NCBI RefSeq assembly: GCF_000143415.4
Contig: NW_003314342.1
Coordinates: 720,173 to 784,172, forward strand
Length of the DNA: 64,000 nt
Direction: 5' to 3'
Source of the DNA: Selaginella moellendorffii
Lineage: Eukaryota; Plantae; Lycopodiophyta
A model generated the notes under the pieces. The model did no database searches and was not told the DNA's origin. It worked only from the letters and a program-made list of their open reading frames with translations. Shown piece after piece: positions 1 through 64,000 of the stretch. Positions within the stretch are counted from its first letter, which is position 1. The number at the start of each line of letters is the position of its first letter. Both the position numbers and the translations under genes were made by a program.

Positions 1-290
1 CGGATGCGTACAAACTGCTCCTTGAGCCAGGACCATTTCTCCAGGAGATAACTTATGCTACAACACTCTCCACTCAATCTCAATGTGGAAAGATCCACAA
101 AGCTGTCCCACTCATCATAGTTGTAGAAGAAATCATCCTCATACTGCATCTGCAACCTTGCTCGAGCCCAAGCCTCTGCCATCGCAAGCTTCTCCCTCAT
201 CTTGATCAGGTCACACTTGAGGCGGCAAAACAAGTCCAGGTCCTGAGGAACAACAATGGAATACACCTTTCCCGGGTACCTGTCTCGAAC
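1..290 (-). CDS. Probable exon of an unidentified gene running off the left edge
   Basis: After a TTTCACAG acceptor (AG at 291-292 on the minus strand) there is a stop-free frame VRDRYPGKVYSIVVPQDLDLFCRLKCDLIKMREKLAMAEAWARARLQMQYEDDFFYNYDEWDSFVDL...KEQFVRI to position 1. No family recognised. Confidence 0.35.
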
Positions 291-834
291 CTGTGAAAGT
301 ACAGTGGACGATGTGGTGTTTCAGATCGCAGCGGAATGATAACTTGATGAAAGCAACAAAACCATCGAGCTCGGTCTTTGGGGATCAATAGATTATATTG
401 AAGAACTGAAGACTACCTACAGTTAAGTGCATGCAGCAACAGATCATATAAAAAATGAATGCAGAGAATAACAAATCGGGATTTCTAGGAAGTTTGTGCG
501 TGTTGTTAGTAATAATAATAATAATCATAAAAACCTGATGTTCAGCCAGTTAGAAGATTGTCTGAAATTTATGCATGTACTGATTCTTCAGCTCTTGAGC
601 AACTGATTGCTGCTGGCTCACTTTCTATATTTATCAAAGAGATTTTTTTTTAACAATAAACATCTAAGCTGCTGCAGTTAAGCCGTGACATTGTAAAGTT
701 TAAAAAGGAAAAGAATTAGAAAAGGAAAAAACAGAAAACACGAGCTTTTTACTACTACAGTTAAGTAATAACAAATCGGGATTTCTAGGGTATGCGTGCG
801 GCGCTAAGGTTTGTGTGGTGTGTGTGTCAATCTC

Positions 835-3800
835 ATGGAGTGGAAAACGTTTTTCAGGGATCCCACTTTCTGGTGGGACAACAGGTTCAAGAAGAAAAAC
901 AAGTTCTCCTCAGAGTCCTACCCGGATTTCAAACATGTTTCTACCGGAGAGAGCCTGTGGATCGCCAACAGGAAAACACCAACCTGGGTCTCTGCAAAAC
1001 TCGAGTCGCTCGCTGACCCAGCTGTAGGTAAGGCCACCACGGCCCGCTACAAATCTCAACATACCCCACCTGTAGCTGGTGATGAACCGGTGAGTTTAGG
1101 GAGGCTGATACACCGCGTGAGAGACTCAGCTGAGAGCAGATCCCTTTCTTTGGGAAAACAAGCCCATGAAGCTGTGCTCAAGAGTGATGAGCACAAAAGC
1201 AACATCTACTTGTTGACGGGATTGATCGATATGTACTGCAAGTGTGGCGAGCTTGAGGAGGCTCGCAAGATTTTCGACTCCATGGGAACCCGGAGTGTTG
1301 TGTCCTACAACGCGATCATCCAGGGCTGCGGCTCGAACGGGCAAGCTGAACTTGCTCTGGAGTACTACTCTGCCCTGAGAGCTTGTACCACCATTCAACC
1401 CAACGATCGGACACATGTCGCGGTGATCAGCGCCTGCTCCAGACTTGCTACCGAATCCAGCAAGAAGAGGGAGAGAGCTCTACGCATCGGGATGGAAGTC
1501 CATTCAATGCTGAGCAAGGAGAAGAAACAGGTAGATCTGTTCCTGGCGACTTGCCTGGTAGACATGTACTGCAAGTGTGGCGAGCTTGAGGAGGCTCGCA
1601 AGATTTTCCACTCCATGGGAACTCGGAGTGTTGTGTCCTACACCGCGATCATCCAGGGCTGCAACACGAACGGGCGAGCTGAACTTGCTCTGGAGTACTA
1701 CTCTGCCCTGAGAGCTGATAACACCATTCAACCTGACGATCGGACTCATGTCGTGGTGATCAGCGCCTGCTCCACACTTGCTACCGAATCCAGCGAGAAG
1801 AGGGAGAGAGCTCTACGCATCGGGATGGAGATCCATTCAATGCTGAGCAAGGAGAAGAAACAGCTAGATCTGTTCGTGGCGAATTGCCTGGTAGACATGT
1901 ACTGCAACTGTGGCGAGCTTGAGGAGGCTCGCAAGATTTTCCACTCCATGGGAACTCGAAGTGTTGTGTCCTACACCGCGATCATCCAGGGCTGCAACAC
2001 GAACGGGCGAGCTGAACTTGCTCTGGAGTACTACTCTGCCCTGAGAGCTCGTACCACCATTCAACCCAACGATCGGACTCATGTCGCGGTGATCAGCGCC
2101 TGCTCCACACTTGCTACCGAATCCAGCGAGAAGAGGGAGAGAGCTCTACGCATCGGGATGGAAGTCCATTCAATGCTGAGCAAGGAGAAGAAACAGGCAG
2201 ATCTGTTCCTGGCGACTTGCCTGGTAGACATGTACTGCAACTGTGGCGAGCTTGAGGAGGCTCGCAAGATTTTCCACTCCATGGGAACTCGAAGTGTTGT
2301 GTCCTACACCGCGATCATCCAGGGCTGCAACACGAACGGGCGAGCTGAACTTGCTCTGGAGTACTACTCTGCCCTGAGAGCTCGTACCACCATTCAACCC
2401 AACGATCGGACTCATGTCGCGGTGATCAGCGCCTGCTCCACACTTGCTACCGAATCCAGCGAGAAGAGGGAGAGAGCTCTACGCATCGGGATGGAAGTCC
2501 ATTCAATGCTGAGCAAGGAGAAGAAACAGGCAGATCTGTTCCTGGCGACTTGCCTGGTAGACATGTACTGCAAGTGTGGCGAGCTTGAGGAGGCTCGCAA
2601 GATTTTCCACTCCATGGGAACTCGGAGTGTTGTGTCCTACACCGCGATCATCCAGGGCTGCAACACGAATGGGCGAGCTGAACTTGCTCTGGAGTACTAC
2701 TCTGCCCTGAGAGCTGATAACACCATTCAAGCTGATGCTTGCACCTACACCTGCGTCCTTGTTGCTTGCGGGAGTGTGATGGCGATCAAGCTCGGGAGGG
2801 AGATTCACCAGCTGGCGAAGCATAAAGGGCTGCTGAAAAACAATCCAGTTCTGGGCTCCAGCCTGGTGAGCTTCTACGGCAAATGCGGCGATGTTGATTC
2901 TGCTCAGGAAGCGTTTGACGAGTGCCGAGCTCGGGACGACACGGGTCTATGGAACTCTCTCATACAGGCTTACACTCTCCAGGGCCGATCGATCGAGGCC
3001 TTGGAGCGTTTCTATTCCATGACTCAGGAGGAGGGCTGTAAAGCTGACGATGTGAGTTTTGTCTCGGTGTTGAACGCTTGCAGCCATGGTGGTCTGGTCG
3101 GGAAAGGAAGGCAGCTTCTGGATGAAATGCCCAAGCAGTATGGAGTCAAGCCACGTCTGGAGCATTATGTGTGCCTGATCGATATGCTCGGGCGAGCTAA
3201 CCTCCTCGACGAAGCTGTGAGAGTTCTCAGAGCCATGCCTTTTGAACCGGATGCAGTGGTTTGGACGTCCCTGCTCGGAGCCTGCCGGAAGTGGAAGAAT
3301 TACACGATCGGCAAACTCGCGTTTGAGCGTCTTGTGGAGATGGATCCCAAGAGCAGCACACCCTACGCATTGATGGCCAATATATTTGGAAACCTGGGGA
3401 TGCTCAGTGAAAGGGCCGCTGTTGTGGAGAGAATGAGAGGTGAAGGCAGCTTCAGGGAGCCCGAGAGAAGCTGGTGGACGGATGTTAGCTCAGGAAAAGT
3501 GCATTCTTTTTCTGTCGGGGATAAGAGTCACTCACAGAGCGACGAGATTGCGGCCAAGCTCAAGCAATTGTTGCTGAGAATGAAAGAGGAGGGGTACGCG
3601 AGCGATGTGATCAACGTTCTAAAAGACATACCTGAGGAAGAGAAAGAGGATCACCTGTGCGGCCACAGTGAGAAGCTTGCGCTGGGGTGTGCTCTGGTGA
3701 ACTCGCACCAGAAGGAAACCATCAGAATTGTGAAAAATCTCCGAGTTTGTGACGATTGCCATGCGGCCACTGCTCTCATCTCTAAGCTGGAAAAAAGGCT

Positions 3801-3873
3801 AATCATCTGCAAAGATGCCAGTCAGGTTCATGTGTTCCAGGATGGCAGATGTTCCTGTGACAACTACTTTTGA
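835..3873 (+). CDS. PLS-class PPR-E1-E2-DYW RNA-editing factor (DYW:WW-type) with an N-terminal OSB-type PDF motif
   Basis: Single-exon ORF; first ATG at 835, with an in-frame TAA at 805-807. Contains P-L-S triplets, P2-L2-S2 (..FVSVLNACSHGGLV..LEHYVCLIDMLGRA), E1 (PDAVVWTSLLGAC), PERSWWTD, the deaminase motifs HSEKLA and CDDCH, and the C-terminus HVFQDGRCSCDNYF. The N-terminus WKTFFRDPTFWWDNR..K..PDFKH..TGESLWI..P.WV..KL matches the PDF motif. Confidence 0.93.
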   Translation: MEWKTFFRDPTFWWDNRFKKKNKFSSESYPDFKHVSTGESLWIANRKTPTWVSAKLESLADPAVGKATTARYKSQHTPPVAGDEPVSLGRLIHRVRDSAESRSLSLGKQAHEAVLKSDEHKSNIYLLTGLIDMYCKCGELEEARKIFDSMGTRSVVSYNAIIQGCGSNGQAELALEYYSALRACTTIQPNDRTHVAVISACSRLATESSKKRERALRIGMEVHSMLSKEKKQVDLFLATCLVDMYCKCGELEEARKIFHSMGTRSVVSYTAIIQGCNTNGRAELALEYYSALRADNTIQPDDRTHVVVISACSTLATESSEKRERALRIGMEIHSMLSKEKKQLDLFVANCLVDMYCNCGELEEARKIFHSMGTRSVVSYTAIIQGCNTNGRAELALEYYSALRARTTIQPNDRTHVAVISACSTLATESSEKRERALRIGMEVHSMLSKEKKQADLFLATCLVDMYCNCGELEEARKIFHSMGTRSVVSYTAIIQGCNTNGRAELALEYYSALRARTTIQPNDRTHVAVISACSTLATESSEKRERALRIGMEVHSMLSKEKKQADLFLATCLVDMYCKCGELEEARKIFHSMGTRSVVSYTAIIQGCNTNGRAELALEYYSALRADNTIQADACTYTCVLVACGSVMAIKLGREIHQLAKHKGLLKNNPVLGSSLVSFYGKCGDVDSAQEAFDECRARDDTGLWNSLIQAYTLQGRSIEALERFYSMTQEEGCKADDVSFVSVLNACSHGGLVGKGRQLLDEMPKQYGVKPRLEHYVCLIDMLGRANLLDEAVRVLRAMPFEPDAVVWTSLLGACRKWKNYTIGKLAFERLVEMDPKSSTPYALMANIFGNLGMLSERAAVVERMRGEGSFREPERSWWTDVSSGKVHSFSVGDKSHSQSDEIAAKLKQLLLRMKEEGYASDVINVLKDIPEEEKEDHLCGHSEKLALGCALVNSHQKETIRIVKNLRVCDDCHAATALISKLEKRLIICKDASQVHVFQDGRCSCDNYF
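1231..2730 (+). repeat. Intragenic tandem repeat: ~4.5 near-identical 333-bp (111-aa) S-P-L triplet units
   Basis: ATGTACTGCAA(G/C)TGTGGCGAGCTTGAGGAG recurs at 1231, 1564, 1897, 2230 and 2563 (exact 333-bp period). Units 3 and 4 are identical in protein sequence. Confidence 0.97.
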
Positions 3874-5286
3874 AAACATGTCAGTGCTCTTTCTTGCAGT
3901 TATCCCTGGTTTTAAACCCTCCGTGAGTCAAGCAGAAACATGGGCCGCTGAGTGAGCATGCCTCGTCAAAGTACCGCCGTCAACCTGAACTTCACGGAGA
4001 AAAAATTAACATTTAAAAGTTAAAATTATGCAAAAGGAGGATGACACGTTGTCTTAAATTTAAATTTCTTTTTGGTAGCAGAATCGGGGAATGCTGACTA
4101 AACCTGCCCCAAAACGGAGCGCCCAGATTCAGATAATAAGCCTTACTATGAAGACTTGTCGGTGCCCCAAACTCTTTGATGATAGCAACTACCGCCTCAT
4201 GTTCCGGGAGCAAGGTGATGGCGGCTTGCGGCATGACCAACTTTGGGTTTGTGCTCCTAGAGCATGTTGAAGACGTGTGGAAGCTGGTGACAACGGCATT
4301 TATTTCTTGCGACGTACTCACCAGTTCCTCGGCGACGTCTTCCTTCCAGATTTTTTGAGCTTGTCGTGAGTGGTGACCTGCTTGCTCTCCCCTGTGACGA
4401 CTTCTTCCAGCCTTTGGTGCCCAGCCTCAAGGCTCTCTTGTGGATGGAGCTAGCCCTACACAGTGTGTGTGTGTGTATCAACCAGCAGATGCACAAATCG
4501 TTGAGAATTAGCAACAAGTGTGTATCATAGGCTTAGTACATAGTGTACTAGTGTACATGTCCATGTGTTTCAGCTAAATATAATGGGCCAAATACACCGA
4601 AGAAGTGTGTATAAGAAGAGTAGAAACAAATTAAGAAATGTAAATTAAGAAGTGCAAAAGAAATGAAAATAAAAATTGTCCATCCTCATCAGTTTGCTGA
4701 AATTAAGTTGGATTCAATTCTTCCAGCTCCAAATATTGTGTGATTGAGTTGTAAGTTAATTAATAGTAGAAAATAAGAAAAGAAACAAACATTGAAAAAA
4801 TAGTGTTTGATAATATCTTCTTTACTTTTAGTTTTTTATTTTCGAAAGAAAATTAGGGGGGAGTGCTGGTAAAGATATCTTTGCCGTTCATTGGTGGTTA
4901 ATTAAATGAGCATGTTTAGAGATGTTTATAAGAGTTTAGCTCTGGACCAAGAGTTACCCGAAAATTAAAGTGCAAAATTTACGTTTTCCCTATTTGCGCA
5001 ATAACTTAATGTACTTACCCTTATTTTTTATGGGAAAATTATTAGTATTTTGGATTCGCAAGAAAAAAAAGGCCAATTCTTAAGTAATTTTCAAAAACCC
5101 CGACCAAATCTAGGGGGGGTCATTTTATTTTAAGCGAAGTTGTTAAAGATTATTCCGGAAATATTCGAGAAGATTCTTAGGTTAGGGTTTGGCGTGTGCG
5201 ACTTTTCTTCAATTAGGTTTTGTTGCTTGCTGTGCAAGCTTTCATGCTGACAAACGTGGGATGATTGAAGATGGGAGACTTCGGAT

Positions 5287-5385
5287 CCACCAGTTGGCGC
5301 TGTTCTCACTCAATAGGCCGCGCTTGGATCCTGTGATACTGTGGAATGCCTCTAGCAGTGGTGCTCAACAAAGTGGATCTTGTTA
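5287..5385 (+). pseudogene. Fragment of an RsgA/EngC-like circularly permuted GTPase
   Basis: HQLALFSLNRPRLDPVIL then (frame change) GMPLAVVLNKVDLV with a G4 NKxD motif. The paralogous site at 13692-13743 supplies VEAESTGIPLAV, as in plant RsgA 'LFS..P.L.P..L.RFLVEAESTGIPL...LNK..LV'. Confidence 0.55.
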
Positions 5386-6175
5386 CTCAGGATTATTTCG
5401 CTTTTGCAAAGCAGTTCGCAGATATTCTTGTGGAAGTCCTAAAAAGAATCCTGTTTCTCTCTAGTGTGAACTTGGTGACGGCAGAGGACTTAGCAGCAAT
5501 GGCGACAAAGGTGGCGGTGGCGTTGGCGGCGTAAATGATAGTGGAGGAGAAGATGGTGGCTGTGACGAATTTATATCCTGCGAAAACTCCCGGGAGGAGC
5601 GATGGATGCTGCTCACGATTGTCTCCTCTAGCGAGCTTAGCGGCAAGGAGATGCCAGAAGAACGTTGTAGTTCTTCATCCGCAGCGAGTGCAACGCACTG
5701 GAGAGATCACTGTCCGTGGAGATGAAAAGATGCGCTGGTGGCGGATGATCGACAGTCCACAGCACCAAAACCAGCATGGGAGTTCGATCGGAGGCCAAAT
5801 TCTTGCGAGCTGGAAGAGAAACAAAAATCACAACGATTGATCCACGAAAATCTAGCAAATCGAAAACTTACACGATGGCAAATTGTGGAGAGAAATCCCA
5901 GTGGAAGCCAACGCCTCCTGTGTGCTCCGCGAGAGCTGCCATGTATCGCCAAAAGCGTCGATCGACACTGGACCCTTGAATCCTCTGGTTCACAGCCCAG
6001 CAATCCCCACGTTCGTCGCAGGAATCCCAGCTGGGATGTCGCAGTCCTCGAAATCCCACCACACCGCCACTCTCACCGCTCGCAGCCCCGCATCACATCC
6101 ACTGCCATACAATCTTCATCCTCGACCAGCGCTGGACATTGATAGCATTGCTTAAACCCTGGATGGAAGCTTTAC

Positions 6176-7831
6176 ATGGTTGCCAAGAACATCTTTCCCC
6201 GGGATGATCACTTGGAATCATACGCTCGTCTCGTCAGGTGCTGTGGCAACGCGAAAGATCTGAGCGATGCTCGCAAGATCCACGCTTTGATCGAAGGAAC
6301 CCATTACAAGAACAACGTCTACATTGCGAATCTCCTCGTCCAAATGTATGGCAAATGCGGGAGCTCTGGCGATGCACGCAGCGTGTTTGATTCCATTCTC
6401 ACCCCCAACTCCTTTTCATGGACAATCCTGCTCCAAGCCCACATTCACAACCAGCAGCTCCACGAGGCCAAGCGCGTCTTCGATTCCATGCCCGGGAAGA
6501 ATGTAGTGACTTGGAATGCGCTTCTTTCGGCAAATGCCAAAATCGGGCAAATTCATGAAGCGAGGCTTGTTTTCGATCGAATTCCAGAGTGGGACGTTGT
6601 TTGCATGAATGCTATTGTCACTGGGTTGGCGAGATCTGGAATGATCATCCAGGCTAGAAACCAATTTGAAAACATGCCTGAGAGAGACTCTGTGTCGTGG
6701 AATGTGATTATTTCGGCATATGCTCAAGCTGGAGATTTTCTTGAAGCAAAGAAGCTGTTTGACAGAATGGAACGAGACCATGATTCTCACAAAAGACTGA
6801 GCAATCCAGTCCTATGGAACTCTATGATCGTTGCGCATGCTCAGTGCGGAGATCTTGATGGAGCACAAAAGTTCTTTGCGAGGATGGCGCAGAGAGATTG
6901 CGTGTCGTGGGCAACACTTATCAACTCTTTTGCGCAGCATGGCTGCACTAATCTAGCAAGAGACACATATGAGAGAATGCCACAGCACGATGTTATAGCG
7001 TGGACTGGAATGCTCCGAGCAAACTCCCAGTGCGGTGAAATCGATCAAGTACACAATCTCTTCGATTCAATGCCTCAAAGAAACCTTGTGTCGTGGACAG
7101 TTTTCCTAGAAACACTTTGCAATCAAGATAATTTTGCAAAAGCTAGAAGAGTGTTTGATCTGATGCCCCAGAGAGACAGCGTTCCTTGGAATGTTATGAT
7201 CACTGCATATGCCCAACGAGGGCATGTATACGAAGCAAAGTGCTTTTTTGACAGTGTAGAAGTTCCAAACGTTATCACGTGGAATTGCATGATCGGAGCG
7301 TATGGGCAAAATGGACACTTAGACGATGCTTGGGCATTGTTTAGACGCTGTTTACAGCCAAACATAGTGACCTGGAACGTTCTTATCGTGTCGTTTGCCC
7401 AGAATCTACATTGTGCTGAGTCCATTCATCTCTTTGAAGTCTTGAATCTGGAAGGGTTCAAGCCAGACGAGCTGAGTTTCATGGGCCTTTTGATCGCTTG
7501 CTGCCACCTTGGGCTGGTAATTGCTGCTAGAGATACCTTGGCTTCAATGGTTTTTGACTACGATATAAGCCCTGAGCGAGATCACTACTGCTGCTTGATC
7601 GGTGTTCTTGCGGGAGCTGGGCTCTTGGATGATGCCGAGGATCTCATCAACACAATGCCATTTGTTCCAGATGTTTCCAACTGGGGATGCTTCGTGAGTG
7701 CCTGTAAGATCCACTCTGCTGGAGTGGATAGGAGTGTTGGTGCTGCTTTCAATGCCATCGCGATGGATCCTAAAAACTCAGCACCATACGTGGATTTTGC
7801 GACAATTTTTACTGATGAGTGGTTAAACTAG
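6176..7831 (+). CDS. PLS-class PPR protein rich in short (S/SS) motifs, ending after E1/partial E2, no DYW (intact copy, unit 1)
   Basis: 551-aa single-exon ORF with ~31-aa repeats (VFDSMP..NVVTWNA..), then PDELSFMGLLIACCHLGLV, RDHYCCLIGVLAGAG and PDVSNWGCFVSAC. Confidence 0.9.
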   Translation: MVAKNIFPRDDHLESYARLVRCCGNAKDLSDARKIHALIEGTHYKNNVYIANLLVQMYGKCGSSGDARSVFDSILTPNSFSWTILLQAHIHNQQLHEAKRVFDSMPGKNVVTWNALLSANAKIGQIHEARLVFDRIPEWDVVCMNAIVTGLARSGMIIQARNQFENMPERDSVSWNVIISAYAQAGDFLEAKKLFDRMERDHDSHKRLSNPVLWNSMIVAHAQCGDLDGAQKFFARMAQRDCVSWATLINSFAQHGCTNLARDTYERMPQHDVIAWTGMLRANSQCGEIDQVHNLFDSMPQRNLVSWTVFLETLCNQDNFAKARRVFDLMPQRDSVPWNVMITAYAQRGHVYEAKCFFDSVEVPNVITWNCMIGAYGQNGHLDDAWALFRRCLQPNIVTWNVLIVSFAQNLHCAESIHLFEVLNLEGFKPDELSFMGLLIACCHLGLVIAARDTLASMVFDYDISPERDHYCCLIGVLAGAGLLDDAEDLINTMPFVPDVSNWGCFVSACKIHSAGVDRSVGAAFNAIAMDPKNSAPYVDFATIFTDEWLN

Positions 7832-8099
7832 CATTTTGGTATATTTAAATTTTTTGTGAAGCTTTTTTCAATCTAACTCTCTCGAAAGTTGTTATACCAG
7901 AATATTTTACTGCTCCTCTGCTTCAAGGAATTCTTTACCTGCTCCAAATACTTCAAAACCACTTCTAAAACGAGCTCTTGTATAATTAACTAAATCATTA
8001 ATCATTAATTAATTATGTTTAGGGCTTAAGGTTTATTCACAACATCAAGGTGGTCAAGAGCAGAAGAAATGTCCCCCCTCAGGCCTGCACAAATGCAGC

Positions 8100-9230
8100 T
8101 TGAATTGAAGCAATGCATACCTCCCATAAACAACAATTGAATAGGTGTTATTTGATTGCCAGAATAAATTCTATATGATTTTTGCAATTGTGTATTCTAG
8201 TAGTAGAATTTCAAGTTGGGGAGGGAGCTGCAGCAAATAGATATTGCTAGACAGTGAAGGCAAGATCCAGAACAACATTTTTGTATCGCCCCCTAGTGCA
8301 AACTAAACCAGTTAGGAAGCCATAGTGGTGGATAGTGTGGTAGTACCACTTGCTCTCTTCCAAGTCATAAACCATCTTTGTTGCGCAGCTGATTCATGCA
8401 GAAGTAGCTTGCACCTGCGGATGAAGAACCTATCACCACTCGGCTGTTGGACACCATGGCAGTACATTGATGTGAACCCTCCTACCAACTCTGATCCTAG
8501 TCCTCGTCCAAACCAAGAATTTGATTACGTCATCTTTATAATCCTATACAACGTGCCCTTGTACCAGTGGAAGCAAACCAACATCTGGAGTACTGTTGGA
8601 ATTGGAATGGCTTTGCACAAATTGAGCCTTAGATTGCATTTTTTCTGCATCATATACGTCTTGCCAAGCTCTGAAATCCAGACAAGCTGGGGGTCATGGT
8701 CCTTGTTAGGAAGTGGTTGCCATGGATTTGTGAGGGAGGAGTAGACTTTTGCACTTGCGAACCACGTAGAGAGCTTCAGCATCATAATCCACAATAAGTT
8801 TCATTGAGTGGGAGGATCCTTGAGCTAAAATAAGACGTGTTACACTCTGAGACAAGTGATCCATATGGCTTGTTCCCCGTTGCAAGAGCGGACCAGCACC
8901 AAGTATATAATAAAGAAAAAATTAAGTTCATACTTTAGTTTACTGTGTGGCACCTAGATCCCTGTGTATGCACGACTTCCCAACCCACTTCACTATGGGA
9001 GACTGTTTTCATGAGAACAACCCAAGAAGAAGCCCAACCAGAAAAAATTTCTCTTTTTCTTTGTTCACAGGCAATACAAACCTTGTGTAAACCGTTACCT
9101 TTTCCTTGACCACCATGCTCAAGTTGTACAAGATCTTCCCATTGTCCTTCTATGAGAACCACCATATACTCTAGAACATCATATCCATGAGTTGCAAGGC
9201 CATACCAATCTTTGCCATCACCTGGTGAAT
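8100..9230 (-). pseudogene. Degenerate coding-like relic, possibly F-box/kelch-associated; also present in units 2-4 (~15950-17310, ~25130-26260, ~39610-40690)
   Basis: Broken frames include VYSSLTNPWQPLP, resembling the 'VYSS.TNSW' motif of F-box-associated repeats. Many stops and frameshifts. Confidence 0.3.
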
Positions 9231-10277
9231 AACAACAGCAGTAATTTATGTACCTCTTGTAGAATTTCTGCTATGTTGAATTATAACTTACTTTATAAAC
9301 TACTGCAGAAAAGCTGATACAGATGCACTTCTTTTGCAAATAGTCTTTAGGGCTGATCCTTTACAAACGATGTGAGGTCCTTTTAGACTTTTGAAAGAAA
9401 ATTGAAACTTTAGCTTTATAACCATCATGTGAGTTATTTAAGGTGTGAAGAGTGAAACTACTTATTATAAGTCATTTTTAGACTGTGCTTTCAATGTGTA
9501 TTATTGATTTTTTTTTCTTTAGGCTTCAAACGTACTAGAATACCTAAAGAAATACTCAAAGCTCTCAAGGCAAACATATTATTGAGCATTTAGCTGACAG
9601 TTATTTGATACAAAATTAAAAGAAGAGCATAATTATTTCATTGGTTATATAATTGACTCTTTACTATTATCAGTTAAACAAAAACGACTTTATTGTGGTA
9701 GTAATGAAATTATATATCTCTGAAAAACTAATTTTGAGAAAAATAACCTTAAAGATAATTATTAAATAACATAATAAAATGATATAAGTATAATATATAT
9801 AATCTATATAAGCTAGATTTATATATAAGCTCTTCACTTAAAAAAGAAAAACATTTTATAAAAGTAAATTTTATAATGTTTTGTAAATGACTAAAAATTG
9901 CTGATGCAACTAGTATAAACAACTAAAAACCTTTAATAGTATAATGATAATCACAAAATTGTTAGTACACTAAATTAAAGTATTAAATTAATCAAAATGT
10001 TATATTATAACATCTTAATATGCTTGAAGTATATTAGCAGCAGTAGATTGTAACAAATTCTAGATAAAGATATTTCCCACTTTTGATTCCTTAGTAAATT
10101 AAAGTTTTAAAGAAAATTTATTAAAAAACGAGTGTTTTGTAGAAAGTTTGGGTACTGCATTATTATGCCAAAAGAGGGCATCTTGGAAATGAAAGGGATT
10201 GAAGCTTGACGCACTGTTTTGCCGCCAAATCTTGTGACCTGGAGCATTCTTATCATGTCGACTGCCATCTCTTCAAC

Positions 10278-13090
<2,813 letters not shown>

Positions 13091-13376
13091 CGCTCCAGGG
13101 AAATCTTCTCCCCACGCGGCTCCATTTTAAAGGCTAAAGCGCGGGCGGAAGCTCCAACCACGAGCAAAGGCCACTCCGCCAGGCGATCAATAAGTCTCGT
13201 CCATTTCTATCGGATCTCGCATCATATCACCAAAATCCAAAGAAAGAACCTCGCACGCATCATTCCCGCCAAATGCAGGCAACTTAAAACACTAAACCCC
13301 AGCTAGGGCTTTGTTTTACCGCATTAAAACAAAGACGAGTGTTAAATCACTCGCTCTCTCTCTCTCTCGTGTCTAG

Positions 13377-13651
13377 CTAGCTTCTATGACGCCTTTGCTG
13401 TGAAGGGGCCGCAACGCTAGCCTTCTTATAATGCAAAGTTTTTTGATGAGCAGCTTGATTAGGATGTACCCACTGTCCATAAAAAGAATTAGCAGCTGCG
13501 GTTCCACCACCGCCACCACCACCACCGCCACCACCACCACCACCACCGCCACTACCAGCGACACTACTAGCAGAAGGCGGTGGCGGAGGCCCTGGCGGTA
13601 GAGGTGGCCGCAAGACTGGAAATCCTCCGCCTGGATTCGACGAGCTATCCT
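13377..13651 (-). pseudogene. Duplicated 3' end of the SPOC gene (Pro/Gly-rich tail plus stop); also at 23700-23959 and 37082-37341
   Basis: Near-identical to 46419-46684 (..PVLRPPLPPGPPPPPSASS..GGG..RRHRS*), truncated at the array junction. Confidence 0.93.
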
Positions 13652-14051
13652 CGACGATGGCTTACAAGAGCAGGGATTAAGCTTCTTTGCGAGTGGAAGC
13701 CGAGTCTACTGGAATCCCTCTAGCAGTGAAAGCGGATCTTGTTAGTACAACGATTGATCCACGAAAATCCAGCAAAGAGAAAAGGTCGAGAACTTACACG
13801 ATGGCAAATGGTGGAGAGAAATCCCAGTGGAAGCCAACGCCTCCTGTGTGCTGCATGAAAGCTGCCATGTATCGCCATCGATCGAGGAGACTGGACCCTT
13901 GAATCCTCTGGTTCACCCAGCGATGCCCACATTCCATCCCATCCACTGTCATCCTCGATCAGGGCTGGATCCTGCAAGCCCTGGCGCGGTGGTGCGCCAG
14001 AGATCCCCGAGACATTGATAGCATAGCTTAAACCCTGGATGGAAGCTTTAC

Positions 14052-15695
14052 ATGGTTGCCAAGAACATCTTTCGCCGGGATGATCACTTGGAATCATACG
14101 CTTGTCTCGTCAGGTGCTGTGGCAACGCGAAATATCTGAGCGATGCTCGGAAGATCCACGCTTTGATCGAAGGAACCCATTACAAGAACAACGTCTACAT
14201 TGCGAATCTCCTCGTCCAAATCTATGGCAAATGCGGGAGCTCTGGCGATGCACGCAGCGTGTTTGATTCCATTCTCACCGCCAACTCCTTTTCATGGAAA
14301 ATCCTGCTCCAAGCCCACATTCACAACCAGCAGCTCCACGAGGCCAAGCGCGTCTTCGATTCCATGCCCGGGAAGAATGTAGTGACTTGGAATGTGCTTC
14401 TTTCGGCAAATGCCAAAATCGGGCAAATTCATGAAGCGAGGCTTGTTTTCGATCGAATTCCAGAGTGGGACGTTGTTTGCATGAATGCTATTGTCACTGG
14501 GTTTGCGAAAGCTGGAATGATCAGCCAGGCTAGAAACCAATTTGAAAACATGCCTGAGAGAGACTCTGTGTCGTGGAATGTGATTATTTCGGCATATGCT
14601 CAAGCTGGAGATTTTCTTGAAGAAAAGAAGCTGTTTGATAGAATGGAACGAGATCATGATTCTCACAAAAGACTGAGCAATCCAGTTCTATGGAACTCTA
14701 TGATCGTTGCGCATGCCCAGTGCGGAGATCTTGATGGAGCACGAAAGTACTTTGCGAGGATGACGCAGAGAGATTGCGTGTCGTGGGTAACACTTATCAA
14801 CTCCTTTGCGCAGCATGGCTGCACTAATTTAGCAAGATAAACATATGAGAGAATGCCACAGCACGATGTTATAGCGTGGACTGGAATGCTCCGAGCAAAC
14901 TCCCAGTGCGGTGAAATCGATCAAGTACACAATCTCTTTGATTCAATGCCTCAAAGAAACCTAGTGTCGTGGACAGTTTTCCTAGCAACACTTTGAAATC
15001 AAGATAATCTTGCAAAAGCTAGAAGAGTGTTTGATCTGATGCCCCAGAGAGACAGCGTTCCTTGGAATGTTATGATCACTGCATATGCCCAACGAGGGCA
15101 TGTAAACGAAGCAAAGTGCTTTTTTGACAGTGTAGAAGTTCCAAACATTATCACGTGGAATTGCATGATCGGAGCGTATGGGCAAAATGGACACTTAGAC
15201 GATGCTTGGGCATTGTTTAGACGCTGTTTACAGCCAAACATAGTGACCTGGAACGTTCTTATCGTGTCGTTTGCCCAGAATCTACATTGTGCTGAGTCCA
15301 TTCATCTCTTTGACGTCTTGAATCTGGAAGGATTCAAGCCAGACGAGCTGAGTTTCATGGGCCTTTTGATTGCTTGCTGCCACCTTGGGCTGGTAATTGC
15401 TGCTAGAGATACCTTGGCTTCAATGGTTTTTGACTACGGTATAAGTCCTGAGCGAGATCACTACTGCTGCTTGATCGGTGTTCTTGCGGGAGCTGGGCTC
15501 TTGGATGATGCTGAGGATCTCATCAACACAATGCCATTTGTTCCAGATGTTTCCAACTGGGGATGCTTTGTGAGTGCCTGTAAGATCCACTCTGTTGGAG
15601 TGGATAGGAGTGTTGGTGCTGCTTGCAATGCCATCGCGATGGATCCTAAAAACTCAGCGCCATACGACAATTTTTACTGATGAGTGGTTAAACTA
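14052..15695 (+). pseudogene. PLS-PPR pseudogene (unit 2)
   Basis: Close copy of 6176-7831 with TAA at 14838-14840, TGA at 14994-14996 and a 10-bp deletion near the 3' end (frameshifted to PYDNFY*). Confidence 0.92.
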
Positions 15696-16210
15696 GCATT
15701 TTGGTATATTTAAATTTTTTGTGAAGCTTTTTTCAATCTAACTCTCTCGAAAGTTGTTATACCAGAATATTTTACTGCTCCTGTAGTGTTGGAGCTCTGT
15801 TTCAAGGAATTCTTTACCTGCTCCAAATACTTCAAAACCACTTCTAAAACGAGCTCTTTTATAGTTAATTAAATCATTAATAATTAATTAATTATATTTA
15901 GGGTTTAAGGTCTATTCAAGAGCACAACATGGAGAAGAAATGAAGTGTTATATTGCCCAAATAGATTCTATATGATTTTGAAATTGTGTATTTGAATAGT
16001 AGAATTTCAAGTCTGCAGCAAATGGATATTGCTAGTCCACACAACAGTGAAGGCAAGATCCAGAACAACATTGTTGTATCGCCCCCAAACCAATTAGGAA
16101 GCGATAGTGGTGGATAGTGTGGTAGTACCAGCTGCTGTCTTCCAAGTCATAAACCATCTTCGTTGTGCAGCTGATTCATGCAGAAGTAGCATGCACCTGT
16201 GGAGATGAAG

Positions 16211-16572
16211 TGAAGAGAAGAAGAGCGGAAGCTACGATGGTGGATGACTCCAAGGATAATTGTATATAATATCATAGATATATATACATAATGAAGAGAC
16301 ATGCCTCTAGCCTACACCTGGATCAGTGAAGTGGCACTACTGCCACCTAGGATCATGTCATAGAGAGCATATACTCAACACTCCCTCTTGATCTCGATGA
16401 CATCAATCTGAGATCACTCTCCCTCTGCATCCAAGCACTCTGTCGTATTCACGACAGAAATCTGCCTTTGCTCAGTGCCTCCTCTCAGTGCCTCTGCCAG
16501 CACCTTCTCACACCAGCGCTTCACTCAGCGCTCCAGTGGAGTCTCTGCTCGGCCAGCCCTCCGGGCCTCGTG
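16211..16572 (-). mobile_element. Unit-2-specific insertion: fragment of an LTR retrotransposon (3' internal region, PPT, start of LTR)
   Basis: Absent from units 1, 3 and 4. The minus strand reads TCAAGAGGGAG|TGTTGAG (PPT then TG at 16380) with a TATA-rich tract beyond it. No TSD seen. Confidence 0.6.
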
Positions 16573-17549
16573 CCACCACTCGGCTGATGGACACCATAGC
16601 AGTACATTGAATGTGAATCAAGCTTCTACCACTCTGATCCCGGTCCTCATCCCAAACCAAGAGTTTGATTATGTCATCTTTATAATCCTATACAACCTGC
16701 CCTTGTACCAGTGGAAGCAAACCAACATCTGGAGTACTGTTGGAATTGGAATGGCTTTGCACAAATTGAGCCTTACATTGTATCTTTTCTGCATCATATA
16801 CATCTTTCCAAGCTCTGAAATCCTGACAAGCTGGGGGTCATGGTCCTTGTTAGGAAGTGGTTGCCATGAATTTGTGAGGGAGAAGTAGACCTTGCGCTTG
16901 CAAACCACATAGAGACGTCGCAAGGACTCCAAGCAAGGACGTGATCCTCTTCACCTCAAGTATATAATAAAGAAAAAATTAGGTTCATACTTTTAGTTAC
17001 CACGAAAGCATAACAAACCCATCTTTAGCTGTGTGGCACGCTAAAGCAAGAGTTAAGACCCAACTATTCTGGGCACTTAGATATGTGTATGCACGAACAT
17101 CTTTATAGGAGACTGTTTTCAACTTGAAGGATGAGAACACCCCCTATACTGTGAACCAGAAAAAAATCTCTTTCTTTGTTCACAACCTTGTGACCTTTTC
17201 CTTGAGACCACCATGCTCGTCCCATTGTCCTATGACCACCACCATATACTCTAGACCATCATATCCATGAGTTGCAAGGCCATGCTAAGGATATTTCTTT
17301 GCTCATCACCTGGTGAATAACAACAGCAGTAATTTCTGTACCTCTTGTAAAATTTCTGCTATGTTTAATTATAACTTATAAACTAATACAGAAAAGCTGA
17401 TATAGTTGGACTTCTTTGGCAAATAGCCCTACATAGCCTTTAGGGCTGATCCTTTACAAACAAATTGGTTAGACTTTTGAAAGCAAATTGAAACTTTAGC
17501 TTTATAACCATCTCGTGTTTTTTAAGGTGTGAAGAGCTATAAGTCATTT

Positions 17550-17900
17550 TTGGTTTGCTTAAGCAAACCTATAGGGGGACTGGGATGGTAGTGAATATAC
17601 CTAGAATATGCTTGGATATTCTAGGATATTCTACCATCTAACGGTTGGTATTCATTTAGATTAATCTGGTATTTATAATTTATAAACATGTTTATAATTT
17701 ATAAACTTTCTTAAACCCTTTCTAGTATATTCTTTTTTATTCTATCATCTAATAGTTGATATGCAATAAGATTAATCTTGTGTTTATAAATTACAAACAT
17801 GCTTATAATTATAAAATTTATTTGATCAATTAGATTAATAAGTAATAATAAAACTACCATTAAGCAAACCAAGCGTTGCTACATGCAATGCGTAGCAATT
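17550..17900 (+). mobile_element. Non-autonomous Helentron/Helitron2-type (HINE-like) element, ~350 bp
   Basis: Inserted in the T-run of AAGTCATTTTTAGACTG, which is empty in the other three units. 5' TTGGTTTGCTTA forms the palindrome GGTTTGCTT|AAGCAAACC. A 3' subterminal inverted copy TAAGCAAACCAA (17861-17872) is followed by the hairpin TTGCTAC..GTAGCAA (17876-17898) and Ts. Confidence 0.7.
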
Positions 17901-18210
17901 TTTTAGACTGTGCTCTCATAACACTTTTTTTTTAATTATTGAATTTTTTTTTTAGGATTCAAACGTACTAGATTACCTAAAAAAATACTCAAAGCTCTCA
18001 AAGCATAGGCAAACTTATTATTGAGCATTTAGCTGACAGCTATTTGATACAAAATTAAAAGAAGAGCATAATTATTTCATTGGTTATATGATTGACTTAG
18101 TTGTAAATTGATTTTTCTTTACTTTAAAGAAAAAGGACTTTTAGGATTGTGGTAGTAATGAAAGTATATTTCTCTGTAATTTTGAGGATTGTATTTATTA
18201 GTTATGATAA

Positions 18211-18310
18211 NNNNNNNNNNNNNNNNNNNNNNNNNNNNNNNNNNNNNNNNNNNNNNNNNNNNNNNNNNNNNNNNNNNNNNNNNNNNNNNNNNNNNNNNNN
18301 NNNNNNNNNN
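18211..18310. other. Assembly gap (100 N)
   Basis: Run of N. Confidence 1.
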
Positions 18311-18419
18311 TAAGGACAAAAAAGCTTTTAGTTTCCTTACACATACACCACTTTAACTATTGAATTAACTTTTGATCCTGTTAAGTATATATAGTACAGT
18401 TTTAGTATATAGTTCGCCC

Positions 18420-18663
<244 letters not shown>

Positions 18664-19698
18664 GTACTGTTTAGTATATAATATTTAGTCTTTTAACTAA
18701 AAAGGAAGAAAAATATACTCTAACTTCATAATGTCTATATTTGATGGTCACATAACTCAATTTTATTTTGCATTTGAATACCTTAAAAAGCCCATTTAAA
18801 TGGATTTCATCATAGTTTTATTCTAGAACCTGATAAATATAGTAATCTTGAAAATTACAATAAATCACATATTCTCAAGGTCATTAGTGTATATGTAAAA
18901 TTCATAACTCTAATGAATTATTAAATTTATTTCTTTAATAAATTTAAAATATTTAATTAAAATTTTAAGGTATTATTATTAAATATTTTAGAAAAATAAA
19001 AAATAACCTAATATATATAATCTATATAAGCTGGAAAGTTAAATGACCTCTTTAAAATATCAATAGTAGGAACTTAATAAATAAAAAATATTTTGTGTAA
19101 AATAACTTTTATAATTTTTAATAAATAGGTAAGAATTGCTGATGCAACCAGTTTAAACAGCTAAAAACCTTTAAAACAATGATGATAATCATAAAGTGGT
19201 TAGTGCATTAAGTTAAAGTATTGCAATTAATCAAAAAACTAGGTCAGAGCATCATAATATATTGAAATATACTAGAGGTAGTAAATTGTAATAAATTTAA
19301 ATAAATAATATGTATTAATACTAAAAAAATCACTTATATTTAAGAAAAATAATAAAATGATTAGAATGATATTTTAGAAGAATATTTAATTTTTTTTATA
19401 TGGGTGGCAGGATAAACCTAGAATATGGTTGGATATTCTGGGATATTTTACCATCTAATAGTTAATATTTATTTAAATTAGTCTTTTACTTATAAACATA
19501 TTTATAATTTATAAACACTTCCTAGTATATTCTACTTCATTCTACCATTGAAAGTTGTAATAAAATTAGAATTAAATTTATGTAAGTAACTATCTTAATT
19601 AATAGTGTTTAAAAAATTTAATAAGATAATTATTGATTATATTATCATTAAAAATTAATAAATAAACAAGCAAGTTGCTTGTTACATGAATAGCTTAA

Positions 19699-20057
19699 GG
19701 TACACAAGCTTTCATTCATTTTTGGTTTGAAAGTTCTAGAGTTTTTTTAACTTTCCTACAGCAAGCTATAATACAAGCTCCAAATAAGAAACTTTTACTT
19801 GAGGATTCTTTACATCCGGATCTGGTCTGCATCATGGAAAGCCATCAATTTACTCTGGAACTTCCCTCTCGCTGGTGCTGCTCAAATCCAGGTATCCGCG
19901 TTGGAGCCATCAAGTCGGCTCTTGGTACCAAAGACTATTCAACACTAGCTCTGGCGAGTTATGGATATTGGCCAGCTTAAGTAAGCTTACTTCCATGTTA
20001 AAATCTCAATGTTTCATCTAACACAAACCTCTAGGTGTTTGGCCCGCATCCAAGAGC
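19699..20057 (+). pseudogene. Inverted, scrambled, deletion-riddled subtilase relic; also ~33117-33474 and ~42505-42824
   Basis: Plus-strand blocks match the subtilase sense strand: intron GGTACACAAGCTTTCA.T.CATTTTTGGTTTGA, TCTGGAACTTCC (SGTS), TCAAATCCAGG, GCCATCAAGTCGGCTCT (AIKSAL), GGTACCAAAGA, then AAGCTTACTTCC..AG|GTGTTTGGCC..TCCAAGAGC (G|VWP.SKS). Confidence 0.75.
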
Positions 20058-20591
20058 ATAACGAGTGGACAAGGAAGAATCAAGTAGCAAATTAGTGACG
20101 GCTCCATCAGAGTCAAAAACCATTGAAGCAAAGGATTCTTTGCCCAAGGTGGGGATGAAGAGGACTAACTTAGTATATAAGATCAGGCGTTGGCATAGAG
20201 TTCTCGTCTCTCCTCCTCCTCCTGCATCACCACACTCATTGAGTTACAGATCAACCCCAAGCACAAGCCATCGAACAGTGCTGGGATCTTATGTTTTGTT
20301 GCTACAATTTGACAGGAAATTCTCAAGCATGGTGTTGTACCGTGGACTAGAAATGCTCAGAGCAAACCCCAATGCAGTGAATTTGATCAATTGAAAGCTC
20401 TTTTATCCAACACCTCGATAAGATCCACTTTGGAGAGCTAAACGAATGTTTTGTAGAAAGTTTGGGTACTGCATTATTATGCCGAAAGAGGGCATCTTGG
20501 AAATGAAAGGGATTGAAGCTTGACGCATTGTTTTGCCGCCAAATCTTGTGACCTGGAACATTCTTATCATGTCGTCTGCCATCTCTTCAAC

Positions 20592-23405
<2,814 letters not shown>

Positions 23406-24065
23406 CGCTCCAGGAAAATCTTCTCCCCATGCGGCTCCATTTTAAAGGCTAAAGCGCGGGCGGAAGGTCCAACCACGGGCAAAGGCCACTCCGCCAGCCG
23501 ATCAATAAGTCTCGTCCATTTCTATCGGATCACGCATCATATCACCAAAATCCAAAGAAAGAACCTCGCACGCATCATTCCCGCCAAATGCAGGCAACTT
23601 AAAACACTAAACCCCAGCTAGGGCTTTGTTTTACCGCATTAAAACAAAGACTAGACTTACAAGGAGTGTTAAATCACTCGCTCTCTCTCTCGTGTCTAGC
23701 TAGCTTCTATGACGCCTTTGCTGTGAAGGGGCCGCAACGCTAGCCTTCTTATAATGCAAAGTTTTTTGATGAGCAGCTTGATTAGGATGTACCCACTGTC
23801 CATAAGAAGAATTAGCAGCTGCGGTTCCACCACCACCACCACCACCACCACCACCGCCACTACCAGCGACACTACTAGCAGAAGGCGGTGGCGGAGGCCC
23901 TGGCGGTAGAGGTGGCCGCAAGACTGGAAATCCTCCGCCTGGATTCGACGAGCTATCCTCGACGATGGCTTACAAGAGCAGGGATTACAAGCTTCTTTGC
24001 GAGTGGAAGCCGAGTCTCTCTAGCAGTGAAAGCGGATCTTGTGATTGATCCACGAAAATCCAGCA

Positions 24066-24875
24066 AAGATCTGAGCGATGCTCGCAAGATCCACGCTTTG
24101 ATCGAAGGAACCCATTACAAGAACAACATCTACATTGCGAATCTACATTGCGAAAGTTTTCCTAGCAACACTTTGAAATCAAGATAATCTTGCAAAAGCT
24201 AGAAGAGTGTTTGATCTGATGCCCCAGAGAGACAGCGTTCCTTGGAATGTTATGATCACTGCATATGCCCAACGAGGGCATGTAAACGAAGCAAAGTGCT
24301 TTTTTGACAGTGTAGAAGTTCCAAACGTTATCACGTGGAATTGCACGATCGGAGCGTATGGGCAAAATGGACACTTAGACGATGCTTTGGCATTGTTTAG
24401 ACGCTGTTTACAGCCAAACATAGTGACCTGGAACGTTCTTATCGTGTCGTTTGCCCAGAATCTACATTGTGCTGAGTCCATTCATCTCTTTGACGTCTTG
24501 AATCTGGAAGGATTCAAGCCAGACGAGCTGAGTTTCATGGGCCTTTTGATTGCTTGCTGCCACCTTGGGCTGGTAATTGCTGCTAGAGATACCTTGGCTT
24601 CAATGGTTTTTGACTACGATATAAGCCCTGAGCGAGATCACTACTGCTGCTTGATCGGTGTTCTTGCGGGAGCTGGGCTCTTGGATGATGCTGAGGATCT
24701 CATCAACACAATGCCATTTGTTCCAGATGTTTCCAACTGGGGATGCTTCGTGAGTGCCTGTAAGATCCACTCTGTTGGAGTGGATAGGAGTGTTGGTGCT
24801 GCTTGCAATGCCATCGCGATGGATCCTAAAAACTCAGCGCCATACGACAATTTTTACTGATGAGTGGTTAAACTA
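24066..24875 (+). pseudogene. PLS-PPR pseudogene (unit 3), with two large deletions
   Basis: Start region deleted (junction CAGCAAAGA|TCTGAGCGATG), a second deletion of ~770 bp near 24150, the shared TGA at 24174-24176 and the shared 3' 10-bp deletion. Confidence 0.9.
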
Positions 24876-26513
24876 GCATTTTGGTATATTTAAATTTTTT
24901 GTGAAGCTTTTTTCAATCTAACTCTCTCGAAAGTTGTCATACCAGAATATTTTACTGCTCCTGTAGTGTTGGAGCTCTGTTTCAAGGAATTCTTTACCTG
25001 CTCCAAATACTTCAAAACCACTTCTAAAACGAGCTCTTTTAAAGTTAATTAAATCATTAATCATTAATAATTAATTAATTGTGTTTAGGGTTTAAGGTCT
25101 ATTCACACAACATCAAGGTGGAGAAGAAATGAGGTGTTATTTGATTGCCCAAATAGATTCTATATGATTTTGATATTGTGTATTCTAATAATAGAATTTC
25201 AAGTTGGGGGAGGGAGCTGCAGCAAATGGATATTGCTAGTCCACACAACAATGAAGGCAAGATCCAGAACAACATTGTTGTATCGCCCCCTAGTGCAAAC
25301 TAAACCAGTTAGGAAGCGATAGTGGTGGATAGTGTGGTAGTACCAGTTGCTGTCGTCCAAGTCATAAACCATCTTCCTTGTGCAGCTGATTCATGCAGAA
25401 GTAGCATGCACCTGTGGAGATGAAGAACCTATCGCCACCCAGCTGTTGAACACTATGGCAGTACATTGGATGATCAAGCTCCTACCACTCTGATCCTGGT
25501 CCTTGTCCCAAACCAAGAGTTTGATTATGTCATCTTTATAATCCTATACAACCTGCCCTTGTACCAGTGGAAGCAAACCAACATCTGGAGTACTGTTGGA
25601 ATTGGAATGGCTTTGCACAAATTGAGCCTTACATTGTATCTTTTCTGCATCATATACATCTTTCCAAGCTCTGAAATCGTGACAAGCTGGGGGTCATGGT
25701 CCTTGTTAGGAAGTGGTTGCCATGAATTTGTGAGGGAGAAGTAGACCTTGTGCTTGCAAACCACATATAGAGCTAATCCATAATAAGTTCCATTGAGTGG
25801 GAGGATCCTTGAGCTAAAATAAGACGTGAGACAAGTGATCCATATGGCTTGTTCCCCGTCGCAAAGACTCCAAGCAAGGACGTGATCCTCTTCACCTCAA
25901 GTATATAATAAAGAAAAAATTAGGTTCATACTTTTAGTTACCACGAAAGCATGACAAACCCATCTTTAGCTGTGTGGCATGCTAAAGCAAGAGTTAAGAC
26001 CCAACTATTCTGGGCACTTAAATACCTGTGTATGCACGAACATCTCTATAGGAGACTGTTTTCAACTTGAAGGATGAGAACACCCCCTATACTGTGAACC
26101 AGAAAAAAATCTCTTTCTTTGTTCACAACCTTGTGACCTTTTCCTTGAGACCACCATGCTCGTCCCATTGTCCTATGAGCACTACCATATACTCTAGACC
26201 ATCATATCCATGAGTTGCAAGGCCATGCCAAGGATATTTCTTTGCTCATCACCTAGTGAATAACAACAGCTACATAGCCTTTAGAGCTAATCCTTTACAA
26301 ACAAATTGGTTAGACTTTTGAAAGAAAATTGAAACTTTAGCTTTATAACCATCTTGTGTTATTTGAGATATAAGTCATTTTTAGACTGTGCTTTCATAAC
26401 ACATTTTTTTTAATTATTGAATTTTTTTTTAGGATTCAAACGTACTAGATTACCTAACAAATACTCAAAGCTCTCAAAGCATAGGCAAACTTATTATTGA
26501 GCATTTAGCTGAC

Positions 26514-26914
26514 NNNNNNNNNNNNNNNNNNNNNNNNNNNNNNNNNNNNNNNNNNNNNNNNNNNNNNNNNNNNNNNNNNNNNNNNNNNNNNNNNNNNNNN
26601 NNNNNNNNNNNNNNNNNNNNNNNNNNNNNNNNNNNNNNNNNNNNNNNNNNNNNNNNNNNNNNNNNNNNNNNNNNNNNNNNNNNNNNNNNNNNNNNNNNNN
26701 NNNNNNNNNNNNNNNNNNNNNNNNNNNNNNNNNNNNNNNNNNNNNNNNNNNNNNNNNNNNNNNNNNNNNNNNNNNNNNNNNNNNNNNNNNNNNNNNNNNN
26801 NNNNNNNNNNNNNNNNNNNNNNNNNNNNNNNNNNNNNNNNNNNNNNNNNNNNNNNNNNNNNNNNNNNNNNNNNNNNNNNNNNNNNNNNNNNNNNNNNNNN
26901 NNNNNNNNNNNNNN
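26514..26914. other. Assembly gap (401 N) next to a TA microsatellite
   Basis: Run of N followed by TATATA. Confidence 1.
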
Positions 26915-27423
26915 TATATATGTATATATATATATATATAAATAGTACTGTTTAGTAAACAATATTTAGTCTTTTAATTAAAAAGGAAGAAAAATATACT
27001 CTAACTTTATAATGTCTATATTTGATGGTCACATAACTCAATTTTATTTTTCATTTGAATACCTTAAAAAGCCCATATAAATGAATTTCATCATAGTTTT
27101 ATTCTAGAACCGGATATATATAGTAATCTTGAAAATTACAATAAATCACATATTTTCAAGGTCATTAGTGTATATGTAAAATTCATAACTCTAATGAATT
27201 ATTAAATTTTGTGAGTGCATGGAATATGGAAAGGGAATACAGAAATGTGCATATCAATTAGCCCAAAAACCCTAGCTTATATACAGGAGCGAGTGGTTCG
27301 GATTGAAACCAATCCAACGGCTACCAAAATCCTACTATGCTAATATTAGTATACGGCATCATAGCCGTACACTTGGCCCTCACATCATCCCCTCCTCTCG
27401 GAATAATGGAAGGCCGTCAGGGT

Positions 27424-30400
27424 TCTCTTGTAGATAGGCCGGGATCTGGAGGAACGTCAGGAGGAGGCATCGGCAGATCTGTAGACGGTATTAACTGCTT
27501 CTGATCCCTTTGTATGAAGCGTTTTAACCGCTGTACTGCACAATCTCCGGAGGATCGGCCTGCTGAACGTCATGCCGAACCTCATAAACTTGTTCCAACT
27601 TGCCGCAACACCCGATATGGTCCTTTCCACTGCGCAAGAAGCCCCTTAGATAAACCACGTACCGTAAGATGGGGAAAACGGACTAACACCAAATCATCCA
27701 CTTTGTACTCCGCAGGTGGATGATGATGGGAATTGTAGCGCCGTTGTTGTCCCACCTGTATGCGGCCTAAGTGTTCAGCAGACTCTGCTCGGACAAGTGG
27801 AAGAATGCTTGTCAAATATTGATCCCATGACCTAGCATCAGAAGCTCGTGGCAATCGCGAAGGTAAACCCAGCTCTATTGGTAATATTGGATCATGACCA
27901 TATAGAAGTTTATATGGTGAAGCACCAACAGAACTCTGCACCCCTGTGACATAGGCATACCGAAGAGACGGCAAATAACCATCCCAATCCGAATGCTGAA
28001 AGTTCATATACTTCGCAATCATCCCTTTGAATGTCCGAACGAGCCGTTCCACCAGACTGTCTGATTGTGGATGATAAGCACTCGTAAAAGTGTGGCGTAT
28101 CCCCAACCGAGATGTCAAAACATGAAATACCTCAGCCATAAATGCAGGACCATTATCCGAAAGAATCCGCTCTGGACAAGAATGCTGGAACACCACTCGA
28201 TTGAGGAGGAAGTATCCAACAGCAATTGCAGAGGCACTAGCAAGAGCACCAACTTCCACCCAACGAGTCAAGTAGTCAGAAGCAATAATAACATACTCAT
28301 TGCCAGCAGTCGATCATGGAAAAGGTCCCATAAGATCAAATGCTACCAACTCAAACGGACGGGAAACTGCAATTGACTCCAACCGTCCTTCCACAGCACA
28401 AGGGGGAGTATTACGAACTTGGCACCAAATGCAGCTATGCACATACCGGATAATATCACGTCGCATCTCTGGCCAATAGAAAGACCTGCGCAGTTTCTCG
28501 GTGATACGACGGTGTCCCATATGCCCACCTAGAACAGGAGAATCATGGTAGACATGGAGAAACCGCGGAATAAACACTGAAGGCACCACCAGCCATAAAT
28601 GATCATCAGGATCTGTCCCCACAAAATAAAGAAGGCCATCTTCAAGGCGATATTGAGAATGTAAATGCCGGAAAGGCAAGTCATCAGCAAGTGATGCAGG
28701 ATTCTCAAACCCATCTCGAAGCCTTTGAATCCACGGCTCAATTTTTTGAGCCTCACAAACCTCATCAAGAGAAGGTAGATCTTGCTCTGCGCCCTGTGGA
28801 CACTGAACGTCAAGGACAGCAACCGCTGACGGCATAGAATCCTCATCTAGAAAATCCACAGATGTTGGAACAACAGGTTCATCAGAAACATGAGAAGTGA
28901 GTGGAGAAGGAAGAGGAGCTCGAGAAAAGGCATCAGCATCAGCCATAGAACTCCCTGGGCGATGAACAACATCGAAATCATATATCTGAAGCTTCAAAGC
29001 CCATCGAGCCGTACGACCAACCAGGTTCTTCCACTTCAATAATGAAGTAACAGCAGCATGGTCACCTTCAAGTAACGTCCGAGAACCATGTAGATATGCA
29101 TGAAGTTTCTCGAAACCCCAGACTGCTGCTAAACACTCCTTCTCTGTCGTAGAGTAGTTCATCTCTGCTGGTTGTAATGTACGGCTTATGTATGCAATGG
29201 GATGGCACTGACCAGGCACACTCAAGCTCTCTTGCATCAACACACCTCCAAGACCAATGTTAGAAGCATTCACGCGCAAAATAAAAGGTCGAGTGTAGTC
29301 AGGATATGCCAAAACCGGAGGAGTCGTCAATAGCTCTTTGAGATTCACGAACGCCTGCTCACAATCCGGAGACCAGATGAAAGATGACGTTGATGACTTC
29401 AACAATGCTCGCAATGGTGTAGTGCGATCGGAAAGATGATCCACAAAACGATTGAGATACTGCACGTTACCCAAAAAACGCTGCACATCATTCACACACT
29501 TCGAAGTAGGGAACTTTAGAACAGCCACAAGTTTGTCAGGATCAACTTGCAAACCCTCACGAGAAATACGGTACCCAAGATAAGTTGTGTCCTTGGACCC
29601 AAACACGCACTTTGACCGCTTCAATTTTAAACCAACGTCGCGTAGCCGATCCAACACTTTACAAACATCACAAACGTGCTCCTCCCACGTCCCCTCCGAG
29701 TGGATCAAGACATCATCAATGAAGTCAGCCGTCACCTCCGGCATATCGCAAAGAACCTCGTCCATCATCCGCTGAAAAGTTACTGGAGCATTGTTCAAAC
29801 CAAACGGCATCACCAAGAACTCATACAAACCAAATGGTGTACGAAAAGCAGTCTTAGGAATATCTTCTTCGGCCATCGGTACTTGCCAATACCCAGAAGC
29901 AAGATCTAGCTTGGTGAACCAACGACTTCGCCCCAGACGATCCAAGAGATCAGCAGTGTGAGGAAGAGGGTACACGTCCGGGATCGTCACTTCATTTAAC
30001 GGACGATAGTCGATACAGAAATGAATACTCCCATCAGGCTTCGTCACAAGATGAGGTTCACATGCCCAAGGACTCCGCGACTTTCAAATAACACCCTTCT
30101 CCAACATCTCCTTGACGTTTGCATGTAAAATCTTGATCTCCTTGGGTGACCGACAACGAACAGGAACCTTGATTGGACAAGCATCCCCGGTTGGAATGGG
30201 ATGACGTGTGGCAATCTTGGCCCCAGATGATAGGTCAAATTCAAAGAGATCAGAATACTCCTTCATGAGCTGGTCAACAGCTGCAACACAAAAATCATCG
30301 GAGGGATCGGAAAAGGGAAGAGCAGAACAAGATGGAAACACAAGAGGAAATAGTGGGGGAACAAAAGTAATGGAAGCAGAGGTAAAAGTAGAGGGACGAA

Positions 30401-30902
30401 GAGGTACGGAAGTGAGAGGAATGAATGAAACATAAGGAAGTATGAGACAAAGGGGAGAAGCCTCAAAGTCACACTTGGCATGATTGTGCTGCAACCAATC
30501 CATACCAAGAATGAGGTCAAAAGCTTGACTCAGCACCACCCGCAACGACTGCAACTCAAGCTCGAGATCGCCCACGCGCACAACCAGGTCCGCCTCATCT
30601 CGTGCACATGCATGTGTACGGCCGTTGTCATAAAGAATGAAAACTGGATCCACCGCACGACGCAAGTGCAGACAACAACGTGTGGCAACAGGTCGAGCAA
30701 TAGAAGATAAACTCGAACCTGTATCAACCAACACGGAGAGAAGAATAGGAGACCTCTTGTTAAAAAAACGAGCTTGGAAAGTAAACACTGGATGAACCGG
30801 TGCCGAGTGAACCCCTTGATGATACTCCCGAAAGAAAGATGGAGGGGTCACTAACTTATTCGCACAAGGTCCCTCCATTACTCATGCGACTCCTTGTTTC
30901 CC
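27424..30902 (-). pseudogene. pol: Gypsy pol (protease, RT, RNase H, integrase with GPY/F) interrupted by stops and a late frameshift
   Basis: LVDTGSS; FCIDYRPLN, KLDLASGYWQ, MPFGLNNAP, FIDD; NYSTTEKE; H..H..CIWC, FDLMGPF, SDNG, WKGPY. In-frame TGA at 30882, 30084 and 28314; 2-bp deletion near 27592. Confidence 0.9.
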
Positions 30903-31768
30903 GAATGCACCTCGGTATCCAAACTTTCCACCGCAGCAGCACCAACGGGACGTTGCTGATGCCAAGGTCTCCACCTAGGAAATGGAGGTCGCCAATCCGG
31001 AAAGCACCGACAATGCCGATAAGTATGACCAACTTCATCACACGCCCAGCAACGAACATCACGGCTACGACCACGTCCTCGCCCTTGTCCTTGGACTCGA
31101 GTAGCAGCAACATCAACCTCCATGGGAACAGGACCATCACTCATAGGAAGTGGAGCTGAAGGACGTGTAGCAAGAAGTGGAAGAGGCGACGTCTCATAAC
31201 GTTGTGCCAAGCGAAGAGCATCGTCAAGAGTGGCAGGAGCAAGTGCATGCACAAGTCCGACAAGATCTTGACGAAGTGCTGGCCACAACATTCCTAGCTT
31301 GATCCGCTCCGACATATTTAGCTCCGCACGAAGCAAAAGACTTCGGAAACAAACACAAAATTGCATCACCGACTCAGATGGCCCTTGTTGAAGACGATGC
31401 AATTGTTGGAAGGCATCATCACAATCGTCGGCATGTCCGAAGGCACGTTTGAAGACGTCCGGAAGAACACTCCAATCGCCACGAGTGACTGCGCTCAATC
31501 CATTGTACCACTGCAGTGCCGTCCCTTGGAGACATGTGGGGAACTCACGCAAACGTCGAGCATCATCCCAAGAATGATATGTGGCAATCACCATGAAGTG
31601 ATCGAACCAATGGTACACATCATCCCCAGGATTCCCACGAAAGAACTCCGGCCGAATGCGAGGATTGGCACCAAGAGCAGGAGGAGTTGTACCATGTGCT
31701 GTGAACGCCACCATCAACTGAGTTTGGTTGTTCAATTGCAAGCGCATAACATCAAGCAATTGAACCAA
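30878..31768 (-). CDS. gag: Gypsy Gag with CCHC zinc knuckle
   Basis: 296-aa ORF with L.G.A..WY, LQQGPSESV..F, PVPMEVD and CWACDEVGHTYRHC. Confidence 0.88.
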   Translation of the reverse strand: MVQLLDVMRLQLNNQTQLMVAFTAHGTTPPALGANPRIRPEFFRGNPGDDVYHWFDHFMVIATYHSWDDARRLREFPTCLQGTALQWYNGLSAVTRGDWSVLPDVFKRAFGHADDCDDAFQQLHRLQQGPSESVMQFCVCFRSLLLRAELNMSERIKLGMLWPALRQDLVGLVHALAPATLDDALRLAQRYETSPLPLLATRPSAPLPMSDGPVPMEVDVAATRVQGQGRGRGRSRDVRCWACDEVGHTYRHCRCFPDWRPPFPRWRPWHQQRPVGAAAVESLDTEVHSGNKESHE

Positions 31769-33986
31769 CTGCTACTCTAGAGTCAAAGGAGGAGATTGCG
31801 GATCGGCCATGAAGATGAATGAAAAAGAAAGAGCAAAAGAAGAGAAATGACAAAAAGCTGGAAAGGAATGGTAGATCTAGACAATGCAAAAAGCTAGATC
31901 TAAACCAAAATCCTGAAAGGAAAGAACAAAAGAAAGGAAATGGAAAAAACTAGATTTAGACAATGCAAAAGCTAAATTTAAATCAAAATCCCAAATCCAA
32001 ACACTCCCCAGAGACAATCAAAGGTGCCTCTCCACTCCACCAATGTGAGTGCATGGAATATGGAAAGGGAATACAAAAATGTGCATATCAATTAGCCCAA
32101 AAACATTATTTTATATACAGGAGCGACTGGTTCGGATTGAAACCAATTCGACGGCTACTAAAATCCCATTACGCTAATATTAGTATACGGCATCATAGCC
32201 GTACACTTGGCCCTGACAATTTTTTTCTTTTATAAATTTAAAATATTTAATTAAAATATTAAGGTATTATTATTATATATTTTACAAAAATAGAAAAATA
32301 ACCTCAAAGATATGATATAAGTATAATATATATAATCTATATAAGCTGGAAAGTTAAATGAGCTCTTTAAAATATCACTAGTAGGAACTTAATAAATAAA
32401 AAATATTTATGTAAAATAACTTTTATAATTTTTAATAAATAGGTATGAATTGCTTATGCAACCAGTTTAAACAGCTAAAAACCTTTAAAACAATGATGAT
32501 AATCATAAAGTGGTTAGTACACTAAGTTAAAGTATTGCAATTAATTAAACACTAGGTTAGAGCATCATAATATGTTGAGATATACTAGAGGCAGTAAATT
32601 GTAGTAAATTTAAATAAAGATACTTCCCACTTTTGATTTCTTATAAAGTTAAAGTTTTAAAAGAAAATTAAAAAAACATTATATGAAGTTTACATAAAAA
32701 TTAGCATATGTATTAATACTAAAAAAATCACTTATATTTAAGAAAAATAATAAAAGTATTAGAATGAGATTTTAGAAAAATATTTAATTTTTTTAATTTT
32801 ATATGGGTTGTAAGATAAACCTAGAATATGGTTGGATATTCTGGGATATTTTACCATCTAATAGTTAATATTTATTTAAATTAATCTTTTACTTATAAAC
32901 ATATTTATAATTTATAAACACTTCCTAGTATATTCTACTTTATTCTACCATTGAAAGTTGTAATAAAATTAGAATGAAATTTATGTAAGTAACTATCTTA
33001 ATTAATAGTGTTTAAATTTATAAATAAGTTAATTATTGATTATATTATCATTAAAAATTAATAAATAAACAAGCAAGTTGCTTGTATGTAAATCTACTTG
33101 TACCTGAATAGCTTAAGGTACACAAGCTTTCATTCATTTTTGGTTTGAAAGTTCTAGAGGTTTTGTAACTTTCCTACAGCAAGCTATAATACAAGCTCCA
33201 AATAAGAAACTTTTACTTGAGGATTCTTTACATCCGGATCTGGTCTGCATCATGGAAAGCCATCAATTTACTCTGGAACTTCCCTCACACCTGTGCTGCT
33301 CAAATCCAGGCATCTGAGTTGGAGCCATCAAGTCGGCTCTTGGTACCAAAGACTATTCAACACTAGCTCTGGGGAGTTATGGATATTGCCACGCTTAAGT
33401 AAGCTTACTTCCATGTTAAAATCTCAATGTTTCATCTACACAAACCCCTAGGTGTTTGGCCCGCATCCAAGAGCATAACGAGCGGACAAAGGAAGAATCA
33501 AGTAGCAAATTAGTGACGGCTCCATCATAGTGAAAAGCCATTGAAGCAAAGGATTCTTTGCCCAAGGTGGGGATGAAGAGGACTAACTTAGTATATAAGA
33601 TCAGGCGTTGGCATAGAGTTCTCGTCTCTCTCATTGAGTTACAGATCAACCCCAAGCACAAGCCATCGAACAGTGCTGGGATCTTATGTTTTGTTGCTAC
33701 AATTTGACAGGAAATTCTCAAGCATGGTGTTGTACCGTGGACTAGAAATGCTCAGAGCAAACCCCAATGCAGTGAATTTGATCAATCGAAAGCTCTTTTA
33801 TCCAACACCTCGATAAGATCCACTTTGGGGAGCTAAACGAATGTTTTGTAGAAAGTTTGGGTACTGCATTATTATGCCGAAAGAGGGCATCTTGGAAATG
33901 AAAGGGATTGAAGCTTGACGCATTGTTTTGCCGCCAAATCTTGTGACCTGGAACATTCTTATCATGTCGTCTGCCATCTCTTCAAC

Positions 33987-36787
<2,801 letters not shown>

Positions 36788-37722
36788 CGCTCCAGGGAAA
36801 TCTTCTCCCCATGCGGCTCCATTTTAAAGGCTAAAGCGCGGGCGGAAGCTCCAACCACGGGCAAAGGCCACTCCGCCAGCCGATCAATAAGTCTCGTCCA
36901 TTTCTATCGGATCACGCATCATATCACCAAAATCCAAAGAAAGAACCTCGCACGCATCATTCCCGCCAAATGCAGGCAACTTAAAACACTAAACCCCAGC
37001 TAGGGCTTTGTTTTACCGCATTAAAACAAAGACTAGACTTACAAGGAGTGTTAAATCACTCGCTCTCTCTCTCGTGTCTAGCTAGCTTCTATGACGCCTT
37101 TGCTGTGAAGGGGCCGCAACGCTAGCCTTCTTATAATGCAACGTTTTTTGATGAGCAGCTTGATTAGGATGTACCCACTGTCCATAAGAAGAATTAGCAG
37201 CTGCGGTTCCACCACCACCACCACCACCACCACCACCGCCACTACCAGCGACACTACTAGCAGAAGGCGGTGGCGGAGGCCCTGGCGGTAGAGGTGGCCG
37301 CAAGACTGGAAATCCTCCGCCTGGATTCGACGAGCTATCCTCGACGATGGCTTACAAGAGCAGGGATTAAGCTTCTTTGCGAGTGGAAGCCGAGTCTCTC
37401 TAGCAGTGAAAGCGGATCTTGTGATTGATCCACGAAAATCCAGCAAAGAGAAAAGGTCGAGAACTTACACGATGGCAAATGGTGGAGAGAAATCCCAGTG
37501 GAAGCCAACGCCTCCTGTGTGCTGCATGAAAGCTGCCATGTATCGCCATCGATCGAGGAGACTGGACCCTTGAATCCTCTGGTTCACCCAGCGATGCCCA
37601 CATTCCATCCCATCCACTGTCATCCTCGATCAGGGCTGGATCCTGCAAGCCCTGGCGCGGTGGTGCGCCAGAGATCCCCGAGACATTGATAGCATAGCTT
37701 AAACCCTGGATGGAAGCTTTAC

Positions 37723-39367
37723 ATGGTTGCCAAGAACATCTTTCGCCGGGATGATCACTTGGAATCATACGCTTGTCTCGTCAGGTGCTGTGGTAACGCG
37801 AAAGATCTGAGCGATGCTCGCAAGATCCACGCTTTGATCGAAGGAACCCATTACAAGAACAACGTCTACATTGCGAATCTCCTCGTCCAAATGTATGGCA
37901 AATGCGGGAGCTCTGGCGATGCACGCAGCGTGTTTGATTCCATTCTCACCGCCAACTCCTTTTCGTGGACAATCCTGCTCCAAGCCCACATTCACAACCA
38001 GCAGCTCCACGAGGCCAAGCGCGTTTTCGATTCCATGCCCGGGAAGAATGTAGTGACTTGGAATGCGCTTCTTTCGGCAAATGCCAACAGCGGGCAAGTT
38101 CATGAAGCGAGGCTTGTTTTCGATCGAATTCCAGAGTGGGACGTTTTTTCGTATGAATGCTATTGTCACTGGGTTTGCGAAAGCTGGAATGATCAGCCAG
38201 GCTAGAAACAAATTCGAAAACATGCCTGAGAGAGACTCTGTGTCGTGGAATGTGATTATTTCGGCATATGCTCAAGCTGGAGATTTTCTTGAAGCAAAGA
38301 AGCTGTTTGATAGAATGGAACGAGATCATGATTCTCACAAAAGACTGAGCAATCCAGTCCCATGGAACTCTATGATCGTTGCGCATGCTCAGTGCGGAGA
38401 TCTTGATGGAGCACGAAAGTTCTTTGCGAGGATGGCGCAGAGAGATTGCGTGTCGTGGGCAACACTTATCAACTCTTTTGCGCAGCATGGCTGCACTAAT
38501 CTAGCAAGAGACACATATGAGAGAATGCCACAGCACGATGTTATAGCGTGGACTGGAATGCTCCGAGCAAACTCCCAGTGCGGTGAAATCGATCAAGTAC
38601 ACAATTTCTTTGATTCAATGCCTCAAAGAAACCTTGTGTCGTGGACACTTTTCCTAGCAGCACTTTGAAATCAAGATAATCTTGCAAAAGATAGAAGAGT
38701 GTTTGATCTGATGCCCCAGAGAGACAGCGTTCCTTGGAATGTTATGATCACTGCATATGCCCAACGAGGGCATGTAAACGAAGCAAAGTACTTTTTTGAC
38801 AGTGTAGAAGTTCCAAACGTTATCACGTGGAATTGCATGATCGGAGCGTATGGGCAAAATGGACACTTAGACGATGCTTGGGCATTGTTTAAACGCTGTT
38901 TACAGCCAAACATAGTGACCTGGAACGTTCTTATCGTGTCGTTTGCCCAGAATCTACATTGTGCTGAGTCCATTCATCTCTTTGACGTCTTGAATCTGGA
39001 AGGATTCAAGCCAGACGAGCTGAGTTTCATGGGCCTTTTGATTGCTTGCTGCCACCTTGGGCTGGTAATTGCTGCTAGAGATACCTTGGCTTCAATGGTT
39101 TTTGACTACGATATAAGCCCTGAGCGAGATCACTACTGCTGCTTGATCGGTGTTCTTGCGGGAGCTGGGCTCTTGGATGATGCTGAGGATCTCATCAACA
39201 CAATGCCATTTCTTCCAGATGTTTCCAACTGGGGATGCTTCGTGAGTGCCTGTAAGATCCACTCTGTTGGAGTGGATAGGAGTGTTGGTGCTGCTTGCAA
39301 TGCCATCGCGATGGATCCTAAAAACTCAGCGCCATACAACAATTTTTACTGATGAGTGGTTAAACTA
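37723..39367 (+). pseudogene. PLS-PPR pseudogene (unit 4)
   Basis: Frameshift near 38147, shared TGA at 38666-38668 and shared 3' 10-bp deletion. Confidence 0.92.
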
Positions 39368-42300
39368 GCATTTTGGTATATTTAAATTTTTTGTGAAGCT
39401 TTTTTCAATCTAACTCTCTCGAAAGTTGTTATACCAGAATATTTTACTGCTCCTGTAGTGTTGGAGCTCTGTTTCAAGGAATTCTTTACCTGCTCCAAAT
39501 ACTTCAAAACCACTTCTAAAACGAGCTCTTTTATAGTTAATTAAATCATTAATAATTAATTAATTATATTTAGGGTTTAAGGTCTATTCAAGAGCACAAC
39601 ATGGAGAAGAAATGAAGTGTTATATTGCCCAAATAGATTCTATATGATTTTGAAATTGTGTATTCGAATAGTAGAATTTCAAGTCTGCAGCAAATGGATA
39701 TTGCTAGTCCACACAACAAGTGCAAACTAAACCAGTTAGGAAGCGATAGTGGTGGATAGTGTGGTAGTACCAGCTGCTGTCTTCCAAGTCATAAACCATC
39801 TTCGTTGTGCAGCTGATTCATGCAGAAGTAGCATGCACCTGTGGAGATGAAGAACCTATCACCACCCGGCTGTTGGACACTATGGCAGTACATTGGATGT
39901 GAATCAAGCTCCTACCACTCTGATCCTGGTCCTCGTCCCAAACCAAGAGTTTGATTATGTCATCTTTATAATCCTATACAACCTGCCCTTGTACCAGCGG
40001 AAGCAAACCAACATCTGGAGTACTGTTGGAATTGGAATGGCTTTGCACAAATTGAGCCTTACATTGTATCTTTTCTGCATCATATACATCTTTCCAAGCT
40101 CTGAAATCGTGACAAGCTGGGGGTCATGGTCCTTGTTAGGAAGTGGTTGCCATGAATTTGTGAGGGAGAAGTAGACCTTGTGCTTGCAAACCACATATAG
40201 AGTTAATCCATAATAAGTTCCATTGAGTGGGAGGATCCTTGAGCTAAAATAAGACGTGAGACAAGTGATCCATATGGCTTGTTCTCCGTCGCAAAGACTC
40301 CAAGCAAGGACGTGATCCTCTTCACCTCAAGTATATAATAAAGAAAAAATTAGGTTCATACTTTTAGTTACTACGAAAGCATGACAAACCCATCTTTAGC
40401 TGTGTGGCATGCTAAAGCAAGAGTTAAGACCCAACTATTCTGGGCACTTAAATACCTGTGTATGCACGAACATCTCTATAGGAGACTGTTTTCAACTTGA
40501 AGGATGAGAACACCCCCTATACTGTGAACCAGAAAAAAATCTCTTTCTTTGTTCACAACCTTGTGACCTTTTCCTTGAGACCACCATGCTCGTCCCATTG
40601 TCCTATGAGCACTACCATATACTCTAGACCATCATATCCATGAGTTGCAAGGCCATGCCAAGGATATTTCTTTGCTCATCACCTAGTGAATAACAACAGC
40701 AGTAATTTCTGTACCTCTTGTAGAATTTCTGCTATGTTGAATTATAACTTACTTTATAAACTAATACAGAAAAGCTGATATAGATGGCAAATAGCCCTAA
40801 ATAGCCTTTAGGGCTGATCCTTTACAAACGAGACTTTTGAAAGCAAATTGAAACTTTAGCTTTATAACCATCTTGTGTTATTTGAGATATAAGTCATTTT
40901 TAGACTGTGCTTTCAATGTGAGAGTCAACACTTTCTTTCTAACTATTGAATTTTTTTTTTAGAATTCAAACGTACTAGATTACCTAACAAAATACTCAAA
41001 GCTCTCAAAGCATAGGCAAACTTATTATTGAGCATTTAGCTGGCAGATATTTGATACAAAATTAAAAGAAGAGCATAATTATTTCATTGGTTATATGATT
41101 TACTTAGTTGTAAATTGATTTTTCATTACTTTAAAGAAAAAGGACTTTTAGGATTGTGGTAGTAATGAAAGTATATTTCTCTGAACAACTAATTTTGAGG
41201 ATTGTATTTATTAGTTATGATAAAAATGAGAGACTAATAAGGACAAAAAAGCTTTTAGTTTCCTACACCACCTTAACTAATTAATTAACTTTTGATCCTG
41301 TTTAGTATATATAGTACAGTTTTAGTATATAGTTCGCCCATATATATATATATATATAGTACTGTTTAGTAAACAATATTTAGTCTTTTAATTAAAAAGG
41401 AAGAAAAATAAACTCTAACTTTATAATGTCTATATTTGATGGTCACATAACTCAATTTTATTTTTCATTTGAATACCTTAAAAAGCCCATATAAATGAAT
41501 TTCATCATAGTTTTATTCTAGAACTGGATATATATAGTAATCTTGAAAATTACAATAAATCACATATTTTCAAGGTCATTAGTGTATATGTAAAATTCAT
41601 AACTCTAGTTAATTATTAAATTTCTTTCTTTTATAAATTTAAATATTTAATTAAAATATTAAGGTATTATTATTATATATTTTACAAAAATAGAAAAATA
41701 ACCTCAAAGATATGATATAAGTATAATATATATAATCTATATAAACTGGAAAGTTAAATGAGCTCTTTAAAATATCACTAGTAGGAACTTAATAAATAAA
41801 AAATATTTTATGTAAAATAACTTTTATAATTTTTAATAAATAAGTAAGAATTGCTTATGCAACCAGTTTGAACAGCTAAAAACCTTTAAAACAATGATGA
41901 TAATCATAAATTGGTTAGTACACTAAGTTAAAGTATTGCAATTAATTAAAACACTAGGTTAGAGCATCATAATATGTTGAAATATACTAGAGGTAGTAAA
42001 TTGTAGTAAATTTAAATAAATATACTTCCCACTTTTGATTTCTTATAAAGTTAAAGTTTTAAAAGAAAATTAAAAAATATTATATGAAGTTTACATAAAA
42101 ATTAGCATATGTATTAATACTAAAAAAATCACTTATATTTAAGAAAAATAATAAAATGATTAGAATGATATTTTAGAAAAATATTTAATTTTTTAATTTT
42201 ATATGTGTTGTAAGATAAACCTAGAATATGGTTGGATATTCTGGGATATTTTACCATCTAACAGTTAATATTTAATTAAATTAATCTTTTACTTATAAAC

Positions 42301-43315
42301 ATATTTATAATTTATAAACACTTCCTAGTATATTCTACTTTATTCTACCATTGAAAGTTGTAATAAAATTAGAATTAAATATATGTAAGTAACTATCTTA
42401 ATTAATAGTGTTTAAATTTATAAATAAGTCAATTATTGATTATATTATCATTAAAAATTAATAAATAAAGCTTGTATGTAAATCTACTTGTACCTGAATA
42501 GCTTAAGAGGTTTTGTAACTTTCCTACAGCAAGCTATAATACAAGCTCCAAATAAGAAACTTTTACTTGAGGATTCTTTACATCCGGATCTGGTCTGCAT
42601 CATGGAAAGCCATCAATTTACTCTGGAACTTCCCTCACACCTGTGCTGCTCAAATCCAGGCATCCGAGTTGGAGCCATCAAGTCGGCTCTTGGTACCAAA
42701 GATTATTCAACACTAGCTCTGGGGAGTTATGGATATTGGCACGCTTAAGTAAGCTTACTTCCATGTTAAAATCTCAATGTTTCATCTACACAAACCTCTA
42801 GGTGTTTGGCCCGCATCCAAGAGCATAACGAGCGGACAAAGGAAGAATCAAGTAGCAAATTAGTGACGGCTCCATCATAGTGAAAAGCCATTGAAGCAAA
42901 GGATTCTTTGCCCAAGGTGGGGATGAAGAGGACTAACTTAGTATATAAGATCAGGCGTTGGCATAGAGTTCTCGTCTCTCTCATTGAGTTATCAACCCCA
43001 AGCACAAGCCATCGAACAGTGCTGGGATCTTATGTTTTGTTGCTACAATTTGACAGGAAATTCTCAAGCATGGTGTTGTACCGTGGACTAGAAATGCTCA
43101 GAGCAAACCCCAGTGCAGTGAATTTGATCAATCGAAAGCTCTTTTATTCAACACCTCGATAAGATCCACTTTGAGACCAGGTGGAGTTATACGAGTGTTT
43201 TGTAGAAAGTTTAGGTACTGCGTTATTATGCCGAAAGAGGGCATCTTGGAAATGAAAGGGATTGAAACTTGACGCATTGTTTTGCCGCCAAATCTTGTGA
43301 CCTGGAACATTCTTA

Positions 43316-46148
43316 TCATGTCGTCTGCCACTTGAACTCAGTGCCAAGAATAAAAACACTTCTGACCGAGTGCTTCTCACTCTTCCATGTCAGTGTTCCA
43401 GTTTGTGGGAACTTGGATGAATCAACTGTGAATTGGATCTGGAAACTTAGAACCTGGAACACGGATTTAAACCTGAGCTGTGGAGGAAACACCGCGACAG
43501 TCACTCCCGCCGGAGCTTCTACTGAAATGTTGTAGACCGACTTGCCAGCTCCAACGTTGGTAACTTTCCTGTTCACCACCGCTTTGGTGGAATTTGGCCC
43601 GCCAAACTGAGTGATGGGAACCGCGATGGATGGATAGTTCAACTCCAAGTAGGAGTCCAGGGGTACACAAGATAAGTTCTTTCCAGTCATGAGCTCCAGC
43701 TGATCCCTTGTGTAGTTCCTCGTGCATAGAAACATCGTGTATTCATCCGGAGATATGTCGTAGACCAGGCCAGGACTAAGCGCTGCGACTGGATCAATCT
43801 GTCCGGCTCCCATCACAAATGGTGAAGCTTCTTCCCCATTGTGGTCTTTGATTGGGCTCTTTGTGTTGTCCAGGAAGCGTGCTACAAACACCAAACAAAC
43901 GATCAAAGAGGGAAAACTAGTTGTTTTTGTTCTCTTTGGTACCTGTTGTCATGAGAGCCGACTTGATGGCTGCTGGACTCCAACTCGGGTGCCTGGATTT
44001 GACAAAGGCCGCGGCAGCACTGGCGTGAGGACACCCCATGGAAGTTCCAGAGATTATGTTGAAGTCGGTGTACATTGGCTTGCCATAATAGTTGATGGGC
44101 TGCTCGGGACTCCATGCAGCCAGTATGTCCACACCAGGAGCAACGAGATCGGGCTGTAAAGATAAGACTCCCAGTTTATATTAGTAAGACTCTCCTCCAG
44201 ATACCTTAAGAATGCCATCGTTGGTAATATCAGGTCCCCTCGATGAGAAATCCGCAATGATTGGGGCTGAAGTGGTTTGTATGATCGTATGTGCTGGAGA
44301 GATGGTCGCTGTAGTATTCCTTGAGAAAAGTTTAAAAGACGTCAAGAAGTCTCAAACCAAAAATGCATGAAAGCTTGTGTACCTCGAGTTCTTCAGGTAG
44401 GCATTAATCTCGTCCAAGGCGCTCCCAGTGACAGCAGCTCCAGCAAGATCAAGGAAGGACACTGCCTCTGTCGTATTTTCAATCGCCAAAATTACTCCAG
44501 AGGCACCAAGTTCTTTAAGATGTCGCTGGATGGCCCAGGATGATGCAACGCCCGGACTGTAATTGCACAAGACAATCTTTCCCTTGACCTTCTTCCCATC
44601 CAAAGAACGTCCTGCACATAGGCTTAATGCCAAGTATGTTTTAGTGATAAGCTTTCATTCAGCTGAAACAGTGTTAGTTTTATCACCTGGCCTGTCCTAT
44701 TCGATCAGATCTAGAAGAAGCATCACCACCCAAAATAAGCGTTGATATATCAGCCCGCCTGGGATTCATTGCTATTCCCTGTTATATATACATGAGAAAG
44801 GAAAAATTCACGAAAAACAATCAAGTACCTGAACGGTTTTAGAGTTTCCAAGTGTGATGTCGACCGAGAACTTCCTGTCGATAGTGCTTGCTCCCACTGT
44901 CAAAATCCATGGAGCCGAGTTCTCGATGGTTTGGAAGCCTGGACCTCCATTTCCAGCAGAACATGATACAAAAATTCCCTTCTGCATTGCATGTAAAGCA
45001 CCAATGGATAAAGCACCAATGGGTATGGAATCCCCGTCATATCCGGTGGTATCTTCACCCAGCGATAACGAGAGAATATCTACACCGTCGTGAATTGCGT
45101 CGTCGAATGCTGCGAGAATGTTGTCACCCTCACATTCTGGCGTGCAAACCTTGTAGATCGCAAGCCTTGCGGATGGATGGCCCCCTCGAGCAACTCCTTT
45201 TCCAAGAGTTGTTAAAAAAGTGGCGTCTGTTACCAGGCTTCCAGCGATGGTGGAGGCCGTGTGAGTTCCATGCCCCTGTTCGTCCCGAGCGTTTTGATAA
45301 CGGCTCCCCACGTCCGAGTGTCCATAAGATCGAGCTCCTACAATTTTCCTGAAACAAATCACAATGCTTGAGAGATGAACCCAAGAGTGATCTTACTTGT
45401 TGCAGTGGATCGTGTGTGAATGATTGGTGATTTTGGAATTGTCACATACTCCTTTCCATCTCTTTGGCACCGGTCCCATCCCAGCGTCGTCGAAGCTCTT
45501 GGACTCCGGCCAAACACCTGGAAGTGGATAATTAACTCGGAAGTAAGCTTTTTCCATGATTACCAGTATCCAGGACTCCCACAATGACATCCGATCCGGA
45601 GCTAGAGTTGAGTTGAATGTGCGGACCACCAGAAAAGCTGTCGAGAAAATCCCAAGAGCGTGTTGTGTGGAGACTGAGTTTTCTGGAACGGAAAACCTTA
45701 ACCACGCCAGGAAGCTCTGATAAACCAACACATCAAAACTCGTGACGAAAGCTTCAAGGAGAGGCATACTTGCAATGGAGTCGGCTTCGGCTGCAGTCAA
45801 GAAGGCGGAGAAGCCATTGAAACCGTGCTTGTAGCTGTGAACCAGCGACGATTCCTTGCTAAACATCAAACACAGTGAGGAGAAAAGAAAAATTGTTGCA
45901 AGAGGATTGTTTCGTACCTCCCCTTGACAGAGGCAAGAATTTGGTGATGAGACGATGTCACAGCCTCCGGTTTAGAGCTCCCAGTGTGCCCCAAGTAGAC
46001 AATGTATTTGCTAACAGGCTGCCAAAAACACCCAACTTCTTAGAAATCTATCAAGCCGGAGAAAGGAAAAGATCACCTCGTTGGTTGCGGCAGCAGCAAG
46101 AACAGCAAGAGCAGCAAGCGAGAAAAAGACTCGCTCCATCCCAAGCAT
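43316..46148 (-). CDS. Subtilisin-like serine protease, copy 4
   Basis: Same structure as copy 1; 15-bp in-frame insertion ([14 protein letters not shown]), 15-bp deletion of VLWGY and altered C-terminus [11 protein letters not shown]. Confidence 0.9.
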
Positions 46149-46418
46149 CGCTCCAGGGAAATCGTCTCCCCATGCGGCTCCATTTTAATGGCTAAAGCGC
46201 GGGTGGAAGCTCCAACCACGGGCAAAGGCCACTCCGCCATAAGTCTCGTCCATTTCTATCGGATCACGCATCATATCACCAAAATCCAAAGAAAGAACCT
46301 CATTCCCGCCAAATAACTTAAACCACTAAACCCGAGCTAGGGCATTGTTTTACCGCATTAAAACAAAGACTAGAGTTACAAAGAGTGTTAAATCACTCGC
46401 TCTCTCTCTCGTGTCTAG

Positions 46419-46996
46419 CTAGCTTCTATGACGCCTTTGCTGTGAAGGGGCCGCAACGCTAGCCTTCTTATAATGCAAAGTTTTTTGATGAGCAGCTTGA
46501 TTAGGATGTACCCACTGTCCATAAGAAGAATTAGCAGCTGCGGTTCCACCACCACCACCACCACCACCACCACCACCACCGCCACTACCAGCGGCACTAC
46601 TAGCAGAAGGCGGTGGCGGAGGCCCTGGCGGTAGAGGTGGCCGCAAGACTGGAAATCCTCCGCCTGGATTCGACGAGCTATCCTGCTGCTGCTGGTGATG
46701 ACTCCCAAGAACTTGGAGAGCTTGTTGCTGCTGCTGGAGATTTCCTCCACCTGCTGTTGGTCTTGGCCACTGCATTCCCAGCCCCTCGGACGTCGTCGTG
46801 TAAGCCTCGGCCGGCGGCTGGAGAAATCCCCCCTGAGAGCTCTGATGAAGATGGTGGTGACGAAACGAGGACTCCCCGCCGCCTTGGAGCTGATGGAACG
46901 CCTCCAAACCTCCGCCACCACCACCACCACCACCACCTGGCATTGGAATGTATCCCTCGTACTCAAACTCTGGAAGATCGTTGCCATCTTTGCACT

Positions 46997-47027
<31 letters not shown>

Positions 47028-49879
47028 GAAACCCGGTGGCCCCCCATCGTAACCCGGTAACGTCGAACCTGGTAGCACCGCGGTGAGAGCCTGGAGGAGA
47101 CTGGGATGGAAGCCCGGCGGGAGAAGACCCTCTAGAAACGGAGGAGGAGGAAGGGCCGACTCGGCGATGGTAGCAGCGGGAGTTGGGCTACAAAGGCTCG
47201 ATTGCTGGTGCCATTCATTTACAGAATGCTGCTTTACAACACTTTGCGATTGAGATGGAGAGACGCTCTTCACCCGGGATGGACTGGGATGCTTAGCAGA
47301 GGCGAGAGAGGGGGGAGGAGGAGCAGCGATGGTGGCGGTGGCGGTGGAGGGAGCGGCGGTGGAAGAACTGGACTTGCCTCGGGAGTGCTTACTGCTGGGA
47401 GCTCTGGACGAGCCTCTCTTACTCTTTTCGGCGGACGACGGCTTTCTACTCTCGCTCTTGTCGGAGGGATTCTTCCGCCAGACGACGCAGCCCACTAGCA
47501 CCTCGCTCTTGTCCTTGGGGAGATCGGCGCTGGGTTTTAACCGACCGTTTTCAGTTAAGAATTTCCAGGTTGCCTTTCCAGGGGGGAAGAGATAGAGCTC
47601 GTAGCCCGTCCCAGGCTCCACATAGCCCACACGCTCTCCTTTCTCATATTGATCGGCAACCTGTGACAAAACAAAGAGAGCTCCTAAGTGAAGTTCCTTA
47701 CACACGCAAAAGACACGGGAACTTCTTCGTACCTCTTTGAGAAGCGAAAGCGAAGACGTAGCCATGTCACTCGAGTAAAAAGACATCACCTACGTAACAA
47801 AACGCACGCAAGAACAAACATTAAGAAGCTTGACCAACCAACGTAAAGATCTTTCTTTGCAAACATACCGTGACCGCTCTGGATTTCGAGTTACATAGAT
47901 CCTTGAGAAACTTAGCAAGAGGTCCCAGCTTTACTCTTCCTTTCACTTCAAGCTGCTTCGGCCACGCATCTAACTTCACGTCGTGACGTCCACTGCCAAA
48001 TCCGAAGGAAACAACACCGTCAATAACCTCGTTGGTGATTGAGATCAAACAAGTCCTAAAAAAGAAAAAAGAACTTCCAGATTCCTCCACGAAGCGTTAG
48101 CGACACGAATGCAGAAAAGAAAAGAGAAAACAAACCCGAGTCTCGAGTCTAACCTTCTAAACATCCCGTGCACCGCTGTCGAGCGAGTCCCAGTGAGTTG
48201 CAAGCTCCCCTCCCAAAGCTGTAAGTTAAGTGGCTTCTCTTCCCCGTTCATCGGCGATTGCTTTCTCGATGGCGAGCTGCTTTTGTCATTTTGCTTGCGC
48301 TCGTTGTCACCTAGCTTCCTTTTCAAACTATTCCCTGCTGTCGTCGTAGCACTGCCACTAGCCTTTTCGTCCGCCTTGGAGCCATCTATCGCTTCCGTAA
48401 CTTCTTCTCCCTCTTTCTTTACGTCCACGGCCTTTGTGTCTCCTCCAGTAGTACACCCCAAGGACTTCAAAAACCCATCCATAGACATAATTTCGGGCAA
48501 CCCCTTGAAATCAGACACATCGAGTAGTGGAGGATCACTGCTAGCTTCAAAACTCTCGCCGCCAGCGGCACCACCCTCGTCTGGAATCGTGCCGCCAGTG
48601 TCGCTGAGGAGCGGCGGCGCTTCCACCGCTTCTCTCGCCGCTGACACCATCGTAGCATCAGCCGTAGCATCATCAGCCTCCTTAGCGTCGACCATCTCCG
48701 CATCTCTTTCCTTTTCGCCATCTACGACTTTCTCGTCTGCCGTTTCTTTCTCCTGAGTTCCCTCCTCTTCTTTCTCCTGAGTTCCCTCTTCTTCTTCTCC
48801 CTCTTTCTCTTCTTCATCTTCAGACCTCTCTTGAGCAGCATCTTCACTGGCGCTAGCACTCACGTCCCCACCCTCGACTTCCTTCACCGGAGCAACCGGA
48901 GCGTCACTGTCCACCTCCATGATAATCTCCCCCTTGTGGGTCTTCTTCACGATCTTGCTGGGATTCACATCCTCGTCGGTGATCACCACCTTCTGCGCGC
49001 GCTCCTCCGCCTTGGCCATCCTCCACTGCGACAGCTCCTTGGACGCGAGCTGCTCGATGGTCATGGAGCAAAGCTGCTCGGGGCTCACCTCACCGACGAA
49101 CACACGGGCCCTCAGATCTGGGTTGTTCTTGTCCTTGAGATTGAAAACCAGCGACCTCGCCTTCTCCTTGTACTTCCTGTTCACGGCTTTGAAGACCCGC
49201 AGCAACTCGATCTCTATGTTCTTGGAAACCAGCTTCGCGTGCTCCGTCACCCTTTCCTCCCACCGAAAGCCCAGCTCGTCACTATCCATCCTCATCCTCT
49301 TGCTAGGAGAAGACGACCCCTTGCCACCGAAAACTTGGAGCTTGGAGCGCTTGGCATGCGGGACTAGCGACTCCTCCACCACCATTGGAGCTGCCTCGAA
49401 GTCGTGGTGGGAATCCACAACGCCACCACCATTGAGAAACGCCAGGATCTTTTCCTTCGGGTGCTCACCGGCGACCATCTTGAGAGCCTCCGTCAAAGAG
49501 TCCCGGAGCTTGCTTCTAATGGCATCGGGTCCCTGTGGAGCGGCGATTTGAGGGTTCTTCTCTGCTACAGTGGAAGAGGGCTTTCTCTCCTGGACGTAGA
49601 CGGGGACCGTCATCACCGGGTTGGAGAATGGATCCATCATGATGCCGTAAGATTCCCACGGCATCGTCGGCTGCGGCATGCCATAGCCGGGGAACTGCTG
49701 GAAATCCTCCATCTACGCGAGAAGAAAACAATCAGACTAATTCTCCAGCCAATGGAGAGAAGGGCTTACCCTCAGAAAAGGCTGATTCTCGTCGCTCGGC
49801 ATTGCGTCCTGGAAAGAGAACACGCTCGCTCGTAAACCCTACCAAGAACGAATCGATGATTCCATAGCGCACTTACCAT
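46419..49879 (-). CDS. TFIIS central-domain + SPOC domain protein (BORDER/PHF3/Bye1-like), multi-exon
   Basis: TFIIS-M: IEIEL..KYKEKARSLVFNLKDKNNPDLRARV..GEVSPEQLCSMT.EQLASKEL. Acidic linker, then SPOC: LWEGSLQL, WPKQLEVKGRVKL..FL..L..SKSRAVTV, ELYLFPPG. Gln/Gly/Pro tail. The start (ATG|gtaagt at 49879) is tentative; the main exon begins at 49712. Confidence 0.88.
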
Positions 49880-50172
49880 TGCGAAGATCTTTGCGGCAGT
49901 CAGCCCGCCGCCTCCATTGATTCGCAACGATTCGCGCCCGCAACGTAGCCCCGCGAAGAAAAAGAGGAGGCGGCTATGGCGACGAATCGAGATCACTTAA
50001 CCCTAACCGTACCCCCGGCAGTGCCGTACCAGATATTTGCCGACTAAACGGAATATCCTATTGCAGAACAAAATATTCGAATACCAGACGGAATATCCAT
50101 GCGAATCGTCGCGACCCTTGGGAGATTTTGCGCGACATCTAATCAAATCCGCGAGCGATCGATCGATCCGCC

Positions 50173-50517
50173 ATGGCGAAGCGACGGTCGTCCAAGAGAT
50201 CCGGGGGGAAGCGGGCGCCGGGGCCATACATGCTCTTCTGCAAGGCGAACAGGAAGAAGATCGTCAAGCAGCATCCATCGGCGAGCTTTGGGCAGATTGG
50301 GAAACTGCTGGGATCGGCGTGGCACAGCCTCTCGCCCAAGGAGAAGAAGGTACCGTAGAAGATGTGATCACTAATCGAATGGATCCATCCAAGGTCGTCT
50401 CGCAAGAGCAGCAACGCAAAATTTCCAGCGAATCGATCATCCAGTGTTGGGGCAATGCAGGCCTACGAGAAGAAAGCTAGGCGTGGGCGGAAGAAAGGCC
50501 GCAAATCCAAGCGCTAG
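50173..50517 (+). CDS. Small (77 aa) highly basic single HMG-box protein; exons 50173-50349 and 50461-50517
   Basis: KRAPGPYMLFCKANRKKIVKQHPSASFGQIGKLLGSAWHSLSPKEKK|AYEKKARRGRKKGRKSKR*; a phase-0 GT-AG intron completes helix 3. Confidence 0.85.
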
Positions 50518-50838
50518 AGCTAAGATCATCGATGGGTATCAATGCCGGATCGATGATACCTAGTTCTCTCAAGATCAATTGCCAGATTTCACACTACACA
50601 CTGAGATCTTCTTGAATCCAACCTCTTTTCGAATATTCGTCTTTTAGTTTATTCTCTTGGAATATTTTGGTGTCCCTGGAATAATACTAAGTTCTAGGTA
50701 GAGCTTGGCTCTTGACAACCCCGCAAGGTCACTGCTAGGATATAGCGGTAATGTGTCGCTCTACGGCCCTTAGCCTCCGATTGGGGCGGCGGCTAGGCTT
50801 ACAAATTCCAGTGTCAGCGCTCCAGATTCTCCACGGCC

Positions 50839-53011
50839 ATGGCAGCGGCGGCTTCGTCCCTCCTCTTCGACTGCAAGCTCGCGTGTGGATCGCCGCGGCA
50901 GCACCAGCGGCGCCATGGATCTAGGGTGAGGCGCGGTGTGGTGTGCTGCAACAAGGATGGATCTTCGCCGGCTCCGTCGAGAATCGTGCCCAGGGCGGTG
51001 GCGGAGGACGCCGTCGATGAGATTACGGCGGCGCCGGCGCTGGATGCTGGTAGATTGGTGCCCAGGGTGAAGCAAATCGATAACTACTGGGTGCTCAAGC
51101 CCGAGTTTCGAAAGGGGATCAATCCGGCCGAGAAGGTAGGGGAGGGATTTTGATTTCCTTTCAGTGTGTTGATTTCGCCATGGACAGATCAAGATCGACA
51201 AGGAGCCGATGAAATTGTTCATGGAGAATGGGATCGAGGAGCTCGCAAAGAAGCCCTTTGACGAAATCGATGCAGACAAGGAGTCCAAAGAAGATGTGGA
51301 CGCTCGGCTCAAATGGCTCGGTCTCTTCCATCGCCGCAAACACCAATGTAAGCTTTCATCGCCCTTCTCATTCTCATTCTAATTCGATTGTGATCGTTCC
51401 TTTCCTCGCAGATGGGACTTTCATGATGCGGCTCAAGCTCCCCAATGGATCGTCCACTTCGTCCCAAGTCCGCTACCTCGCCAGCGTCATTGAGAAGTAT
51501 GGAGAGAAAGGCTGCGCGGACGTGACGACGAGGCAAAACTGGCAGATCCGCGGGGTCGTTCTCAGCGATGTTCCACAGATCCTCAAGGGGCTGGAGGAGG
51601 TGGGACTGTCGAGCCTCCAGAGCGGGATGGACAACGTGAGAAATCCCGTTGGGAACCCTCTGGCGGGGATTGATCCACACGAGATCGTCGACACCCGGCC
51701 ATACACCAAAACGCTCTCGGATTTCATCATCTCAAACGGTCGAGGCAATCCCAGCATCACAAACTTGTGAGTTTTTCTTCCTTGGGTCTCTTACCTTGAA
51801 TTCCTGGTGTTTGGACTGGATTCTTAGTCGTAGGCTTGAATTCCTAGCTTGAGATTGAATGACTCGCTAGTCTTCTCGAATTTCTTGCTTCGAGGGGTCC
51901 GTTTGAATTTACGAGCGTCCGTTGACTAGTCTTGACCGGTTTTGACCAGGCCCCGGAAGTGGAACGTTTGCGTGGTGGGCAGCCACGATCTCTACGAGCA
52001 CCCTCACATCAACGACCTGGCATACATTCCCGCGACCAAGGACGGGCGATTCGGATTCAACATCCTGGTGGGCGGATTCTTCAGCCCCAAGCGCTGCGCC
52101 GAGGCGCTTCCACTCGATGCCTGGGTGCCCGGAGACGAGGTGATCCCGGTTTGCCAGTCGATCCTGGAGACGTTCCGTGACCTCGGGTTCCGAGGGAATC
52201 GTCAGAAGTGCCGGATGATGTGGCTCATCGACGAACTGGTAAGCCAGTTGACTCTTTCAGAGCAGTCGACTAATCTCTTTTTGAGTTTGCTCTCCAGGGA
52301 ATCGAGGGCTTTCGATCGGAGGTTGAGAAGCGAATGCGAGAGCCTCTGGCCCGCGCGGCCGAGACCGATCTCCTGAATCCGTCATGGCAGCGACGAGACT
52401 TGTTTGGCGTCCATCGCCAGAAGCAAGACGGGTTGAACTTCGTGGGGCTCCACGTACCAGTCGGGCGAGTCCAGGCCGCGGAGATGATCGAGCTCGCGCG
52501 GCTGGCGGACGAGTATGGCAGCGGTGAGATCCGGCTCACGGTTGAGCAAAACATCATCATCCCAAACGTTCCCTCGAGCAAAGTGGATTCTTTCCTCCGC
52601 GAGCCGCTACTGGCTCGATTCTCCCCAACGCCGGGAATCCTCCAGGCCAATCTCGTGGCGTGTACGGGCAGCCAGTTTTGTGGCCAGGCCATCATCGAGA
52701 CAAAGGCCAGGGCCCAAAAGCTGACGGAGGAGCTGGAGAGGACCATGGAGGTGCCGCGGCCCGTACGGATGCACTGGACGGGGTGCCCTAATTCGTGTGG
52801 GCAAATCCAGGTGGCGGACATTGGCTTCATGGGGTGTATGACCAGAGATGCCAACAAAAAGGTGGTGGAGGGCGTCCATATCTACGTCGGAGGTAGGGTT
52901 GGGGCGGATTCTCATTTGGGCGATCTCGTGGTGGCGGATGTGCCGTGTGATGGCTTGTTGCCCGTGGTCCAAGACCTCTTGATCGAGCGCTTTGGCGCGA
53001 GAAAGAAGTAG
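50839..53011 (+). CDS. NiR: Ferredoxin-nitrite reductase, plastid-targeted; exons 50839-51135, 51188-51347, 51412-51766, 51950-52238, 52298-53011 (604 aa)
   Basis: Transit-like N-terminus; GINPAEKIK, RLKWLGLFHRRK, FMMRLKLPNG, DVTTRQNWQIRG, LPRKWNVCV, and the siroheme/4Fe-4S motifs CTGSQFCG and GCPNSCG. Exon lengths sum to 1815 nt. Confidence 0.97.
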
Positions 53012-53162
53012 AAAGTTTTGATATTTTAAAATTTCAAAGGCGCGAATAGAATCTAAATTTTAAAAAACAAAAGTTAGAATTAGAGTGACGCTACTCCAAA
53101 AATGAGGGTTGAGGATTCGTTGGTCGTGAACTTGTCGTTTCTCTTGCTCTGGAAGATCTGGC

Positions 53163-53169
53163 TATAAAA
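53163..53169 (+). promoter_or_regulatory. TATA box of kiwellin 1 (equivalents at ~54376 and ~56092)
   Basis: GCTATA(A/T)AA followed by a conserved AGGAACTCC and a pyrimidine-rich leader, 70-90 bp before each of the three ATGs. Confidence 0.6.
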
Positions 53170-53245
53170 TGCGAGGAACTCCTTGATGTTTCCACAAGTT
53201 CTCCTCTTATCTTCTTCTTCTCCTCTCATCCTCTTCCTTGGAGCA

Positions 53246-53812
53246 ATGGCTTTTGGTGTTGGCAGCATCCTCCTCCTTGTTATGCTCTCTAGCTTGGTGG
53301 CCTCCTCTGCTGCGAGATTCTCCAAAATCCAGGACGTCTGCCAGCCATTCGGTGAGCTCCATGCCCCCGGCGGGCATTCGTGCGACGAGTGCTGTAAAGA
53401 GGGCGAGAGCTATCCCCAGTACGAATGCTCGCCGCAAGTGACTGGCGCGACCAAGGCGATCCTCACCGTGAATGACTTTGAGGAGGGCGGCGATGGTGGA
53501 GGTCCATCGGAATGTGACAACCAGTATCATGACAATTCGGAGCCTGTTGTGGCGCTCTCCACGGGCTGGTATGCAAAGGGCAGTCGGTGTGGGAAATTTG
53601 TGAGAATCTCCGCGAATGGGCGAACGGTGAGTGCAAAGGTGGTGGACGAGTGTGATTCCGTGAATGGCTGTGACAAGGAGCACGCGTTCGAGCCACCTTG
53701 CCTTAATAACATTGTGGATGCATCGCCCGTGGTGTGGAAGAAGCTGGGGGTCTCCCAGGACGATGATGACTATGGATACATGAAGATTACGTGGGCTATG
53801 GATGATGAGTGA
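53246..53812 (+). CDS. Kiwellin / ripening-related protein, copy 1 (secreted)
   Basis: Signal peptide; [74 protein letters not shown]. Confidence 0.93.
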   Translation: MAFGVGSILLLVMLSSLVASSAARFSKIQDVCQPFGELHAPGGHSCDECCKEGESYPQYECSPQVTGATKAILTVNDFEEGGDGGGPSECDNQYHDNSEPVVALSTGWYAKGSRCGKFVRISANGRTVSAKVVDECDSVNGCDKEHAFEPPCLNNIVDASPVVWKKLGVSQDDDDYGYMKITWAMDDE

Positions 53813-54044
53813 TAAAGAATTGCATATCGCCTCTATTGTATGTAAATGCGTGCTTTCTCATCTTTGCTTCGGCAGGTAACATTTACGAGATTTATACCAC
53901 CTTTGTCTTGATCTTCAAAACTTTCCTGGTCTTGGTCTTCCAAGTGGACTTGATCATCCAGAGCTCACCATTACCTTCACTGGCTCTCAAAAAACTCTCA
54001 TCCCGTCTCCACCAGGCCAGTGTGGCTGCAAGCCACGATAAATT

Positions 54045-54245
54045 CCTTGAGCAAAGTGGATTCTCTCTTGCTGCTAGCTCGATTCTCCCCAGCTCCAGGA
54101 ATCCTCCAGACCAATCTGTGTACGGGCAGCCAGTTTTGTGGCCAGACCATCGTCCAGGCCCAAACGCGGGTGGCGGACATTGAGAAGATGACTGGAGGGC
54201 GTCCATATCTTGTTGGATGTAGTGGATTCATTGGCGCGAAAAGGT
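54045..54245 (+). pseudogene. Collapsed NiR last-exon fragment
   Basis: Blocks GAGCAAAGTGGATTC, GCTCGATTCTCCCCA, GGAATCCTCCAG, TGTACGGGCAGCCAGTTTTGTGGCCAG, GGTGGCGGACATTG and TGGAGGGCGTCCATATCT are colinear with 52575-53005. Confidence 0.88.
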
Positions 54246-54463
54246 TAGAGCGGAGAGATCAAGTGGCGACGCAGTTAAAAGCGAAACGACAACGCAGTTA
54301 AAAGCGAAACGACAATCTCAGACCAACGAATCCTCAATCCTCACGACGAACGAATCCTCTTGGTTGGCGTCTAGCTATATAACGCAAGGAATTAGGAACT
54401 CCATGATGTTTCCTCAGCTTCTCCTCTTGCTCTTCTCGTCCCCTTCCTTTGAGCAAACTGGAA

Positions 54464-55024
54464 ATGGCTTCTAGTGCTGGCATCATACTTGTCCTTGTTG
54501 TGCTCTCTACCTTGGTGGCCTCCTCTGCTGTGAGATTGTTCGAAATCCAGGACGTCTGCAATCCATCCGGTGAGCTCCACTCCCCCGGCAGGCTATCATG
54601 CGATGAGTGCTGTAAAGAGGGCGAGAGCTATCCCCAGTACGAATGCTCCCCGCAAGTGACTGGCGAGACCATAGCGATCCTCACCGTGAATGACTTTGAG
54701 GAGGGGGGCTACGGTGGAGGTCCATCGGAATGTGACAACCAGTATCACGACAATTCGGAGCCTGTTGTGGCGCTCTCCACGGGCTGGTATGCAAAGGGCA
54801 GCCGGTGTGGAAATTTTGTAAGGATCTCTGCGAATGGGCGAACGGTGAGTGCAAAGGTGGTGGACGAGTGTGATTCCGTGAATGGCTGTGACAAAGAGCA
54901 CACGTTCGAGCCACCTTGCCTCAACAACATTGTGGATGCATCCCCTGCGGTGTGGAAGGCGCTGGGGATCTCCCAGGATGATGGTGACTATGGATACATG
55001 AAGATTACGTGGGCTATGGGTTGA
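54464..55024 (+). CDS. Kiwellin, copy 2
   Basis: Close paralogue of copy 1 with all Cys conserved; GGYGGG in place of GGDGGG. Confidence 0.92.
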
Positions 55025-55139
55025 TCAAGATGTGTGTTTTCTCTATATATTGTCTTGATCTTCAAAAGTTGTGTGCGATTGAAGACGCTAGGGAAGATGC
55101 GCATTCTTGGTGCCGCACAACTTACCAAAGATTCAATTT

Positions 55140-55960
55140 GAATTTAGTGACAGGTGTTGAATTCCATTGAATGGCCTTCTCAAATTTCTTCAAGCGTTCT
55201 GATGAATGTGCAAGCGTCTGATGATTAATCTTGACCGGTTTTGACCAGGCCAAGAAAGCAATAACAAAAAAACAATGTCTATCATTTAAACTCTAAGCGT
55301 GGTCGTTCATCAACGACCTGGCATACATTCCGGCAATCGATTCGGATTCAACATCCTGGTGGGCGGATTCTTCAGCCCCAAGCGTTGCGCAGAGGCGCTT
55401 CCACTCGATGCCTGGGTATGCAAATCGATCGTTGGAATCGCCAGAAGTGCCGGATGATGTTGGGAACCAATTCAGCAGTCGATCAACTTCTCTTTCTCCA
55501 GGGAATCGAGGTCTTTCAATCGGAGGTGGAGAAGCGAATGCTAGAGCCTCTGGCCCCCGCGGCCGTCCTGGATCCGTCATGGCAGCGACGAGACTTATCG
55601 CCAGAAGCAAGATGGATTGAACTTCGCAGGGTTCCACGTACCAGTTGACGAGTACGACAGCGGCGAGATCCGGGTCAAAACATTCCCAAAAGTTTCCTCA
55701 AGAAATGGATTCTCTCTGGCTTAATTCTCCCCAACGCCGGAAATCCTCCAGGCGAACCTTGTGGCGTGTACGGGCAGCCAGTCAGGCCATCATTGAGACG
55801 AAGGTCTGGGCCTAAAAGCTGACCGAGGAGCTGGAGAGGCAGATCCAGGTGGCGGACATGGCTTCATGGGGTGTATGAAGGTCCATATCTATGTTGGGGC
55901 GGAGATGTCCCGTGGTCGAAGAAGTCTTGATCAAGCCCTTTGGCGCGAACAGTGAAAGTT
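55140..55960 (+). pseudogene. Collapsed NiR fragment (intron 3 end, exon 4, intron 4, exon 5)
   Basis: TCTTGACCGGTTTTGACCAGGCC (=51930-51952), CATCAACGACCTGGCATACATTCC, GATTCGGATTCAACATCCTGGTGGGCGGATTCTTCAGCCCCAAGCG and further blocks, colinear with NiR but with many deletions. Confidence 0.9.
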
Positions 55961-56160
55961 TTGGAAAAAGCAATTAACGATTTTAAAAAAATGTTTTGGG
56001 ATGAAAAAGTTAGGCGAGTGGAAGTGACGCTACTCCAAGAATGAGGATTGAGGATTCGTTGGTCGTGGAATTGTCGTTTCTCGAACTCTGCTATATAATG
56101 CGAGGAACTCCATGATTTCGCCACAAGTTCTCTTCTTCTTCTTCTTCAGGCAAACTAGAA

Positions 56161-56727
56161 ATGGCTTCTGGTGCTGGCAGCATCCTTCTCCTTGTTGTGC
56201 TTTCCAGTTTGGTGGCCTCCTCTGCTGCGAGATTTTCCGAAATCCAGGACATCTGCCAACCATCCGGTAAGCTCCATGCCCCCGGTGGGCATTCGTGCGA
56301 TGAGTGCTGCAAAGAAGGCGAAAGCTATCCCCGGTACGAATGCTCCCCGCAAGTGACTGGCAAGACAAAGGCGATCCTGACCGTGAATGACTTTGAAGAG
56401 GGCGGCGACGGTGGAGCTCCATCGGAATGTGACAACCAGTATCACGACAATTCGGAGCCTGTTGTGGCGCTCTCCACGGGCTGGTACGCAAAAGGCAGCC
56501 GGTGTGGGAAATTTGTGAGAATCTCCGCGAATGGGCGAACGGTGAGGGCCAAGGTGGTGGATGAGTGTGATTCAATGAATGGGTGTGACAAAGATCATGC
56601 ATTCGAGCCGCCATGCCTCAACAACATTGTGGATGCATCACCCGTAGTGTGGAAGAAGCTGGGGGTCTCCCAAGACGATGATGACTATGGATACATGAAG
56701 ATTACGTGGGCTATGGATGATGAGTGA
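56161..56727 (+). CDS. Kiwellin, copy 3
   Basis: 188-aa ORF, close paralogue of copy 1. Confidence 0.93.
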   Translation: MASGAGSILLLVVLSSLVASSAARFSEIQDICQPSGKLHAPGGHSCDECCKEGESYPRYECSPQVTGKTKAILTVNDFEEGGDGGAPSECDNQYHDNSEPVVALSTGWYAKGSRCGKFVRISANGRTVRAKVVDECDSMNGCDKDHAFEPPCLNNIVDASPVVWKKLGVSQDDDDYGYMKITWAMDDE

Positions 56728-57359
56728 TCAAGAATTGTATATCTCTCTTCTATTGTTCGTTGTGTTTTCTCTACACAGAAAACATTTCCTAGATCTAATA
56801 GAAATTGATAGTTTTATATTACACTTGACAGCTACTTTGCGTCTTGACCTTCAAAACTTTCTCATCCAAGTCTTAATTGGGGACGGGTGGATAAACAACA
56901 ACTCTACGTTTTTATCTTTCAGAGTCTTTTTCCGCATAAAGTTCACTAGCACCTTCACTGGAAACTTTACATAAAGAGTGGTAGGAGGCGATCGCTCTTG
57001 GGTTGCAACGTGTGGCAGCCCCTGGGCATTACAATATGACAATGAGAAGACTTTGAATGCATGTCTGGGTCAATCGGCTGGTGTGAAATTCTTAGAATAT
57101 CTCTGATTTTCTTAATATAGTCCTTATAATTGAAGGTATAATGCAACATAGGTGAAATAATCTAAATGCTGTTAGGTTTTATATATTACTTTGTGAAATT
57201 TAAAAATTAATTGTACATTTTGTTTTCAAATTAATCAAGAGATAAAGTTAATAGTTAATTATATATTTCAAATTACATTAAATAAAAATATAAAATTTCA
57301 TACATACATGTGCAAAAAAATTTAATTTCTTAGTACTTTATATAAATATAAATACACTT

Positions 57360-60300
57360 TATAAGGTTCAAGTGTACAGTTACAATGCCATATACTAATA
57401 TTAGCATAGTGAGATTTTGGTAGCCATTAGATTGATTTCAATTTAGACCACTCATTCTCATATATAAACTAGGGTTTTTGGGTTAATTGATATGAACATT
57501 TTTTACATTCCCTTTCCATATTCCATGCACTCACATTGGTGGAAATGAGGGGCATTTTTTATTGTCCTTGAGGAGTGCTTAGATTTGGGATTTTGGTTTA
57601 GACTTAATTTTTGCATTATTTAGATTTAGCTTTTTCCATTTCCTTTTTTTTATTTTTTTCTTATAGGATTTTGGTTTAGATCTAGATTTCCTTTTCCTTC
57701 TAGCTTTTTTTCATTCCTCTTCTTTTGCTTTTTCCTTTTCGTTCATCTTCGTGGCAGATTAGCAATCTCCTCCTTTGACTCTGAAGCAGTAGTTGGTACA
57801 ATTGTTTGATGTTATGTGATTGCAATTGAACAATCAAACTCAATTGATGGTGGCATTTATGGCACGTGGTACAACTCCTCCTACTCTTGGTGCCAATCCT
57901 CGCATTCAGCCGGAGTTCTTTTGTGGGAATCCTGGGGATGATATGTACCATTGGTTCGATCACTTCACAGTGATTGCCACATATCATTCTTGGGATGATG
58001 CTCGACATTTGCATGAGTTTCTCACGTGTCTCCAAGGGACAGCATTACAATGGTACAATGGTTTAAGTGCAGCCACTTGTGGGGATTGGAATGTTCTCCC
58101 AGATGTCTTTAAACGTGCATTTGGACATATTAATAATTGTGATAATGCCTTCTAACAATTGCATTGTCTTCGTTAAGGGTTATTTGAGTTAGTGATGCAA
58201 TTTAGCATTCGTTTCTGAAGCCTCTTACTTCGTATGGAGCCAAATATGTCAAAGCGGATCAAGGTAGGAATATTGTGGCCAGTGCTTTGTCAAGATTTTG
58301 TTGGACTTGTGCATGCATTTGCTCCTGCCACCTTTGATGATACTCTTTGCTTGGCACAACGTTATGAGATCTTGCCTCTTCCACTTTTTGCTACACGTCT
58401 TTCAACTCTACTTCCTGTGGGTGATGGTCCTATTTCAATGGAAGTTGATGCTGCTGCTACTCGAGCCCAAGGATAAGGGCGAGGCCATGGTTGTGGCCAT
58501 GATATTCATTGCTAGGCATATGATGAAGTTAGTCACATTTATCGATGTTGTCAGTGTTTTTTAGATTGGCAGCCACCATTTCATAAATGGAGACTTTGGC
58601 GTCAACATGACGCCAAGACATCCTGTTGGTGTTTGTAGCGCACCTTATCTCTCTCCCCTTAAACCAACTGGAAAAGGGGCAATTGCTTGATGAAAGAGCT
58701 CTTAGTGGCTATTTTATCCCCATTTATCCCCTAAGGTTCCAAGGATCCACGGTGACAGTATATCTAAATCTCATCCCATGATCACATGCGCTATAGTGTT
58801 GCTGCAATGGAAGGTCTAGACATCGAGATGCATCTGAGAAATAAGGAGTCACACGAGTAAGGAGGGACCTTACGCAAATAAGTTAGTGACCCTTCTATCT
58901 TTCTTTTGGGAGTATCATCAAGGGGTTCACTCGGCACCGATTCATTCAATGTTTACATTCTAAGCTCATTTTTATAACAAATGGTATCCTACTATTCTCT
59001 CCATGTTGGTTGATACAAGTTTGAGTTTATCTTCTATTGCTCAACATATTGCCACACGTTGTTGTCTACACTTGCGTCGTGCAGTAGAGCTAGTTTTCAT
59101 TCTTTATGCCAACGGCCGTACACATACATGTGCATGGGATGAGGCAAATTTAATTGTGTGTCTGGGAAATCTAACTTGGGTTGCAATCATTGCAAGTGGT
59201 GCTAAGTCAAGTTTTTTACCTCATCCTTGGAATGGATTGATTGCAGCACAATCATGCCAAGTGTGACTTTAAAGTTTCTTCCCCTTGTTTCATACTTCCT
59301 TATATTTTATCCATTCCTCTCACTTTCATATTTCTTCATCCCTCTACTTCTACCTCTACCTCTACTTCCATTACTTTTGTCCCCCCACTATTTCCTCCTA
59401 TGTTTTTGTCTTATTCTACTCTTCCCTTCTTCGATCCCTTTGACAATTTTTGTGTTGCAATGGTTGACCGGCTCATGAAGGAGTATTTTGATCTATTTGA
59501 ATTTGACCTATCGTCTGGGTCCAAGATTGCCACATGTCATCCGATTCCAACCGAGGATGCTCGTCCAATCAAGGTTCTTGTTCGTTGTTAGTCACCCAAA
59601 GAGATCAAGCTTTTACATGCAAACGTGAAGGAGATGTTGGAGAAGGGTATTATTCGGAAGTCACGGAGTCCTTGGGCATGTGAACTTCATCTTGTGACAA
59701 AGCTTAATAGAAGTATTCGTTTTTGCATCGACTATCGTTCGTTAAACAAAGTAATGATCCCGGATGTGTACCCTCTTCTTCACACTGTTAATCTTTTAGA
59801 TTATCTAGGGCGAAGTCGTTAATTCACCAAGCTAGATTTTGCTTCTGGGTACTAGCAAATACCAATGACCAAAAAAGATATTCCTACGACTGCTTTTCGT
59901 ACATTATTTGGTTTGTACAAATTCTTGGTGATGCCATTTGGTTTGAACAATGCTCCAACAACTTTTCAGCAAATGATGGACAAGGTTTTTTGCGATATGC
60001 CAGAGGTGACTACTGACTTCATTAATGATGTTTTGATCTATTAGGAGGGGACGTGGGAAGAGCACGTAAGCGGTTGAAGTGTGTGTTTGGGTCCAAGGAC
60101 ATGACTTATCTTGGATATCGTACTTCTTGTGAGGGTTTGCAAGTTGATCTTAACAAATTTGTGGCTGTTCTAAAATTTTCTACTCCGAAGTGTGTAAATG
60201 ATATGCAGTGCTTCCTAGGCAAGGTGTAATATCTTTGTCGTTTTGTAGATCATCTTTCTAATTGCATTGCACCATTGCAAGTGTTTCTTAATCATCTTTC

Positions 60301-62363
60301 ATTTGATCTTCTGATTGTGAGCAGATGTTCGTGAATCTCAAAGAGCTATTGACAACTCCTCTAGTTTTGGCATATCCTGACTACACTTGACCTTTTATTT
60401 TGCACGTAAATGCTTCTAATATTGATCTTGGAGGTGTGTTAATGCAAGAGAGCCCGAGTGTGCCTGGTCAGTGCCATCCCATAACATATATAAGTTATAC
60501 ATTACAACCAGTGGAGGTGAACTACTCCACGACAGAGGAGTGTTTAGCAAGAGTCTAGGGTTTTAAAAAACTTCATGCATATCTACATGGTTCTCGGACA
60601 TTATTTAAAAGTAATCATATTGCTATTATTTCATTATTGAAGCGAAAGAACTTAGTTGATCATACTACTTGGTGGGCTTTGAAGCATCAGATATATAATT
60701 TTAATGTTGTTCATCGCTTAGGGAGTTTTATGGTTGATGCTAATGCCCTTTCTCAAGCTCCTCTTCCTTTTACATTGTCTTTTTATGTTTCTGACAAGTC
60801 TATTGTTCTAGCATCTGTGAATTTTCTAGACAAGGATTTTGTGCTGTTGGCATTTACTGTACTTGACGTTTAGTGTTTATAAGGTGCAAAGAAAAATCTA
60901 CCTTCTCTTGATGAGGTGCTCAAGGCTTAAAAGATTGAGCCATGAATTCGAAGGCCTCGAGATGGGTTTGAGAATCTTACATCAAGTACTAATGACTTGT
61001 CATTCTAACATTTATATTCTCAATATCGCTTTAAAAATGGCCTTCTTTATTTTGTTGGGATGGATCCTAATGATCCTTTACGGCTGGTGGTGCCTTCCAT
61101 CTTTATTTCATGGTTTCTCCATACCTACCATAATTTTCCTATTCTAGAGGGGTATATAAAACATTATCGTGTGACCAATAAACTATGCAAGTTTCTTTAT
61201 TAGCTAAAGATGCAATGTGATGTTATCTGGTATATACGTAGTTGTGTTTAGTGCTAAACTCATAATACTCCCGCGAAAAAACAGTTGAAGTCAATTGCAA
61301 TTTCCCATCCATTTGAGTTGGTGGTGTTTGATCTTATAGGACCTTTTCCATGATCTACTATTGGCAATGAATATGTTATTACTACTTCTGATTATTTGAC
61401 TCATTGGGTGGAAGTTGGTGCTTTTGTTAGCGCCTCTACAACTACTGTTAGATAGTTTTTCCTCAATTGAGTGGTGTTCTAGTATTGTTGTTCAAAATGG
61501 ATTCTTTTGGATAATGGTCCCACATTTATGACTGAGGCATTTCATGTTTTGATGTCTCAATTGAAAATATGCCACACTTTAATGAGTGCTTATCATCCAC
61601 AGTCAAACGATTTGTTGGAATGGCTCATTGGATATTCAAAGGAATAATCGCAAAATACATGAATTTTTAGCATTTATATTGGGATGGTTATTTGCTGTCT
61701 CTTCAATATGCATATGTCACAGGGGTGCAGAGTTCTATTGGTGCTTCATTATATAAACTTCTATATGATCATGATCTAATATTACCAACGGAGCTAGGTT
61801 TATCTTCGCGATTGCCATGAGCTGCTAATGCTAGGTCATGGGATCAGTATTTAACGAGTATTCTTCCACTTGTCTAAGCAAAGCCTATTGAACATTTAGG
61901 CCACATACAAGTGGGACAACAACGGTGCTACAACTCCCATCATCGTTCACATGTGGAGTACAAAGTGGATGACTTGGTATTAGTTTGTTTTCCCCATCTT
62001 ATGGTATGTGGTTTATCTAAAGGGCTATTTGCTCAATGGAAAGGACTGTATCGGGTGTTGCGGCAAGTTGGACCATAAGTTTATGAGGTTTGGCATGACG
62101 TCTAGCAAGCCAATCCTTCAAAAATTGTGAATGTGCAACAGTTGAAATGCTTCATATAAAGAGATTAGAAATAACTGCTACTACCTATAGATCCACTAAT
62201 GCCTCCTGTTGACGTTCTTCTAAAAGGGGATGATGTGAAGTTTAAGTGTATGGTTATGATGCCGTATACTAATATTAGCATAGTGGCATTTTAGTAGCTG
62301 TCGAATTAGTTTCAATCCAGACCATTCACTCCTATATATAAGCTAAAGTTTTTGGGCTAATTG
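57360..62363 (+). mobile_element. Decayed Gypsy element of the same family as 27210-32218; 3' LTR truncated
   Basis: 5' LTR ~57360-57535; PBS TGGTGGAAATGAGGGG; gag/pol colinear with the first element but full of stops; PPT AAAAGGGGATGA; 3' LTR from 62234, with similarity ending at ~62363. Confidence 0.93.
58634..58795. mobile_element. Nested 162-bp solo LTR of a different family
   Basis: Absent from the first element. Termini TGTAGCGCA..TGCGCTA(T)A are inverted repeats; 5-bp TSD GTGTT at 58629-58633 and 58796-58800. Confidence 0.8.
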
Positions 62364-62699
62364 GGATAAATTAATGTTGAATACCAAGGGTGTATTTTTT
62401 ATTTCCTCAGTATATTTAGCGGTAAAAGGAAACTTCAAAGGCAATTATTCCCTTTTTAAAGTTTAAAGGTTAAATTAAATCTCAATGATTTAAATTATAA
62501 AAATGTTAATAACTTTTGAAGGGGTTTTATGACATTCAATTATTCACTGAATTTACAATGTTTGAATTTTGGTAAAGGTTGGCAACAACCTCAAATAGAA
62601 TTGGCTGAAAACTAAAAATCCCATACTAGAAGGTTTCTAGAAGGATACATGTTTTTTGCAGCGCCCAATACCACAGGGTGGGTATTTATAATTACCTAC

Positions 62700-63870
62700 C
62701 TACTCCTCACTCCCTAGCACCTTGAAGCTCTAAAGTCCTTGGCAAGAGTTGCTCTCAATGCATCCTCAAGATATACCAGCCATGATGTCAATGTTGGATA
62801 GGCTAACAAGGAATAATAGTGAACTGCTTTCATAGGCGGTTGTATGTCATACAATCAAGAGCATGTGACTTAGGCAGTGTTACAGACTTTGCAATGACAG
62901 AGATGACGAGGGAGTCAATTTCAACATGAAGCTAGTGATTACCACACCAAACTTGTAACATGCTTATGGCGAGGCATGATGATAAACATGCGGATCCATG
63001 CCAAGAGGATTAAACAGTTTTTCACTTTTTGGCATATTTGACAGATCCAACTGTTCTAGACAGCAGTTAGTGTTTGAAAGCTTGTGCCATCCACCAGCTG
63101 TAATTGTCTAGTGGGCTTTCAAGCACGGACTCAAGATCCAGGCCTACCTTTGCTATGAGATCTGTCCATCAGCCTCCATTACGCTCGTACATAAGACCAA
63201 TGGAGTTGTCAATGGAGCTTAGTCTGAATGTTGTTGAGATGCCACTATGTCTTCGCATAATTGATTGTATGTTTCCATGCAAGGAGCTCCAAAGGCCATA
63301 ATTCTGATTCGAACAGGATAATTGGATATGACACATCTGCTGTGTGGAGCTCTGCGCAAATGAAGTGGTATTGGAGCTCTTCAACTTGACATCCATCATA
63401 CCCAGCTGTGACCTCTTCTGTGTACAAGGGGACAGTGAATACTTTGGCACTACAGTTTGTGGCACAATCCAACTAGAGTGCAATGTAGGCACTGCCTACA
63501 ATCACCGTTCCAGGGATTGATTTCGTGAATTATCCCGAGTATTTGTATTTGTCCACTTCTTCGACTCAGACTCCAAGGTAATAGCATGTGTTGTCCTCCA
63601 TTGGCCAGCAGATTGTGTCTCTGTTAGATTAACTTCCATACATGTGGCCTCACAGAATTCACTTGGTGCATCCAGTGTTGAGGGTGCCACACATTGTGTC
63701 ATCTACATAGCAACACATACAAACAAGAGTTGATATGACGCCAGTGTGTTTCCTAGGATCATGGCTTCTAGTGCATCAATGTATATTGCAAAGAGCTTAA
63801 GAGACAGAGGACAGCCTGCATCATCCGATATAGAGCTCAAGTACCACCCATAATGAGAGGAGTAAGCACC
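62700..63870 (-). pseudogene. Unidentified degenerate coding-like region
   Basis: Balanced GC content and several 60-107-aa broken frames on the minus strand. No recognisable motif. Confidence 0.2.
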
Positions 63871-64000
63871 TGGATCTCAACGAGCTTTTGGATCTCAACG
63901 AGCTTTTGATAAGCAAGTCTCGTGGCATGTGATCAAAGCCTTGGCTAAATCCATATATCCGAGGTTGGTTACGCTTGTAACACATGCGTACAAGCAGGAC

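What the first reader, a model, noticed from the sequence alone, without database searches (positions are those of the whole stretch)
835..3873. OSB-type ssDNA-binding PDF motif fused to a complete PPR-DYW cytidine deaminase
Seen: the first ~58 aa (MEWKTFFRDPTFWWDNRFKKKNKFSSESYPDFKHVSTGESLWIANRKTPTWVSAKL) are in the same uninterrupted ORF as a PLS tract and a DYW domain with intact HxE and CxxC. Established: W..FF..P..WWDNR..K..PDFKH..TGE.LW...P.WV...L is the PDF motif of plant organellar single-stranded DNA-binding (OSB) proteins, where it confers ssDNA binding; PPR-DYW proteins are sequence-specific C-to-U RNA editors. Inference: one polypeptide joins an ssDNA-binding module, a programmable reader and a deaminase. 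It could tether editing to nucleoids or R-loops co-transcriptionally, add non-specific single-strand affinity, or even act on ssDNA like a natural base editor. I do not recall a functional description of this architecture but cannot exclude earlier mention.
Basis: partly seen in the sequence, partly recalled or inferred. Interest (0 to 1): 0.9.

Follow-up and report, generated by a model that had tools for sequence, protein, structure and literature searches.

The report
PPR-DYW editor with OSB-type PDF domain
This spikemoss-type gene encodes an organelle RNA-editing-type enzyme (PPR repeats plus a DYW cytidine deaminase) that really does begin with the small "PDF" single-stranded-DNA-binding domain of plant OSB proteins, a combination I found in lycophytes and a fern but in no paper; what it does is untested.

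Summary
Observation confirmed. Window 835-3873(+) is one uninterrupted 1012-codon ORF: PDF-like N-terminus, PLS-type PPR tract, E, E+ and a DYW deaminase with HSE, CDDCH and CSC intact.

An HMM built only from 219 PDF motifs of 101 SSB-domain (OSB-type) proteins hits residues 3-60 at 65 bits, E 1e-19. It is the only hit in the window. All ten near-invariant PDF positions are present.

AlphaFold models give a compact alpha/beta domain (residues 1-59) and a disordered linker (61-83), with PPR helices from residue 88. The fold has no PDB relative.

PDF+PPR also occurs in another Selaginella gene, in Diphasiastrum, in the fern Adiantum, and in three ESM Atlas PPR/DYW clusters. It is old, and it goes unannotated because Pfam has no PDF model. 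I found no paper describing it. The scan already reported this architecture on at least eight other pieces of this genome.

This copy belongs to a young multi-copy family whose 111-aa PPR triplet array varies in unit number. Some copies are broken, and public models splice the array out. An out-of-frame upstream ATG lies at 792. RNA-like contigs carry sister-copy variants, so expression of this copy is unproven.

Function is inferred: most likely an RNA editor with an accessory single-strand binder. DNA editing is unlikely.

The parts
835..3873 (+). Complete CDS, 1012 aa plus stop: PDF - linker - PLS PPR tract - E - E+ - DYW
835..1011 (+). PDF domain (aa 1-59), OSB-type. W3, W13, D15, R17, K20, P30, D31, F32, W42 and P49 are all present. 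It has a 4-residue loop insertion (aa ~23-26) relative to other PPR-linked PDFs.
   Evidence: OSB-only HMM: 65.5 bits, E 1.3e-19. Alignment A1 of 115 motifs. AF2 pLDDT 86 with elements H2-8, E13-15, H17-21, E32-34, H50-60. Alignment A2.
1012..1095 (+). Linker (aa 60-87), unconserved and predicted disordered
   Evidence: AF2 of aa 1-330: residues 61-83 have pLDDT<50. No conservation in A2.
1096..3297 (+). PLS-class PPR tract (aa 88-821)
   Evidence: Pfam PPR, PPR_1, PPR_2 and PPR_3. Helical hairpins from aa 88.
1231..2730 (+). Tandem array inside the PPR tract: 4.5 copies of a 333-bp unit, 96% identical. Each unit encodes one S-P-L triplet of 111 aa (31+36+44).
   Evidence: TRF; unit comparison
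3298..3582 (+). E motif (aa 822-880) and E+ motif (aa 889-916), including a diverged PG box (PERSWW, aa 876-881)
   Evidence: Pfam PF20431 34 bits, PF20430 27.7 bits
3592..3870 (+). DYW cytidine deaminase domain. HSE at nt 3664-3672, CDDCH at 3748-3762, CSC at 3850-3858. The C-terminus reads NYF instead of DYW.
   Evidence: Pfam PF14432 105 bits. Full-length alignment to 9kfx (E 3e-61) and 7o4e (E 1e-29).
792..1016 (+). Out-of-frame upstream ATG opening a 74-codon ORF that overlaps the start of the main ORF. In sister locus L001 the same ATG is in frame and adds 17 aa.

Best explanation
This is a nuclear gene of Selaginella (closest public DNA: S. moellendorffii). It encodes a PLS-class PPR-E-E+-DYW protein, the type that performs site-specific C-to-U editing of organellar RNA. 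Its first 59 residues are a true homolog of the PDF domain of organellar ssDNA-binding (OSB) proteins. Shown: the PDF is a separately folding small alpha/beta module. It is joined by a disordered linker of about 25 residues to the N-terminal end of the PPR solenoid. Inferred: by the known parallel PPR-RNA polarity, that end faces the 5' side of the bound RNA, so the deaminase lies at the opposite, 3' end. Most likely mechanism, also inferred: the PPR tract reads the RNA and the DYW domain deaminates the target C in RNA. The PDF then acts as a sequence-independent single-strand nucleic-acid clamp. It either adds affinity upstream of the PPR footprint or holds the editor at single-stranded DNA or nascent transcripts. 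That would be an in-cis helper in lineages said to lack the MORF/RIP helpers of seed plants. This copy is one member of a young, copy-number-variable paralog family, and its own activity is not established.
For: Architecture: an intact ORF with PPR, E, E+ and DYW. The DYW domain aligns over its full length with solved RNA-editing DYW domains and keeps its catalytic and zinc ligands.

PDF homology: 488 phmmer hits, including named OSB1 and algal SSB+PDF proteins. The OSB-only HMM gives E 1.3e-19. All ten near-invariant positions are kept.

Fold: the domain model has pLDDT 86. In the 330-aa model the linker 61-83 has pLDDT<50 and PPR helices start at residue 88. The same fold is found at the N-termini of three streptophyte PPR/DYW clusters and one SSB cluster in the ESM Atlas, at TM 0.75-0.85.

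Conservation in the PPR context: 15 PDF positions (W3, P10, W13, W14, D15, R17, K20, P30, D31, F32, H34, L41, P49, W51, V52) are invariant across PPR-linked PDFs of Selaginella, Diphasiastrum, Adiantum and one protein of unknown origin (P0023). The linker is not conserved. PPR-linked PDFs cluster on the motif tree more than in any of 500 label shuffles.

Biochemistry from the literature: the PDF motif is sufficient for ssDNA binding in AtOSB1 (PMC6963530), and OSB1/2 prefer ssDNA over dsDNA or RNA (PMC4166229).

Transcription of sister copies: RNA-like contigs cover 761/828-1260 contiguously, with no cover of 1-760.

Weak constraint: dN/dS is about 0.3 between paralogs in the C-terminal 380 codons.
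Against: No experiment links a PPR-borne PDF to any nucleic acid. In OSBs the reported preference is for ssDNA, not RNA. The PDF starts at residue 2-3, so there is no N-terminal presequence and organellar import is unexplained. For this copy in particular: an out-of-frame upstream ATG lies at 792. The contigs of all four runs carry sister-copy letters at 908 and 1058, so its own transcription is not shown. Paralogs differ by dS of only 0.03-0.045, so an intact ORF says little about selection. Other family copies have a truncated or frameshifted PDF. A 96%-identical PPR triplet array is unusual for a fixed editing factor. The MORF-absence argument comes from my own knowledge and was not checked here.
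Confidence: 0.55

Rival explanations
1. Nucleoid or R-loop tether: the PDF binds organellar ssDNA, as in OSBs, and places the editor on the displaced strand or at transcribing DNA. Editing would then be co-transcriptional, with RNA still the substrate.
For: Reviews report that the OSB PDF prefers ssDNA over RNA (PMC4166229, PMC6963530). The flexible linker would allow the PDF to reach a neighbouring strand.
Against: There are no localisation or binding data. PPR-linked PDFs form a partly separate cluster and might have changed specificity. The window-family PDF carries a 4-residue insertion in a loop.
Confidence: 0.2
2. Natural ssDNA base editor: the PDF and PPR tract position the DYW deaminase on single-stranded organellar DNA, and C is deaminated in DNA.
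For: Only the presence of an ssDNA-binding-type module next to a cytidine deaminase.
Against: The DYW domain is canonical and aligns end to end with RNA-editing DYW domains. E and E+ motifs typical of RNA editors are present. The PDF sits at the end of the protein opposite to the deaminase. No paper found reports DNA deamination by a DYW domain.
Confidence: 0.05
3. The PDF here is not a nucleic-acid binder. It would be a protein-interaction, oligomerisation or import module reused from OSBs.
For: AtOSB2 is a tetramer (PMC6963530). The PDF occupies the place of a transit peptide in three independent proteins: this one, P0094 and Adiantum P0090. PDF motifs also appear in gene models with a kinesin (P0032) or annotated as an ICR2-like protein (P0027), which may be fused models.
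Against: The residues that are near-invariant in ssDNA-binding OSB PDFs are all kept. Diphasiastrum P0146 and P0023 have 80- and 34-residue leaders in front of the PDF, so the PDF is not itself a presequence there.
Confidence: 0.15
4. This copy is a redundant, possibly silent young duplicate on its way to decay. The architecture is real, but this locus contributes nothing.
For: There is an out-of-frame upstream ATG. Only sister-copy variants are seen in contigs. Family copies L003 and L004 have damaged PDF and/or DYW regions. Divergence is too small for the open frame to prove selection.
Against: The ORF is fully intact over 1012 codons, as are L001 (1029 aa) and L002 (1234 aa). dN/dS is about 0.3 in the tail. 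Contigs drop minor variants, so absence is not shown.
Confidence: 0.25

Closest known systems
PLS-class PPR-DYW RNA editing factors (e.g. Physcomitrium PPR56/PPR65, Arabidopsis OTP86; solved DYW domains 7o4e, 7w86; synthetic PPR-DYW 9kfx)
   Same: It has a PLS PPR tract, E and E+ motifs, and a DYW deaminase with HxE, CxDCH and terminal CxC. The gene is intronless and lies in a plant with massive organellar editing.
   Different: It carries an N-terminal PDF domain in place of a presequence. Its PPR tract is a near-identical tandem array of S-P-L triplets. The PG box is diverged (PERSWW) and the terminus reads NYF.
[quoted passage not shown]
   Same: It shares the ~55-residue PDF domain with all near-invariant residues, and the same predicted fold (TM 0.85 to an SSB/OSB cluster).
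   Different: It has no OB-fold/SSB-like domain. The PDF is single and N-terminal rather than one to several copies at the C-terminus. The partner domains are an RNA reader and a deaminase.
Trans-acting helpers of seed-plant editosomes (MORF/RIP, ORRM RRM proteins, OZ1)
   Same: The idea is the same: a non-PPR nucleic-acid or protein-binding helper assists a PPR editor.
   Different: Those helpers are separate polypeptides with unrelated folds. Here the helper would be fused in cis. This analogy is inference from my own knowledge and was not tested.

Membership tests
PLS-class PPR-DYW editing factors | Array of P/L/S-type pentatricopeptide repeats | tested here: met
   Pfam PPR_2 240 bits, PPR 213 bits, PPR_1 146 bits. 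S (31 aa), P (36 aa) and L (44 aa) units read from the repeat.
PLS-class PPR-DYW editing factors | E1/E2 (E, E+) motifs between the PPR tract and the deaminase | tested here: met
   PF20431 at 34 bits and PF20430 at 27.7 bits, both above cut-off
PLS-class PPR-DYW editing factors | DYW deaminase with HxE and CxxCH zinc/catalytic signature and C-terminal CxC | tested here: met
   PF14432 at 105 bits. HSE, CDDCH and CSC align with 9kfx and 7o4e. The terminal triplet is NYF.
PLS-class PPR-DYW editing factors | Import into mitochondria or plastids | tested here: inconclusive
   No presequence is possible upstream of the PDF (stop at 805-807, no acceptor). No predictor or localisation data were available.
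PLS-class PPR-DYW editing factors | Editing of a defined organellar cytidine | not testable with these tools
   Organelle genomes and editomes of the host could not be searched here.
OSB (organellar ssDNA-binding) proteins | One or more PDF motifs | tested here: met
   OSB-only HMM: 65.5 bits, E 1.3e-19. phmmer hits to named OSB1.
OSB (organellar ssDNA-binding) proteins | Central OB-fold/SSB-like domain N-terminal to the PDF | tested here: not met
   No SSB (PF00436) hit in the ORF. The PDF starts at residue 2-3. This is therefore not an OSB; only the module is shared.
OSB (organellar ssDNA-binding) proteins | High-affinity ssDNA binding by the PDF | not testable with these tools
   Known for AtOSB1/2 from reviews. 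Not measurable here.

The most novel reading that the evidence does not exclude
The PDF gives a programmable PPR-DYW deaminase affinity for single-stranded DNA. Members of this old lycophyte/fern family would then work at organellar nucleoids, either editing nascent RNA on the R-loop or, at the extreme, deaminating C in the displaced DNA strand. The extreme case would be a natural programmable ssDNA base editor.
Probability: 0.07. Interest if true: 0.92.

Novelty: new variant of a known kind. Interest (0 to 1): 0.6.

Why it matters
PPR-DYW proteins are the only known stand-alone, programmable C-to-U RNA editors, and they are being engineered as tools. An unnoticed accessory domain that has stayed fused to them in both lycophytes and ferns suggests a built-in way to boost or localise substrate engagement. 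The domain is taken from the organellar ssDNA-binding machinery. It may help explain how early-diverging land plants handle thousands of editing sites without the seed-plant helper proteins. It also gives a directly testable link between organellar DNA maintenance factors and RNA editing. On the practical side, the domain is invisible to Pfam-based and PPR-specific annotation. The most recent OSB family survey selected only proteins with PDF plus an OB fold and never mentions PPR. A simple PDF HMM would recover a whole hidden subfamily.

Tried and rejected
- Pfam on aa 1-100 gave no family at E<=1.
- The ESM Atlas feature search with aa 1-70 gave no usable hit.
- The search for homologous proteins restricted to residues 1-62, with a 300-aa and with the full-length query, found only near-identical Selaginella models because of its word index.
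- A profile made of the full protein plus PDF pieces returned ordinary PPR proteins. None of those 117 carried a PDF when scanned with the OSB HMM. This does serve as a control: the PDF is not a general feature of PPR proteins, including about a dozen other S. moellendorffii ones.
- Fold searches of the PDF model found no relative: PDB Foldseek best E 1.8, VIA-align wide best Z 2.5, BFVD best E 4.6.
- The primary OSB paper (Zaegel 2006, PMC1785405) is not held, so PDF biochemistry is cited from reviews.
- Sphagnum PDF-bearing partial models gave only a sub-threshold PPR hit, so I do not claim mosses.
- Read laying offered only Logan contigs of runs whose RNA status is a guess. They show sister-copy letters and cannot prove or exclude transcription of this copy.
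- An upstream coding exon with a transit peptide was considered and rejected on sequence grounds.
Full report
**Observation.** The window holds one uninterrupted ORF from ATG 835 to TGA 3871-3873, 1012 codons long. Pfam finds many PPR repeats, an E motif (aa 822-880), an E+ motif (889-916) and a DYW_deaminase domain (920-1011, 105 bits). It finds nothing for the first 100 residues, because it has no PDF model. The C-terminal 216 residues align end to end with a synthetic PPR-DYW (9kfx, E 3e-61) and with the OTP86 DYW domain (7o4e, E 1e-29). HSE, CDDCH and the terminal CSC are conserved, the PG box is diverged (PERSWW), and the last three residues are NYF.

**Is the N-terminus a PDF motif?** phmmer with aa 1-70 against 1.84 billion representative proteins gave 488 hits at E<=1e-3 and 123 at E<=1e-10. 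Most hits carry 2-13 matched stretches. One of them, P0059, is named by NCBI 'protein OSB1, mitochondrial-like' (Populus, E 4e-17). P0126 (Spirogloea) and P0148 (Chara) combine a Pfam SSB domain with the motif.

I built an HMM from 219 motifs of 101 proteins that have an SSB-like domain, with no PPR-linked sequence included. It scores the window ORF at 65.5 bits, E 1.3e-19, over model positions 1-52 of 53. It hits nothing else among 845 six-frame segments of the window. In an alignment of 115 diverse PDF motifs, the ten near-invariant positions (W3, W13, D15, R17, K20, P30, D31, F32, W42, P49) are all present in the window protein.

**Fold.** With that alignment, AlphaFold2 gives a confident small alpha/beta domain (pLDDT 86; H2-8, E13-15, H17-21, E32-34, H50-60). 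The domain has no relative among solved structures: Foldseek best E 1.8, VIA-align wide best Z 2.5. BFVD gave nothing either.

Against the ESM Atlas, the model matches three groups:
- the N-termini of three streptophyte PPR/DYW clusters (127, 57 and 63 members; TM 0.75-0.83);
- an SSB (OSB) cluster (TM 0.85);
- some phage protein clusters, more weakly (TM 0.5-0.66). This is only a lead.

A model of aa 1-330 keeps the PDF fold, has a low-confidence linker (61-83, pLDDT<50) and starts PPR hairpins at residue 88.

**Start of the protein.** The reading frame has a stop at 805-807, and there is no AG between 808 and 835, so no upstream exon can add a presequence. The PDF helix begins at residue 2. 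An ATG at 792 is out of frame and opens a 74-codon overlapping ORF. In sister locus L001 that ATG is in frame, because of a 10-nt insertion, and adds 17 residues. In L002 the only in-frame start upstream of MEWK is a GTG 14 codons earlier, and the first ATG in that frame is the MEWK codon. The conserved start is therefore MEWK.

Selaginella P0094 and Adiantum P0090 also have only 5-8 residues before the PDF. Diphasiastrum P0146 and P0023 have leaders of 80 and 34 residues. How the Selaginella proteins would reach organelles is unexplained.

**Distribution of the architecture.** I confirmed PDF plus PPR in the following:
- S. moellendorffii XP_024517303 (P0094, 910 aa);
- a Diphasiastrum complanatum gene with two PDFs, a PPR tract and an E motif (the P0146 cluster);
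- Adiantum capillus-veneris KAI5061374 (P0090, two PDFs);
- a 1371-aa protein from a Logan assembly with three PDFs (P0023).

Across these proteins 15 PDF positions are invariant, while the linker is not conserved. On a weakly resolved tree of motifs, the PPR-linked PDFs need 5 label changes against a mean of 8.8 in shuffles, and none of 500 shuffles was as low. A single origin is not excluded. None of 117 ordinary PPR proteins from many plants carries a PDF, and these include about a dozen from S. moellendorffii. Sphagnum evidence stayed below threshold.

**This copy and its family.** The nearest public DNA is S. moellendorffii GCA_000143415.2.
- Locus L001 (GL377592.1) has an uninterrupted 1029-aa ORF.
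- Locus L002 (GL377582.1) has a 1234-aa ORF with two more 111-aa units.
- Both are about 95% identical to the window in nucleotides across gene and flanks.
- NCBI models P0001 and P0177 (497 and 566 aa) remove the arrays. In P0001, which I mapped, they go as in-frame GT..AG 'introns', and a 117-nt piece of PPR coding sequence is removed as well.
- The exact 1012-aa product is not in the 15-billion-protein collection.
- L003 lacks the first ~42 codons of the PDF. L004 holds two head-to-head copies. The plus-strand copy has a frameshifted PDF, and its gene model (P0002) lacks a normal deaminase motif.

Outside the array the three intact copies differ by dS 0.03-0.045, with dN/dS about 0.3 in the last 380 codons. 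The first 132 codons have too few changes to test.

**The array.** Positions 1231-2730 hold 4.5 copies of a 333-bp unit at 96% identity. Each unit encodes one S-P-L triplet, and units 3 and 4 are identical in protein. Across 12 full units from the three loci, 30 of 111 positions vary in amino acid and 8 vary only synonymously. Five of the six canonical fifth/last code positions vary (hypergeometric P 0.005, though units are not independent). Three of these show balanced N/T or N/D alternation. This fits recombination among a few unit types that differ in predicted base specificity.

**Transcription.** Three runs whose RNA status is only a guess have no contig over 1-760. They do have high-depth contigs running contiguously from 761 or 828 to 1260, with no joints. 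A low-depth DNA-like run covers nearly everything. All four runs carry T at 908 and C at 1058, which are the letters of L001 and L002. The upstream loose ends match L001 or yet another copy. A contiguous transcript across the PDF-PPR junction is therefore supported for sister copies, not for the window copy.

**Literature.** No paper in the searchable library combines 'PDF motif' with DYW, and the other term combinations gave nothing relevant. The 2026 survey of OSB evolution selected only proteins with both PDF and OB-fold domains and never mentions PPR (PMC13393729). It notes insertions in PDF positions 19-30, which is the loop where the window family has its 4-residue insertion. Reviews state that the PDF is sufficient for ssDNA binding in AtOSB1 and that OSB1/2 prefer ssDNA to dsDNA or RNA (PMC6963530, PMC4166229, PMC6451138). 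The primary paper could not be read.

**Interpretation.** What is shown is a genuine, independently folding OSB-type PDF domain, flexibly tethered to the N-terminal end of a canonical PPR-E-E+-DYW protein. The architecture is conserved in two lycophyte orders and a fern. What is inferred is that the protein is an RNA editor and that the PDF adds sequence-independent single-strand binding or nucleoid tethering. DNA deamination is possible in principle, but nothing in the deaminase domain supports it. The protein fails the OSB membership test because it has no OB fold, and it passes every sequence-level test for PPR-DYW editors.

**Earlier notes of this scan.** They report the same architecture on at least eight other pieces of this genome and reach the same reading. 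I re-derived the homology, the distribution and the literature gap independently. New here are the OSB-only HMM test, the two structure models, the Atlas matches, the paralog family with array copy-number variation, and the copy-specific transcript caveat.

Noticed in passing
window 1231-2730; L002:3001-6702: The PPR tract is a tandem array of 333-bp S-P-L triplet units. The window and L001 have 4.5 units and L002 has 6.5. Amino-acid variation among 12 units hits 5 of the 6 canonical RNA-code positions (P 0.005).
   Followed up: partly
L001:3001-6090, L002:3001-6705: NCBI gene models (P0001 497 aa, P0177 566 aa) remove the repeat arrays. In P0001, which I mapped, the array goes as an in-frame GT..AG intron and a 117-nt piece of PPR coding sequence is removed too. 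The loci hold uninterrupted ORFs of 1029 and 1234 aa, so the public proteins are probably truncated artefacts.
   Followed up: partly
window 792-1016: An out-of-frame upstream ATG opens a 74-codon ORF that overlaps the main start. A GT-microsatellite and a 10-nt indel just upstream of the start differ between paralogs and put this ATG in frame only in L001.
   Followed up: partly
window 6135-8039, 14011-15918, 37682-39590 (also 24152-25121): A second PPR ORF without a PDF (6176-7831, 551 aa) is repeated three to four times at about 96% identity. It lies inside larger segmental repeats (10126-16049 = 33835-39722; 19308-24069 = 32706-37449; 33156-37341 = 42506-46684).
   Followed up: partly
window 27499-32209 (-) and 57369-62170 (+): A Ty3/gypsy-type retrotransposon with gag, protease, RT, RNase H and integrase ORFs at 28314-31768(-), and a copy of it at 82-85% identity in inverted orientation.
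   Followed up: no
window 48045-49712 (-): A 555-aa ORF with a TFIIS central domain. The neighbouring 456-aa ORF at 46419-47789(-) has no Pfam match.
   Followed up: no
PDF model m6e51e5bb0952 (window 835-1029): In the ESM Atlas the PDF fold also resembles unannotated phage (Uroviricota) protein clusters (TM 0.60-0.66). One further cluster carries Rad52_Rad22 in 58% of its members (TM 0.51). This is a weak lead on the origin of the plant PDF domain, and BFVD did not confirm it.
   Followed up: partly
P0032 (Coptis chinensis), P0027 (Striga hermonthica), P0003 (Kingdonia uniflora): PDF motifs occur in gene models that also hold a kinesin motor (P0032) or are annotated as an ICR2-like protein (P0027; no Pfam domain found), each with three PDFs, and in a 1160-aa protein with 13 PDFs. 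These may be fused gene models or real expansions.
   Followed up: no
L004:1-1700 (-) and L004:3001-7150 (+); L003:2003-5596: In the S. moellendorffii v1 assembly, further family copies lie head to head. One has a frameshifted PDF and a gene model (P0002) that lacks a normal deaminase motif. Another copy lacks the first ~42 PDF codons. This looks like birth-and-death turnover in the family.
   Followed up: partly
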